A stretch of 64,000 nt of DNA from an uncultured candidate division Zixibacteria bacterium. GTDB taxonomy: Bacteria > Zixibacteria > MSB-5A5 > RBG-16-43-9. The notes under the pieces are model-generated. The model did no database searches. It saw nothing but the letters and a program-made list of their open reading frames with translations, and was not told where the DNA came from. The translations under genes were made by a program, and so were the position numbers. Location of the stretch: the NCBI GenBank assembly GCA_963713865.1, contig OY970208.1, positions 2,496,001-2,560,000 of the forward strand. Reading direction: 5' to 3'. Below, piece after piece: positions 1 to 64,000 of the stretch (positions are counted from its first letter, which is position 1; each line of letters opens with the position of its first letter).

Positions 1-1853
1 AAATCACCCATTACATCACCCATAAACTCCTCCGGCACAGTTACCTCAACATTATATACCGGCTCAAGCAACACCGGCTTTGCCTCTGCAGCTGCTTTTT
101 TAAATCCCATTGAGCCAGCTATTTTAAAAGCCATATCCGAGGAATCAACTGTATGATAGGTACCATCGTAGATGGAGACTTTCAGATCCACCATCTTATA
201 ACCTGCTACTACCCCTTCGTTCATCGCCTCCACCACCCCCTTCTCTACTGCAGGGATATACTTACCGGGAACTGCCCCACCTACAACCTCATCTACAAAC
301 TGAAATCCTTCACTCCGCCCCAGAGGCTCCAATCTTAACCAGCAATCACCATACTGCCCTCTGCCTCCTGATTGTCTTTTATATTTACCCTGGGCTTCAA
401 CCTTGGCTTTGATCGTTTCTCTGAAAGGTATTCTGGGCTTCTCGATCTCTACTTCTACCCCGAATTTCCTCTTTAGTCTATCCACAATTACCTCTAAGTG
501 CAGTTCGCCCTGTCCATAAACGATGGTCTGTTTTATATCTGCATCCACCTCCATAATGAAAGTCGGGTCTTCCTCGTGCAATTTTGAAAAACCATTGGCA
601 ATCTTTTCCTCATCTCCTTTAGCTTTAGCTCTAATAGCTAAATTTATCACCGGTTTAGGAAATTCAATAGCTGGAAGCACAATCGGGTCTTTTTTATCAC
701 ATAGGGTATCTCCGGTATGAGTATTTTTCAGTTTAACCACCGCACCTAAATCCCCAGCTATGACCATCCCGGTCTCTCTTCTCTCTCTGCCATTCATCGC
801 AGAGATCTGTCCAATTCGCTCTGTGGTATTAGTAACTGAATTGAAAACGTCCTCTCCGGTTTTGAGTTTCCCTGAAAATACTTTAAAAAAGGAGAGCTCA
901 CCTACATGTGGTTCCGATACAGTTTTAAACACTAAAGTAGCCAGAGAACCATCCGGAGATATCTTTATAACTTTTTCTTTATCAGAATTATGTACTTTAA
1001 CTTTTAACTCCCCAAAATCAGCCGGGGAAGGAAAGAAATCCACCACATGTTCTAAAAGGAGCTTAACTCCCCAGCAATTTGTAGCAGAGCCACAAAAGAT
1101 TGGAAAAAGTTTATGTTCTTTAATCCCTTTTCTTAAACCGATTTTAAACTCCTCCTCGGTTAAAGCTCCTTTTTCAAAATATTTCTCTAAAAGATTATCT
1201 TCTGCTTCAGCCACAGCTTCTATTAATTTCTCCCTGGCTTTTTTAACCTTCTCCTCTAATTCTGGAGGGATTTTATCCTCTTTTGTCTCAGTTCCACTAA
1301 ATAGATAAGCCTTCATCTTAACCAGATCAACCATTCCTTTGAAATTTAGTCCTTCATCTACCGGTATCTGTAAAGGTATAGCTTGATGGCCAAATCTTTT
1401 TTGAACTGCTTTAACCACTTTATCAAATTCCGAATGTTCTTTATCCAGTTTATTTATAAAGAAAGCTCTGGAGATTCCATATTTCTCAGCAATTGACCAG
1501 ACCTGCTCAGTTCCAACCTCAACTCCGGATAAAGCTGAAAGTAAAATCAAAGCTGTTTCAGTCACCCTTAATCCACCTACCACCTCTCCTATAAAATCTG
1601 CATAACCCGGCATATCAACTAAATTAATCTTACAATCTTTCCATTCCAAATGCAGCAGGGAAGCGGAAATTGAGATTTTACGGGAAATCTCATCTTCATT
1701 ATAATCTGAAACTGTGTTCCCCTCATCCACCTTGCCCAACCGGGTAGTAATCCCTGTAGTATAAAGCATCGCCTCCACCAGGGAGGTCTTACCTGCACCT
1801 CCATGCGCTACCACCCCCAGATTTCTAAGCTGTTCACTTTTAAATTCCTTCAA
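1..1853 (-). CDS. fusA: Elongation factor G (EF-G/EF-G2 family), 3' end outside window
   Basis: Manual translation: TTG start at 1853 after an AGGAGG RBS; AHGGAGKTS P-loop, DMPGYADF, FINKLD, KKQSGGRGQYG, FMGDVMGD; start and position 3 are in the same frame. Confidence 0.93.
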   Translation of the reverse strand, partial: MKEFKSEQLRNLGVVAHGGAGKTSLVEAMLYTTGITTRLGKVDEGNTVSDYNEDEISRKISISASLLHLEWKDCKINLVDMPGYADFIGEVVGGLRVTETALILLSALSGVEVGTEQVWSIAEKYGISRAFFINKLDKEHSEFDKVVKAVQKRFGHQAIPLQIPVDEGLNFKGMVDLVKMKAYLFSGTETKEDKIPPELEEKVKKAREKLIEAVAEAEDNLLEKYFEKGALTEEEFKIGLRKGIKEHKLFPIFCGSATNCWGVKLLLEHVVDFFPSPADFGELKVKVHNSDKEKVIKISPDGSLATLVFKTVSEPHVGELSFFKVFSGKLKTGEDVFNSVTNTTERIGQISAMNGRERRETGMVIAGDLGAVVKLKNTHTGDTLCDKKDPIVLPAIEFPKPVINLAIRAKAKGDEEKIANGFSKLHEEDPTFIMEVDADIKQTIVYGQGELHLEVIVDRLKRKFGVEVEIEKPRIPFRETIKAKVEAQGKYKRQSGGRGQYGDCWLRLEPLGRSEGFQFVDEVVGGAVPGKYIPAVEKGVVEAMNEGVVAGYKMVDLKVSIYDGTYHTVDSSDMAFKIAGSMGFKKAAAEAKPVLLEPVYNVEVTVPEEFMGDVMGD

Positions 1854-2091
1854 ACTATCCTCCTTATTTTCAGATAAATCTGCTATGTAATTCAAAACAC
1901 CAAAATATATATTATTTATAATTTGTCAACTATCTTCTTCTCAAAAAAAGAAGAGACGCATCGCCATGCGTCTCTACAATCTTCCTTTTACCTTTTTCCT
2001 CTCACCTTTATAGACAAAATCCTGTCGGGTGGCTCGCTACAAGCGAGCAACTCGACCTACATATCTATTCCCGAAATATCAAATGATTATG

Positions 2092-3030
2092 CTACTTTGA
2101 ATCCTCGGATTCGAAAAATCTTCGCTGTAAATCCTTCACAATTTCCTCCACCATATTTTTAAATGCCTTATCCTTGAAATTCTCTTCAGCCATATAGCCT
2201 TTAAAAACTGCCCATCCTTTTTCCTTTTCATCTTTCTGAACATAATTTAAAAATATTGAAATAGCTTTACCTATATAATAATCTGAACCCTTTTCCTCAA
2301 TATCCATTTCTTTTATATCCTTCTCTATCTCGTATATCTTCTCTTCATAATATAAGGAAAATTCCTTTGATGCTTCTTGATATCTATCCTTTTCCCAGGT
2401 ATAGATAAAATCAACGCTGGGTGAACAGGCATGGCAGAGGTCCATATACCTATTCACTTCCCATTCAGCATCCAGAACCAAAAGCTCATCTATGGCGTCT
2501 CCATTCAAATCGCGTATTCCATGAATAACCTGCGTTTCCGGAAGATGGGGAAGAAATTCCCTAACCTTATGATCTTTTACCTGAAACACCTTCAAATACT
2601 CACAGGTCCAGCAGTTTCCACCAGTCCCACCGGTAACAATTAATTCTTTTAATCCATCCTTATTTATATCTTTAGCTCTACTGCTATCTCCACTTAGACT
2701 ATTTCCCAATTCATAGGACCACTCAACTAAGTTATAGATCTCAATTAATCTTGTTCCTTTCAGTTCATAGACAACCATACTATCCTGACGGTTTAAATCA
2801 TCTGACTCCTGCTGGCTGATGATGGCTATCACCTGCTGGTTTTTGTTATCCAGACTTTCGAAGATTGTATCTTTTATGCTATAACCCTCCTTCAAATTTG
2901 CGACTATCTCCCTCTGAAAAATCTCTCTGGTATCCTTTTCTTTTTTCTTAAACAGGAGTGAAAGCAAGAGAATAAGAACTATTACCCCGATTAAGATCAA
3001 CCCTGAAATATAAATCTGTTTTTTCTGCAT
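2092..3030 (-). CDS. Hypothetical membrane-anchored protein with FG-GAP-like motifs
   Basis: 312 aa ORF, N-terminal TM, DINKDGLKELIV and DLNGDAIDELLV motifs, two CxxC. Confidence 0.7.
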   Translation of the reverse strand: MQKKQIYISGLILIGVIVLILLLSLLFKKKEKDTREIFQREIVANLKEGYSIKDTIFESLDNKNQQVIAIISQQESDDLNRQDSMVVYELKGTRLIEIYNLVEWSYELGNSLSGDSSRAKDINKDGLKELIVTGGTGGNCWTCEYLKVFQVKDHKVREFLPHLPETQVIHGIRDLNGDAIDELLVLDAEWEVNRYMDLCHACSPSVDFIYTWEKDRYQEASKEFSLYYEEKIYEIEKDIKEMDIEEKGSDYYIGKAISIFLNYVQKDEKEKGWAVFKGYMAEENFKDKAFKNMVEEIVKDLQRRFFESEDSK

Positions 3031-3227
3031 AATGTTTGGCGAAAAATAAGCAAATCCTCATCTATTGTCAAATAAAAAAAGAACAAAAAATGGCGGAATA
3101 CTGTTTTATCCCTGCAGATAATTATCCTCTGCTTTGTAAGGAGAGGGAAAGAGGGGGGTTATACGGTAAGCCAGTCTTTTGTCTGACTCTAAAAAATGAA
3201 AGGTTGTCCCGCCTCTGGCAGGATGTT

Positions 3228-5894
3228 CTACATCTCTTTCAGCAGTTCTTTGATATCATAATCCTGAAAATTCTCTAACGTCTTTTTATTTAAATCGATT
3301 TTATCTTTTTTCAAATTTAATCTGTAAGAACCAACACGATTATTCTCGATCAGTGGTTTTTCTGAATGAGGAAGTTCTCTTTTCAGACGGTAAATGTACT
3401 TCCCTTGGTTATCCCCTTCCTCCAAATCCAGTTTATGAATCCAGCCATCCTCCTTTTTAAAAACTGCCCAGGCTAATTTGAATAAATATCTGAAACTTTT
3501 ATGGCTGAGCAGAAACCTTCTGCCATTTAGAATAATCGTATATTTCCCCTTAACCAAACTTCCATCTAAAATAAGTTTGCTTTTGGTAGAATCTCTTTTC
3601 CAGAAATTGAAGGTAGGGGCGTATTGCCTTACAACCCTACCAATTTTCCCGGACTCTTGAAGCTTTATCTCTTCTTTTAGCTTGATACCCACCTTTTCAG
3701 GAATTATATTTTTCAACTCCTCTAATTTTATTTCCTTAATCTGGTTTTTAGAGGTAATTCCTTTCAGAGATAGTTTCCAGAGAAAATTTCGTCCCAACCC
3801 TGAGACCTTTAATTTTGCTATTTCAATCATATCCTGACCTATCCCAAACTGAACTTGCCATGCTAAATTCTTTAAAATCTTTTCCAATCCCTCCCCGCAA
3901 TTCAAAATCCGGGCAATGGCAGAGGTAGAATCTAAAAGCCAGGCAAGCTCCTGGGCAATCTGGGAGATAAAACCACTTCTCAGACCATATTCATTTTCTA
4001 AATCATATAGAGGAGCAGGAGTTATCCAGTCACAGAAAAACAAAGAAAGTTTAAGCCTGGAAAGCTGCCTGGAGGATAACTGTCCACTTGAGATGGATAA
4101 AAACTCTTTTAACCTTTGCTCTGAGATACTATCCTGAGTAAATCTTCCTTTTAGTTTTTCTTGATAAACCCTGTTCTCTATTTCATGAAAAGTAAGAGGC
4201 GTATAAATCCTTTCACCATCTTTAGTCTTAAGAAGTTCATAAAACCAGCCCAATGGGTCTCCGATTGGATCCATTGTGAACAAATTCGGATTAACCGGTT
4301 CGGATGAGCTTTCTTTTTCCAGTTTTCTCTTGATCGCCAAGCCAGTTTCAATTTTTATCCCCTGGATAGATATGACTTTCCCCAAAGCAGTTACATAAAG
4401 GGCACCTTTTTCATCTGAGGTTAATATATTTTCCTCAATCAATTTTGAAATATTTTCATTTATACCATTTTGATCTCGATTTATAACGTCAGCTGAAAAG
4501 GTGTTGGCTAAATACTTTCTCAACCCTGCAGAATCCTTAGCCAGGCCCGAGGATACCAGGTCGAGGATGACATCCTCTAAATCTATTTTATCCAGAACCG
4601 GAATCAGCTTTTCTTCCTTGCCTTCGACATACTTATCCCAGAGTGAATCGAAATGAAACTGGTTACCTGCTAAAAGAACTGACCTGCCAAACTCTTTTTC
4701 CAGACCGAATCTTCCAGCTCTTCCGGACATATTCTCATATTCATTCCAGGTTAAGGGAACCATAACCCCTTTGTCGGTAAACTCGCCGCTTTCATATTTC
4801 AAGGTTTCTATAAAAACCGTCCTGGCTGGGAGATTTACCCCCATGGCTAAGGTGCTGGTTGCAAATACCAGTTTAATCTCTTTTTCAAGATAGGAATGTT
4901 CGACTAAACCCCTTTCTTCATAGGTTAAATCAGCATTATGGAATGCAATCCCTTTTTGGAGGCAGAATTCTAACTTTTCCTTAAGGCTGGTAACTTCAAG
5001 CTCAGCTAACTTCTCTAACACTTCGGAGGCAGGTTCTCCTTTGAACTCATCTGCAAATAGAATAGCCATCTTGATAGTCTCATTTCTGCTTTTCAGGAAG
5101 ACTAAAACCTGTTCTCCTTTCTCTAAGAGCATCTGGAGATTGGGAAATAGAATTTTTTCTATTTCTTCGCTTTCAACTTCTATGAATTTCTCCTCTCCTT
5201 CTTCCTGAGAGTTATATTCTTTATAAGTAAATATTCCTTTATATAGAATCCCCTGTAAAAGCTCAACCGGTCTCTTTTTCTCTAAAAGGTACTTGCATCC
5301 CAGCCAGGAAGCTAATCTCTCTACCTCCCCCAAGACTGCAGATAAGCCAATAATCTGTGGTTTGTATCCGGAATTCAGAACTTTGAGCAAAGCCAACTCC
5401 AAAACCTGACCCCGTGAGCTGTCTCCGATCATCTGTAACTCATCTATGATCAAAAGGTCTATGTTCCTCAGTAAGTCTAAGTTTTTAAGCAGCAGTTGAT
5501 TGAACTTTTCATATATCATAATACCTAAATCGAAATCACCTTTTTCCAAATCTGAATCAAACTCCCTTCTGTCTTTTGTAGATATAACTATCTTTATCCC
5601 TAAATTTGAATATTTAGTTTGAAAATCTGAAAACTTCTCCTCGGCAATTGCCTTAAGCGGAACCAGATAAACTGTCTTTTTTCGTCTAAAAATAGAACTG
5701 ATAGCCGCCATTTCTCCACAGAATGTCTTTCCGGAAGAAGTAGGGGCTGAGATTATCAGACTCTCCCCATTTAAAAGATTAAAACGCGTAACTGCTGATG
5801 ATTGTAAAGGTAATAACTTTTCCCCCTGACTTTCTTCCCAGGTCTTGATAATACTTTCCGGGATACCATATTTTAATAATTTTTTAACTTCCAT
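3228..5894 (-). CDS. Ski2/Hel308-like DEAD/DEAH-box helicase with C-terminal putative winged-HTH
   Basis: APTSSGKT, IIDELQM, GLSA, AFHNADL, ATSTLAMGVNLPA, MSGRAGR; GGAGG RBS. Confidence 0.9.
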   Translation of the reverse strand: MEVKKLLKYGIPESIIKTWEESQGEKLLPLQSSAVTRFNLLNGESLIISAPTSSGKTFCGEMAAISSIFRRKKTVYLVPLKAIAEEKFSDFQTKYSNLGIKIVISTKDRREFDSDLEKGDFDLGIMIYEKFNQLLLKNLDLLRNIDLLIIDELQMIGDSSRGQVLELALLKVLNSGYKPQIIGLSAVLGEVERLASWLGCKYLLEKKRPVELLQGILYKGIFTYKEYNSQEEGEEKFIEVESEEIEKILFPNLQMLLEKGEQVLVFLKSRNETIKMAILFADEFKGEPASEVLEKLAELEVTSLKEKLEFCLQKGIAFHNADLTYEERGLVEHSYLEKEIKLVFATSTLAMGVNLPARTVFIETLKYESGEFTDKGVMVPLTWNEYENMSGRAGRFGLEKEFGRSVLLAGNQFHFDSLWDKYVEGKEEKLIPVLDKIDLEDVILDLVSSGLAKDSAGLRKYLANTFSADVINRDQNGINENISKLIEENILTSDEKGALYVTALGKVISIQGIKIETGLAIKRKLEKESSSEPVNPNLFTMDPIGDPLGWFYELLKTKDGERIYTPLTFHEIENRVYQEKLKGRFTQDSISEQRLKEFLSISSGQLSSRQLSRLKLSLFFCDWITPAPLYDLENEYGLRSGFISQIAQELAWLLDSTSAIARILNCGEGLEKILKNLAWQVQFGIGQDMIEIAKLKVSGLGRNFLWKLSLKGITSKNQIKEIKLEELKNIIPEKVGIKLKEEIKLQESGKIGRVVRQYAPTFNFWKRDSTKSKLILDGSLVKGKYTIILNGRRFLLSHKSFRYLFKLAWAVFKKEDGWIHKLDLEEGDNQGKYIYRLKRELPHSEKPLIENNRVGSYRLNLKKDKIDLNKKTLENFQDYDIKELLKEM

Positions 5895-5983
5895 TTACCC
5901 CTCCATAGAAAAACAGTCTAAAGTCTATAGTCCATAGGCTATAGTCTTTTTTAGCCTTTAGACTATAGCCTTTTGCCTATATT

Positions 5984-6012
5984 ATAATACTGCCCATTTG
6001 TGCAGTTGTCAA
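5984..6012 (-). promoter_or_regulatory. Sigma70-type promoter of the helicase with a palindrome in the spacer
   Basis: TTGACA-17bp-TATTAT on minus strand; ACTGC-N8-GCAGT in the spacer. Confidence 0.6.
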
Positions 6013-6450
6013 GAAAAAAATAAAAAAAGTGATAAATTTGTCATTGCGAGGAATCCCCTACGGGGACGACGAAGCAATCTGTCTCCTGAAAGATAAACGG
6101 ATTGCTTCGCTCCTTTTAGTCGCTCGCAAAGACACTTTCTGTGTAGTAGCTTGAGTTAGTGGTAGCTCAGACATTCCTGTCTGAGCTTTAAGGAATCCCG
6201 CCTTGGGCGGGATTCTACCAACTTTAAAACAAAAGACCCAGGTTAAGAACAACCCGGGTCTACCAGTTTTTATAAAGAAGAATGGTAAGGAATGGTTATT
6301 TACGGTCACGAATCACGGGCAACAGTCACTCTCTTTTCACTCCAAAATCAATTTCTCAAACTGATCCACCAAACTATTGAAAAGCTCAATCGTTTTATTA
6401 ATCGGCTCAGGAGAGCTCATATCCACACCCGCTTTTTTCAGGATATTAAT
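6006..6450. repeat. Diverged direct repeat copy 1 (pepF 3' end plus downstream intergenic region)
   Basis: Colinear blocks shared with 10649-11236. Confidence 0.9.
6337..6450 (-). pseudogene. 3'-terminal fragment of a second pepF allele
   Basis: Translates INILKKAGVDMSSPEPINKTIELFNSLVDQFEKLILE*, versus ...MTSPEP...KLIME* in intact pepF. Confidence 0.9.
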
Positions 6451-6461
6451 TATAATAAAGA

Positions 6462-6628
6462 TCAAATCTGAGGTACTGGTAGGCCTCGAGATAAAACTAG
6501 TTCTGCCTCCGGCAATATGCGAACAATGCTCTCTTCTGTAAATCGATGCCGACCCATATTATCCTCTTTCCTCAGTCCAGTTTAATGTACTAACTTCTAA
6601 GCTGGACCGAAATATGGGGGGCAGGTCA
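6462..6628 (-). mobile_element. IS3-family (IS407-like) remnant: left end plus truncated orfA
   Basis: Minus strand starts TGACCTGCCCCCC (IS3/IS407-type IRL); ATG at 6557 gives MGRHRFTEESIVRILPEAELVLSRGLPVPQI*. Confidence 0.75.
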
Positions 6629-6684
6629 CTCCTTTCACGTCGCCTTTTGGACCATCATCCATATAAGGCAGGACGTAAAGAACT

Positions 6685-7122
6685 TCACTTCTTTCTCTGC
6701 CCGACCTTCTTGTCACGCTCACGGTATTCTTTTTCGACCTTTTGCCTTTCTTGCTTTTCTACTCCACGATATTCCTTCTCGATCCTGGCTCTTTCTTCAT
6801 CATTTGCCTGATGTTGCCTGTAATGATCTCCGAACTTCGCATCCTTGCCGTAATTGTATTTCCTGAAGACGAAAACTCTGCGGTCTTCGTGCCTGGGGCG
6901 GTAATAATACCCATTGCCCACAAAATAGAAATCATAGAAATCGCAGTCTACGACCGTCGCACCCCACTGTTGATATCGATGGCAGTCATAGCAATAACGG
7001 GGATGGTCGTAAGAGTATGCCGTTCCGCCAGATATGCCTCCTCCACCGTACAAAACGCACCCGCCTATCACCAACCCCAATATCCCCAGGAGAACCCCTA
7101 AAACCAAGTTTCTGCTTGGCAT
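6685..7122 (-). CDS. Hypothetical lipoprotein-like protein, Tyr-rich with charged tail
   Basis: ATG at 7122 after AGGAGG; hydrophobic signal ending IGGC. Confidence 0.7.
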   Translation of the reverse strand: MPSRNLVLGVLLGILGLVIGGCVLYGGGGISGGTAYSYDHPRYCYDCHRYQQWGATVVDCDFYDFYFVGNGYYYRPRHEDRRVFVFRKYNYGKDAKFGDHYRQHQANDEERARIEKEYRGVEKQERQKVEKEYRERDKKVGQRKK

Positions 7123-7551
7123 TTCTGCCTCCTTTCTTGGTTTGTTGATTGTTTTTAGCCACTTGAGTGGCTTCTCGCCCAGCTTAACAAACCTGGTTCT
7201 AAAAGTCAAGGATTTTATCTAATCTTCTCCACGTTTTTCATCACCGAGGTTTTTTCGGACTGGCTTCAGCTCCTGATTATTAGGTGCAGTTTGATAAGCC
7301 AGGGAGCCATCCAAATTCTCAAGCTGCTTTGAGATATGTTCAGGTTAGCTACAGGGGTTAATTTTGTAATTTATTAAACTAAAAGAGAATACACGAGGGG
7401 TGAGTTAATATATTTTGGGAGAGAAAAACTACCCCTCTAAGGTCATAAACCCTCCTGTCCATCAGAACCACTCACTATTTCTCTAACTGTAGCAAGCAGG
7501 TATAGGCATCCTCGCCCCGCTGTGCGAGTATTTTGCACACACACCCCTGAA

Positions 7552-7614
7552 CTACTTCAAAAATCTCCAGCATTCCCATCCGGAATGGCTTTGTTTGTGC
7601 TTCAAGCGTCCGAA
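7552..7614 (-). pseudogene. Duplicated 3'-terminal fragment of the 8913-10010 gene
   Basis: 63 bp near-identical to 8913-8975; FGRLKHKQSHSGWECWRFLK* versus ...WRFIK*. Confidence 0.85.
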
Positions 7615-7641
7615 TACCATTGTCAGGCGATGCTGGTTAAA

Positions 7642-7866
7642 CTACGGCTTTCTCTTGCGCCCAATGATGACCAATACAATTCCACCGGCAAGCGCTAATC
7701 CGCCAAAGAGAGGTGGCACCGGAAACCTCGTCTTGGCTTCTGCGCTGGTTTTGAAGGGGCCAATGTGGATGCCCTTCACGTGCGTGGTGAATGTGATGAA
7801 TTGTAAAAGAAGGACCAAGACGCCGAGGATAATGAGAACGAGTCCTATAAACATTATCGGTTTCAT
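7642..7866 (-). CDS. Small two-TM membrane protein (DUF3185-like)
   Basis: ATG 7866 with AAGGAG RBS; MKPIMFIGLVLIILG...HIGPF...PVPPLFGGLALAGG pattern. Confidence 0.7.
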   Translation of the reverse strand: MKPIMFIGLVLIILGVLVLLLQFITFTTHVKGIHIGPFKTSAEAKTRFPVPPLFGGLALAGGIVLVIIGRKRKP

Positions 7867-7909
7867 GCGTTTAAGCTCCTTTTTTGAGAAATCTTGCGAG
7901 TGCAAACGA

Positions 7910-8059
7910 CTACATCGGTTTGCGTCCTGTAATGACTCTGACCAGCACCACCACGATAGCGATAACCAGCAGAGCATGAATTACTCCGCCCATAGTGTAG
8001 CCGCTCAACAATCCAAGCAGCCACAAAACCAAAAGAATCACACAGATAGTCCAAAGCAT
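7910..8059 (-). CDS. lmo0937-family small membrane protein (49 aa, below the ORF-track cutoff)
   Basis: Manual translation MLWTICVILLVLWLLGLLSGYTMGGVIHALLVIAIVVVLVRVITGRKPM; AGGAG RBS. Confidence 0.85.
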   Translation of the reverse strand: MLWTICVILLVLWLLGLLSGYTMGGVIHALLVIAIVVVLVRVITGRKPM

Positions 8060-8163
8060 ATTCGGCTCCTTTCCGGCGAACAATGTCGCCTAATGTTAGA
8101 GTTAAATATGGAACCAAAACTGATCGAAACTTCATCCATCAGGAGGCCCGCACCTGCAACAAT

Positions 8164-8838
8164 TTAATTTGAACCGGCTTGAGCTTGCGCCGCCTTTTTC
8201 AGCTTGTCGTTCGCAAAAATGGCAACTTCAACGCGCCGGTTTTGCTGACGACCATAGTCCGTATCGTTTGAAGCGATTGGGTTCATCTCACCCAGGCCGA
8301 CCATGGAAATCCTTGAACCGGGAACACCACGACCCATTAGATAGTTGGTAACAGATTGAGCACGACGTTCGGACAATTTTAGGTTATAGTCTTCACTGCC
8401 GCTGTTGTCCGTATCTCCTTCAATGAGGATGTCCGTGTCGGGGTATTTGTTCAAAATCTTGGCGAGACTCTCGATGTTTGTTTTTGCCTGCGGTCGCAAG
8501 TCCGATTTATCCCAATCGAAAAGAAGGCCCGAATCAAACGTGATCTTGATTCCTTCTCCTATGCGCTCGATCCTCGCTCCTTTCAGATCCGCCCTTATCG
8601 CTGCGGCTCGCTTGTCCATCTCATTACCGATCAGAACCCCGGCTGTTCCCCCGACTGCCGCCCCGATGATGGCGCCAACGGCAGTGTTTCCTGCCGCATG
8701 TCCGATAACACCACCAATAGCTCCTCCGGCGCCTGCGCCGATCGCTCCGCCCTTGGCTTTGTTACTCCAGGAGGCGCACCCGTTACTGAGGGTGAAGAGC
8801 AAAGCCCCACACAACAACAGAATGACTGCTTTTTTCAT
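8164..8838 (-). CDS. OmpA-family lipoprotein with glycine zipper
   Basis: Lipobox-like SNGC, Gly zipper, LFDWDKSDL, NLKLSERRA, NRRVEV; RBS favours ATG 8838. Confidence 0.92.
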   Translation of the reverse strand: MKKAVILLLCGALLFTLSNGCASWSNKAKGGAIGAGAGGAIGGVIGHAAGNTAVGAIIGAAVGGTAGVLIGNEMDKRAAAIRADLKGARIERIGEGIKITFDSGLLFDWDKSDLRPQAKTNIESLAKILNKYPDTDILIEGDTDNSGSEDYNLKLSERRAQSVTNYLMGRGVPGSRISMVGLGEMNPIASNDTDYGRQQNRRVEVAIFANDKLKKAAQAQAGSN

Positions 8839-8912
8839 GGTGAACACTCCTTAAATTAGGATACTTTGTGATAAAGCAATTAAGTCGCTCAGCGATCTAG
8901 ACGCGATTTGGA

Positions 8913-10010
8913 TTACTTTATAAACCTCCAGCATTCCCATCCGGAATGGCTCTGTTTGTGCTTCAAGCGTCCGAAGCGCGGCGGGCGGTAGAATACCTCT
9001 ACCCCCTCGCTCATCCCCGGCAGGATGTAGGCAGAGTCTTCGGCGCAATCGCAGTGCTCAATGGATGCCGGTGTTTGTCCCTTCAATGTGGTCAAGGCCT
9101 GATCGTAGACACTGTCGACGGAGTGCAAGAATCCCTGCACGCGATCCACATCGTACACGGCAACAGTGACCGCCGTCTGGATATCTTCTGTCAGCCGGTC
9201 GAACGCATGCTGAGCGAACATCTTCGCAAATGCAGACACATCTCCACCTGGCAAACCGACATCCAGCTGCTCAAATGGACCGAGATCGAAGTAAGAAAGA
9301 TGAAGATTGTCGGGAGAAGCGATGATGTATCGCCCGTACGGAGCAAGCGCGGCGATGGTGTGGGGTGTGCCGTTGAAACACGTGGAGAGTACGATGAGAT
9401 CGAACTTCGTGGAATCGCCTGTGATGCGTATCAATCCGTCGGCTAGGTCATCTACCGTGAACGTCCGATGCGAGTACGATGCATCGTAGCCGGCGCCGCC
9501 GAATTCAGGGATTTCGTGACCGAAGTAGAGGAACAATCTCACCAGCTGAGGTCGCTCTTCCGCGCGGAAGCGGTGATAGAGCTCCACTTCAGGATCGAAG
9601 CGAGATGGTCCCTGACCGCGCCAGTACGATTCTTTGGCAAGGAGCCGTCCGTTCCGGTAATAATAGAATTTTCCGTCACGGAGAGGAAAAAAGAGCAAGA
9701 TGTGCCTCCTGCGTCTTTCATGAAAGATGAACACCTCGGCTTGCGTGTTCCGCTCAGCGACCGTTTTCGCTTTTGCGAGAGCCTCCTCATCTGCTCTGTA
9801 CGCATTGCCGCGGGCATCATGATAGAGGTAGCCACCATCGCCGTGGATGATGCATACGATTGAGTAGCGCGGTGGTGTGAGCATACTCTCCTCCCCAAGC
9901 GGAGTTACACGGTGAGCAGGGAGGATGGAACTGCACGAAGAGAGGAACAACGCGAGTGCCACGCAGGAGCTGACACCCGCAAAGAGCATCGCAGCATCCA
10001 TGCGTGGCAC
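8913..10010 (-). CDS. Putative lipoprotein, possible clostripain/clan CD cysteine-peptidase fold
   Basis: LSSC lipobox; YFGHE and FDLIVLSTCFNG resemble His/Cys dyad motifs; start uncertain. Confidence 0.55.
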   Translation of the reverse strand: MPRMDAAMLFAGVSSCVALALFLSSCSSILPAHRVTPLGEESMLTPPRYSIVCIIHGDGGYLYHDARGNAYRADEEALAKAKTVAERNTQAEVFIFHERRRRHILLFFPLRDGKFYYYRNGRLLAKESYWRGQGPSRFDPEVELYHRFRAEERPQLVRLFLYFGHEIPEFGGAGYDASYSHRTFTVDDLADGLIRITGDSTKFDLIVLSTCFNGTPHTIAALAPYGRYIIASPDNLHLSYFDLGPFEQLDVGLPGGDVSAFAKMFAQHAFDRLTEDIQTAVTVAVYDVDRVQGFLHSVDSVYDQALTTLKGQTPASIEHCDCAEDSAYILPGMSEGVEVFYRPPRFGRLKHKQSHSGWECWRFIK

Positions 10011-10075
10011 TCGTGAAAAATCGTTTGAGAGGGCTTTGCATACCCAAGGCCGAGAATGTTCGCTCTCTGGAGAGA

Positions 10076-10525
10076 CTACGCCAGAAGGATCACAATGATT
10101 ATGATCAAGAGTAGCGCGACCAGGCTGATGGTTACCGTCTGGGCGGCCTGCTCCATATCCTGCACGACATAATCAGAGAAAGCATCCAGTTGCTCATCGG
10201 ACACACGCTCGTAACCATTAAGGCCCGTGAGCTCATCTTGTTTCTCTTGAAGGGTAGATTTTAAGAGAGCAATGCCGGCTTGATCGTGTTTCGAAATCAG
10301 CGGTGAGCTTTGAACTTTGTCCAGCGCTTTAGACATTTTTTCAAATGATTTGTTGAGGATTTCACGTTTCTGCAATGGATCGGTCGTCGCTTTCACTTTG
10401 AGTGAGGCGTTGTTAAAGTACTTTTGAAGACCGTCTTGTCCAAACGCAATCCCCGCATAAGCCATGACAAGCATCATCATGACAAACATCATGACGATCG
10501 ATCGGAAAGCTTTTCGTCCTGTCAT
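10076..10525 (-). CDS. Hypothetical secreted protein with C-terminal membrane anchor
   Basis: Signal peptide, hydrophobic C-terminus, AGGAGG RBS. Confidence 0.75.
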   Translation of the reverse strand: MTGRKAFRSIVMMFVMMMLVMAYAGIAFGQDGLQKYFNNASLKVKATTDPLQKREILNKSFEKMSKALDKVQSSPLISKHDQAGIALLKSTLQEKQDELTGLNGYERVSDEQLDAFSDYVVQDMEQAAQTVTISLVALLLIIIIVILLA

Positions 10526-10648
10526 AACTCCTCCTTTCGTGGAATTGAAAAAAGTTAATTGGTTACCCGCGACGAAATGATTCCCATCTGATTTACCAGA
10601 TTATGCTCACACGCACTTTCTGATCAAAAATATAACTCCCCCTAAATC

Positions 10649-11236
10649 TTGTCAAGAAAAAAATAAAAAACGTGATAAATCTATCATTGCGGGGAATCCC
10701 GCAGTATGCGGGACGACGAAGCAATCCGACTCTGAAAATTTAAAATGTAGCGGAGGTCTTCAGACCTCCATCTCTTGGAAGACTAAAGTCTTCCGCTACC
10801 AAGGGCTCGCAAAGACACTTTCTGTGTAGTAGCTTGAGTTAGCGGTGGGTTAGGCTTCCTACCTCACCATAGGGAACAGGCAGTCCTGGCAACGGATCCT
10901 TAGGAGATGCCTGTTCTACCAACTTTAAAACAAAAAACCCAAGCTAAGAGCAACCTGGGTCTACCAGTTGATTAACTATTTACACTCAAATTTATCTCAC
11001 TCTAATATTAATTTGAATGTGTCCGTCGGGTCCCCCGACCCGACGGAAGAATAGCGATCCTAAAAGTGTCACCCTACAAAAATCTTTACGGTCACGAATC
11101 ACGGACAACAGTCATCCTCTTTTCACTCCATTATCAATTTCTCAAACTGATCCACTAAGCTGTTGAAAAGCTCAATCGTTTTATTAATCGGTTCCGGGGA
11201 AGTCATATCCACACCTGCTTTTTTCAGGATATTGAT
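10649..11236. repeat. Diverged direct repeat copy 2 (includes the functional pepF 3' end)
   Basis: Colinear with 6006-6450. Confidence 0.9.
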
Positions 11237-13009
11237 CGGATAATCAGATGAGCCAGTCTTAAGAAAACTCTGATACTGGGCTAAGGCTTCCTTATTACCC
11301 TTATGAATCTCCGTGGAAAGATAGGTGGAAGCCGCATAAGAGGTGGCATATTGATAGACGTAGAAGTTCCGGTAGAAATGGTAGATTCGAAGTGCACCTA
11401 AATCGCTTATCGAATCCCGGTAAAGCTCCGGACCCCAATACTTCTGTAAAATCTCTCTATATACTTTTCTGGTCACACTGGCTGACAGAGCTTCTCCTTT
11501 TTCCATCTTCTCATGAGCTGTTTTATCAAAATCCGCTAAAAGAGTCTGCAAATAGAAAGTCCCGATGATCTGCTGAATATAATATTCCAATAGATAGAGC
11601 TTCTGGTTTTTGTCTTTAGCGTGATCGATCATATATTGTATAAGAAGCGCCTCATTGGTAGTAGAGGCAACTTCTGCGGTGAAAATAGAGTGCCCTCCAT
11701 AAACATAAGGTTCGTTCTTACTAGTATAGTAACGATTTAAACAATGACCCATCTCATGGGCAACGGTAAACATATTTTCCAGAGTATTATTATAGTTTAG
11801 TAACATATAAGGATGTGTGGCATAAGATCCCCAGGAATAGGCACCGCTATTCTTACCTTCTGTTTCAAATACATCCACCCAACCTGAATTGAATCCCATC
11901 TTTAAATCTTTTAAATAATCTTTTCCCATGGGAGCTAACGCCGTTTGAATAATCTTCAAAGCAGAATCATAAGGTATCTCCATCTTCGCTTCCGGGACTA
12001 AGGGAACGTAAAGGTCGTAAGTGTAGAGTGTATCTACTTTGAGAACCTTTTTTCTCAGGGATATATATCTGTGCAGAGGTTCTAAATTATTGCTTACCGC
12101 TTGAATTAAATTCTCATAAACCGAGACCGGAATGTTGCTATTATCCAGGGAGGCTTCTAAGCAGGAATTATATTTACGTGCCCGGGAAAAGAAAATATCT
12201 CTATTAAGCTGAGTAGTTAAAGTTGCTCCTAAAGTATTCAGATATTTCAGATAGGTCGAATTATAAGCATAACTTGCATCCCGCCTGACACGTCGGTCAG
12301 TCGATTCTAAAAACTTAGAGTATCTTTCTTTGGTGAGCTGAACCTCCTCCCCATTCTCATCTTTAATCGAGGGGTATTTTATATCCGCATCATCTATCAT
12401 CGTGAAGATCTTCAAGGGACCCTGGGCCAAATCTCCGGACAAGGCTAAAATCCTCTCCTCTTCAGGAGACAGGATATGAGCTTTGGTGCGCAATAGATTA
12501 TCAAAATAGAACTGATATAAACCCAACCCTTTTTCCGATTGAATGAAGCTTTTGATCTCTTCATCCGGAATGGTCAGTATCTCCGGCTGGATAAAAGAAG
12601 TGGCTTCATCTAACTGGGTATTCAGACCTGTTATGCGATCGGACAATTGCTGGAAATTGGAATTCCTGGTATCCTCATCTAATTTCATATTGGCATAAAC
12701 GTACAGTTTTCCCATAACGATTGAAACGCTGTCATTCAAAGCCAAACAGTCATAAAGCTTTTTACCAGATTCAGCTAAATGTCCCTTAAAAGCGGAGACC
12801 TGAGGGATAAGCTCTTTTATCTTAATGAAATCTTTTTCCCAGGCTTCAGTCGTGGGGTAGATATCTTCCAGTTTCCATTTGTATTTGTCCGCTATATCTG
12901 AACGCTGGGGAATCGCTTTGGTTTTGGACTGGGCAAAAACGTTAGCCACGCAAAGCAACAGAAAAAGTATAACCACCCCTGAGACGAAAAATCTCTCAAC
13001 CTTTTTCAT
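11123..13009 (-). CDS. pepF: Oligoendopeptidase F (M3B) with signal peptide
   Basis: KWKLEDIY, SGAYSWG, HEMGH, AEVASTTNE, FYVYQYA. Confidence 0.95.
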   Translation of the reverse strand: MKKVERFFVSGVVILFLLLCVANVFAQSKTKAIPQRSDIADKYKWKLEDIYPTTEAWEKDFIKIKELIPQVSAFKGHLAESGKKLYDCLALNDSVSIVMGKLYVYANMKLDEDTRNSNFQQLSDRITGLNTQLDEATSFIQPEILTIPDEEIKSFIQSEKGLGLYQFYFDNLLRTKAHILSPEEERILALSGDLAQGPLKIFTMIDDADIKYPSIKDENGEEVQLTKERYSKFLESTDRRVRRDASYAYNSTYLKYLNTLGATLTTQLNRDIFFSRARKYNSCLEASLDNSNIPVSVYENLIQAVSNNLEPLHRYISLRKKVLKVDTLYTYDLYVPLVPEAKMEIPYDSALKIIQTALAPMGKDYLKDLKMGFNSGWVDVFETEGKNSGAYSWGSYATHPYMLLNYNNTLENMFTVAHEMGHCLNRYYTSKNEPYVYGGHSIFTAEVASTTNEALLIQYMIDHAKDKNQKLYLLEYYIQQIIGTFYLQTLLADFDKTAHEKMEKGEALSASVTRKVYREILQKYWGPELYRDSISDLGALRIYHFYRNFYVYQYATSYAASTYLSTEIHKGNKEALAQYQSFLKTGSSDYPINILKKAGVDMTSPEPINKTIELFNSLVDQFEKLIME

Positions 13010-13335
13010 GGCACCTCCTCAATTTTTAATGGTTTATCTTTTCTTTTAATTACTCACCGTTAACTACCCACTAAATACGGTCTTTCTTCGAAAAGTTGCA
13101 AAAAATGACTGCTGAATAAGGAGATATCAAAAAGTGATTTTTCTCATTTAAAATCTACAGAAGTTTGATATTTTTTTAAGTGCATTCTAATAGCTATAAT
13201 AATGTAATTTTCTATATAGTTAGTAATGCCTTTTTTTTTAAGGAATGCAAGATATGAACAACAACATGGCTTTGAATCACAAACATGCAACTTAAACACG
13301 AAAGAATCCTAAATACCAATAACTATCATTTCCAA

Positions 13336-13418
13336 TGCCGAAGGGGGGATTTGAACCCCCACGTCTTGTGGACACTGCGCCCTGAACACAGCGTGTCTGC
13401 CAATTCCACCACTTCGGC
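13336..13418 (-). tRNA. tRNA-Leu(CAG), CCA not encoded
   Basis: GCCGAAG acceptor stem, GGAATTGGCAGAC D-arm, CTGTG-TTCAGGG-CGCAG anticodon arm, long variable arm, GTTCAAATC T-loop. Confidence 0.95.
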
Positions 13419-13670
13419 TCTGGGCTAATATAATTTTTCAGCAAGTCTTGAGCAAGAGAAATTTAAAAGATTTGTAGTATAATCTGTCATTCTGAGGAAG
13501 TTCGTCTTTGGCGAGACGACCGAAGAATCTGCTTAATTTCAGTGTGCCCGCAGAATGAACCCACTCAAAAATTGTAGGGATGGGGTAACCCCACCCCTAC
13601 AAAAAATCGCTTTTATGTCCGTCGCCCTCCTTAGGCGGACTGACCCGTTGGAATAAACAAATTTGAATTC

Positions 13671-15212
13671 TTACGCTTTAAACCTATCGGTAATCTCTTC
13701 TTCCTCATCTACAGAGAAGACCTTAAACTCATCTGCAGATAAATTCTCATCCTTTTCTGGCAGGATTTCTATTCTCAACATCCGGCACAGCTTTTTTATC
13801 CTGCTCTCTTTCCCTTCAGATAAGATCCGATAAACTTCTGGATGAATACAAAGCTTGAATTTTTTATCCACGGAGCGAACTTTTGCTCTTTTGAACCATC
13901 TTTCAATTTTGGCTGCCAAGGTTTCCTTGGATAAAACCCTGCCAATTCCGTTACAGGTGGGACAGGGCTGGCTGAAAGTATAAAGCAGGCTGGGTCTTAT
14001 CCTCTCCCTTGTCATCTCGACCAGTCCAAAATCTGATATGGGAAGGATGCTATGTTTTGAGCGGTCATTTTTAAATGAGGCTTTGAATTCCTCAAAAACT
14101 TTCTTCCGATTTTCAAAAGATTCCATATCGATAAAATCGACAATTATCAGTCCCCCTATATCTCTGAGTCTTATCTGACGGGCTATCTCCCGGGAAGCTT
14201 CTAAATTAGTCTTCAAGATAGTGGTCTGCTGGTCTGACTTTCCTACAAATCTGCCGGTATTAACGTCGATAGTAACCATAGCTTCAGTCTGATCGATGAC
14301 TATATACGCACCCTTTCTTAACCAGACCCTTCGATCTAACATTTTTTCAATCTGGCTTTCAATATTGTAGAAATCGAATATCGGTATATCCTTATCATAA
14401 AGGATTACCTTCTGTCTGAGACCAGGTGCTATCACCTGTAGATATGAGCGTATTTTTTTGTACTCCCACTTAGAATCGATCATCACCTGATTAACCTCAG
14501 ATGATAGCTGATCCCGGATCACTCTGGCAACCAGCCCCATATCCTTATGCACCAGTGCCGGAGCCTTTTTTTTCTCCGCCTCCCTTCTTATCTTTTTCCA
14601 TAAATTCAAAAGAAGCCGGATATCATTTTTAAATTCTTTCTGATTTTTCCCTTCAGCCACAGTGCGTATAATCGCACCAAACCCCTCTGGTTTTAGCTCT
14701 GAGACTACTCTTTTCAGCCTTTTTTTCTCTTCACGCTCAATTATCTTTCTGGATACCCCTATATGCTCTTCCCCGGGAACTAATACCAGATATCTTCCAG
14801 CTAAAGAAAGTTGTGAGGTAACCTTAGGTCCTTTAGTACCCATCTGCTCTTTCATTATCTGAACCAGAATTTCCTGCCCTTTTTTCAAAAGCTCCTCAAT
14901 CTTTTGTGGGGCTTTCTTTTTCTTTCTCTGGGCTAACTCCTCCTCTTCCAGGAAATCTGCTTCATACAACTCGGTGATGTCCGAGATATGTAAAAAAGCA
15001 CTCCTTTCCAGACCAAGATCTAAAAATGCTGCTTGCATCCCTGGAAGTACTGCCTTAACTATCCCCTTGTAAATATCCCCCACTATCCTTTCACTTTCAG
15101 GCCTTTCAACCCAGAGCTCCATCAATTTAGAATTTTCTAAAACCGCAATCCGGGTTTCAAATTCCGATGAGTTAATTATAATATCTTTCTGCAACTTAAT
15201 CTCTCCTGTCAT
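13671..15212 (-). CDS. rng: Ribonuclease E/G family
   Basis: GDIYKGIV..VLPGMQAAF, TIDVNTG, RLRDIGGLIIVDFIDM, CPTC. Confidence 0.93.
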   Translation of the reverse strand: MTGEIKLQKDIIINSSEFETRIAVLENSKLMELWVERPESERIVGDIYKGIVKAVLPGMQAAFLDLGLERSAFLHISDITELYEADFLEEEELAQRKKKKAPQKIEELLKKGQEILVQIMKEQMGTKGPKVTSQLSLAGRYLVLVPGEEHIGVSRKIIEREEKKRLKRVVSELKPEGFGAIIRTVAEGKNQKEFKNDIRLLLNLWKKIRREAEKKKAPALVHKDMGLVARVIRDQLSSEVNQVMIDSKWEYKKIRSYLQVIAPGLRQKVILYDKDIPIFDFYNIESQIEKMLDRRVWLRKGAYIVIDQTEAMVTIDVNTGRFVGKSDQQTTILKTNLEASREIARQIRLRDIGGLIIVDFIDMESFENRKKVFEEFKASFKNDRSKHSILPISDFGLVEMTRERIRPSLLYTFSQPCPTCNGIGRVLSKETLAAKIERWFKRAKVRSVDKKFKLCIHPEVYRILSEGKESRIKKLCRMLRIEILPEKDENLSADEFKVFSVDEEEEITDRFKA

Positions 15213-15276
15213 ATCTACCTGACTTTAGTCAGGTAGGTTTTATGCCCCGCCACAGCGGGATTGTTAATTGTGCCAT

Positions 15277-16065
15277 TCAAACTCTTCCATTCCGGATGAT
15301 ATGTAAGGCTTTTTCTATTTTTTCTAAATCCACCCTGGTATTCATACAGGGTCCAAAGGGACGTTTATTTAAAATTCCATAAACTGGAATAGGATAAACA
15401 TCCTGAATCCCGCTGGTCAAATCTCTTTCACAGGCAACCGCCACAATCACCGTCGGTCTTTTCTCCACTATCACCTTACGAGCCAGGGTTCCGCCGGTTG
15501 CAATCGAAAGAGGAGTATAGTATTTATCTCCCAATTCGATTATCTGACTGATCTGGCATTTGCCGCACATTCGGCAGTTGCGGTAATCCGTGGTAACTTT
15601 TTGCGGACAATCGTAATTCTGCAGACAGTGAGAAAGAAGAATCAAAATTCGCTCCGGGTTAATCCTCTTCCTGGTGGCATTGAACAGGGAATTATTAACC
15701 GCCACAAATGATTGTCTGATCTGGTCCTTTGACCATCCGAAAAGTCTGCTTAAAATTAGATTAATCGGGAAAAGAATTTTCAAGGTAATCTGTTTTTCAC
15801 CATGCGGGAAAAGAAAATCTTTTTCAGTTAAGGCCGATAAAATTATCAGGAAAAGACCACCGCTTATTATTGCCAGACCTATCCCCAGGAAGAGCTTCAC
15901 TCCTAAAGACAGGTATGGATTCAGACTACCCAGGCGGGGAGAAACTAAATACCAGAATCCGATTACCATAAGGACTAACACCAGAAGACTTAAAATCGAG
16001 AGAAATAAAAAAATACCTTTACCCTTGTTTTCATTGCTGGCTATTCGATATTCGCTGTTCGACAT
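15277..16065 (-). CDS. DUF116 family protein
   Basis: LLSHCLQ, CRMCGKC, TGGTLA, AVACERDLTSG. Confidence 0.85.
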   Translation of the reverse strand: MSNSEYRIASNENKGKGIFLFLSILSLLVLVLMVIGFWYLVSPRLGSLNPYLSLGVKLFLGIGLAIISGGLFLIILSALTEKDFLFPHGEKQITLKILFPINLILSRLFGWSKDQIRQSFVAVNNSLFNATRKRINPERILILLSHCLQNYDCPQKVTTDYRNCRMCGKCQISQIIELGDKYYTPLSIATGGTLARKVIVEKRPTVIVAVACERDLTSGIQDVYPIPVYGILNKRPFGPCMNTRVDLEKIEKALHIIRNGRV

Positions 16066-16142
16066 TTGATATTCGCTTTTAGCTTTTTGAACTTTTTTTC
16101 AGCTACTTGCTACCAGCTACTTGCTTTTTTGACTTTTGCCTT

Positions 16143-17117
16143 TTAACCCAGCTTCTCCCCAATTTCTATCCTGTATCCTCTCAAAAACTCTTCAGCTTCA
16201 AGTTTTTTCTTACCTTCCAATTGAAGCTCCTTTAATCTTAAAATACCTTTCTGAGTTTGAACTAATAACCCGCTTTTCTGGTCTGCTTTAATTATTTTCC
16301 CAAACTCTGTTGAAGAGTTCTCATCTATCTCTACTTTAGTTTTATAGACCTTCAATAGTTTACCTCTCAAAAAAGTAAATGCTCCCGGTTGAGGAGAAAG
16401 ACCTCTTATCAGGTTATTTATTTCCTGAGCTGATTTCGACCAGTTGATTCTGCACAACTCTTCAGTTATCTTAGGAGCTAAGCTTACTTCTAAATCATTC
16501 TGAGCATAGGTTCTCACTTCTCTTTTTTCGATCAAGTCTATGGTCTCCAATAAAACTTCTGCTCCAATTATGGAAAGTCTTAAAGAAAGCTCTCCAAAAG
16601 TTTCCTCCGGATATATCTCAACCTCTTTTTGCAAGATAATCCCTCCAGTATCCACTTTCTTCTGGATAAAAAATGTTGTCAGACCGGTAATCTTTTCACC
16701 CTTAATGAGTGCCCAGTTTATCGGGGCAGCCCCTCTGTATTTCGGCAGAAGAGAGGCATGCAGATTGATTGTGCCCGAAGGAGGTAAACTGAAGATTCTC
16801 TCCGGAAGAATCCGGAAAGCTACAACCGTAATCAAATCCGGCTTTAATTCATTAAGAGCTCGATAGAATTCCTCAGATTTCAAATCCTCAGGAGTTAAAA
16901 CTTTTCTTGTGGATCTCCCACTGGATCCATTCTGGACAATTTCGGACAGGTTATGCTTCTCTGCAAATTCTTTCACTGGCGAAGGTAAAAGCTTCAAACC
17001 TCTCCCTCTGGGTTTATCCGGCTGAGTTACTATCCCTGCGATCTGATGCTTACTATTCAAAAGCAGTTCCAGACTGGGCAGGGCAAACTCAGGAGTTCCC
17101 ATAAAAACAATCCGCAT
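16143..17117 (-). CDS. fmt: Methionyl-tRNA formyltransferase
   Basis: MGTPEFA, TQPDKPRGRG, NLHASLLPKYRGAAPI. Confidence 0.97.
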   Translation of the reverse strand: MRIVFMGTPEFALPSLELLLNSKHQIAGIVTQPDKPRGRGLKLLPSPVKEFAEKHNLSEIVQNGSSGRSTRKVLTPEDLKSEEFYRALNELKPDLITVVAFRILPERIFSLPPSGTINLHASLLPKYRGAAPINWALIKGEKITGLTTFFIQKKVDTGGIILQKEVEIYPEETFGELSLRLSIIGAEVLLETIDLIEKREVRTYAQNDLEVSLAPKITEELCRINWSKSAQEINNLIRGLSPQPGAFTFLRGKLLKVYKTKVEIDENSSTEFGKIIKADQKSGLLVQTQKGILRLKELQLEGKKKLEAEEFLRGYRIEIGEKLG

Positions 17118-17264
17118 ATTTTTCGTTATTCGCTTTTCGCTATTGGCTTTTCGCTGTTTGTTTTTTAATATTCTTTTTAAGTTACTTGCTATTCCACCTT
17201 TGAACTATTGAACTTTTGAACCCTTGAACTTTTTAGCATTCAGCCTTTAGACTATAGACTATTT

Positions 17265-17771
17265 TTATCTTTCTTCTGAGATTTTTCTCAATTTTTTTCC
17301 TAAGAGTGTCCTTTTAATAGTGCTGAGATGGTCAATGAACAAAACGCCGTTCAGATGATCAATCTCGTGTAATAAAGCCCTACTCAAAAGCCCTTCTCCT
17401 TCAATCTCGACTTTATTCCCGGATAAATTCAAACCTCTTACTTTAACTTTACGTGCCCTGGTCACATTCTCATAGATCCCAGGAGCTGAAAGACATCCTT
17501 CCTCAATTACCTGCTCCTCTGAAGACTCAATTAATTCCGGATTGAGCATAATTACCGGTTCTTCTTCTCCGTCTATATGAATCCGGTCTATCACGAAAAT
17601 CCTTTTGGCAACTCCAACCTGATTAGCCGCCAGCCCGATCCCTTTAATAGACTTCAAAGTCTCCACCATATCCGCGGCTAACTTCTTGATTTCATCATCG
17701 ATAACTGAAATCTCCTCAGCCCTTCTTCTCAATACCGGATTCCCGTATTTTCTCAGCTTTAAAATAGCCAT
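17265..17771 (-). CDS. def: Peptide deformylase
   Basis: GIGLAANQVG, EGCLS, HEIDHLNG. Confidence 0.97.
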   Translation of the reverse strand: MAILKLRKYGNPVLRRRAEEISVIDDEIKKLAADMVETLKSIKGIGLAANQVGVAKRIFVIDRIHIDGEEEPVIMLNPELIESSEEQVIEEGCLSAPGIYENVTRARKVKVRGLNLSGNKVEIEGEGLLSRALLHEIDHLNGVLFIDHLSTIKRTLLGKKLRKISEER

Positions 17772-18001
17772 ACTATCTCGCTTATCGCTTTTAGCCTTTC
17801 GCTATTTGTTTTCTAACCCTGAACTGTTCGTGTTTACCAGGTCTCCTGAGCTGGTAAGTTCAAATCCCCTCTCCTTTTTAAGGAGAGGGTCAGGGTGATG
17901 TTTCCATTTTCGCTATTCGCTGTTCGTTATTCGCCTTTTGAACTTTTTTTCAGCTACTTGCTACCTGCTACCAGCTACATGCTTTTTTGACTTTAGCCTT
18001 A

Positions 18002-18322
18002 TTACTCTCCTTTCTCCACCCTTCCCGCGATAGAGCTTTTAAGAAACTCTATTTTCACTTCATCCGCCACTTTCAAAACTACGACATTTTCCTTCTCATT
18101 GAACCCTATAATTGTACCGAACATCCCTGAGTTAGTTACAACCTTATCCCCTTTTCTAAGGCTCTCTAACATTAGCCTGTGTTCCTTCTGCCTTTTCTGC
18201 TGAGGTCGGATTAAGAGTAAATAAAATACACCAATAATCAAAATCCAGGGTAGCCAGAGCAATATCCCTCCACTACTCTGTTGTCCGCCTTGTGTCCCCA
18301 TAGCATAAACGGATTCAAACAT
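18002..18322 (-). CDS. yajC: Preprotein translocase subunit YajC
   Basis: FYLLLIRPQQKRQK, LRKGDKVVT; next to tgt. Confidence 0.95.
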   Translation of the reverse strand: MFESVYAMGTQGGQQSSGGILLWLPWILIIGVFYLLLIRPQQKRQKEHRLMLESLRKGDKVVTNSGMFGTIIGFNEKENVVVLKVADEVKIEFLKSSIAGRVEKGE

Positions 18323-18489
18323 TTTTACTCCTTTCGAGTAAGTTTAAATTTTTTACGCATCCAAATCTTCTTTCTTTGTGAATAATTCGGCGGGCAAGGT
18401 TGCCCGCTCTACGAAAGAGTAATTGATTAGACGTCGTAGGCAGGGCTCCCGACCCTGCTAATTTAAGTTTTTTAGAGACCCTGTAAAAT

Positions 18490-19641
18490 CTATTGAGTCT
18501 CTTCTCCTTTTGAATTCGAAGATTTATACTCCTCTAAAAATTGTTTCCTCCATTTTGTGAAAAATCCTTGCATAATCGACTCTCTTATCTCTCTCATCAG
18601 GCTAAGATAAAAATGTAAGGAGTGAATGGTAGCCAATCTCAGCCCGGCTATTTCCCCGCTTTGAAAAAGGTGTCTTAAATAAGCACGGGAATAATTCTTA
18701 CAAGCCAGACAGTCACAATTTTCATCTATGGGAGTGAAATCCTCCGCATACCTGGCAGCTTTGATAATCATCTTCCCCTTGCGAGTAAAGATCGTTCCGT
18801 TACGTGCATTTCTGGTAGGCAGAACGCAATCGAACATATCCACTCCGACAGAAACCCCTTCCACAATATCCTCCGGAGTGCCCACTCCCATTAAATATCT
18901 GGGCTTATCCTCCGGCAAATATTTTAGAGTTTGATCAACGATCTCCAGCCTCATATCTTTAGGTTCTCCCACTGAAAGACCGCCTAAAGCCAGCCCTGAG
19001 AAGTCCAGATCTACCATAAAACTGGCACACAGCTCCCTGAGGTTCGGATAAATCCCGCCTTGAATTATTCCGAAAAGAGTTTGCTTTTCTTTTTTCTCAT
19101 TTTTTTCATGCTCGAATTTAGACCTTTTTGCCCAGTCCATGGTGAATTCAGTTGCTCTTCTGGTAAAAGGATAGGAAGAGGGGTAAGGGACGCATTCATC
19201 TAAAGGCATAATGATATCCGCACCCAACGAATGTTGTATCTCTATAACCTTTTCCGGAGTGAACTGATGAGAAGAACCATCCAAATAAGATTTAAAACTA
19301 ACCCCTTCCTCAGATACTTTAGCTAAGGGATTCAAACTAAAAACCTGATACCCTCCGCTATCCGTTAGCATAGGTTTTTTCCAGCTCATAAAACTATGCA
19401 GCCCCCCAGCTCTCTCAATTAATTTATGTCCGGGTCGGAGATATAGATGATAGGTATTACCCAGGATTAGCTCCGCCCCTAAATCTTCCATCTCTTTTGA
19501 GCACAGGGTCTTGATTGAAGCCTGAGTTCCCACTGGCATAAAAACCGGGGTGTTTATCTCTCCATGCGGGGTATCCAGCCAGCCTGCCCGGGCAGAAGAT
19601 TCTTCATCCTTTTTTACAATCTTAAAATCGAAACTATTCAA
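18490..19641 (-). CDS. tgt: tRNA-guanine transglycosylase
   Basis: TPVFMPVGT, NTYHL, TDSGGYQVFSL, DCVLPTRNARNG. Confidence 0.97.
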   Translation of the reverse strand: MNSFDFKIVKKDEESSARAGWLDTPHGEINTPVFMPVGTQASIKTLCSKEMEDLGAELILGNTYHLYLRPGHKLIERAGGLHSFMSWKKPMLTDSGGYQVFSLNPLAKVSEEGVSFKSYLDGSSHQFTPEKVIEIQHSLGADIIMPLDECVPYPSSYPFTRRATEFTMDWAKRSKFEHEKNEKKEKQTLFGIIQGGIYPNLRELCASFMVDLDFSGLALGGLSVGEPKDMRLEIVDQTLKYLPEDKPRYLMGVGTPEDIVEGVSVGVDMFDCVLPTRNARNGTIFTRKGKMIIKAARYAEDFTPIDENCDCLACKNYSRAYLRHLFQSGEIAGLRLATIHSLHFYLSLMREIRESIMQGFFTKWRKQFLEEYKSSNSKGEETQ

Positions 19642-19643
19642 AT

Positions 19644-20219
19644 CTAATCTTTCTCTTTTTTAATAAACCCGTATCCGCCTAACCTCTTGGAAAGACCCCC
19701 CCAGTACTCCTGAGCTTTTGTGCAGTAAACCAGGGGTTTAAGCTTGTTTATATCCGGCCTGTCCTGTTTATCCAAATATTCCTCATCTGCGTGAGTGGCT
19801 ACTATGTCTGCAACAAAAAGGTCATGCGAGCCTAACTCCAATATATGTCTAACCTGGCATTCCAGGTTAATCGGGCATTCTTTGATTAAAGGAGCTTTAA
19901 CTACAGAACCACCCACCGGGGTGAGATGAGCTTTTTCAAATTTATTCACATCTCTACCCGAATAAGTCCCGCAGAAATCGGTTTGCTTCAAAAGCTCCTC
20001 TGTGGTAAGGTTTACCACAAACTCACCTGATTTCTGGATAATACTATGAGAGAATCTGGATTTGCGAATGCCTAAGGTAAGCATCGGCGGTTCTGAACAG
20101 GCAACTCCTATCCAGGCAGCAGTGATAATATTCGGTTTATTATTCCCCCATTGACAGCTTACCATTACCGCGGGAAGAGGAATAAGCAGAGTTTGGGGTT
20201 TTAATTTCTTTTTAGCCAT
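19644..20219 (-). CDS. Flavin reductase family protein
   Basis: PLPAVMV, GEFVVN, CGTYSGRD, ECPINLEC, GSHDLF. Confidence 0.9.
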   Translation of the reverse strand: MAKKKLKPQTLLIPLPAVMVSCQWGNNKPNIITAAWIGVACSEPPMLTLGIRKSRFSHSIIQKSGEFVVNLTTEELLKQTDFCGTYSGRDVNKFEKAHLTPVGGSVVKAPLIKECPINLECQVRHILELGSHDLFVADIVATHADEEYLDKQDRPDINKLKPLVYCTKAQEYWGGLSKRLGGYGFIKKEKD

Positions 20220-20275
20220 ATTTTACTCCTTCTTATTTAGCTGGTAGCAGGCAGCTATTAGCTTGTAGCTTTTTA

Positions 20276-21668
20276 CTACTTGCTACCTGCTACTTGCTTT
20301 TTAAATAGTACTGCTAAAGCCTCTTTAATACTTTTTACCCCTGAAATCTCGATCTTGAATTTACCCTTTAAATTCTTCAAATTACCATCTGGAATCACAC
20401 AGCTTTTGAATCCTAACTTTTCCCCTTCTTTAATTCTTCTCTCGATTTGACTTATGCTTCTCACCTCTCCTCCCAAGCCTACCTCACCCATAATCAAAAA
20501 ATCCTTTCTGACCGGAACATTCTTGAAATTAGAGACCACTGCCGCAACTACCCCTAAATCAATGGCTGGTTCATCAATCCAGACTCCCCCAGCCACATTT
20601 ATGAAGACATCTGTGGAGGATACTCTAAGATTTTCTCTTTTTTCTAAAATAGCCAAAAGCAATGAGAGTCTTTTATAATCTATGCCTGAACAAACTCTTT
20701 GAGGCATTCCATAGACTGTAGGCGAAACCAATGCTTGTAATTCCACTAAAAGAGGTTCTGGTTCCCTCTAAGGAACAAACCACCACCGAGCCGGATATGT
20801 CCTCTTCCATCTCAGATAGAAAAAGCTCTGAGGGATTATCTACTTCCTGAAGCCCTTTTTCTTCCATCTGGAAAACACCGATTTCATTGGAAGAGCCGAA
20901 CCGGTTTTTAGCTGACCTCAAAATCCGAAAAGCGTAATTTTTCTCACCTTCAAAATAAAGCACCGTATCCACCATATGTTCTAAAACCCTGGGACCAGCT
21001 AAGGAACCATCCTTGGTTACATGCCCAACCAAGAAAACAGCAACCCCTTTACCTTTGGCAAAATTTATTAGTTTTGAGGCACATTCCCTTATCTGGGAGA
21101 TAGACCCTGGAGCACTCTCCAGATCTGGAGAATAAGTAGTCTGAATCGAATCGACAACTGCCATAGAAGGAGGATTTTTCTCTAGAGCTTCTATGATCGC
21201 ATCTAAGTTCGTTTCAGTTAATATCTCTATTTTATCCGAATCTATCCCCATCCTTAAAGCCCGTAATTTAACCTGCTTTATAGATTCCTCTCCTGTGATA
21301 TACAGAACTCGACCTAAGTTCTCTGCTACTTTTTGACTGGTCTGGAGCAATAGAGTGGATTTCCCAATCCCCGGATCCCCACCCACCAAGACAACTGAAT
21401 CCTTTACAATCCCTCCACCCAAAACCCTATCTAACTCACCTATCCCAGTTTTCATCCTGTCCTCTTCCCCGAATTTAACCTGGCTTAAAGGAAGTGGAGT
21501 AGTTCTTAATTCATATCTTTCAATTCTTTTTTCTTTTTTCCTGGATACTTTTTCCTCAACCAGACTATTCCAGGAAAGACAATCCGGACATTTCCCCATC
21601 CATTTGGGAAAACTGCTTCCGCAGGATTGACAGATGAAAACCGTTTTTAATTTATCAACACCAGCCAT
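20276..21668 (-). CDS. radA: DNA repair protein RadA/Sms, split by a 1-nt insertion near 20757 (probable sequencing error)
   Basis: C4 zinc finger, GDPGIGKST, KNRFG; removing one A restores EGTRPLLVELQAL. Confidence 0.93.
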
Positions 21669-21831
21669 AAATTTTGCTATTTGCTATTGGCTTTTCGCTT
21701 TTTGCTCAAACCATCCCGTCGGGTCAGGGGACCCGATGGTCACATTAAATTTGCTTGAAGCTTTGTGTTTTAGCTCCTTGCTGCAAGCTACCTGCTACTT
21801 GCTTTTTATTTTCCTTTTTCCATCTTCCTTT

Positions 21832-22581
21832 TTATGTTAATGTAGGAATTGGTCCCTCAGACGATCCTTCAATAAATTGTCTGACCACCGGGTCAGTTGT
21901 ATTTTTTGTCTCCTCGGGCGTCCCGGTAAATACGATCTTACCCTCATACAGCATAGCGATCCGGTCTGCTATTTTATAGGCGGAAACTATATCGTGCGTA
22001 ACTGCTATGGAGGTTATTGATAGCGTATTTCTGAGGGTAATTATCAACTCGTTGATCACATCCGCCATAATCGGGTCCAGACCCGTGGTAGGCTCATCAT
22101 ACAGAACGAACTCCGGGTCCATAGCAATAGCCCTTGCCAGCCCCACTCTTTTTTTCATCCCGCCGGAAAGCTCAGCTGGTTTTAAATCCTCTACCCCGGC
22201 CATACCCACCAATCTTAATTTCTCTTTGACAACTTCTCCTATCTTCTCTTTTCCTAGATGGGTATGTTCCGTTAATCCTAAGCCAACATTCTCCTCCACC
22301 GTCATCGAATCAAAAAGGGCTGAACCCTGAAAGAGCATCCCAAACCTTTTACGCAGATGATACAGCTTTTCATCATTATATGCAGTTATCTCTTCACCAT
22401 CGATAAAAATCTTACCCTTGTCCGGCCTCATCAGCCCGATGATATGTTTCAAAAGAACGCTTTTGCCACACCCGCTCCTGCCGAGAATGACGATAGTTTC
22501 CCCTTTATCTATATTCAGGTCTACTCCATTCAAGACCTGATTTCCGCCAAAACTTTTGTATAACTCTTTTATCTCAATCAT
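21832..22581 (-). CDS. mlaF: MlaF-type ABC transporter ATP-binding protein
   Basis: GRSGCGKS, LSGGMKKRVGLARA, YDEPTTGLDP; next to an MlaE permease. Confidence 0.88.
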   Translation of the reverse strand: MIEIKELYKSFGGNQVLNGVDLNIDKGETIVILGRSGCGKSVLLKHIIGLMRPDKGKIFIDGEEITAYNDEKLYHLRKRFGMLFQGSALFDSMTVEENVGLGLTEHTHLGKEKIGEVVKEKLRLVGMAGVEDLKPAELSGGMKKRVGLARAIAMDPEFVLYDEPTTGLDPIMADVINELIITLRNTLSITSIAVTHDIVSAYKIADRIAMLYEGKIVFTGTPEETKNTTDPVVRQFIEGSSEGPIPTLT

Positions 22582-22842
22582 TTTTTAGCTGGTAGCTATT
22601 AGCTTGTAACTTTTTAAAACCTTTGAACTATTGAACTTTCAGTGTTTGCCAGGTCCCCTGACCTGGCAATTTTCCCGTCGGGTCAGGGGACCCGACGACC
22701 ACATAAACTTTCTTTTTTAGCTCCTTGCTACATGCTACCTGCTCCTTGCTTTTTGTTTTTTTATCCCTTGAACAATTGAACTTTTGAGCCTTTGAACCTA
22801 TTATTTCTGCTTTTAGCTACAAGCTACCTGCTCCTTGCTTTT

Positions 22843-23619
22843 CTAAGTTCCAAACAAAAACGATGCCAGTATATAGTCCGTAATCAAAATCATCACGCTG
22901 GCTAATACCACTGCCCGGGTAGTTGATCTTCCTACCCCTTCAGCCCCGCCTTCAGTTTTAAACCCCTGATAACAGCCAACCAGAGCAATTATCCCTCCAA
23001 AGACAAAAGCTTTTAAAAGCCCAGCCCATAAATCCCGCATATGGAAGAAAAGCTTCAGACCATTTAAAAAAGTATAACTGGAAACATTCAAAAAAACAAC
23101 CGAGACCAGAAGACCACCCAATATAGCAATGAAATCTGAAAAGACGGTTAAGACCGGAAGCATTATTATGCCGGACACAAATCTGGGAGTAACTAAATAT
23201 TTAACCGGGTCTAAAGCCAGAGTTTTTAAAGCATCGATCTGCTCCGTAACTTTCATCGTGCCAAGTTCAGCCGCAATAGAAGCACCAACCCTTCCGGCTA
23301 CCACTAAAGCAGTTAAAACCGGCCCCAACTCCATTATTACTGATTTACCCACCGCTGTGCCTAAATATCTCATAGGCACATAATCAGAGAACATATAAGC
23401 CGCCTGAACGCTTGCCACTCCACCGGTGAAGATCGAGGTAACCAGGATCAAAGGTAAAGAATTAACCCCCATATATAGCATCTGCTCTGCAATGAGATGA
23501 AATCTTTTAAAACTGCCTGGCAAACCTAAAATGATATTCTTGATTAAAATCGAGACCCCGCCCACATCTTCAAAAAACAGGGTGGTCTTTCTCCCAACCA
23601 CCCTGAAAGGGTTTTTCAT
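22843..23619 (-). CDS. mlaE: MlaE-family ABC permease
   Basis: ELGPVLTAL, AAELGTMKVTEQIDAL, GAEGVGRSTT. Confidence 0.92.
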   Translation of the reverse strand: MKNPFRVVGRKTTLFFEDVGGVSILIKNIILGLPGSFKRFHLIAEQMLYMGVNSLPLILVTSIFTGGVASVQAAYMFSDYVPMRYLGTAVGKSVIMELGPVLTALVVAGRVGASIAAELGTMKVTEQIDALKTLALDPVKYLVTPRFVSGIIMLPVLTVFSDFIAILGGLLVSVVFLNVSSYTFLNGLKLFFHMRDLWAGLLKAFVFGGIIALVGCYQGFKTEGGAEGVGRSTTRAVVLASVMILITDYILASFLFGT

Positions 23620-23669
23620 TTTAAACAACTATACCAACTCCTATGGAAACATATTTGATAGAACTATTT

Positions 23670-25043
23670 TTAAAAAGGTGTTTCGCGATGAATTTCTAAG
23701 TTCTCAAATCGGGCATAATCTTTTATGAAACTTAAAAAAACGCTTCCCGTAGGTCCATTCCGGTGTTTACTTACCAGGATCTCGGCTATACCTTCACTAT
23801 TTTCTTTCTTCCCATAAATATCTATGGTATTTATTCCATACATCTCCGGACGCCACACAAACATAACCAGGTCCGCATCCTGCTCTATGGCTCCGGACTC
23901 CCTTAAATCTGCTAAAAGTGGTCTTTTCTCTCCACCTCTTTTCTCTACTTCCCTGGAAAGCTGGGAAAGAGCTAAAACCGGCACACTCAAATCCTTAGCC
24001 AATCCTTTTAAGGCTCTGGAGATCAAGGAGATCTCCTGCTGGCGATTCTCCGCACCCTTTGGACCCTGCATCAATTGAAGATAATCTATAATTATAAGCC
24101 CGACATTCTCTCTGGCTTTTAGTCGGCGGGCTTTAGCTCTCATCTCTAAGATCCCGATGCTGGGAGTATCATCTAAAAAGATTTTAGCCTCAGATAAAGG
24201 ACCAGCCGCAATCGAAAGGTTAGCCCACTCATGGTCAGACAGCTTTCCGGTTCTCATCCGGTGAGCAGATATGCGTGCCCGGCTGCACAACATCCGGTTG
24301 GCTAACTGATTTTTAGCCATCTCCAAACTGAAAATAGCCACAGGTGTTTTTGCTTCAATCGCCACATATTCCGCTATGGATAAGCTGACTGAGGTCTTAC
24401 CCATAGAAGGTCTGCCAGCCACAACTACTAAATCGGAAGGCTGTAAACCGGCAGTTAAACTATCTAAGTCTTTAAATCCAGTAGGAAGTCCGGTGATCTG
24501 TCCTTCCCTGATCTTATCTATCGATTCAAAAGTATGCGGTAAGATCTCTCCTAAATGCACAAAACCCTGTTTAACCCTTTTCTCCGAGATATCGAACACT
24601 TTCTGTTCAGCCGCATCTAAAAGATCATCCACCTCCTCGGTTAAATCGTAACATCTGGTGATTATCTCTGTAGTCGCCTGGATCAGTTTTCTTAAAGTCG
24701 CTTTTTCTAAAACTATTTTGGAGTGATATTCGATATTGGCTGAGGAAACTACATTGCCAGCTAAATCCAGTAGAGCCTCCCTCCCGCCTATCTCTTCTAA
24801 CTCACCTCTTTTAGAGAGTTCCTCTGCTAAAGTGATCAGGTCAACCGGCTCATTTCTATCATATAAAGAGACCATAGCCAAAAATATTTTGGCATAAGCT
24901 GGCTTATAAAAACAATACTCATCAATATTCTCCACCGCCAAACCTATAGCCTCCCGGTCCAAAAGCATCGCCCCTAAGACCGATTGTTCAACTTCTATAG
25001 CTTGCGGTGGAACCCTCTCTGTTCCAATCATTTTCTCATTCAT
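23670..25043 (-). CDS. dnaB: Replicative DNA helicase
   Basis: PPQAIEVEQSVLG, GRPSMGKT, DYLQL, LRESGAIEQDAD, KHRNGPTG; the track's upstream extension is repeat-derived. Confidence 0.96.
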   Translation of the reverse strand: MNEKMIGTERVPPQAIEVEQSVLGAMLLDREAIGLAVENIDEYCFYKPAYAKIFLAMVSLYDRNEPVDLITLAEELSKRGELEEIGGREALLDLAGNVVSSANIEYHSKIVLEKATLRKLIQATTEIITRCYDLTEEVDDLLDAAEQKVFDISEKRVKQGFVHLGEILPHTFESIDKIREGQITGLPTGFKDLDSLTAGLQPSDLVVVAGRPSMGKTSVSLSIAEYVAIEAKTPVAIFSLEMAKNQLANRMLCSRARISAHRMRTGKLSDHEWANLSIAAGPLSEAKIFLDDTPSIGILEMRAKARRLKARENVGLIIIDYLQLMQGPKGAENRQQEISLISRALKGLAKDLSVPVLALSQLSREVEKRGGEKRPLLADLRESGAIEQDADLVMFVWRPEMYGINTIDIYGKKENSEGIAEILVSKHRNGPTGSVFLSFIKDYARFENLEIHRETPF

Positions 25044-25109
25044 AAACTCTTCGAGTTTAGGTGGTAGGTAAAAGGTTATAGGTTTTAGGTACCTACCCCC
25101 TATCACCTA

Positions 25110-25811
25110 CTACCTATGACCTTTTATTTTATCATATTCACTTCTCAAAAACTGCACATCCTCCCAGGTATCCTTTTTGAATTGTGGGTATCTTAAAAGA
25201 GCGGCTGGATGGTAGGTTACCAGAAATTTTATTCCCTGATAATCATGAAATTCCCCTCTAAGTCGATTTAAAGGAGTATTGGTTTTCAAAAGAGCCTGGG
25301 CAGAAATCCTGCCTAAAGCACAGATAAGTTTTGGCTGGATTAATTTTATCTGTTCTATAAGATAAGGCTCGCATTGTTCGATCTCGTCCGGCAACGGGTC
25401 TCTATTTTCCGGTGGGCGGCATTTTAAGATATTGGCAATATATACCTCTTCCCTTTTGAATTTTATCGCCGCTAAAATCTTATTTAAAAGCTGACCGGCT
25501 CTACCTACAAACGGCTCTCCCTGCAGGTCTTCATCTCTGCCTGGAGCTTCTCCCACGAACATAATATCAGCCTTACTACTTCCAGCGCCAAAAACGAAAT
25601 TGGTTCTGCTTCTATAAAGCTGGCATTTCTGACAATCCTTTATCTTTTGACAAAATTCTTCCAGCAAGTTTTTTTTATTTGGCTTTTTCCGGCATTCGAA
25701 TTTCAGGTCAGAAGGAAGCTGAAACTCATCCACTCCTAAATCCATCTGTTGTTTTAAATATTTTTTTGCTAAGGCAAAAGCCTCAACCATCTGTAAATAT
25801 TTATCTTCCAT
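25110..25811 (-). CDS. Uracil-DNA glycosylase family 4
   Basis: [31 protein letters not shown]. Confidence 0.95.
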
Positions 25812-25887
25812 TTTTCTTCAAAATAGGTGTTAAGTTATAGGTCATAGGTTGTAGGAGTTTCCCCTATTACCTATTACCTACCACCTA

Positions 25888-27084
25888 TCACCTTTTTAAA
25901 AGTTTAGCAACCCGAACAATTATCTTCTCTGCCAGCTCTCTTTTAGACATTAAGGGTAATTTCTCGATCTTCCCTTTTTTATCTATCAAAGTAGCGATAT
26001 TGGTATCAACTTCAAATCCTGCCCCTTGGCGATCGGGATTATTTACCGCGATCAGGTCCAGATTTTTTTCTTTTAATTTTAATTTAGCATTTTTGATCTC
26101 ATTTTCGGTTTCTACAGCAAAACCAACCAGGACTTTTTTACCTTTTCTCTTGCCCATCTCTTTGAGTATATCCGGAGTGGGCTTGAGTTTTAAATCCAGC
26201 TCTGCATCTTCTTTTTTTATCTTGCCTCTTGAAATCTTTTGAGGCGCAAAATCAGAAACTGCGGCAGTCATAATCAGAACATCAGATTTCCCGAAGTTTT
26301 TCTGGACTGCCTTATACATCTCCTGTGTAGTTCTGATCTTGACCAGATTAATTCCGGGAGATGGAAAAAGATTAGTTGGACCGCTGATCAAAGTCACCTT
26401 CGCCCCTCTTCTAAAAGCCTCCTCCGCTATGGCATAACCCATCTTCCCGGAAGAGCGATTGGATAAAAACCTAACTGCATCAATAGGCTCCTCAGTTCTG
26501 GAAGCTGTAATCAAAATCGACTTTCCGGTTAGATCTTTTTTCTCTACTAACATTTTTATGACTTCATTTTGAATCTCCTCTGGTTCCGCCATTCTCCCTC
26601 TGCCAACATCACCACAAGCCAGGTTTCCAATTCCAGGTTCAATGAACCTGTATCCTAATTTTTTAAGCTTTTCGATATTTTGCTGACAGACAGGATTCTC
26701 GTACATATTCACATTCATTGCTGGAGCTAAAAGAACTGGTGCCTTGGTGGAACTTATAACCGTGGTCAGGATGTCATCTGCCATCCCGGAAGAGATTTTT
26801 CCTATCAGATTATAGGTAGCTGGAGCAACCAAAACCAGATCCGCCCAATGGGCTAAATTTATGTGCCTGGTGCCAACCATCCGGTGCTGTGGAAACATTT
26901 CCGTAACCACCTCATTTTCAGATAAAGTCTCCATCGTCAAAGGAGTGATGAAATTCGCACCTGCCTGGGTCATAACCACCTGAACTTCTGCCCCTATTTT
27001 TTTCAAACGTCTGCAAACTTCAGCCGCTTTATAAGCCGAAATCCCCCCTCCTATCCCTAAAATTATCTTCTTACCTTTTAACAT
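25888..27084 (-). CDS. coaBC: Bifunctional phosphopantothenoylcysteine decarboxylase/ligase
   Basis: GGISAYK, PAMN, LACGDVGRGRM, NRSSGKMG, VGFAVET. Confidence 0.96.
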   Translation of the reverse strand: MLKGKKIILGIGGGISAYKAAEVCRRLKKIGAEVQVVMTQAGANFITPLTMETLSENEVVTEMFPQHRMVGTRHINLAHWADLVLVAPATYNLIGKISSGMADDILTTVISSTKAPVLLAPAMNVNMYENPVCQQNIEKLKKLGYRFIEPGIGNLACGDVGRGRMAEPEEIQNEVIKMLVEKKDLTGKSILITASRTEEPIDAVRFLSNRSSGKMGYAIAEEAFRRGAKVTLISGPTNLFPSPGINLVKIRTTQEMYKAVQKNFGKSDVLIMTAAVSDFAPQKISRGKIKKEDAELDLKLKPTPDILKEMGKRKGKKVLVGFAVETENEIKNAKLKLKEKNLDLIAVNNPDRQGAGFEVDTNIATLIDKKGKIEKLPLMSKRELAEKIIVRVAKLLKR

Positions 27085-27150
27085 CTTTTTTTCTCCCCCT
27101 CAAACTTTTTCTATTTTAAATCTTTTTCTTTTGAACTTTTAAACTATGTA

Positions 27151-27612
27151 TTATTTACTATCCTGCTCCATCCAGAAAAAGCTATTTGTGCTTTTTCTCA
27201 AACTATTATCCGAGAAAAATAAAAGATTGGTTAAATTTTTAATGGTCTCTAAATCTACCTTTTCCTTTCCCAGGGCTAAAGATTTACTGATTAAAATCTC
27301 TATCTCTTTTCTGTCTAAAAGACCTAATTCCTCTATCTGATATAAAAACCCATAACCCTCTGAGGTAAAATATTCTTCTTTGAAACCTTTTAGCCAGCCA
27401 CAGAGATTACTTTTTTCATTTTCAAGTTTAGAGAATTTTTCTGGCTTGTTTAAGAGCCAGAGGTAAGCTTTTTTGATCTCTTTTTCAGAAAACCCCAATT
27501 CCATTAAATCCTTAAAAACTTTTACCAGATCTCCTACCTTACCCTGATTGCTCTTGGCATATTGGGCTAAATAGATGATTATGTCTATAACTTTGTTTTC
27601 TAAATCTTCCAC
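27151..27612 (-). CDS. DUF494/Smg family protein
   Basis: KVIDIIIYL, LMELGFSEKEIKKAYLWL, EGYGFLYQ; GTG start after GAGGTG. Confidence 0.7.
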   Translation of the reverse strand: MEDLENKVIDIIIYLAQYAKSNQGKVGDLVKVFKDLMELGFSEKEIKKAYLWLLNKPEKFSKLENEKSNLCGWLKGFKEEYFTSEGYGFLYQIEELGLLDRKEIEILISKSLALGKEKVDLETIKNLTNLLFFSDNSLRKSTNSFFWMEQDSK

Positions 27613-27726
27613 GTAAATTTCACCTCGTAAATAATTTATCATAAACCTAAACTAAAATCAAGTAATTATTTTTAAAGAAAAAAATCGTTTCCCTTGATAG
27701 GAAAGGCGAGACTATCAATTTCCTCT

Positions 27727-27835
27727 GTCATTGCGAGGAGTCTCACCGAAAATGCACGACGAAGCAATCTGTTTTGTAGGGACAGAATCTCGCCTCAGGC
27801 GGATTCTGTCCTTACGTCTCTCGGTTCGCAATGAC
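27727..27835. repeat. Three-level nested palindromic element
   Basis: GTCATTGCGAG...CGCAATGAC enclosing GTAGGGACAGAAT...ATTCTGTCCTTAC enclosing CGCCTCAGGCG. Confidence 0.85.
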
Positions 27836-27888
27836 TATTATGCTAACTCACAGCATTTATATGAAAACCAATTTCTCACAGGAAATCA

Positions 27889-29466
27889 TCAATGCTTGAA
27901 ATGTCTTATCCCGGTGAAAACCATAGCTATCTGGTGTTCATTGGCCGCTTTAATAACCTCAGGGTCTCCTTTTGAACCACCTGGCTGGATAATCGCCTTC
28001 ACTCCAGCTTTAGCTGCCTCATCCAACCCATCTCTCATCGGGAAAAAAGCATCCGACGCTAAAATCGAGCCTTTAGCTCTTTCACCCGCTTTTATAGCTG
28101 AGATTATGACTGAATCCACCCGGCTCATCTGCCCTGCACCAACTCCTACGGTTTTCTCGCCCTGCACTAAGACGATGGCATTCGATTTTACATGCTTGAC
28201 TACTTTCCAGGCAAAAAGCAAAGATTTAATCTGCTCCGGAGTAGGTTGTACCTGGGTTACAACTTTCAAATCGCTCTCTTTAAGTTCGTGTTCATCTGCA
28301 TCCTGAAGAAGAGCTCCACCCTTAATAATCTTATAAGTTTTCTGCCCTTTAACTTTTCCTTTTAAAATTTCCGGACAGGCTAAGAACCTTCGATTTTTCT
28401 TTTTGATTAGAAGTTCTAAAGCTTTATCTTCATACCCTGGAGCGAGCACACATTCCACAAAAAAGGTTTCATCTATTTTTTTTGCAGTTTCCAGATCTAC
28501 AATCCGGTTTAATCCAATAACAGAGCCAAAAGCTGAGACCGGGTCTGAAGCTAAGGCATCTTCATAGGCTTGAGCTAAAGTATCTGCACCAGCTGACCCG
28601 CAGGGATTGGTATGCTTGAGGATACAAGCAAAGGGTCTTTTAAAATCTCCGATCATGTTTAAAGCTGCATCTAAATCCACAATGTTATTATAGGAAAGTT
28701 CTTTGCCGGATAAAATTTTTGAAGCAGGTATACTTGCCTCTGCAAAACCTGGAGCTTTATAAAGCGCTGCCTTTTGATGTGGATTTTCACCATATCTCAA
28801 ATCTTGCACCTTTTCATAAAATAGAGTCAAATATGAAGAAAACCTGTCCTCTTTTATCGCCTTCTTTTCAAAGTAATTGGCAATAGCTCCATCATAATAA
28901 GCTGTATGTTTGAAAGCTTCCAAGGCTAAATCGTATCTGGAAGAAAGGCTCAGGCTCCCCTTCTTCTCTTTGAGCTCCTGAATTATTCTATCATAACTTT
29001 CAGGGCTGGTAATTATAGCGACATAATTGAAATTTTTTGCGGCCGCTCTAATCAGACTCACTCCTCCGATATCTATATTCTCTATAGCTTCTGTATCTGT
29101 GACTTCTGGTTTGGAGATGGTCTTTTCAAAAGGATAAAGATTTACCACCACCAGGTCTATGAGTTTTAATTTTTGTTCCCTTATCTCTTTTTTATGCTCC
29201 TTATCTTCTCGTAAGGCTAAGATTCCGCCAAATACCTTAGGATGTAAAGTCTTAACCCGACCTCCTAAGATTTCAGGAAATTCAGTAAAAGAAGAGATGG
29301 AGACGGCCTGGATGCCGTTCTTCTTGAGTTCATTTAAAGTCCCGCCAGTGGAGATGATCTCAACTCTTAAACTTTGTAGCTGACGAGCGAATTCAACCAA
29401 GCCTTTCTTGTCTGAAACACTAATCAACGCTCTTTTTATTTTAATTGTTCCTTTTTCTTCAGACAT
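27889..29466 (-). CDS. purH: Bifunctional AICAR transformylase/IMP cyclohydrolase
   Basis: ALISVSDK, GRVKTLHP, LRYGENPHQ, ASDAFFP, TGIRHFKH. Confidence 0.97.
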   Translation of the reverse strand: MSEEKGTIKIKRALISVSDKKGLVEFARQLQSLRVEIISTGGTLNELKKNGIQAVSISSFTEFPEILGGRVKTLHPKVFGGILALREDKEHKKEIREQKLKLIDLVVVNLYPFEKTISKPEVTDTEAIENIDIGGVSLIRAAAKNFNYVAIITSPESYDRIIQELKEKKGSLSLSSRYDLALEAFKHTAYYDGAIANYFEKKAIKEDRFSSYLTLFYEKVQDLRYGENPHQKAALYKAPGFAEASIPASKILSGKELSYNNIVDLDAALNMIGDFKRPFACILKHTNPCGSAGADTLAQAYEDALASDPVSAFGSVIGLNRIVDLETAKKIDETFFVECVLAPGYEDKALELLIKKKNRRFLACPEILKGKVKGQKTYKIIKGGALLQDADEHELKESDLKVVTQVQPTPEQIKSLLFAWKVVKHVKSNAIVLVQGEKTVGVGAGQMSRVDSVIISAIKAGERAKGSILASDAFFPMRDGLDEAAKAGVKAIIQPGGSKGDPEVIKAANEHQIAMVFTGIRHFKH

Positions 29467-29486
29467 TCTTAACCTCTTTCCTAAAG

Positions 29487-30392
29487 TTATTTGTTTATTA
29501 ACCTTTTTAAGGCCTCTTCATATTTTTCTTTTGTTTTCAGGATTACATCTTCAGGAAGCTCTGGTGCTGGTGGTTTTTTATTCCAGTTTATTTTCTCCAG
29601 ATAATCCCGCACAAATTGTTTATCAAAACTTTCCTGGGACTTACCTGGTGAATAAACTTGCTTAGACCAGAAACGAGATGAGTCCGGAGATAAAATCTCG
29701 TCTATCAGGATGACCTTCTCTCCAGAAAAGCCGAATTCAAACTTAGTATCTGCGATGATCATCCCTTTCCTCTCAGCATAATCTGAACACTTCTGATAGA
29801 TAGCCATACTCTTCTCTTTGAGGTATTCAGATAAACTTGACCCGATTTTTTTCTTCATCTCCTCGAAGCTGATATTCTCATCATGTCCGCTCTCCGCTTT
29901 GGTAGCTGGAGTAAAAATCGGAAAAGAAAGTTTTTCCGACTCCTTAAGGTCATCTGGAAGCTGGTAGCCCAGTATTTCTATCCTTCCACTCTTGGATAAA
30001 TCTATTTTCTCCTGGTATTCCTTCCACAAAGAACCAGAGATATAACCTCTGACCACGCATTCCACATCAATCCTTTTAGCTTTCTTAACCAGCATTGACC
30101 GGTCCTCTAAGCTCTCCCTGTATTTATGTAACTCTGCTGGATAATCATCCACTTTAAAACTCAGGAGATGATTATCGATTAAATCTTTAACCAGCTCAAA
30201 CCAGAATAAGGACATCCTGGTCAACACCTTTCCCTTTCCAGGAATCCCATTCGGAAGTACCACATCAAAAGCAGATAAACGGTCAGTTGCTATGATTAAA
30301 AGTTTATCCTTTAAGTCATACACATCTCTGACCTTTCCTTGAGCATAAATAGGGAATTCTTTAATTTCTGTCTTTAATAACGCTTTTTCCAT
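29487..30392 (-). CDS. purC: SAICAR synthetase
   Basis: GKVRDVY, DRLSAFD, ADTKFEFG, PDSSRFW, DKQFVRD. Confidence 0.97.
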   Translation of the reverse strand: MEKALLKTEIKEFPIYAQGKVRDVYDLKDKLLIIATDRLSAFDVVLPNGIPGKGKVLTRMSLFWFELVKDLIDNHLLSFKVDDYPAELHKYRESLEDRSMLVKKAKRIDVECVVRGYISGSLWKEYQEKIDLSKSGRIEILGYQLPDDLKESEKLSFPIFTPATKAESGHDENISFEEMKKKIGSSLSEYLKEKSMAIYQKCSDYAERKGMIIADTKFEFGFSGEKVILIDEILSPDSSRFWSKQVYSPGKSQESFDKQFVRDYLEKINWNKKPPAPELPEDVILKTKEKYEEALKRLINK

Positions 30393-30439
30393 TTTATTCC
30401 CCTTAAAGTTAAAGATTAAGGAGTCTGCTGTAACTTATT

Positions 30440-31066
30440 TTATGTCTTGATATAAGCACGATTATCTTTTACCTCTACTCTGCTTTCAGCAAAAAGTTGA
30501 ATCGCCTCTTTATAGGTTTGATGTTCCACTTTAAGGACTCTTTCAGCTAAACTTTCTGGAGTATCATCATCTTTAACTTCCACTGGCTTTTGTATTACAA
30601 TTGCACCATGATCATAGACCTCATCCACAATGTGGACAGTTACTCCAGTGATTTTCACCCCCGATTTTATCACCGCCTCGTGCACGTGAATACCATACAT
30701 TCCTGGTCCCCCAAAATGAGGAAGTAGTGCCGGATGGATATTCAGGATTCTATTTTTATAAGCCCGGATAATTACAGGAGAAAGTATTTTCATATACCCG
30801 GCTAAGACCACCATATCTATCTGATTTTCTTTTAAAACTTCAAGCAGCCTCTGGTCGAACTCCTCGAGAGTAGTAAACTGTTTATGGCTCAGATGCAAAG
30901 CCGGGATATTATGATTTTTAGCTCTCTCTAAGGCAAAAGCTTTACTGTTATTACTGATAACTATCTTAATCTCAGCTAATAGCTCTCCCCTTTCTATCGC
31001 ATCAATCAAAGCTTGAAGATTCGTCCCTCCACCTGAACAAAGGATTGCTAAGTTCAGTTTTTTCAT
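30440..31066 (-). CDS. purN: Phosphoribosylglycinamide formyltransferase
   Basis: SGGGTNLQA, LAGYMKIL, NIHPALLP. Confidence 0.96.
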   Translation of the reverse strand: MKKLNLAILCSGGGTNLQALIDAIERGELLAEIKIVISNNSKAFALERAKNHNIPALHLSHKQFTTLEEFDQRLLEVLKENQIDMVVLAGYMKILSPVIIRAYKNRILNIHPALLPHFGGPGMYGIHVHEAVIKSGVKITGVTVHIVDEVYDHGAIVIQKPVEVKDDDTPESLAERVLKVEHQTYKEAIQLFAESRVEVKDNRAYIKT

Positions 31067-31094
31067 TTCTCCAAATTCTCCTTATTCATTTATT

Positions 31095-31180
31095 CCGTCG
31101 GGTCAGGGGACCCGACGGGCACGTGAAAGTAACTAAACTGTGCCTGCCTTTCTGTGCTCGTCAGGTCCCCCGACCTGGCG
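31095..31180. repeat. REP cluster downstream of RAYT 1
   Basis: CCGTCGGGTCAGGGGACCCGACGG and GTCAGGTCCCCCGACCTGGC; same family at about 11023, 21716, 22648-22697, 33247, 36360, 49213. Confidence 0.85.
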
Positions 31181-31190
31181 AATTAAGACC

Positions 31191-31745
31191 TCAAAAACTT
31201 AATAACTCAGTGTCAACTTTAATTATTGAATGGTCATTCAAAATATAATTTCTGGCACTAGAATATCGATAATCCTCAGGTTTCTCTACTAATCCTTCTT
31301 TGCCCGGATTATTATGGATATAGTCTATTTTAGTTCTTAATATCTTAGGACTATAGACACCTAAATCATCATATCCTAGTTGCCAGATTTGATATTCCCA
31401 ATTCTTTTTCTTGGGTTCTTCTAATCTAAATAATTTCAACCAATTTATTCTCTTGTCTTTCTCCATCTGCTCACGCAATTTCCTAGCTGTAAATATTTTA
31501 AAGTCTTCTATAATTTTAGAAATTTCTTTTACTCTTTCCTGGTCTGGATAAATCAACAAATGAATATGATCTGGCATAACTACGTAGGCAATCAGCTTAA
31601 AAGCATACTTTTCTCTATAAAAGCTAATATTCTCTAAAATTATATCAATATATTTTTTCTCTTTGAAAATCTTGACAAATTTATTAACGCTTGTTGTGAT
31701 AAAATAACTATTACCTTCGAAATATTTCCTGCCTCTTAAAGGCAT
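31191..31745 (-). mobile_element. REP-associated tyrosine transposase (RAYT/Y1 HUH) no. 1
   Basis: YFITT, YVVMPDHIHLL, WQLGYDD, YIHNNP..GLV..PEDYRYSS; flanked on both sides by palindromes. Confidence 0.9.
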
Positions 31746-31756
31746 ATAATTTCCAC

Positions 31757-31936
31757 CCGTTAGGTCAGGGGACCTAACGGTCACATGTAAAGTGTGCCTT
31801 CTTGTGTCCGCAAGGACCCCTGACCTTGCAGATAAAATTCTTACCGTCGGGTCAGGGGACCCGACGGGCACATTGAAACGGTCATGAAATCATAGTCACA
31901 GTATTACCGTGCCTACCAGATCCCCTAACCTGGCAG
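31757..31936. repeat. REP cluster upstream of RAYT 1
   Basis: Four palindromes of the GGTC-N4-GACC family in alternating types. Confidence 0.85.
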
Positions 31937-31942
31937 GAACTT

Positions 31943-33133
31943 CTATGCTTTTATTTTATGAGCAAACCTCTTTCCAAACTCAAAACATCTATTCAGTTCC
32001 TCTTCGGTTGGCACAAATTTAAAAGAAATCCCCGGCTCAAAGATTTCAACTTTCATCTCTTGAAGCATATTTTCTATATTTTTCACCGCGCCGCCTGACC
32101 AGCCAAAAGATCCAAAAGCTCCTCCAACTTTATTCTTGGGTTTCAGCCCTTTTAAGTTACCTAACAAAGTGAATACCTCTGGCAGCATATCGTTATCCAC
32201 AGTAGACGAACCCACTAATAGACCTTTTGCTTCCAAAATCTCTTTTATCACATCGCTTCTATCAGAAACCGAAAGTTTATAAATATCCGCTTCAACTTTT
32301 CCTTCTTTTATCCCTTCTGCTATAGCTCGGGCCATTTTCCCGGTAGAATCATACATCGAATCGAAAACGATTATTACCTTTTCTTTAGTTTCTCCTTTTC
32401 CCCATCTGAGGTAAGCATCTATTATTTTTTGTGGATTTTTTCTCCAGATCAGCCCATGGCTGGGACCAACCATTTTTATTTTCCAGCCTGATTTCTGTAT
32501 CTCCTCGATTTTCTTGACAGCTATAGAACCAAAAGGCATAAGGATATTAGCATAATATTTTTCTGCTTCATCCATAATCCTGCACTCTTCGATTTCATCA
32601 TCAAACCTCTCTGAAGATGCCAGATGCTGGCCAAAAGCATCATTAGGCAAAAGGAACTGATCTTCCTCGATATAGGTGAACATACTATCCGGCCAGTGAA
32701 GCATCGGCGCCTCAAGAAAACTCAGGCTCTTTTTGCCTAAACTTATTTTATCCCCGGTTTTGACTATCTGAAAATCCCAGTTGGTAAAATAATGTTTGAG
32801 CAACCCTTCTTTGCATCTGACATTACAAAACAATTTAGCGCCGGGTACAAGGCTCATTATTTTCGGGAGTGAACCAGAATGATCAGTTTCAACATGATTG
32901 GCGATAACATAATCGATTTTCTGCGGGTCAATAATCTGCCTTATTCTTTCAATCATTTCCTCTGCAAAAGGAGCATAAACAGTATCCACCAATGCGATTT
33001 TCTCATCTATAACCAGATAAGCATTATAAGTCGTCCCGTGATGAGTCGAAAAAGTGTGCCCGTGAAAATATCTGGTATCCCAGTCAATAGCACCAACCCA
33101 GAAAACACCTTCAGTTAATTTGACAGGTTTCAT
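31943..33133 (-). CDS. fprA: Flavodiiron protein (FprA/ROO-type)
   Basis: GTTYNAY, NHVETDHSG, LHWPDSM, NDAFGQH, flavodoxin FGSFGWSGGA. Confidence 0.93.
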   Translation of the reverse strand: MKPVKLTEGVFWVGAIDWDTRYFHGHTFSTHHGTTYNAYLVIDEKIALVDTVYAPFAEEMIERIRQIIDPQKIDYVIANHVETDHSGSLPKIMSLVPGAKLFCNVRCKEGLLKHYFTNWDFQIVKTGDKISLGKKSLSFLEAPMLHWPDSMFTYIEEDQFLLPNDAFGQHLASSERFDDEIEECRIMDEAEKYYANILMPFGSIAVKKIEEIQKSGWKIKMVGPSHGLIWRKNPQKIIDAYLRWGKGETKEKVIIVFDSMYDSTGKMARAIAEGIKEGKVEADIYKLSVSDRSDVIKEILEAKGLLVGSSTVDNDMLPEVFTLLGNLKGLKPKNKVGGAFGSFGWSGGAVKNIENMLQEMKVEIFEPGISFKFVPTEEELNRCFEFGKRFAHKIKA

Positions 33134-33307
33134 TTTTAATACCTCAGTCTTATCCAAGTTTGTTTTACGTAGCGCAACTAAGCATGTCCCGCTATCGGCG
33201 GGATCCGGTTCGCTTTGCGAGGCTAAAGCCTCGCACTACGATTTTCCCGTCGGGTCAGGGGACCCGACGGCACGTGGGTAAGGGCCGGCGCGCCGCACCC
33301 CTATAGA

Positions 33308-34633
33308 TCATAAAATCGGCAGATATTTATCTATCTCATACTGGCTCACGTGCACCCGGTAATCATCCCATTCCACTTTCTTGTTGGCAATAAGAGACTC
33401 GAAAATATGCTCACCTAAAGTCTCCTTGGCTAACTCACTTTTTTTAAATTCGCAGATAGCTTCTTCTAAGGTCCCGGGCAAACAACCAATTTTGTATTTT
33501 TCCCTTTCTTCCTCTGACATATGGAATATATCCTTTTCCACTGGAGGAAGAAGTTCTAATTTTTCCTCCATCCCCTTTAAGCCCGAAGCAAGCATCAGGG
33601 CAAAGACTAAATAAGGATTACAAGAAGGGTCAGCTGAGCGAAGCTCTAACCGGGTGGTTTTCTCTTTGCCTGGTTTATATTCGGGTATTCTTACTAAAGC
33701 TGAGCGATTGCGTGTCCCCCAGGAGATATAGACTGGCGCTTCATATCCTGGAACAAGCCTCTTATAAGAGTTAACCCATTGGCTTAGGACCAGAGTAATC
33801 TCCCTGATGTATTTAAAAATCCCGGCGATATAATGTTTGGCTAAAGGGGTCAGATGATACTTTTTCTCGTTTGGATCGAAGAAGATATTCCTTTCACCTT
33901 CAAATATAGACTGATGAGTATGCATCCCTGAACCGTTCTGTCCGAATAAGGGCTTAGGCATAAAGGTAGCATAATAACCATTCCTTAAAGCTAATTCCTT
34001 AACGGTTAGTCTGTAGAACATAACAAAATCAGCCATAATCAAAGCTTCCTGATACCTCAAATCGATCTCATGCTGTGAGGGCGCTACCTCGTGATGAGTG
34101 CATTCAACCTGGATACCCATTTTTTCAAGAGCTGTAGCAGCTGCTTTCCTCATACCCGTTCCTGGACTTACCGTGCTGTAGTCAAAATACCCACCCTCGT
34201 CAATTGGCTCAGGCTTATCCTTGGAGGGGAAATAGAAATACTCTATCTCCGGACCACAGTAGAAGGTCCAGCCTTTCTTTTTAATCTTATCTAAAATCCT
34301 TTTTAGAGCATAGCGACTATCCCCGGCAAAGGGGGAGCCGTCCGGATTCAAGACATCGCAGATCATCAAAGCCACTTTTTCATCGTTCACCGACCAGGGT
34401 AGTATCCTGAAGGTCTGAGGATCTGGCATCGCCACTAAATCGCTTTCCTCAATTCTCACGAACCCTTCCACTGAGGAGCCGTCAAAACCCTGCCCTTCTT
34501 CTAAGATCTCTTCCATCTCCCTTGGGGTAACAGACATCCCTTTTAGAGCCCCTAATATATCTGAAAACCAGAGCCGGATATAATTGATCTTATTCTCTTT
34601 TATTAACTCTAAAACTTCCTGTTTGGTCTTCAA
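33308..34633 (-). CDS. glnA: Glutamine synthetase family protein (GSI-alpha-like)
   Basis: FDGSS, HHEVAPSQHEI, FMPKP..GQNGSGMH, YKRLVPGYEAP; TTG start after AGGAGG. Confidence 0.92.
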   Translation of the reverse strand: MKTKQEVLELIKENKINYIRLWFSDILGALKGMSVTPREMEEILEEGQGFDGSSVEGFVRIEESDLVAMPDPQTFRILPWSVNDEKVALMICDVLNPDGSPFAGDSRYALKRILDKIKKKGWTFYCGPEIEYFYFPSKDKPEPIDEGGYFDYSTVSPGTGMRKAAATALEKMGIQVECTHHEVAPSQHEIDLRYQEALIMADFVMFYRLTVKELALRNGYYATFMPKPLFGQNGSGMHTHQSIFEGERNIFFDPNEKKYHLTPLAKHYIAGIFKYIREITLVLSQWVNSYKRLVPGYEAPVYISWGTRNRSALVRIPEYKPGKEKTTRLELRSADPSCNPYLVFALMLASGLKGMEEKLELLPPVEKDIFHMSEEEREKYKIGCLPGTLEEAICEFKKSELAKETLGEHIFESLIANKKVEWDDYRVHVSQYEIDKYLPIL

Positions 34634-34835
34634 TTTATTTTCCTCCTTCTTTGAAGATTGGAAATTAGTCATAGATTCAGCGGGCAAAGGTGTCCGCTCT
34701 ACGAAAGATGAAAGGGTCAGCATTCGTAGGCAGGGCTCCCAGCCCTGCAATACTTGTTTTTCTCAGAGTTCTTTCTGTCAGGTCAGCCAGAGCTGACCCT
34801 GCAAGAAAATCATCATAAGCTCTTCTCTCGTAAAT

Positions 34836-36272
34836 TTAAACGTCATAATATAAACTGATCTCATACGGATGAGGTCTGTTTCTTACCTCGTTATATTCAC
34901 GATTTAATTTATAATCTATCCAGGTTTCCAATAAGTCCTCGCTAAAAACTCCGGTAGAAAGGAGAAAATCGAAATCCTTGGTTAATGCATCTAATGCCTC
35001 TTTTAAAGAAGAAGGCAAATTTTTTATCCTGGCTTTTTCTTTTGATGAGAGAAGAAAGATATTCTTATCCATTGGACCAAAACCGGCTTTGGTCGGGTCG
35101 ATCATCTTTTTTATCCCATCCAGGCCCGCTAAAAGTTGAGCCACAACTGCTAAGTAAACATTACAGGAGGCATCTGCCGGACGAAACTCAATTCTCTTCT
35201 CCATCGGATCATTATAGGCATATTTTGGTATCCTGATTGCCGCACTTCGATTGGCCAAGGAGAAGAAAAGCTTGACTGGTGCTTCAAATCCCGGGACTAA
35301 TCTTTTATAGGAATTGGTACTGGGATTGGTGAAGGCTAAAAGAGCAGGTCCATGCGTCAAAAGTCCACCAATATAATACAGGGCTAACTTGCTTAATCCT
35401 CCATATCCGTTTTTATCGTAGAATAATGGCTTTCCTTTTTTAAAAAGATGCTGATGAAAATGCATCCCGTTTCCGGCTTCATTATACAAAGGCTTGGGCA
35501 TAAAGGTAACGGTGTGATTATGCCTTTTTGCTACCATTTTTATAAGATATTTAATCCACATACTTATATCGCCGATCCGGACGAGATCATCCAGTATAAT
35601 CTCTATCTCGGATTGTCCGGGTCCTCCCACCTCATGGTGATGGTACCTTATCTTTATCCCACTTTCTTCAATAAGCTTAACCATTTCAGAACGCACATTA
35701 AAAAGGTCATCTAAGGGAGGAATAGCCTCGTACCCACCATGCGGAGGAATTTTATGTCCCAAATTTTTGCCTACCATCAAGCCTGAGTTCCAGTCCGCCT
35801 CGTTGGAATCTATGATATAAGACGACATATTAATATCGTTCTTACAACTTACACTGTCGAATATATAAAACTCAAATTCCGGTCCCCATAAACTTTTATC
35901 CGCTATCCCGCTACTCAGAAGATACTTCTGCGCCTTTTGGACAATATACCTGGGTTCTCTGGGAAATAAAGTCATGTTATCAGCTTCAGCCGAACTGCAG
36001 ATAAAGCTCAAAGTTGGCACCTCCCAGAAAGGGTCAAGTTGAGCAGTGGAAATATCTGGAAGCAAGACCATATCTCCAGACTCTAAGGATTTGAAACCTG
36101 GAGTGCTGGAGCCGTCATAGGGAACTCCTGATGCAAACATCTTCCGATTCAACTGGCTTGCAGGCAAAGAGAGATGATGCCATTTACCAAAAAGGTCACC
36201 ATACTTCAAGTCAACCATCTCTATCTTTTCTTTCCTGGCAAAGGCTAAAACCTCTTTTATACTCTTAAACAA
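34836..36272 (-). CDS. glnA: Glutamine synthetase type I (GSI-beta-like, longer form)
   Basis: YDGSS, GPEFEFYIFD, HHHEVG, TFMPKP, YKRLVPGFEAP, RPHPYE..LYYDV; TTG start after AGGAGG. Confidence 0.93.
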   Translation of the reverse strand: MFKSIKEVLAFARKEKIEMVDLKYGDLFGKWHHLSLPASQLNRKMFASGVPYDGSSTPGFKSLESGDMVLLPDISTAQLDPFWEVPTLSFICSSAEADNMTLFPREPRYIVQKAQKYLLSSGIADKSLWGPEFEFYIFDSVSCKNDINMSSYIIDSNEADWNSGLMVGKNLGHKIPPHGGYEAIPPLDDLFNVRSEMVKLIEESGIKIRYHHHEVGGPGQSEIEIILDDLVRIGDISMWIKYLIKMVAKRHNHTVTFMPKPLYNEAGNGMHFHQHLFKKGKPLFYDKNGYGGLSKLALYYIGGLLTHGPALLAFTNPSTNSYKRLVPGFEAPVKLFFSLANRSAAIRIPKYAYNDPMEKRIEFRPADASCNVYLAVVAQLLAGLDGIKKMIDPTKAGFGPMDKNIFLLSSKEKARIKNLPSSLKEALDALTKDFDFLLSTGVFSEDLLETWIDYKLNREYNEVRNRPHPYEISLYYDV

Positions 36273-36470
36273 TTCAACCTCCTTAAAAACAAACATACTG
36301 AATAAACCAGTGCTTGACATCCGCCTTTGGCGGATTGACCTAGCTCACCTATGGGGAATCGGGTCGGGGGACCCGAAGGATACATCACCTCGTCTGTTTT
36401 CTTAAACAATTAACCTTTTAAAAATAAAAAAACTGAACTACTTTATTTATTAAGTTCAATTTAAATCAAT

Positions 36471-36499
36471 TATATAACATTAAAATTTTTAAAAGTCAA
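36471..36499 (-). promoter_or_regulatory. Sigma70-type promoter for the glnA pair
   Basis: TTGACT-17bp-TATATA with TGn extension. Confidence 0.55.
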
Positions 36500-36827
36500 G
36501 CAAATTAAAAAATGTTGTTATAGCAAGATTAAAATGTCCTGTCTTACCGATCCATTTCTCGGATTATCAGGCTTTAGCACGTACTCTGTGTCTTGAGATT
36601 GACAGGAGCTTTTTTTATTTTTGTTCATTATGTGCAAATTGTGGATTAATCTTATCCGCCTCAGGCGGACCGCCAGGGATGATCCGCTGGAGGTATCCAC
36701 GCCTTTTTAAGTGTAAATACGTATGGTTTTGTCGCTTCTTCCACCCTTTTAGGCCTAGTGATAATCTCTTTTCCTGTGGATCCAAATAATGATTTCATAT
36801 TACCATCCTTATATTTCTTATTCTATC

Positions 36828-37397
36828 TTATAATTTTTTTAAATCAATTTTTTTATTCTTTACGTTTTCTGGATTTTCGGAATCCAGTTCCCATTTAAGG
36901 AGGTTATTAACAATATATTCCCGAATCTGCTTTAAATCATCTTCGTTTCTGATTATATGCTCATAATAATTACGTTGCCAAACAGACAAACCGGGTGTTT
37001 GACGAATTTGATTGATTTGTTTGGTTGTTGCAGATTTGAACAATCGAACAATAGTGGGTATTGAATTTGATACGGGCTTCCCAAATTGTTCAATCGGAGG
37101 GGCACGTTGCAACGTGCCCCTACCATCATCCATGATCATAATTATACCATGTAAATGATTCGGCATTATAACAAATTCATCTATTATTAAATTTAAACGT
37201 ATTTCCGATGCTCTTAACCACTCTTTCCTGACGATAATACCATATTTATTTAACTTCATCTCGCCGTTTGAAATATTTCCAAATATACACTTCCAGCCAT
37301 AGGTACAAATAGTAATAAAATATCCTCCATTCTGTGAATAATCATATTCTTTTAACCGGATGGAACGCCGATGGTGTTCTTTTGAATTATCTTTCAT
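36828..37397 (-). mobile_element. RAYT-like Y1 HUH transposase no. 2 with an in-frame REP
   Basis: RRSIRLKEYDYSQ, YFITIC, MPNHLHGI, WQRNYYEHIIR, YIVNN; internal palindrome 37098-37123 encodes GRGTLQRAP. Confidence 0.9.
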
Positions 37398-37418
37398 TCT
37401 CCTTTTTAATCTATAAAC

Positions 37419-37958
37419 CTATTGTGCTTTCCTTATTAATCTGATAAACGTTCTTAAATAGACCGCAGTAGTGATCAAAATGACTACAATCCCCATTCCT
37501 AAAAATACCCTTTTAATAAAATCCAGCTCTAAGATATAGAACAAAATGGTAAAACTCCAGACGCAGGCATTAAGCTTACCCCAGAAGGCAGAGACCGGAA
37601 CGATTTTTCTTTTTCTGATCACCAATAATCCAGCCAAAAGATTCAGTATTTCTTTAGTGACAACCAGAACACAAGCCCATACTGGAAAACCTTTATATAT
37701 GGTGGTATAGAGGATAAAAATGCCGATCCCTAATTTGTCCACAAAGGGGTCTAAGATTTTACCTAAATCTGAAATCTGATTCAGGGTGCGGGCAAGGAAA
37801 CCATCTAAGACGTCTGTGATACCTGCAACTGCTATAAAAAAGACTGCGAGGAATAAATTGTCTTCTTTGAGAAAATAGAAGATAAAAGGGTAAGAAAAAA
37901 ATCTAATGAAGGTAAGCAGATTTGGAATTAAGAAAAAGTCAGTTTTTTTAATCTCCAT
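37419..37958 (-). CDS. CDP-alcohol phosphatidyltransferase (PgsA-like)
   Basis: PNLLTFIR, TDVLDGFLAR, GKILDPFVDK. Confidence 0.9.
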   Translation of the reverse strand: MEIKKTDFFLIPNLLTFIRFFSYPFIFYFLKEDNLFLAVFFIAVAGITDVLDGFLARTLNQISDLGKILDPFVDKLGIGIFILYTTIYKGFPVWACVLVVTKEILNLLAGLLVIRKRKIVPVSAFWGKLNACVWSFTILFYILELDFIKRVFLGMGIVVILITTAVYLRTFIRLIRKAQ

Positions 37959-38071
37959 TTAATTGATTTCTGTGGAGGTAACTTCGCTTTGATCACCCGC
38001 AATTGTAGGGGCGAGGTCCCCTCGCCCTCTGTGGAATGGGCGGGGAAACCCTGCCCCTACAAAAATATTTA

Positions 38072-39769
38072 TTACTCTTCAATCATCTCCGCCGCATGTT
38101 CCAGGGTCAAATCACTTATCCTTTTGCCTGACATCATCCGTGCGATCTCTTGTATCCTTTCATCTCTGGAAAGAAGCTTTATTTTAGTTATAGTCCTGTT
38201 CTTGGAAACCTCTTTATAAACCTTAAAATGATAATCTGCCTGGGAAGCGATCTGCTGAAGATGGGTTATACAGATGATCTGGTGATTTGAAGAAAGTGCC
38301 TTCATCCTTTTGCCCACAGCTTCAGCCATCTCCCCTCCAATCCCCACATCCACCTCATCGAAAATCATACTTGGTACCTGGTCTGACTTAGCTAAAACTG
38401 ATTTTAAAGCCAGCATAATCCTGGAGATCTCACCACCTGAAGCTATCTTGGCTAAGGGCTTTAACTCCTCACCCGGATTGGGTGAAACGTAAAACTCTAC
38501 CTGATCTAATCCTTTCTCATCCACATAATATTTCTTACCATTTAATTCCAGAAGACCATCCTCTGCTTCCCGGTAGAAAATCTTTGTTTCAAAATCACAC
38601 CTCTCCATCCCCAGAAAAGAAAGCTCTTTTTTAATCTTTTTGGCTAACTCAACCCCTTTTTCTTTTCTTTTACTTGAAAGGAGTAAGGCATCTTTCTTAA
38701 GTACCTGTTTTAAATCATTGATCTCCGTATCAGTTTTTTGAATCAGCTCATCCCGGTTTTCAATTTTATCCAGCTCATTTTTAATCCGGTCTGCATAATT
38801 TAAGATTTCTGAAACAGTTTGACCATATTTCTTTTTCAGGGTATTATTCAGGTTCAACCTCTCCCTTATCTTCTCCAATCTATCCGGCTCGAAGTTCAAA
38901 CTATCCTTATACCCTTGCAAAAATCTGGAGGTTTCATCTAACTGCAGGGCAGCAGAATTTAGGGCTTCGATATGCTCTTTTAACCTGAGGTCATACTCTC
39001 CCCCTTTTTCCAGCTCCTTTTTCAAGCAGGATAGTCTTTCTAAAATAGACCCATCCTTTTCATAAAGCTCCTGAAAGATTACAGATGTAATCTGGAAAAG
39101 AGTCTCTGAATTTTCTAAGATTATTTTCTGAGAGTAAAGCTCCTCCTCTTCTCCAGCTGAAAGATTAGCACTTAAAATCTCCTTGAGCTGAAATTGATAA
39201 AGCTCCTTTTTCTCTTTTGAAATTTTATCTATTTTTTTCAGCTCCTCTAAATCCTCTATTGTTTTCTTCAGTTTATAATAACTATCGCTGACCCTGTTCA
39301 GGAGGTCTTTAGCCTCCGCATAATTATCTAAATAGGTAAGATGTTCATCCGGATTCAAAAGAGACTGGTGTTCGTGCTGGCCGTGAAGGTCTGCTAACTG
39401 ATCGCCTAAAAGTTTGAGATTCGCCAGGGTAACTAAGCGGTCATTCAGAAAACATCTGCTTACCCCTTTACTGGAAAGCTCCCTGCGGATAATCAACTGG
39501 TTTTCCGGGTAAATTATATCAAGTCCAGATAAAAGTTTCTCAATCAGACCTTTTGGCTTGATCTCAAAAACCGCCTCAACTATGGCAGAGTCAGCCCCGC
39601 TGCGAATCATCTCTGAGGAAGCTCTTTCCCCTAAGGCTAAATTCAAAGCCCCGATGATGATCGATTTACCCGCTCCCGTAGCACCGGTCAGAACATTCAA
39701 CCCCTGAAAAAACTCAACCTCTAAATTCTCGACAATGGCAAAATTTTTAATTCGCAGATTTTTGAGCAT
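38072..39769 (-). CDS. recN: DNA repair protein RecN
   Basis: TGATGAGKS, HGQHEHQ, ASGGEISR, FDEVDVG, ITHLQQIA. Confidence 0.96.
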   Translation of the reverse strand: MLKNLRIKNFAIVENLEVEFFQGLNVLTGATGAGKSIIIGALNLALGERASSEMIRSGADSAIVEAVFEIKPKGLIEKLLSGLDIIYPENQLIIRRELSSKGVSRCFLNDRLVTLANLKLLGDQLADLHGQHEHQSLLNPDEHLTYLDNYAEAKDLLNRVSDSYYKLKKTIEDLEELKKIDKISKEKKELYQFQLKEILSANLSAGEEEELYSQKIILENSETLFQITSVIFQELYEKDGSILERLSCLKKELEKGGEYDLRLKEHIEALNSAALQLDETSRFLQGYKDSLNFEPDRLEKIRERLNLNNTLKKKYGQTVSEILNYADRIKNELDKIENRDELIQKTDTEINDLKQVLKKDALLLSSKRKEKGVELAKKIKKELSFLGMERCDFETKIFYREAEDGLLELNGKKYYVDEKGLDQVEFYVSPNPGEELKPLAKIASGGEISRIMLALKSVLAKSDQVPSMIFDEVDVGIGGEMAEAVGKRMKALSSNHQIICITHLQQIASQADYHFKVYKEVSKNRTITKIKLLSRDERIQEIARMMSGKRISDLTLEHAAEMIEE

Positions 39770-39809
39770 TTAAACCTTTGAGCCTTTAAACAAATGAATT
39801 ATTAAAATC

Positions 39810-40676
39810 TTATTTCCCCATTTTCGGTCTTGCTCCCCAGTGAAGCTTTGTTCTTAAAACCTCGTAAAAAGATCTGTGCTGAAATTTTATCAGGTTAATC
39901 CGATGTTTAGCTTTATGAACAAAGATAGTGCTGGGCGAGCTTAACTTAAGAGAGACCTGTCCATCCAGGGTTAACATCGCTTCTTTATGCTCCGATTCCA
40001 TCACTATTTTCAAAAAATCATTTCCGGAAAAAACCATCGGTCTTAAGGCTAAGGTAAACGGACAGATGGGAGATGCTATGATGGCATTTATCCTGGGATT
40101 GATGATTGGTCCATTAGCCGACATGGAGTATGCAGTTGAGCCAGTGGTCGTGGCTAAGATCAGGCCATCCGCAGAATAAGAACAAACGAATTCTTTATTG
40201 TCGTATAGATGAAGATGAATTAAACGTGCAACTTTTCCTTTATCTATCACAATATCGTTCAAGGCAAAAAGGTTTTTCTCATTTAGACCCACTACCTCTG
40301 TTTGCAAACACATCCTCTTATCTATAACATATTCTTTTTTCTTGACCCGATCTAAAGTCTTTTCGATCCTATCAGAGGTGATCTCAGTCAAAAAACCGAT
40401 GCTTCCTAAATTAATCCCTAAAATAGGATTCTCTTTACTCCCCACCGCACGAGCAGAGGAAAGCATAGTTCCATCTCCCCCTAATGAGACCATAATCTGT
40501 GAGTACTCAGGAAGTTTTTCAAGCGGGACAGCTTTTTCCTTATGCCCAACTAACTTTGATAATTCCGGAATTAAATAGAAATCGATCTTATTCTTTTGAG
40601 CCCAGCGGATTATTCGATTGACTGTTGATTTCACTTTTGGCTTTTTAACATTCGCTACAATCCCAATGCTTTTCAT
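39810..40676 (-). CDS. nadK: NAD kinase
   Basis: GGDGTML, GINLGSIGFL, ALND, TTGSTAYSMSANGP. Confidence 0.95.
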   Translation of the reverse strand: MKSIGIVANVKKPKVKSTVNRIIRWAQKNKIDFYLIPELSKLVGHKEKAVPLEKLPEYSQIMVSLGGDGTMLSSARAVGSKENPILGINLGSIGFLTEITSDRIEKTLDRVKKKEYVIDKRMCLQTEVVGLNEKNLFALNDIVIDKGKVARLIHLHLYDNKEFVCSYSADGLILATTTGSTAYSMSANGPIINPRINAIIASPICPFTLALRPMVFSGNDFLKIVMESEHKEAMLTLDGQVSLKLSSPSTIFVHKAKHRINLIKFQHRSFYEVLRTKLHWGARPKMGK

Positions 40677-40686
40677 CTTACTTCCT

Positions 40687-43041
40687 CTACTGGTTATTTT
40701 TTAAAACTTTTGGAGATGTGAAAAGTCGATCAATATCTTCCACAGTTAAGTCCAATTTGCTTATTAAATCTGGGTATGCCTTTAAAAAAGTCTCACAAAA
40801 CATATAAACAACTTTCTGCTCAAGGTAAATGGGATGACCGATATAGCTTGACTGAGTTAGTTCCTGGGTTAATTTCCTCTTTCTCGATTTCGGAGCAACA
40901 ATAACTAATCTTTTATCTAATCCAATGTGAGGTTCAACCTCCAAAAGAGAATGAAAACGTTCTAAGGCACTTAAAATAGATGTAGTTTCCTCAACCTCAA
41001 AGGCAAACATAGGGGTATTATCTCTGTAAAACCAGATACAATCTATTTGTTCAATCCTTTTTCCAAGTGCAGGATTTAGGTTTCTAAATGGTAGCTCCTT
41101 CAAATAACTTATCTCCTTAAAAACATTCTCACCTGAAATAATTCTTTCCTTTTTTCCTAAGTGGGGCAAAAATCCCAACTTCTTCCCTAAAACGAGTAGG
41201 CGATAAATCATCTGGTCATGAATTGAGCCTTTAGAAGTTGGAGCTTCCATCATCTCACCCTCTTTTAAATCAAACTCTTGTTGTATAACCAATTCATCCG
41301 GGCGTTTTAATTCCCATAATCTACCATTTCGGGAAACAGCTATTTCTCCTAAGACCTCTAAAATGTCTTTCTTAGGGGGAGGTTGATGACTATTAACTAA
41401 TAATTGAAGCATGGTGGTTACTATTCTATCAAAATCCGCTTTCTTCTCACGCCTTAAAAAGCTAATCATATAGTATCGAATACGGTCTTTTGCATTAATG
41501 TAGTCACCTATCTTTTTCTCATTGGCTTTTTTAATATGCCATCTGTCATCCGGACCAAGAAAGAATTCTTTTACCAAAAGGTCTGTAATATCACCCGTAG
41601 TTTTTAAAGCAACTTTGTCAATTAACTTAGCCTCAAAGAGCTCTGGTACAACCGCCCGCATAATTTCTTCTAAAGTTGCTCCTCCGCTTCTTACAATCTC
41701 TCTTTCAGCAGCATTCAAAATCACTTTAACTGCAGACATTGCTGGAGGTTCAAATGAAGGATACATCCCCTTGGATTTCCGAAAATTAATTATCAGTTGT
41801 TCGCCTAACACTCTGAGAGGATTTTTCTTTTTATGTATGGATGTGGTATGAGTAGGTTGAGATACTGTATTAACATATTCAAAACCAGCATTTTTAGCAC
41901 CATCTCTTATTGCATACCAAAGCCCAGCATCTTTATGATGAAAAACTAAAGATAGCCAAGCATCTTTCTTTAAGACCTTACACATTTCTTCCATTGATTG
42001 TTGTAGTAAGTTCAGATATTCTTCTTTCGTATGCTTTTGATCTCCACCCTCAATTACTTCTAAATCCTTATCTTTCTGGGTAACCTTAAAACCAAGCCAG
42101 GCATCCCACATAGTGGTTAAATCAAGATAGGCAATATGTGCTCCGTAAGGAGGATCTGTATATATGTAGTCAATAGATTTTTCTTTAACAAATTTAGATA
42201 AATTAGTGGTAGATTCAATGAAAGCTTTAAAAGTATCCCCCTCTCTGAAAAAATTACCGATATTCGTATTCGATCCTTCTTTTGCTTTCTTTACACAATA
42301 AAATCTATATTTGAATCTATCCCAAACATCCAGGACAATTCTTTTTTTTGGTTTCCAATATCGATATTGAGCAAAAACACTACTCCCTCCATCCCCTAAT
42401 TTATTCTCACCTCTGGTTGTACTGAGATTATAGGTCAGATTTGCTCTGGCAATTGTTCCAGAGAAAACTAATTTCATTAAATCTCTTATTACCTTGTCTT
42501 TAATACTATTTATCTCCTCCCATAGCTCTGCATATACTATTAACTGCCGTTTATCAAATAGGTGCTCAACCAATTCAAAATCTGAATTGGATGGTAGCAT
42601 TACTCCTTTTGGATACCAGCTTTTTATCTTATATTTTTCAATTTCTTTATCCCTTGTTTTTCTGGCAAATTCGACTTTCTCTCTCATCCTCTTTTCTAAT
42701 CTATTAAAAGCTATTGAAAATTTAGTTAAATCCACAGGAGCAGTACAGGTCTGCCTTGTCAAGAAAATTGCTAATGGTGCAATATCTACATTTATAGTTT
42801 TTCTCCTCAAAGTCAGTGATTCTATAGCAGTAACACCAGTTCCACAGAATGCATCCAGGACAATATCGCCTTTTTTTGAAAAATGTTCTATATAAGCTCT
42901 AACGATGTTAGCTGGTTGTTTAGTAAAATAAGGATGTATTTTGAAATGCCATTGTTTTGCTTTTTCCGGCGGTAATATAGGCTTTTCAATCGGTCTAAAT
43001 TCTTCCACTCTAACCTCTTTATAATTGCTTGAGTTCTTCAA
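40687..43041 (-). CDS. Amino-DNA methyltransferase fused to a C-terminal PD-(D/E)xK-like nuclease domain
   Basis: HPYFTKQ, LDAFCGTG (motif I), YTDPPY (motif IV); C-terminal QIDCIW..AFEVE. Confidence 0.8.
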   Translation of the reverse strand: MKNSSNYKEVRVEEFRPIEKPILPPEKAKQWHFKIHPYFTKQPANIVRAYIEHFSKKGDIVLDAFCGTGVTAIESLTLRRKTINVDIAPLAIFLTRQTCTAPVDLTKFSIAFNRLEKRMREKVEFARKTRDKEIEKYKIKSWYPKGVMLPSNSDFELVEHLFDKRQLIVYAELWEEINSIKDKVIRDLMKLVFSGTIARANLTYNLSTTRGENKLGDGGSSVFAQYRYWKPKKRIVLDVWDRFKYRFYCVKKAKEGSNTNIGNFFREGDTFKAFIESTTNLSKFVKEKSIDYIYTDPPYGAHIAYLDLTTMWDAWLGFKVTQKDKDLEVIEGGDQKHTKEEYLNLLQQSMEEMCKVLKKDAWLSLVFHHKDAGLWYAIRDGAKNAGFEYVNTVSQPTHTTSIHKKKNPLRVLGEQLIINFRKSKGMYPSFEPPAMSAVKVILNAAEREIVRSGGATLEEIMRAVVPELFEAKLIDKVALKTTGDITDLLVKEFFLGPDDRWHIKKANEKKIGDYINAKDRIRYYMISFLRREKKADFDRIVTTMLQLLVNSHQPPPKKDILEVLGEIAVSRNGRLWELKRPDELVIQQEFDLKEGEMMEAPTSKGSIHDQMIYRLLVLGKKLGFLPHLGKKERIISGENVFKEISYLKELPFRNLNPALGKRIEQIDCIWFYRDNTPMFAFEVEETTSILSALERFHSLLEVEPHIGLDKRLVIVAPKSRKRKLTQELTQSSYIGHPIYLEQKVVYMFCETFLKAYPDLISKLDLTVEDIDRLFTSPKVLKNNQ

Positions 43042-44950
43042 TCATAAAATATCCAACTGAGTCGAAGGGGTTTTTTCTTTTATCTTGATCATCTGTTTAA
43101 CTGCCTTAGCTATTCCTTCCTTATCCAGCCCCAATAGATTTAAAAGCTCTTTCCGGCTTCCGTGCTCGATAAACTTATCCGGGATCCCTAATCTTTTCAG
43201 GTCTATTTTCTGAATCCCTTTCTCAAAGATAAACTCAGCTATTGAACTACCGAAGCCACCGGAAAGAACGTTCTCCTCAATCGTCAGAACTTTATCAAAC
43301 CCTTTGAGAGAAGACAAAAGAAGCTTTTCATCTAAAGGTTTTATGATCCGGCAGTTGATAACTTCTGCTTCTATACCTTCCGTGGAAAGCTCGAAAGCCG
43401 CATCTATGGCGGGATAGACCATTGAGCCTACTGCTAAGATCAAAAGGTCCTTCCCTTTCCTCAGGATCTCCCATTTATCTAAAGGCAGGAGATTAAACTC
43501 CTGTTTGATCTCTTTATCTGGAATGGCAGTTCGCGGATAACGGATTGCAACTGGAGATTTCCCCCAGTTTACTGCGGTATATAACATATCTTTTAATTCA
43601 TTTCCATCCTTGGGTGCCATTACAACAATATTTGGTATCTGCCTTAAATAGGAAAGATCAAAGGCTCCATGATGAGTGGGCCCATCCTCACCTACTAAAC
43701 CAGCTCTATCAATGGCTAATATAACCGGAAGGTTCTGCAAAGCCATATCGTGGATCATCTGATCAAAAGCCCTCTGTAGAAAAGTGGAATAAACTGCAAA
43801 AACCGGCTTCAAGCCTGACACGGCTAAGCCGCAGGCAAATGTGGTCCCGTGCTGTTCTGCAATCCCTACATCGTAAAATCTCCTGGGAAATTTTAAAGAG
43901 AAATCCAGGAGTCCGGTGCCCCAAACACATAGCTGCGGTGATAACCACCAGCTCCTGGTCCATCTCTGCTAATTTAACCATGGTCTGACCAAAAATATCC
44001 GTATAAGCTTTTTTACCGACAGCATTCGATTTTCCGGTCACCTTGTCAAACTTACCTATCCCGTGAAATTTAGGAGCATCCTCCTCCGCGAATTTATATC
44101 CTTTCCCCTTTTGAGTCAAAATATGTAAAAGCTTAGGTCCCTTAAAATTCTTGAGATGTTCCAAGGTTTTTATAAGTTGATTTATATCGTGGCCATCTAT
44201 TGGACCAAAATACCTGAAACCTAATTTCTCGAAGATTATCCCCGGCACTAAGAACCCTTTTATACTTTCCTCTGCCTGGGCCACCATAGCCCTAATCTTA
44301 TCCCTTCTTTTAAACCTGCCCACCATCTCCCAGATCTCAGCTTTGAGCTTATTATATTTCTCATCTGTCAAAAGGTCTGTCAGGTATTTGGAAACAGCTC
44401 CAACATTTTTAGAGATGGACATGGCGTTATCATTCAAGACCACTAAAAGGTCTTTCCCCTGCGAACCTGTATTATTCAGTCCCTCAAAGGAGATCCCCCC
44501 GCTTAATGCTCCATCTCCAATAACCGCTATAATTCTATAATCTTCACCTTTCTGGTCACGGGCACAAGCCATCCCTAAAGCAGCGGAAATAGAAGTTGAT
44601 GCATGCCCGGCTCCAAAGGAGTCATATTCGCTTTCTATCCTTTTGGTGAATCCACTTATACCCTGATACTGCCTCAAGCTCTCGAATCTATCTTTCCTTC
44701 CAGTTAAAAGCTTATGGGTATAACATTGATGGCTCACGTCCCAGATGAGCTTGTCCCTGGGCAGATCGAAAACGTAATGCAGAGCCAAGGTTAGCTCCAC
44801 CACTCCCAAGTTTGAAGCCAAGTGCCCGCCGGTTTTGGATACTACAGTGATAATTTTTTCCCTGACCTCCTGGGCTAATTGAGGGAGCTTTTCCAGGGGG
44901 ATTTTTTTAAGATCAGCCGGTGAGTTAATTTTATCTAAAAGGCTTTCCAT
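43042..44950 (-). CDS. dxs: 1-deoxy-D-xylulose-5-phosphate synthase, split by a 1-nt insertion near 43920 (probable sequencing error)
   Basis: GGHLASNLG, GHASTSIS, GDGAL; removing one G restores AMCLGTGL...DVGIAEQH. Confidence 0.94.
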
Positions 44951-45123
44951 CTTTTATCCTATTGATATTACTTAAGATTTTCAAAAGAACTTTGAAAAAA
45001 CGTTGTACTTGACTATTCCATCGCTGATGGATACGATGATGAATTGGTATCCGTAGCGTTCTCACTCTTGTGAGGACGTTCGTTGCCACAGGAGTGGCAA
45101 CGCTACTTTAACCGTACTCCAAT

Positions 45124-46020
45124 CTACTCAATCCTTTCATAAATATAATCAGCCAACTTCTCAAAAATCCAGCTTTTCTGTCTTAATATTTTCAACTTTT
45201 CTTTAGACTGTTTTAAAAGATTCTTTGCTAAAATTTTTGATTTCTCTAATCCTACAACTTCAGGATAAGTTGCCTTTGAATTAGCTTTGTCCGAGCCCCT
45301 TTTCTTCCCGATCTCCTCCTCTTTGCCCACCACATCCAGGATATCATCCACAATCTGAAAAGCCAATCCAAATCTCTCCGCATAATAAGTAAGAGCCAGA
45401 AGAGTCTTTTTATCTGACCCTCCCAGGATCGCCCCTGCCCTGATAGATGCCCTTAATAGTTTTCCGGTCTTATGAGTATGGATGTATTCCACTTGTTTTA
45501 AAGAGACTTTCTTACCTTCAGCTTCCAAGTCTTTAACTTGTCCACCGATCATCCCCTCTGTCCCTATAGCTTTAGCCACTTCTAAGACTACTTGAGGATT
45601 CCCCGCTTTCAGTAAAAGCTCAAAGGCTAAAGCATGCAAAGCATCCCCGGCTAAGACCGCCATCCCCTCACCATAGACTTTATGCAGGGTAGGTTTCCCC
45701 CTTCTCAGATCATCATTATCCATACATGGCAGATCATCGTGGATTAAGGAATAAGTATGGATCATTTCTAAGGCACAAGCAACCGGAAGAATTTTTTTAC
45801 CCTTCCCACCAACTGATTCATAAGAGGCAATGGCTAAAATTGGACGCAGCCTTTTCCCTCCAGCGAAAACCGAATAGCGCATCGCCTTATGCAAGCTTTT
45901 GGGCTCAACCTTTTCCTCCGGAAGAAAACTATCCAGCGCCCGTTCTATGATAGCTCTTTTCTTTTGCAGATATTCTTTGAAATCCTCTTTTCTATTTATT
46001 TCCACCATCTCTCTTTTCAT
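45124..46020 (-). CDS. ispA: Farnesyl diphosphate synthase / polyprenyl synthetase
   Basis: GGKRLRP, SLIHDDLPCMDNDDLRRG, FQIVDDILD. Confidence 0.93.
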   Translation of the reverse strand: MKREMVEINRKEDFKEYLQKKRAIIERALDSFLPEEKVEPKSLHKAMRYSVFAGGKRLRPILAIASYESVGGKGKKILPVACALEMIHTYSLIHDDLPCMDNDDLRRGKPTLHKVYGEGMAVLAGDALHALAFELLLKAGNPQVVLEVAKAIGTEGMIGGQVKDLEAEGKKVSLKQVEYIHTHKTGKLLRASIRAGAILGGSDKKTLLALTYYAERFGLAFQIVDDILDVVGKEEEIGKKRGSDKANSKATYPEVVGLEKSKILAKNLLKQSKEKLKILRQKSWIFEKLADYIYERIE

Positions 46021-46065
46021 ATCTTTAATCTTACGTCTTACATCTTACGCTTCACTTCTTGCTCC

Positions 46066-46314
46066 TTACTCCTCCTCTTCTTCTTTTTCCTCTGCTTCCA
46101 GGGGCTCCGTTTTGAACTCTTTCTCACCTGACTTAATCAATTTCTCAACTTTACTCTCCGCTTCAGAGAGTTTCTTGGTACATAGGCGGGAAAGTTCAAT
46201 CCCTTCCTCGAAAAGTTTAAGAGACTCATCCAGAGACAACTCCCCCATCTCCAGTCTCTGAACGATCTCCTCTAATCTTTTCAATGCGCTCTCAAAGCTA
46301 TTTTTCTTTGACAT
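46066..46314 (-). CDS. xseB: Exodeoxyribonuclease VII small subunit
   Basis: [29 protein letters not shown]. Confidence 0.95.
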
Positions 46315-46470
46315 AACAGTTTAATATATATGGAAGATATTTACTTGCAAATAGTTTTATTGTTAATTAACCCACCTTGGGGGCAAGGTGGGATTACCAA
46401 CAAAGTCACATATCTCGTATACTCACAGCTTGCCCGTATTGGTTGTCCTGAACGTGGATATTCACGTTAA

Positions 46471-47670
46471 TTATTCTTCTATTTTCTTGACTTCTGCCTC
46501 TATCTTTCCTTTAAAGAATTTTATCTCGACTCGATTTTTTAACTGTAGAGTTTCCGCATCTCTTATGATCTCCATCCCTGGTAGCTTTCTGGTCAGGGAA
46601 AACCCTCTTTCCAAAACTGCCAGAGGGGAAAGGGCATTTAATTTTCCCAGGATTAAAGATAAACTTTTCTTTTTGAATTCAAAATAGTTTTTTATCTCCT
46701 TTAAAAGTCCTTTCAAAAGCTCGTCTGCTCTTTGAGCCTTCTGGGAAATTAAATCAACCGTTTTTTTAAACCCATAGCTTTCCTTAGCTAAGATTATTCT
46801 GGACTTATAATCATCTATTATGAACCTCTGGGTTGTGATCAAGGTTTTGAACAAATTTTTTACCTCACTTATAACTTCAGCTCTGTTTTTAACTGCCAGC
46901 TCAGCTGCAGCTGATGGTGTAGGGGCTCTTAAATCAGCTACGAAATCTGCAATGGTAAAATCCACCTCATGACCGACTGCGGAGATGATAGGAATTTTAG
47001 AATTGTAAATTGCCCGGGCAACGATTTCCTCATTGAAAGCCCACAAATCCTCCAGTGAGCCGCCGCCTCTTCCCACAATTAAAAGATCAGCCTTTTTATA
47101 TTCATTGAAATCCTTAATCGCCTGTGAAATTTCATCTGCCGCACCTTCACCCTGAACCCTGACCGGATACAAGATAATTTTCACACCGGGTGCTCTGCGG
47201 TGAATGATTTTTATAATATCCCGGATAGCCGCACCAGTTGGCGAGGTAACAACTCCAATTATCTCAGGATATTCCGGGATTGGTTTTTTATGATCCTCAT
47301 CGAATAAACCTTCGTTATATAATTTTTCCTTCAACTGTTGAAAGGCTAATTCAAGCTCTCCAATCCCGACTGGATGAAGCCGGATAACATTCAGTTGATA
47401 TTGACCGCTTTTCTCATAGACCGTTATACTCCCTAAGGCGAAAACCTTCATCCCATCCTGCGGCTCAAAGACAAGCCTTTTCCCCTCCCAGCGAAAAAGG
47501 ACACACCTGATCTGAGCATTTTCATCTTTCAGGGAGAAATATCTGTGACCGGAAGAATGCAGAGTATAATTGGAGATTTCCCCTTCTACCCACAGGATAG
47601 GAAAACTCTGTTCCATGAGATTTTTAATCTCCCTGGTTATCTCCGAGACTTTGTAGATTTTAGCCTGCAT
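46471..47670 (-). CDS. xseA: Exodeoxyribonuclease VII large subunit
   Basis: WVEGEISN, SGHRYFSLKD, RGGGSLEDLWAFN, GHEVD, PTPSAAAE. Confidence 0.96.
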   Translation of the reverse strand: MQAKIYKVSEITREIKNLMEQSFPILWVEGEISNYTLHSSGHRYFSLKDENAQIRCVLFRWEGKRLVFEPQDGMKVFALGSITVYEKSGQYQLNVIRLHPVGIGELELAFQQLKEKLYNEGLFDEDHKKPIPEYPEIIGVVTSPTGAAIRDIIKIIHRRAPGVKIILYPVRVQGEGAADEISQAIKDFNEYKKADLLIVGRGGGSLEDLWAFNEEIVARAIYNSKIPIISAVGHEVDFTIADFVADLRAPTPSAAAELAVKNRAEVISEVKNLFKTLITTQRFIIDDYKSRIILAKESYGFKKTVDLISQKAQRADELLKGLLKEIKNYFEFKKKSLSLILGKLNALSPLAVLERGFSLTRKLPGMEIIRDAETLQLKNRVEIKFFKGKIEAEVKKIEE

Positions 47671-47763
47671 ATATTTGATTTTCGTAGTGCTTTTCGTAGT
47701 GCGACCCTTTTCCTGATAACGGAGACTACGTCTGGCGTAGCCACCGTAGGACAGGGTCGCTTT

Positions 47764-47903
47764 TGTCATTCTGAGTCCCGCTTTTAGCGGGACGAAGAAT
47801 CTATAGATTCTTCAGTCGCCTCGCCAAATGCGGACTCCTTCAGAATGACAGATAATACAATCCGCTTTAAAAATCAGCTTAATCCGCTCCATCAGCTGTG
47901 AAT
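47764..47903. repeat. Direct repeat copy 1 flanking the TPR gene
   Basis: GTCATTCTGAG...CAGAATGAC palindrome plus about 55 bp non-palindromic tail, matching 49277-49407. Confidence 0.9.
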
Positions 47904-47907
47904 ATAT

Positions 47908-49173
47908 TTACTCCACCAACCTTTTAAAATCCTCATCCTCCCACAGATTCTTGAAAGACTCATCCTTTTTTGCTTTTTTCTTATATTTAGGGTCAAGCTC
48001 AATAGCTTTCTTGAGATTTTCTAATGCTTCTTTTTTCTTATTTTGTAAGGAATAAACACAAGCTATACTATACCAAACACTTCCATCATTCGGCTCTATA
48101 TCTAATGCCTCCTTACACTTCTCTATCGCCTTCTCGTATGTACCTAATCGACATAAAGCTACACCCCAACTAAAATAAGCCTTTGCATAATCCTGCCTTA
48201 GTGTTATAGCCTTCTTAAACTTTTCTATAGCATCCTTATCACTGCCTAAGTCTCCTAAAGCTAAGCCCCAGTTTAAATGAGCTTCTGGCATATCTGGTTT
48301 CAGTTCCACTGCTTTCTTTAACTTATCTATAGCTTCCTTAGGCTTACCTAAGTCTCTTAAAGCTAATCCCCAGTTATTATAAGAACCTGCATCATCACAT
48401 TTGAACTCTATCGCCTTTTTATATTTTTCAATTGCATCCTCAAACCTACCTAACTTTCCTAATACAACACCCCAACTGAAATAGGCAGTGTAGTCATTAG
48501 GATTTAGCTTTATAACTTTTTTGAGTTCACCTATAGACTCATCATATTTTTTCTCAATATAATAGTTATAAGCCATCGTGTAATAAACCTCTTCATCAAA
48601 AATCTTATTCATTATTCTTTCATAATCTTCTATCGCTGTTTTGGAATCCTTTTTTACCAACCCAGAAACATCTTTTGAAAAATCAGGAGGAATATCTTTT
48701 TGTTGTTCCTTGATAATCTCCTTGAATTTTTTTATTTCGGCAACCTCCCTTTCTGCAACTTGTCGGCTTCCTTTTAACTCTTCACATATTTCTTTAATAT
48801 CTTTCTTATATTCCTTTACTCTTTCTAAATCTTCTTCAAAACCTCTTTTAAGTTCTGCTTTTGTTTCCTTATAGTCTGCTTTTATTTCCCTAATTCTCAG
48901 AACTCCAAAAATACCTACTGCTATAGCAATTAAAGTCACAAGGATAATCACTAAAGTTGAAATAAAGATGCTCTTGTTTGCTCCTTCAATCGCCTTTTCA
49001 TAACTTTCTTTTTTGACTTCCTCAAATCCCATTTTAAGAGTATCATTCTGAGCTTTCAGTTTCAAAATCTCTTGAGCAACCTGAGAAGTATCCTTAGAAA
49101 TAGTTTGAGCACTAACCGAAACCGAGGATAAAAGAATTAAACTCAAGACCCAGATAAAAATAATTTTTTTCAT
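47908..49173 (-). CDS. Membrane-anchored tetratricopeptide repeat protein
   Basis: Signal peptide, TM, coiled coil, about six TPRs, TPR-end motif (YSIACVYSL...KDESF). Confidence 0.9.
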   Translation of the reverse strand: MKKIIFIWVLSLILLSSVSVSAQTISKDTSQVAQEILKLKAQNDTLKMGFEEVKKESYEKAIEGANKSIFISTLVIILVTLIAIAVGIFGVLRIREIKADYKETKAELKRGFEEDLERVKEYKKDIKEICEELKGSRQVAEREVAEIKKFKEIIKEQQKDIPPDFSKDVSGLVKKDSKTAIEDYERIMNKIFDEEVYYTMAYNYYIEKKYDESIGELKKVIKLNPNDYTAYFSWGVVLGKLGRFEDAIEKYKKAIEFKCDDAGSYNNWGLALRDLGKPKEAIDKLKKAVELKPDMPEAHLNWGLALGDLGSDKDAIEKFKKAITLRQDYAKAYFSWGVALCRLGTYEKAIEKCKEALDIEPNDGSVWYSIACVYSLQNKKKEALENLKKAIELDPKYKKKAKKDESFKNLWEDEDFKRLVE

Positions 49174-49276
49174 AAGCCCTTTTTAGTTAGAGTTTTTAGT
49201 TATCATTTACGTGGCAGTTAGGTTCCCTGACCTGACTGCATTTTTACCCTTTCTTTTCCACTACATTCTACTCTCC

Positions 49277-49407
49277 TGTCATTCTGAGTCCCGCTTTTAG
49301 CGGGACGAAGAATCTGTACAGATTCTTCAGTCGCTACGCTCCTTCAGAATGACAGATAATACAATCCGTTTCAAAAATCAGCTTCTTCCATTCTATCAGC
49401 TGTGAAT
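49277..49407. repeat. Direct repeat copy 2 flanking the TPR gene
   Basis: Matches 47764-47903. Confidence 0.9.
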
Positions 49408-49776
49408 TCATTCATCTCCCCTATCCTTATAAATCAGGAAACTACAAAATTTTATAACCAGTTGAAATAAATAATATGCACCAGCAGAAGAATTGTCAAT
49501 CAATATAATCAAAAAAGAAATGACGGATGACGGATAAAAAAATGCAGGGGCTGGGTTACCCAAGCCCTGCATTACGTCATTGCGAGGAGGTCAGCCTTTG
49601 GCGGACGACGAAGTCCCGCTTAAAGCGGGACTTCGTCCCTTACGGGGACTCGCAAAGACAATCACAAGTAGAAATTAATCCGGTAAACCCATCTTGCCCT
49701 CAAGATGGTTTATTCTTACTGATTACAGATTCTTCCCCCGCCAACGGCGGGGTCAGAATGACAATTAAGTGATCCT

Positions 49777-50952
49777 CTACACTACCTCTAAGATCGCGCA
49801 TTTCAGATATTCCGTCTCCGGCATAGACAAAAGGATCGGATGGTCCTTTGCCTGGGTGCGAAATTCGATCAGGCGAAGATTTTTATGGGCATCTTTCGCG
49901 GATGATTTAATCATCTCCATAAAAAGATCCCTGGATAGATTATGAGAACAGGAACAGGTAATCAAAACACCCCCTTTATCCAAAAGCTTCAAAGCCTGAA
50001 GATTAATCTCCTTATAACCTTTTAATCCTTCAACTAGTTTACTTTTGCTTTTCACAAAAGCAGGAGGGTCAAGGATAACCATATCGAATTTTTCACCCTT
50101 TTGAACCAGCCCTCTTAAGATTTCAAATGCATCCCCCTTCACAAAAGTGCAGAGCTTTTCCACTTCATTCAGTTTCGCATTTTTCTGAGCAAGCTCTAAA
50201 CTTTTACCTGAACTATCAACTCCCAAAACCCCCTTTGCTCCATTCCTGGCTGAAGCTATACCCCAGGCGCCAGTGTAGCAGAAACAGTCCAAGACCTTTT
50301 TATTTTTAGCATAGATAGCCCCAAGTAGTCTATTTTCCTTCTGGTCAAAGAAAAAACCGGTCTTCTGTCCCTCTTTCAAATCTACAAAATATTTCAACCC
50401 GAACTCCTCGATCAGGGCAGGATTCTCAATGTCCCCTTTCAAAATCTTCACGCCCTGAACCAGTCCCTCTAATTCCCGGAAGGAGGTATCGTTTCGTAAA
50501 ACTATCCGTGCGGGAGAGAATAAATTTTCACAAGCTTGAATCAAGTCCTGCCCAAATCTTTCCATCCCTGAGGTTAAAATCTGCAGGACTAAATTTTTCT
50601 CATATTTATCTATGACCAATCCAGGGAGAAAATCACCTTCAGAATAGACCACCCGGTAAGAGGAAAGCTGGGGATAAATCCTCTGCCTGTATTTCAAAGC
50701 CTGTTCCATCCGTTTGAAAAAGAAACCCTGGTCTATTGTTTCATCTTTATCGCAGCTCAGAACTCTTACCGCAATCAAAGAATGGCGATTATAATAACCT
50801 TTGGCTAAAAAATTCCCCTTGAAATCCTCAAGCTCTACTATCTCCCCTTCCCCTTTTGCCTCTGAAGACTCATCTATCTCATTGGAGAAGATCCACAGAT
50901 GCCCCTCTTTAATTCTTTTGTCCTCATTCTTTTTTAATCTAATCTTGTCCAA
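49777..50952 (-). CDS. RlmI-like class I SAM-dependent rRNA methyltransferase
   Basis: PUA-like GHLWIFSNE, GQKTGFFFDQ, LDCFCYTG, ILDPPAF, TCSCS, ETEYLK. Confidence 0.9.
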   Translation of the reverse strand: MDKIRLKKNEDKRIKEGHLWIFSNEIDESSEAKGEGEIVELEDFKGNFLAKGYYNRHSLIAVRVLSCDKDETIDQGFFFKRMEQALKYRQRIYPQLSSYRVVYSEGDFLPGLVIDKYEKNLVLQILTSGMERFGQDLIQACENLFSPARIVLRNDTSFRELEGLVQGVKILKGDIENPALIEEFGLKYFVDLKEGQKTGFFFDQKENRLLGAIYAKNKKVLDCFCYTGAWGIASARNGAKGVLGVDSSGKSLELAQKNAKLNEVEKLCTFVKGDAFEILRGLVQKGEKFDMVILDPPAFVKSKSKLVEGLKGYKEINLQALKLLDKGGVLITCSCSHNLSRDLFMEMIKSSAKDAHKNLRLIEFRTQAKDHPILLSMPETEYLKCAILEVV

Positions 50953-51008
50953 AATATTTTCCTTATATTCTTTGTCTTTGTAGGGACAGAATATTATTCT
51001 GTCCTACC

Positions 51009-52166
51009 TTAAAACCGGAAACTTTTTTCTACCTTTCGATAAACCTCTTTCAGGGGTATTTTATTTTTCTCTGCTAAAATTTTACAATCCTCAAATTCAG
51101 GAGAGATATAGGTTTTTTCACCATCCCGCACTACTTTGACTCTTACATTACCAAATTTAGTTCTAACCACCTCGATTTTTCGAGGAAGTTTTTTTCTAAG
51201 ATGAAATTGAGTCCGCAGACCAATAGTTCCGGTTTCAGAGAAGATAATGGAGGAGAGTAGATTTAACTTTTCAGGATTACACAAAACCGACAGAAGAGTT
51301 CCAGGCCTTCCTTTTTTCATGAATACAGGGATAAAGAAAACATCCAGAGCACCTTTTTCTAAAAGCTTTTCAGAAAGATACCCTAAAATTTCAGGAGTAG
51401 TATTGTCAATATTGGTCTCCAGAACTAAAATCTCATCCTGCTCTAAACTTTGTTCTTTATGACCAATTATCACTCTTAATAGATTAGGGATTTCTTTCAA
51501 ATCCATAGAACCGGCACCATATCCGATATTTTCAACTTTGAAATCCAGCCGGGGCGAGAACTCTGCCAAAGTGGTTATAATCGCCGCCCCAGTGGGGGTA
51601 ACCAATTCTCCTTCTATGTCAGGAAATCTCACTGGAATATTTTTACACAATTCAAGAGTGGCTGGAGCAGGAACCGGGAATTTCCCATGTGAAAATTTGA
51701 CAAAACCTCTCCCCAGGGAAAGCGGTGAGCTATAGATTTTATCCACTTTTAAAATATTCAATCCAATGACTGCACCCACGATATCGATTATCGCATCTAC
51801 ACTGCCAACCTCGTGAAAATGAATCTTGTCGATATCAATTCCGTGCACTAAAGCTTCCGCCTTAGCTAACCTTTTAAATATCTTTTTAGAATCATTTTTA
51901 ATCTTTTCATCCAGGGAACTTTTGTCGATTATTTTGAATATATCTTTCAAATTGCGGTGAGTTTTTTCTTTAGGAACTTTAACCTCGAATTTCGTTCCCT
52001 TGATTCCCATTTTATTAGTCTTGGAAACTTTAATCTCATAACCTCTCAAAGACAGTTTCCTCAGCTCTTTCTTCAGGTCATCAATCTTTAACCCAGAATC
52101 CAACAAAGCCCCCAAAATCATATCCCCGGCAATGCCGGAGAAGCAGTCAAAATAAGCAATTCTCAT
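51009..52166 (-). CDS. larC: Nickel pincer cofactor biosynthesis protein LarC
   Basis: YFDCFSGIAGDM, HFHEVG, PVPAPAT, TPTGAA, MKKGRPG. Confidence 0.95.
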   Translation of the reverse strand: MRIAYFDCFSGIAGDMILGALLDSGLKIDDLKKELRKLSLRGYEIKVSKTNKMGIKGTKFEVKVPKEKTHRNLKDIFKIIDKSSLDEKIKNDSKKIFKRLAKAEALVHGIDIDKIHFHEVGSVDAIIDIVGAVIGLNILKVDKIYSSPLSLGRGFVKFSHGKFPVPAPATLELCKNIPVRFPDIEGELVTPTGAAIITTLAEFSPRLDFKVENIGYGAGSMDLKEIPNLLRVIIGHKEQSLEQDEILVLETNIDNTTPEILGYLSEKLLEKGALDVFFIPVFMKKGRPGTLLSVLCNPEKLNLLSSIIFSETGTIGLRTQFHLRKKLPRKIEVVRTKFGNVRVKVVRDGEKTYISPEFEDCKILAEKNKIPLKEVYRKVEKSFRF

Positions 52167-52249
52167 AATATTTTTATTCCTGGTAAAACAGACATTCTTG
52201 TCTGTTTGAATTTGGTAGAACAGGTATCTTGCCTGTTCCACTGAAATTG

Positions 52250-52918
52250 TCAGACAGGAATGTCTGACCTACCTGCTACCTGTTTCTTACAAAGAGGTGG
52301 CATATGCATCCCTGCCTGTGATTTATCATCTAACCAGCCTTTCACATAAAGCCATTTGTAATCTTTAGGATTTCTTGCTAAATCTTTTCTTATGGGGTTA
52401 TTAACAATATAATTCATCTTTTCAAAAAGCTCATTTTCATCCTTTATAATTCTATCAAAACTCTCATCCAACCATATCTTTGGTGATACAGGCATCTTAC
52501 TTATGTTTGGTAGGACAGGCATTTTGCCTGTATTTTTAAAAAGCTTAATTATCTCTTTACCAGAATAGCTTTTTATATTATGCATAATCTCTGCAATGCT
52601 GTAAAAAGTATATCTTGCTTTTTCTAAAGGTCGAATAACCAAATGAATATGGTCAGGCATAATAACATAAGCATAAAGTTTGTAATCTTTGCCATCATAA
52701 AACTTTATGCCATTAACAACAATATTTCTTGCTTCTATAGGGAGTATAGTATTTTGGGTTGTTCTAAAGGTAATAAAATAAAAGTTTCCTGGTTGTTCCC
52801 AGTGAGGTAGATTTCTTCTATAAATCCTGAATTCTTTCACAGGCTGGAAGCCTGTGATACCAGAAACTTGTCCCGTAAAATTTCTATTATTGGTTTGATT
52901 TTTTGATTTCAATTTCAT
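52250..52918 (-). mobile_element. RAYT-like Y1 HUH transposase no. 3 with in-frame REP-derived peptides
   Basis: RRNLPHW, YFITFR, MPDHIHL, WLDESFDRII, YIVNNP; TGKMPVLP/KMPVSP come from the same palindrome that flanks the gene. Confidence 0.88.
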
Positions 52919-52992
52919 TTCAGTCAAAATCCACAGAACAGGCAAGGATGCCTGTTCTACCTGAGGGCAAGCACAGGAGCCTGCCTCTACAC

Positions 52993-53745
52993 CTACAATT
53001 GATTTATCAAACTTGCTGCGCATCCAGCTCCAAAGCCGTTATCTATATTCACCACTACCACTCCGGAGGCACAGGAATTAAGCATGGCTAAAAGTGGAGC
53101 TACCCCTCCAAAGCTGGCTCCATAACCAATACTCGTAGGAACTGCAATCACCGGCTTATCCACAAGACCACTAACAACTGAGGGTAAAGCTCCCTCCATT
53201 CCAGCAACTACTATTATCACTTTAGCTTTTTTCAGCTTATCTAAATGATAGAAAAACCGGTGAATACCAGCCACGCCCACATCATACAGCCTTTCCACTC
53301 TATTCCCCATTACCTCACAGGTTAAAGCTGCTTCTTCAGCCACGGGAATATCTGAAGTTCCGGCAGAGACAACTAAAACATTACCTTTGAGCTTGAGTTT
53401 TTTTCTTCTATCAGTTTCAATCACAAAAATCTTAGCCTGTGGAAAATATTCAGCTTCAGGAAGATAAATTTTAAGCTTATCAAATACCTCTTCTTCTAAT
53501 CTGGTCCCCAGCACCACAGAGCCAGATTTTCTAATTTCTTGAGCAATTTTAACTATCTGCTCAACAGTTTTACCGGAACAATAGATAACCTCCGGGAACC
53601 CTTTTCGCAGGTGCCGGTGAAGGTCAACTCGCGCAAACCCCAAATCTTCAAAAGGCAAGGTCTTCAGAGCTTCCAGGGCTTTCTTCGGAGAAAGCTTTTT
53701 ATCTTTCACCTTATTCAACAGCCCTAATATTCTTTCAGGATTCAT
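52993..53745 (-). CDS. larB: Nickel pincer cofactor biosynthesis protein LarB
   Basis: GFPEVIY, AGTSDIPVAEEA, DVGVAGIHR, AGMEGALPS, NIDNGFGA. Confidence 0.95.
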   Translation of the reverse strand: MNPERILGLLNKVKDKKLSPKKALEALKTLPFEDLGFARVDLHRHLRKGFPEVIYCSGKTVEQIVKIAQEIRKSGSVVLGTRLEEEVFDKLKIYLPEAEYFPQAKIFVIETDRRKKLKLKGNVLVVSAGTSDIPVAEEAALTCEVMGNRVERLYDVGVAGIHRFFYHLDKLKKAKVIIVVAGMEGALPSVVSGLVDKPVIAVPTSIGYGASFGGVAPLLAMLNSCASGVVVVNIDNGFGAGCAASLINQL

Positions 53746-53765
53746 CTGTTTTTATATTTTGGTTT

Positions 53766-54749
53766 CTACTGTTCCACCCTTGAAGGTACACCTGAAGATA
53801 AGTAAAGCTCAAATCCTCTTTTTAGCTCTTCATATTTCTCCGCTGAAATGATTCTCTTTCTTAACTCCTGATTATGGGAAAGATTTCTTATATACCAGAG
53901 TAAATGTTTTCTCATCTTTAAAATCCCATAGTATTCGCCACTTTCCTGAATAGAAAGGCTTAAGTGCCTTAAAGCTATCTCGACAACCTCTTTCTCAGAG
54001 GGTTCAGGTAGCAGCTCATTTTTCTCCAGATAATGATTCGCCCGATTAAAGATCCAGGGATTTCCCAGAGCACCCCTGCCGATCATAACTCCGTCACAGC
54101 CTGTTTGGTCTAACATCTCCTTGACATCCTGAGGAGAAAAAATATCGCCTGAGCCAAAAATAGTTAGATTGACTTTGGATTTTACCTCTTTAATTATCCC
54201 CCAGTTTGCTTTACCTTTAAATAATGATTTGCCGGTTCGAGGATGGATAGCTAAAGCACTAACCCCACAATCTGAGGCTATTTTAGCCACCTCTAAAGCC
54301 ACGATATTTTCAGCATCCCACCCACTTCTGATCTTCAGGGTTACCGGAAGGCTGACTGATTTTACCACAGAAGAGACAATCTTTTTCAGAAGCCCTAAAT
54401 CCTTTAAAACTGCTGCCCCTCCGTTTTTCCTGGTAACTTTTTTAACCGGACAGGCGAAGTTCAAATCTATAAGATCCGGTTTTAGTTTTTCAACCAACTT
54501 TGCCGCCAGGGTAAGTTTCTCCGGATCTGACCCGTAAAGCTGGACCCCAATCGGTCTTTCCTCCGGCTTGAAGTAAAGCAATCTTAAAGAGTTGGTGTTC
54601 TGGCGGATTAATCCGTCCGCTGAAATCATCTCCGTATAAGTCAAAACTGCACCAAAACTGCGGGCTAATATCCGGAAAGGTGAATCGGTCACCCCCGCCA
54701 TAGGAGCTAAAATCACTCTGCTGGGAAGATTTAAGTTTCCCAATTTCAT
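53766..54749 (-). CDS. dusB: tRNA dihydrouridine synthase
   Basis: LAPMAGVTD, TEMIS, DLNFACP, KIRSGW, MIGRGALGNPW. Confidence 0.92.
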   Translation of the reverse strand: MKLGNLNLPSRVILAPMAGVTDSPFRILARSFGAVLTYTEMISADGLIRQNTNSLRLLYFKPEERPIGVQLYGSDPEKLTLAAKLVEKLKPDLIDLNFACPVKKVTRKNGGAAVLKDLGLLKKIVSSVVKSVSLPVTLKIRSGWDAENIVALEVAKIASDCGVSALAIHPRTGKSLFKGKANWGIIKEVKSKVNLTIFGSGDIFSPQDVKEMLDQTGCDGVMIGRGALGNPWIFNRANHYLEKNELLPEPSEKEVVEIALRHLSLSIQESGEYYGILKMRKHLLWYIRNLSHNQELRKRIISAEKYEELKRGFELYLSSGVPSRVEQ

Positions 54750-54862
54750 GACGACAATATAATTGAAGAAGACTTATAGGCAAGTCTTTTTTGGTAAAGA
54801 TATTTTTGTAAATATGTTGACAAATCAAAAGAAAGATATTTTTTAGCTGAAGGAGGAAGGCT

Positions 54863-55555
54863 ATGCCGGAGATAATCGTAAAATACGAGGACAAGATCAT
54901 CGAAAGGGTGGTTACCGAGAAAAAAAGGCTCAGCATCGGCAGGACCCAGGATAATGACATTGTTCTGGATAACCGGGGGGTCTCAAGAAAACATGCCCTG
55001 ATAGAACTAAACCCTAATGGAGCGGTGATCATCGACAATGAAAGCTTGAATGGAACCTTTATCAATAACCGCAGGATAAATGAGGAATTCCTTAAGGATA
55101 ACGATGAGATAACCATAGGGAAATATAATCTAATCTACCACCAGGCTATAAGCCGTGATCCACGTCTCTCGGATCTGGATGGCACTATGGTTCTGCAGAC
55201 CAAAAAACATAAAGACCTTCTGTCCAAAGATAAAAAAGAATCAGAGATCACTCAGAAGGTCGGATGTTCAGTCCTTTTAGGAGAACTTAACGTAGATAAA
55301 AAAGAGTACCCTTTAGACAAGGAAATCATCACCCTGGGTAAAGGTGATTTCGTCAATATAAAAGCACGGGGGTTCTTCCTCCCCAAACTCCAGTCAAAGA
55401 TAATAAAGGAGAAAGATGAGCTGATACTGGTAAACCTGGGAAGAAAAGGGATGACCAAGGTAAATGGCGAAGATGTACAAAGACACCGGCTCAGAAATGA
55501 CGATCTGATCCAGATAGGCAAATCGGTTTTTCGATTCATTCAAAGGAAAGGTTAA
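54863..55555 (+). CDS. Tandem FHA domain protein
   Basis: IGR..DNDI..VSRKHA..SLNGTFIN; second, degenerate FHA. Confidence 0.92.
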   Translation: MPEIIVKYEDKIIERVVTEKKRLSIGRTQDNDIVLDNRGVSRKHALIELNPNGAVIIDNESLNGTFINNRRINEEFLKDNDEITIGKYNLIYHQAISRDPRLSDLDGTMVLQTKKHKDLLSKDKKESEITQKVGCSVLLGELNVDKKEYPLDKEIITLGKGDFVNIKARGFFLPKLQSKIIKEKDELILVNLGRKGMTKVNGEDVQRHRLRNDDLIQIGKSVFRFIQRKG

Positions 55556-56284
55556 ATGCGTTTTGCTTTTTTCTCTGACGTACATGCTAATTTGGAAGCT
55601 TTAAAAAGTGTAATCCGAGACTTTGAGATAGAGAAAATAGACAAGTTTTTTTTCCTGGGGGATGCGGTTGGATATGGTCCTGAGCCGAATGAATGTCTGA
55701 GTTTAATCCAGAAAACCTCAGAGGTTCGACTGATGGGGAATCACGATTACGCCGCCTTGGGGCTTTTAGATATCAGCTATTTCAATCCCTATGCTAAAGA
55801 GGCCATCGAATGGACCCGTAAGAAGCTTAGCGAAAAAAGTATAGAGACTATCTCCAGCTATAAGATCGACCATCGTTTTGATATATTTCATCTGGTTCAT
55901 TCTACCCCTAAGGAGCCCTTAAACTGGGATTACGTTTTCTATCTGGAGGAAGCCGAGGAAAACTTCTCATATTTCAATGCTCAGATCTGCCTGATCGGAC
56001 ATTCCCATTCTCCTTTCATCATAGAAAAATATAAGGAAAAACGATGTTTTATACACGACGAGCCAGAAACAAAGATCCAGGATGGGTTCAAATACCTTAT
56101 AAATATCGGCTCAGTTGGGCAGCCCCGGGACGGGAACAATAACTCCTGCTATCTGATCTATGACACCGGGGAGAAAAGAGCCTGGCTTAAAAGGGTTCCC
56201 TATGATGTTAAGCGCACTCAGCAGAAGATGAAGAAAGCCAATTTACCTGCCTATCTCATCGAAAGGTTAGCCTTAGGAAAATAA
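55556..56284 (+). CDS. Calcineurin-like metallophosphoesterase
   Basis: SDVHAN, GDAVGYG, GNHD, GHSH, NIGSVGQPRD. Confidence 0.92.
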   Translation: MRFAFFSDVHANLEALKSVIRDFEIEKIDKFFFLGDAVGYGPEPNECLSLIQKTSEVRLMGNHDYAALGLLDISYFNPYAKEAIEWTRKKLSEKSIETISSYKIDHRFDIFHLVHSTPKEPLNWDYVFYLEEAEENFSYFNAQICLIGHSHSPFIIEKYKEKRCFIHDEPETKIQDGFKYLINIGSVGQPRDGNNNSCYLIYDTGEKRAWLKRVPYDVKRTQQKMKKANLPAYLIERLALGK

Positions 56285-56297
56285 TTTCGGGGGAAAA

Positions 56298-58639
56298 ATG
56301 GGGTTAAAAGATTTTTTTCAGATAAATACTAAAAGCGCCTTCTCCGATTGGACCAAAAGATTTTCCGGCGTAATCCTCTATATCCTGATCACCTTTCTGG
56401 TAATGGTTTTGTATCTGGACCAGCAGGGCTGGTTAGAGAAATTCAACTTGAAATTCCAGGACTTAGGTTACAAGTTTAGAGGAAAAACCGACACCGGAAA
56501 TGAACTGGTCATCTTAGCTTTGGACCGGAAGAGCACGGACCAGTATGGCCGCTGGCCCTGGTCCAGAGATAAAATCGCTTTGCTGGTAAATAAACTCTCT
56601 GCTGCTGGACCCAAGGTAGTCCTTCTCGATTTCTATCTACCTCAGGATATAGTTGAGGATACCTCTGGCAGAACAAAAATCCTGTCAGAATCCATTAAAA
56701 AAGCCAAAAATGTGGTGCTGCCTTTATATTTCAATTTTGCAGAGGTCGGCTTGACCCCTACCCGTTATCCGGATGTGCTTTTGAGCTCTACTCTGATCAA
56801 TATCCAGGATCAGGAAGAGATCCGCTACCGGTATCCTTTTAAAGCCAAGGAAGTTTACTATCCCAGCCAGAACTCTGGCTGAAGCCGCTTATGCTTTAGG
56901 CCATGTGAACCAAACCCGGGACCTGGATAACAAAATCCGCTATGAATCACTTCTCATAGGATATGATGAAAATTATTATCCCTCAGTAGGTTTGCAGATA
57001 GCACGAAAATATTACAATTTGAAGATGGAAGACTTGAAAATCGAGTCGGGAGGAAAAATCTATTTAGGAGATACTTATATTCCGACAGATAATAAATGGA
57101 GGTTTTTGATAAATTACGCTGGGACTAAAGGCAGTTTCAAATATTATTCTGCCTCCTCCTTACTGGACGGCTCTTTAAATCCAGAGCTTTTTTTCCGTAA
57201 GATAGTGCTGGTAGGCTTAACTGACCTTTCCACCTCTCAGCTAAAAACCCCGGTTTCCTCTCATCTTCCTTCAGTAGAGAAAACTGCCAATTTAGTGGAA
57301 AACATAATCCACAAAAACTTCTTGAAAGATACTGGACTTTTTTCAATTTTAGACCTTTTAGTCCTGATCTTAATCGGATGTTTCTGTGCCTTTGTTTTAC
57401 CTAATGTTAATCTGGTTCAAAGGCTGGTTATCCTCTTTGTTTTCCTTTTCGTAATTTTGAATCTTAGCTTTATCCTCTTTTCCTCTTTTCATATCATCAC
57501 CAAACCTTTTTACCCTCTTTTGGAGCTTTTCCTTTTCCTTCTGGTTTCACCAGGGATAAAACCGCAGAAAGCCCTGGCACCAAAAAAGAAAATAGAAGAA
57601 GAAAGAAAAGAGTCAGAAGAGATAAAAGAAAGGTTTATCCCGGTTGAACCGGAACCGGAGAAAACCATGCAGATTGACCTGCCAGAACAGGTCAGAGAAA
57701 AAACACCCGCTCCCGTAATCTTTTCCTCTACTCCAAAACCTCTGGAGGAAACACCTTCACGCAGAGTGGAGAAAAGCACTTCTTCTATTCCCGTAGAACA
57801 GTTCGGCAGATACAAAGTGATAGAGATAATCGGTAAAGGAGCTATGGGCACGGTCTATAAAGGGGTAGATCCAGCTATCGACCGCTTAGTAGCATTGAAA
57901 ACAATCAGAGTTGACACTATCGGGTCACCGGATGAGCTGGATGAACTGGAGGACCGGTTGATCAAGGAGGCTCAAGCCGCCGGCAAATTATCCCACCCTA
58001 ACATTGTCACTATATATGATGTGGGTCAGGAGGGAGACCTGTATTACATTGCCATGGAGTATTTACAGGGATATACCCTGGACAAGATGATCCAGAAAAA
58101 ATCTGAGCTTAACTATAAACTTGTGGCCAAGATTATGATCCAGGCCTGCCAGGCTTTAAGTTATGCCCATGAAAAAGGGATAGTCCATCGTGATATTAAG
58201 CCCGCCAATATTATGATCCTGGATAACTTCGATATAAAAGTGATGGATTTCGGGATCGCCAGATTCGGCGGTTCCTCAATGACCCAGAACCGGCTTAGCC
58301 ATGGGTACCCCCAGCTATATTGCGCCAGAGGTTCTGCAGGGAAAACGCGCAGACAAAAGATCAGATATCTTCTCTCTGGGAGTAGTCCTGTACGAGATTT
58401 TAGTTGGGCAGAAACCTTTTAAAGGAGAATCTATCAGTGCTTTAATCTACTGCATTTTGAATGACCAACCTCCTATGCCCTCGACTATAAATGATAAAAC
58501 ACCCACTTTATTCGACCGCGTTGTAGGCAAAGCCCTGGTGAAAAACCCGGAGGAAAGATTCCAGAACGCTTCCGAGATGGAAGTTCAGTTGAAAGAGTTC
58601 GTCGCTTCCTTTGTGGTCACCCGTAGTTTTAAAATTTAA
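56298..58639 (+). CDS. CHASE2-TM-Ser/Thr protein kinase, split by two 1-nt insertions (near 56871 and 58288)
   Basis: GRWPWSR CHASE2 motif; GKGAMGTVY, VALK, HRDIKPAN, DFG; frame repair gives MTQTGLAMGTPSYIAPE. Confidence 0.88.
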
Positions 58640-58654
58640 CAACATTTATTCTAT

Positions 58655-59083
58655 GTAGAGGCACAACATGTTGTGCCTCCTATTTTTTCAAGTTATGTAG
58701 TGGAGGTCTTCAGACCTCCATAAATAAAAAATGTTGGAGTGCATCAGCTTGTCAATGTTGACCTTGAGGCTGATGCTTCTCAAAAATAATAAAAACGCAA
58801 GAGCAAGCTCTTGCACTCCAAAAGACTCCAAAAAAGAAGTGGAATACAATTTCACTTACGCGGGATGGGGCTGATGAGAGGGAAGTTGATTGTAGAGTAG
58901 TGTTGTTAGGTAGAACAGGCATCTTGCCTGTTCCTTTTGGTCAGACCCTACGGATCCGCAGGACAGGATGCCTGACCCACCAGAATCCAGTATCCCCGCC
59001 TTACCCACAAGGTGGGATAAGATAAAAACCAGTGATGTCTGCTACACTTCTCTAACAAGCGACCCTGAAAGGGTCGCACTACG
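58655..59083. repeat. Dense mixed REP/palindrome cluster
   Basis: Several GTAG..CTAC, GGTAG..CCACC and TTGGAGTGC..GCACTCCAA palindromes with no credible ORF. Confidence 0.8.
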
Positions 59084-59144
59084 AACTTAAGAATCAATCT
59101 TAACAATTCTTCTACGTAAAAGAAATCGAAGGGAACAAATCTGC

Positions 59145-59172
59145 TTGACTAAAGGTAAAATAGTAATATATT
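59145..59172 (+). promoter_or_regulatory. Sigma70-type promoter for the rplU-bamA operon
   Basis: TTGACT-16bp-TATATT. Confidence 0.5.
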
Positions 59173-59228
59173 AGCCTTCGTATTAAAAAGTAGAATTAAA
59201 TGAAAATAACGTAAACGGAGGAAATTAA

Positions 59229-59560
59229 ATGTATGCCATAATGGAAAGCGGAGGGTTACAGTTCAAGATCGAGGAAGGCGCAAGATAAAAATACCCAAGC
59301 TAAAAGCCAAGCCCGGGGATGAGGTTGTCTTCGACAAAGTCCTTTTGATCTCCCAGGAGGAAAAAGAACCCCTCATCGGTATGCCCTATCTTGAGAATGC
59401 AAAGATAACCGCAGAGGTTTTATCCACCAGCAAGGGAAAGAAAGCCCTGATCTATAAGTTCAAAAAACGGGTAAAATACAGAAGGAAAAGAGGGCACCGG
59501 CAGGAGTACACTGAAATAAAAATCAACAAGATAAACCTGTCCAAAAAGTCGAAATCTTAA
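59229..59560 (+). CDS. rplU: 50S ribosomal protein L21, with a 1-nt deletion near 59281 (probable sequencing error)
   Basis: MYAIMESGGLQFKIEEG in one frame; KIKIPKL..VVFDKVLL..IGMPYL..KRGHRQEYT in another; GGAGG RBS. Confidence 0.93.
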
Positions 59561-59567
59561 AAAATTT

Positions 59568-61853
59568 ATGCTTAAAAAAACATCCTTCATAATTTTTCTT
59601 TTAGTTCTTTTTACCTGTTCATTTTCATCCTCTCAGAACCTGACTGTCTCCCGAATAGAAGTAGAGGGTAATAAATCCGCAGACAAATCCTTAATCCTTT
59701 TAGCCTCTGGATTCACTAAAGGCTCTCCTTTAGAGCTGCCCAGTATTCAGAGAGCCATAAAAAGGATTTATGCCTTAGACCTTTTCTCCGATGTAAAGCT
59801 TTTAGCTTCCCAGACCCCGGAAGGGGTTATCCTCACCATTAAGGTTAAGGAGTATCCTAAACTGGTGGAGCTGAATATAGAGGGCAACAAGAAATTCAAG
59901 CAAAAAGAGATGGAAGAGAAATTAAATCTTAAAGTCGGAATGCAGATAAGCCCACAGCAGGTGCAGGAGGGTATAAATATCATCCAGGCACTTTATAAAG
60001 AGAAAGGTTATCTGACAACTAAGGTGGAATCAGAGTTAAAGCTAAAAGAAACGGAAGAAGAAATAGTACTGGTATATAAAATAGACGAAGGCAAAAAAGT
60101 AAAAATAAAGAAGATCTATGTTCAGGGGACTAAGGACTTCACTGAAGGCAAAATCAAAAAACAGATGAAAAACAAAGAGGACAACTGGATCAGAAGCGGA
60201 GAATTCAACTCGGAAAAATATCAAGAGGATAAGGAGAAGATTATAGAATTCTATAAGAAGAACGGATATTTGGAAGCTGAGATCTTAAAAGACTCGATCT
60301 GGTTTGACCCTTCGGGAAAAGATATGTATATAAAGCTTTTCCTGTCTGAAGGAGAAAGGTGTAAATTCGGGGAGATAAGTTTTCAGGGGAATAATATCTA
60401 TTCTGGCGAAAAACTGAAAAAAGTAGTGAAGTTCAGATCAGGTGAGTTTTTCGATCAGAAAAAATACGAGGAGACCTTAACTGAGATCTACAATCTGTAT
60501 CAGGAAGAAGGGTATATCTATGTACAGATCTCCGATGTTACCTCCACCCAGGGGAATGTGGTTGATATCGACTATCAGATAACTGAAGGAGTTCCAGCCA
60601 ATGTTCATTTTGTGAAGATCGAAGGGAATACCAAGACCAAGGAGAAGGTTATCCGCCGGGAGCTTTCGATTTTACCCGGCCAGAGATTCCGTCGCTCAAT
60701 CCTTATGAGGAGCATTCGGGACGTGATGTATCTGAACTATTTCTCTAATGCAACCCCGGACCTTGAAGTCTTACCTAACGGAGATATAGACCTTATAATC
60801 AAAGTTGAGGAAAAACCAACTGGCTCCATAAATTTTGGAGCAGGGTACAGCGAAAGTGATAAGTTGGTAGGTTCCGTCGGGCTGGGTATACCCAATCTTT
60901 TCGGGAATGGTCAGAATGTTGATTTGAGCTGGGAATTCGGAAAAACGACGAACACTGTTCAGCTCAGCTTCACCGAGCCCTGGTTCAGAGATACACCGAC
61001 CTCTGTGGGAGTAGACCTTTATCAGACTAACCGGAGATGGTATGATTATTATACTGAGGGTAGAACCGGGGTTGGGTTAAGATTGGGTAGAAGGCTTAGC
61101 TGGCCAGATAATTACTGCAGACTCTATGCCAAGTACAGGTTAGAAAATGTGCGATACTTTGATTTCTCTGATAGTTACCTGGAAGCCTACAAAGATAGCC
61201 CTTACAACCTGCAATTAATAGATTGGCCTCAGAGGACCTCCAGTTTTGATTTCACACTGACCAGGGATTCCAGGGACCTGCCCCAGTTTGCAACTTCAGG
61301 GTCCATTATATCCTGGAACTCCGAGTTTGCTGGAGGTATTTTAGGAGGGAACTGGTCTTATCATAAACATGTATTTGAGTTTTCCAAGTATAAAAAAACT
61401 TTCTGGAAATTCGTACTGGTAGCAAAAGTTCGAGCCGGGTTAATCGATGGATATAACCGTAAATCCAATGTCCCCTATAGTGAAAGGTTTGCCCCAGGTG
61501 GAACAGACCCGGATGGGATGGTAAGGGGTTATCCAGATGGATGGATCGGGCCTAGAGATTCTGATGGCAATCTTATCAGAGGTAGAAGCATTCTGGTCTA
61601 TAACTTAGAATATCAGTACCCCATTATGGAGCAGCAGATCTACGGGCTATTTTTTGCAGATGCGGGGAATGCCTGGCTTAGTGGCAGACAGATCTCTCCT
61701 CTTTCCTTCAGACATCTTTACAAATCAGTCGGTTTCGGTTTCAGGATGATTGTGCCTAACCTGGGAATGATCGGTTTCGATTTTGGTTATGGGTTCGACT
61801 ATCCAGGGGGAAACAAGTGGAGACCTCACTTCCAGTTCGGTAGATCTTTTTAA
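59568..61853 (+). CDS. bamA: Outer membrane protein assembly factor BamA
   Basis: POTRA repeats (IEVEGN, GNTKTKEKVIRREL), NLFGNGQ, MVRGY, terminal Phe. Confidence 0.96.
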   Translation: MLKKTSFIIFLLVLFTCSFSSSQNLTVSRIEVEGNKSADKSLILLASGFTKGSPLELPSIQRAIKRIYALDLFSDVKLLASQTPEGVILTIKVKEYPKLVELNIEGNKKFKQKEMEEKLNLKVGMQISPQQVQEGINIIQALYKEKGYLTTKVESELKLKETEEEIVLVYKIDEGKKVKIKKIYVQGTKDFTEGKIKKQMKNKEDNWIRSGEFNSEKYQEDKEKIIEFYKKNGYLEAEILKDSIWFDPSGKDMYIKLFLSEGERCKFGEISFQGNNIYSGEKLKKVVKFRSGEFFDQKKYEETLTEIYNLYQEEGYIYVQISDVTSTQGNVVDIDYQITEGVPANVHFVKIEGNTKTKEKVIRRELSILPGQRFRRSILMRSIRDVMYLNYFSNATPDLEVLPNGDIDLIIKVEEKPTGSINFGAGYSESDKLVGSVGLGIPNLFGNGQNVDLSWEFGKTTNTVQLSFTEPWFRDTPTSVGVDLYQTNRRWYDYYTEGRTGVGLRLGRRLSWPDNYCRLYAKYRLENVRYFDFSDSYLEAYKDSPYNLQLIDWPQRTSSFDFTLTRDSRDLPQFATSGSIISWNSEFAGGILGGNWSYHKHVFEFSKYKKTFWKFVLVAKVRAGLIDGYNRKSNVPYSERFAPGGTDPDGMVRGYPDGWIGPRDSDGNLIRGRSILVYNLEYQYPIMEQQIYGLFFADAGNAWLSGRQISPLSFRHLYKSVGFGFRMIVPNLGMIGFDFGYGFDYPGGNKWRPHFQFGRSF

Positions 61854-61868
61854 GTAACGGAGGGAAAA

Positions 61869-62411
61869 ATGTCAAAGCTGAGTATTAAAAACAGGGCTTA
61901 TTTTTTATTTTTGCTCATCTTTTTAGTTTTATTTACCAACAAAGCCCTTCCCCAGGAAGGTAAAATCGGTTATATCGACTCGATGAGACTCAAAACCGAT
62001 TATAAGGAGTTCGCTGACGTTCAGGCTAAATTTGACCAGCAATTAGCTGGGTGGCAGAGCCAGGCAGATAGCTTGAAAAAAACCGTGGATAGTCTGCAGT
62101 CAGATTTCGATAATCAAAGCTTGCTTTTAAGCGAGGAGAAGAAAAAGGAGAAAGAGAATCTTATCGAGCAAAAGAAGAGTGAATATACCAGCTTCGTCAA
62201 TCAAGCCTTTGGTCCCGGGGGAAAGATGGAAAAGCTGAATGCAGAGCTGACCAAACCGATCCTGGATAAGATTAATACTGTTCTGGAAAAGATTGCTTTA
62301 GAGAACAATTATATAGTGATCTTCGATGCGGTTAATGGAAATATCGCCTGGGCAAAGAAAGGGCTGGACTTAACTGAGATGGTGCTGGAAGAATTGAATA
62401 AGATGCAATAA
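61869..62411 (+). CDS. skp: Skp/OmpH chaperone
   Basis: KIGYID, coiled coil, DLTEMVL; follows bamA. Confidence 0.92.
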   Translation: MSKLSIKNRAYFLFLLIFLVLFTNKALPQEGKIGYIDSMRLKTDYKEFADVQAKFDQQLAGWQSQADSLKKTVDSLQSDFDNQSLLLSEEKKKEKENLIEQKKSEYTSFVNQAFGPGGKMEKLNAELTKPILDKINTVLEKIALENNYIVIFDAVNGNIAWAKKGLDLTEMVLEELNKMQ

Positions 62412-62470
62412 TTTTAAATTTGATCGAATTTATCCGGAATAAATCCAATTAGAAATCCTTGGGAAACTTA

Positions 62471-63505
62471 ATGGAAAGAACCTTAGAGGAAATAGCTGCT
62501 CTACTTCAAGGAGAGCTTATCGGGGATGGTTCGGTTAAGATCAGAGGAATGGCTGGAATTGAAGAAGCCCAGCCCGGGGAGCTAACTTTTATGGTAAATC
62601 CTAAATATCAGGTATATCTAAAGAATACTAAAGCCTCCGGGGTAATAGTGGGCAAGGAGATTGAAAAATTAAAAATCCCTGTAATCCGTCATAATAATCC
62701 CTATTATGCTTTTTGCAAAGCCTTAGAGCTTTTCGCCATAAAAAAAGACTATCCGGAAAAGATTCATAAAAGCGCTATATTAGGTGAAGAGGTTAAAATC
62801 GGGAAGGGTGTGCACATAGGACCAATTGTAATCATTGGCGATAGAGTAAAAATAGAAGATAAGGTGGTGATTTTAGCAGGAAGTTTTATAGGGAATGACT
62901 CAACTATAGGTGAAGAAAGTTTCATCTATCCCCGGGTAACTATCCGGGAAGGATGCTTAATTGGCAGAAAGGTTATTCTTCATAGTGGTGCAGTGATTGG
63001 AAGCGATGGATTTGGTTATGCTAAACAGGATGGAGTTTACCATAAGATACCCCAGATCGGGAAAGTGGTTTTAGAAGACGACGTGGAAATTGGAGCAAAT
63101 ACTACCATCGATCGAGCCACCTTAGGTGAGACCAGAATAGGGAAAGGAACAAAAATCGATAATCTGGTTCAGATAGGACATAATGTAACCATTGGAGAGA
63201 ATTCGATCTTAGCCGGACAGGTTGGGATCTCCGGAAGCACAAAAATTGGTAAAAATGTGACTATGGGTGGGCAGGTAGGAGTAGCCGGTCATATAAAGAT
63301 CGGAGATAATGTTATGGTTGGTGCCCAGACCGGCGTTACTAAATCTATCCCTTCAAATATTATAGTGTCAGGTTATCCTGTCAGAGAGCACGGTAAAGCC
63401 AAAAAGATAGAAGCCTGTATTACCCTTTTACCTCTTTATGTTAAGAAGATCAGAGAGCTGGAGAAAAAAATAAAAGATTTGGAAAAGAAGATAAAAGAAA
63501 GATAA
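62471..63505 (+). CDS. lpxD: UDP-3-O-acylglucosamine N-acyltransferase
   Basis: NPYYAF, hexapeptide repeats, [17 protein letters not shown]. Confidence 0.96.
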
Positions 63506-63604
63506 AGAAAAATTTTGACTTTGAAGAACGTAAACTTAATGGATCTTTATTCAGTTTGTAAGAAATAATCGTAATGATTTGTGTAAAGAGATTTGGAGGT
63601 AAAG

Positions 63605-64000
63605 ATGGCATATAAAGTTTTCATAAGCCATAGCACCCGAGATCAAGGCCTGGTAATATCGCTGGCTAAACTACTTTCAGAGTTTGGAGTTGATACATTT
63701 GTTGCGGAGTGGTATCTCACGCCCGGCAAAAGACTTGATGAAAAAGTGGTTAAGCAAATTAGAAATTCAAATTGCCTAGTTGTTTTGTTAACAAAAAATG
63801 GCGTAAGGTCAAATTGGGTTCAGCAAGAAATAGGAGTTGCATTGAATTCCGAAATTCCTCTAATCCCGTTAGTTGAGAAGGGAATTGACCCAAAAGATTT
63901 GGGATCATTACAGGGGAAGGAGTATATCGAATATGACCCATTTCAATCTCAGAAGGCTCTGGTAAAAGCATCTACCTATGTGAGATCGCTGAAGTTGAAG
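63605..64000 (+). CDS. TIR-domain protein, 3' end outside window
   Basis: Manual translation MAYKVFISHSTRD...CLVVLLT...SNWVQQEIGVA...IPLIPL; GGAGG RBS. Confidence 0.88.
   Translation, partial: MAYKVFISHSTRDQGLVISLAKLLSEFGVDTFVAEWYLTPGKRLDEKVVKQIRNSNCLVVLLTKNGVRSNWVQQEIGVALNSEIPLIPLVEKGIDPKDLGSLQGKEYIEYDPFQSQKALVKASTYVRSLKLK

Follow-up and report, generated by a model that had tools for sequence, protein, structure and literature searches.

Why do a helicase gene and fmt, two unrelated genes, share a short stretch of nearly identical DNA that is read in a different frame in each of them? The question concerns the window, the 64,000-nt stretch of a Zixibacteria genome analyzed here, for which a first-pass annotation made from the letters alone had placed a 37-nt match at 4254-4290 and 16910-16946 and proposed a tiny mobile element that adds peptides to proteins. 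Both 37-mers lie at these positions with 31 of 37 bases identical, and translation at the two loci bears out the difference in frame. Neither 37-mer reaches 26/37 anywhere else in the window's own 2.72-Mb genome (G000, one contig, 94% complete), and shuffled queries (five per copy) attained at most 25/37. BLASTN-short and nhmmer searches with the 37-mer returned only the two strong copies plus weak matches, and it was from these weak matches that a 21-nt unit was recognized.

Orthologous loci were then compared across near and more distant genomes, including the relatives G001 and G002, whose loci were aligned with G000, and across contigs from the sequencing runs X3 and X16. The alignments display empty sites and exact boundaries at both genes, giving inserts of 42 nt rather than 37 (4249-4290 and 16905-16946, both on the minus strand), in each of which an outer 21-nt element, A, is split by an inner 21-nt element, B (TCC-N5-GGATCC-N4-GGA). 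The match and the in-frame insertion proposed at first were thus correct, but the insert consists of two nested elements and not of a single 37-nt one. The fmt gene (16143-17117, minus strand) is intact, encodes 324 aa and scores 280.6 bits with TIGR00460, above the cut-off; its composite encodes SEIVQNGSSGRSTR, and the approximately 14 additional residues that had been suspected are exactly 14 in the orthologue alignment and face a gap in solved Fmt structures. Three of 30 fmt loci, all from this genus, carry the insert, and the other 27 show an exact 42-nt gap. The inner B (16916-16936, minus strand) matches the profile, and an X16 contig lacks precisely those 21 bases. The Hel308/Ski2-like helicase (3228-5894, minus strand, 888 aa) is also intact, with PRK02362 and Hel308 as best matches, both under their equivalog cut-offs. 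Its composite, in frame and with the third base of a codon as entry point, occurs in 3 of 20 loci, again all of this genus, and is absent from 17; G001 and G002 have forms of the inner B (4260-4280, minus strand; profile match) that are nearer to the B consensus. The sequence has many relatives in the genome, and distant orthologues lack the insert.

The same inserts are present in three independent genome assemblies and one X3 contig; in a read alignment over 14.5 kb, no row for the fmt or helicase inserts appears among the matches listed. Placed on an AlphaFold2 model of Fmt, the insert is the sole stretch with pLDDT below 50 (residues 60-70), located between a helix and a strand, and elements in genes are predicted to contribute short loops to the protein. 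Such elements would probably be translated and not spliced, in which case selection should keep only lengths divisible by three within genes, in loops and termini.

The third copy announced between skp and lpxD is real, a decayed A+B composite on the plus strand, but it begins one base earlier than reported (62423-62464). Compared with the 37-mer alone it reaches 25/37, near the chance tail, whereas a 42-nt profile trained on 13 A+B composites from other genomes gives it 30.1 bits, rank 3 in the genome, against a maximum of 14.8 in three Markov-simulated genomes. Its end lies 6 nt upstream of the lpxD ATG, the copy is identical in G001 and G002, and the spacer is 21-36 nt shorter in three genomes of other genera, though poorly alignable there. 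All three G000 composites fall inside this one window. Two 22-nt family members are also found in it: one in the loop of a REP-like hairpin (10884-10905, plus strand), identified by pattern (TCC-N7-GGATCC-N3-GGA) and profile and missing from the orthologous G001 site, and a decayed one (36542-36563, minus strand) with 24.8 bits on the 22-nt profile, for which simulated genomes give no match at 20 bits or above. The elements differ in sequence from the REP families of the window, as had been noted, yet they often insert into REP hairpins.

A and B belong to a family of 16-22-nt double-hairpin elements. Exact A occurs 24 times in G000 and 70 times in G001, and the 22-nt variant 24 times in G000; family counts of 24, 24 and 6 compare with 0-1 in three Markov-5 simulated genomes. 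The family is found in 32 of 41 genomes, and a reversed-pattern control gave zero in all 41. Comparison of G001 with G000 reveals clean empty sites without target duplication, and target-site duplication was rejected on these empty and filled pairs. Of 85 clean 15-30-nt indels, 36 consist of two hairpins that abut (at least 5 bp; 4.5-5.2 expected), as do 18 of the 48 that had not been selected for A (3.0 expected). A TC...GA hairpin opens 34 of the 39 two-hairpin indels (control, 16%), the second stem takes eight complementary forms, and terminal repeats measure 0-1 nt in 35/39, with a maximum of 3. By thermodynamic folding the hairpins are weak, no better than shuffles in all five tested, and Rfam 15 at the gathering score matches one tRNA alone in the window and none of the elements. 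Four matches to elements were seen in viral contigs, possibly by chance. Literature searches, on Zixibacteria among other subjects and confined mostly to papers outside subscription, found no description of the family.

Of 170 insertion sites, 86 have G at -1, 97 have A at +2, 85 have G at +3 and 131 have G at +4; this target motif is weak, holding little information outside about four positions. The 21-mers lie in ORFs in 44 of 85 cases and the 22-mers in 5 of 43; in G000 alone the figures are 12/24 and 2/24 (p=0.003). Replication-strand bias is absent for A (22/40) and for the 22-mer (34/57), with an ORF control of 73%. BamHI-like cutting at G^GATCC was rejected, because its staggered ends would give rise to a duplication of 4 nt, most targets are without GGATCC, and GGATCC itself occurs 394 times against 387 expected.

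How the composite came about can be read from its intermediate states. At fmt, the empty, A and A+B states are all observed across genomes and contigs, the A-only allele coming from one X16 contig (depth 6.05, with 25 other differences over 478 nt), which could reflect precise loss of B rather than its later arrival. At two further sites G000 holds A only where G002 holds A+B. We consider it very probable that the mobile element was built in two steps: A would have arrived first, with B following later and splitting the two G of TTTG^GATCC within A; an 18-nt and another 21-nt member of the family are found at this spot in A as well. It is unlikely that at these sites the composite moved as a 42-nt unit, having arrived in fmt and the helicase in one step, with the A-only alleles produced by later loss of B. 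Such a unit would agree with the 24 distinct flank groups among 51 composite matches, with the six of 12 alignable sites that are fully empty in G000, with the one composite lying inside another A and with the confinement of the G000 composites to a single window. It is at odds with the A-only orthologues at three sites, with the use of the same spot in A by other guests, with the different B variants of fmt and the helicase, and with the 16 B/A loop combinations among the 24 sites. An origin with no dedicated enzyme, through template switching by a polymerase, slippage or conversion driven by microhomology, is improbable. The NAGGA-like 3' flank of the targets does resemble the 3' end of A, and many targets are hairpins (-3.2 kcal/mol for reconstituted sites versus -2.3 for permuted flanks), but both copies of similar sequence are retained unmerged, the inserts do not copy their flanks, and near-identical elements recur across genera at unlinked sites. 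Chance or an assembly artefact, for which short length alone would speak, has a negligible probability given the three assemblies and the X3 contig, and is refuted by the shuffle and simulation controls.

As to what moves the elements, an enzyme of the HUH/RAYT type is a tentative candidate, at somewhat less than even odds. G000 has eight Y1 genes, among them two RAYT (REP-associated tyrosine transposase) genes in the window (31191-31871 and 52250-53023, both minus strand, NF047646 above the cut-off), which are candidates in trans only; the flanks of the former carry its own REP-like hairpins and not the A/B family. None of the eight is flanked by elements, although one degenerate copy lies about 0.6 kb from one of them, and 2 of 54 copies fall within 5 kb of a Y1 gene (1.6 expected). 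Y1 genes occur in 39/41 genomes, some of them without element A, and their number correlates with that of the elements (rho 0.47), although a correlation among kin carries little weight here. No circle or excision intermediate was seen. According to the accessible parts of the sources, HUH Y1 enzymes bind to small hairpins and work through ssDNA circles as intermediates (PMC6006769), and the RAYTs tested cut at C|T or CA, from which the element cut sites differ (PMC8266576). Less likely is a mover outside the Y1 group, either an unrecognized nuclease-ligase of the host or of a mobile element, or an RNA intermediate with an outside reverse transcriptase. The physical separation of the elements from Y1 genes and the missing strand bias favor it, and an RNA route has been suggested for the double-hairpin elements of fungal mitochondria on the grounds that no duplications accompany them (PMC2800124, accessible part). 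Such a route is opposed by the failure to find RVT_1 in the single 94%-complete contig of G000, and by the nearly equal numbers of A copies sense (22) and antisense (18) to the nearest gene. Cas1 was likewise looked for in G000 and not found, and both absences speak for a Y1 mover. Insertion by an IS110-family recombinase seems very unlikely, since double-stranded circles of only 21 bp are hard to envisage, information in the target motif is largely confined to about four positions and the elements have no evident resemblance to IS ends by eye. G000 does contain three IS110 transposase matches, each adjoining a REP-like hairpin, and the members IS621 and IS1594 are described as targeting REPs in the accessible part of one source (PMC3184786). 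Linkage of the elements to IS110 genes was looked for in G000 and none was found.

We favor, with a probability of about 0.58, the reading in which B sits in A, both stemming from a family of 16-22-nt elements that insert cleanly without target duplication and are likely moved as ssDNA, in trans, by a candidate HUH (Y1/RAYT-like) transposase. The intermediate is predicted to be a closed 'dumbbell' with a loop at either end of a 4-7-bp duplex; it would open at an R^TC junction and then be joined 3' of a G in the target. A broader reading, doubtful when taken with all its steps, would make these elements a 'nicked dumbbell' superfamily of 16-22 nt, approximately the smallest possible mobile DNA. 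Its members would move about as single-stranded minicircles closed by two loops, and an enzyme sensing their shape plus the TC...GA foot would open them and insert them with no duplication; hairpin modules would be swapped, elements would parasitize one another, and essential proteins, among them Fmt, DNA ligase and DnaK, would steadily gain loops of 6-7 residues.

Cyanobacterial DNA elements shorter than 30 nt were reportedly described as mobile in 2008, and the A/B elements would be some of the smallest in all known mobile DNA. Many empty/filled pairs with exact boundaries are available in this lineage, together with an essential gene seen in three states, a sequence grammar and a target motif, and the family represents a measurable source of new protein loops. 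Given oligonucleotide-sized substrates and a short list of candidate enzymes, the question of the mover is directly testable; if the enzyme were found, it would provide a chemistry for scarless insertion of short DNA.

The comparison originally drawn was with Rickettsia palindromic elements, which Ogata et al. are said to have described as a Rickettsia sequence family, each member a single long palindrome of about 100-150 nt. Those elements too, as far as the accessible text goes (PMC3733652), insert in frame into intact housekeeping proteins that are unrelated to one another, and do so in different frames, but the A/B units, at 16-22 nt, are several times shorter, show empty and filled alleles between close relatives, and nest. 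They also fall outside the definition of MITEs in length and terminal repeats; MITEs measure 70-300 bp and carry terminal inverted repeats of 15-30 bp (PMC3733652, accessible part). REP/REPIN sequences with their RAYT (TnpA-REP) are likewise short non-autonomous hairpins, single or dimeric, sometimes in frame in ORFs, and intragenic REPs exist, according to the accessible parts of four papers (PMC3733652, PMC8266576, PMC3116915, PMC6006769); RAYT genes occur in the A/B genome, as with REPs. REPs, however, are described there as having a single stem of 5-13 bp with a GTAG/CGTC tag at its foot, and flank their cognate RAYT gene, whereas A/B copies lack the tag, have two stems mostly of 2-4 bp starting TC (with GTAG only in the variable loop of some A copies), do not flank RAYT genes and use REPs as landing sites. 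Non-autonomous elements of the IS200/IS605 type also leave no target duplication, but have a fixed 4-5-nt 5' target where A/B show only G at -1 (86/170), and IS608 and ISDra2 target the lagging strand, a bias that A/B do not share. Mitochondria of Allomyces contain double-hairpin elements (Paquin et al. 2000, in PMC2800124, accessible part) that have two hairpins, by name, and are mobile without flanking duplication. These elements are organellar, and were compared with A/B by description.

Closer than the Rickettsia elements are the small dispersed repeats of Nostocaceae, SDR1-8, reportedly described by Elhai et al. in 2008 as 21-27 nt long and inserting into genes. The A/B elements appear to act like them, a likeness at the level of published description. 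SDR5, of 21 nt, inserts precisely between nt 3 and 4 of HIP1, and the accessible parts of the SDR papers name no mover (PMC4390886, PMC5861425, PMC13756078). SDR5 and A/B have in common a length of about 21 nt, many dispersed copies and precise insertion, with empty and filled sites, within another short palindrome. HIP1 (GCGATCGC) is not the A/B target and is not enriched in G000 (2 copies versus 3.2 expected); A/B follow another, weak motif without a fixed palindrome. They differ from the SDRs, finally, in belonging to another phylum and in forming a modular family of 16-22-nt two-hairpin elements that nest in their own members.

The 37-nt stretches that the first-pass annotation had noticed within fmt and a helicase gene are, as claimed, identical at 31 of 37 positions and read in different frames. 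Scanned without gaps on both strands, the 2.72 Mb genome holding the window (G000) gave fewer than 26 of 37 matches at the best other site, and shuffled queries (five per copy) reached a maximum of 25. Both hosts are intact, Fmt scoring above the TIGR00460 cut-off and the second being a Hel308/Ski2-like helicase. Among the best matches returned by searches of 41 genomes, orthologue comparison sets the insert at exactly 42 nt in both genes (fmt, 16905-16946; helicase, 4249-4290; both on the minus strand), and its carriers, 3 of 30 loci for fmt and 3 of 20 for the helicase, come in each case from G000, G001 and G002, which belong to one genus; the remaining loci lack it. The orthologues without insert bear out the proposed insertion, while the single 37-nt unit gives way to two units of 21 nt. 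In the G005 helicase, 7 residues unrelated to this insert have been added a few codons 5' of its position, suggesting a tolerant loop.

Taking out the central 21 nt of the insert (element B, TCC-N5-GGATCC-N4-GGA) leaves element A, TCC-N6-GGATCC-N3-GGA. Further copies were found genome-wide, with exact patterns in G000 numbering 24 for A, 24 for a 22-nt N7/N3 form (the 22-mer) and 6 for B, compared with 0-1 per genome in three simulations by an order-5 Markov model. Profile searches at 20 bits matched about 40 A and 57 22-mers (0-2 in simulations), and sister families of 18 and 17 nt have 20 and 10 copies with one mismatch allowed (simulation, 0). The A pattern is present in 32 of the 41 genomes (70 copies in G001, 47 in G016, 43 each in G002 and G007) and in 1 of 7 from other orders; the reversed pattern occurs in none of the 41. 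A GTDB scan gave at least 119 stretches with A, compared with about 17 chance matches by our own arithmetic, and 71 of the 80 matches listed are titled Zixibacteria or 'uncultured Ignavibacteria', from which we infer that A follows the Zixibacteria lineage. Two exact copies 1 kb apart on a short contig titled uncultured Clostridia (L196, L197) may represent either mis-binning or transfer beyond it. GATC is strongly depleted throughout the genome (9272 versus 14786 expected), and G001 has a separate family of 27-nt polymorphic inserts (L082:5247, L244:425, L265:16856, L268:2133).

Using 1.56 Mb of G001 (80 tiles, about 58%, 40 of them selected for holding A), of which 1.29 Mb aligned to G000 at 86.5%, we collected clean indels with both flanks at least 70% identical; their commonest length was 21 nt. 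Formal folding gave two abutting hairpins of at least 5 bp in 36 of 85 indels of 15-30 nt, compared with 4.5 expected from shuffled and 5.2 from random genomic sequence, and in 18 of 48 from the tiles not picked for A (3.0 expected). In 34 of 39 two-hairpin indels (16-22 nt, at least 4 bp; control, 16%), the first hairpin is readable as TC...GA and the second comes after it, the second stem taking eight complementary forms (TCC/GGA, CC/GG, CCC/GGG, CAC/GTG, TGC/GCA, TGCA/TGCA, TAC/GTA and TC/GA). Certain loops, GAATTT and TCAA among them, turn up repeatedly. Of 131 copies of A, 117 pair position 4 with position 9, mostly as G-T. The hairpins are weak, none of five folded element sequences being better than its own shuffles, and the proposed structure draws its support from covariation, not energy. 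Terminal repeats measure 0-1 nt in 35 of the 39 indels and never exceed 3 nt, indicating that the target is not duplicated.

The composite of A and B (INTERMEDIATES) occurs 20 times in 6 of the 41 genomes, from two genera, and in 28 metagenome stretches; pooled, 51 matches form 24 flank groups. Of the twelve alignable across the site to G000, six are empty there, three are 21 nt shorter (two clearly A alone, one doubtful), two are the window's own composites and one is unclear. At fmt, spanning contigs came from two of four sequencing runs: that of X16 (16640-17117, 25 substitutions) lacks exactly the 21 bases of B at 16916 and that of X3 has the complete composite, so that with the orthologues the empty, A and A+B states are all seen. 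The order of events would be A first, followed by entry of B into A, although precise loss of B would give identical A-only alleles. Eight spaced matches in the G001 tiles have guests at this same spot of A (B in two, a different 21-mer in four, an 18-mer in one and a seemingly unrelated sequence in one), and one site has A within an A that holds B. Overall, we give a probability of about 0.9 to mobile elements assembled in two steps.

The decayed third copy reported between skp and lpxD also held up, at 62423-62464 (plus strand): against a composite profile built from 13 copies in other genomes it reaches 30.1 bits (simulated maximum, 14.8), a score exceeded in G000 only by those of the two genic copies (55.3 and 51.7). 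G001 and G002 share it without a single difference. Three genomes from other genera have a spacer shorter by 21-36 nt, which aligns too poorly to show a clean empty site. The GGGA end of the third copy, 6 nt upstream of the lpxD ATG (62460-62473), may act as ribosome-binding site for that gene; G003 shows a comparable stretch of purines there, with no recognisable element. All three G000 composites lie within 58 kb inside the window, which was chosen for two of them, and single A copies are dispersed.

With simple ORF calls of at least 100 codons, 44 of 85 A copies lie inside ORFs compared with 5 of 43 22-mers (G000 together with the first 40 tiles of G001, an orthologous pair counting as two), and 12 of 24 compared with 2 of 24 in G000 alone (p=0.003). 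None of the six G001-specific two-hairpin inserts whose length is not a multiple of three lies in an ORF; of the 24 others, 10 are outside ORFs. Where the frame would read the common A loop as TAG, the three genic copies all use different loops; among non-coding copies, that TAG is present in 21 of 41. The ORF, length and TAG patterns are those predicted for translation of the inserts, not splicing. Sixteen G001-specific inserts are in frame and 15 of their hosts have Pfam matches, including an NAD-dependent DNA ligase, an Hsp70, a class II tRNA synthetase and RsmB. In the AlphaFold2 model of Fmt (mean pLDDT 88, 26-sequence alignment), the insert, between helix 47-54 and strand 72-74, is the sole stretch below 50, as partly expected from its coverage by only 3 of the 26 rows.

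Flanks of 170 non-redundant A and 22-mer sites, including a few from other phyla that may be chance matches, prefer T at -2 (83) and G at -1 (86), and on the 3' side A at +2 (97), G at +3 (85) and G at +4 (131). Insertions directly or one codon 3' of an ATG (L104, L107, L109, L080:4398-4430) show a TG^ consistent with this motif and, if the ATG in question starts the gene, give an N-terminal extension. Many non-coding copies lie within or adjoin loops of REP-like hairpins, which probably explains why empty sites, once reconstituted, fold more stably than permuted controls (-3.2 versus -2.3 +/- 0.1 kcal/mol). One such hairpin holds two 18-nt elements head to tail (G000:C1:2589928-2589963), and a REP-like hairpin also adjoins each of three copies of an IS110-family element (G000:C1:196736, 1082635, 2437330), two with a shorter, apparently frameshifted frame. 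Window repeats at 6039-6080 (about 42 nt) and 13485-13530 match many unrelated contigs from four runs of sediment, soil and wetland, and resemble widely distributed REP-like hairpins. A REP family lies near the RAYT gene at 31191-31871, and intergenic heptamer/octamer tandem arrays occur at 16026-22848.

With its ends joined, any member would form a circle of one short duplex and two loop caps, the duplex in A and B being GGATCC paired with GGATCC. HUH Y1 enzymes bind small hairpins and have circular single-stranded intermediates in the accounts cited (PMC6006769; PMC8266576), and their chemistry would fit blunt insertion, hairpin substrates and a short one-sided target. G000 has eight Y1 genes, two in the window (31191-31871 and 52250-53023), and neither a reverse transcriptase nor Cas1 was found in this genome, which is 94% complete. 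Against a Y1 mover, none of the eight is flanked by elements, Y1 genes occur in 39 of the 41 genomes, and the elements lack strand bias, a GTAG tag and known cut sites. A trans-acting HUH/RAYT-like enzyme is the preferred candidate, at somewhat less than even odds; another enzyme or an RNA route is somewhat less likely, and IS110 or enzyme-free copying less probable still.

The finding is well supported as real and adds to the mobile repeats of very small size, the comparative evidence being unusually complete; our literature search, thin in subscription journals, found no published description of a Zixibacteria double-hairpin family. In-frame insertion is common to these elements, Rickettsia palindromic elements and intragenic REPs (PMC3733652, PMC3184786, PMC3116915), but the defining features of either class are absent here. 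Fungal mitochondrial double-hairpin elements are likewise described as lacking duplications (PMC2800124). SDR5 of Nostocaceae, reported as a 21-nt repeat inserted precisely between nucleotides 3 and 4 of HIP1 (PMC4390886, PMC5861425, PMC13756078), differs in that target and, compared by description rather than by sequence, appears to work in a similar way.
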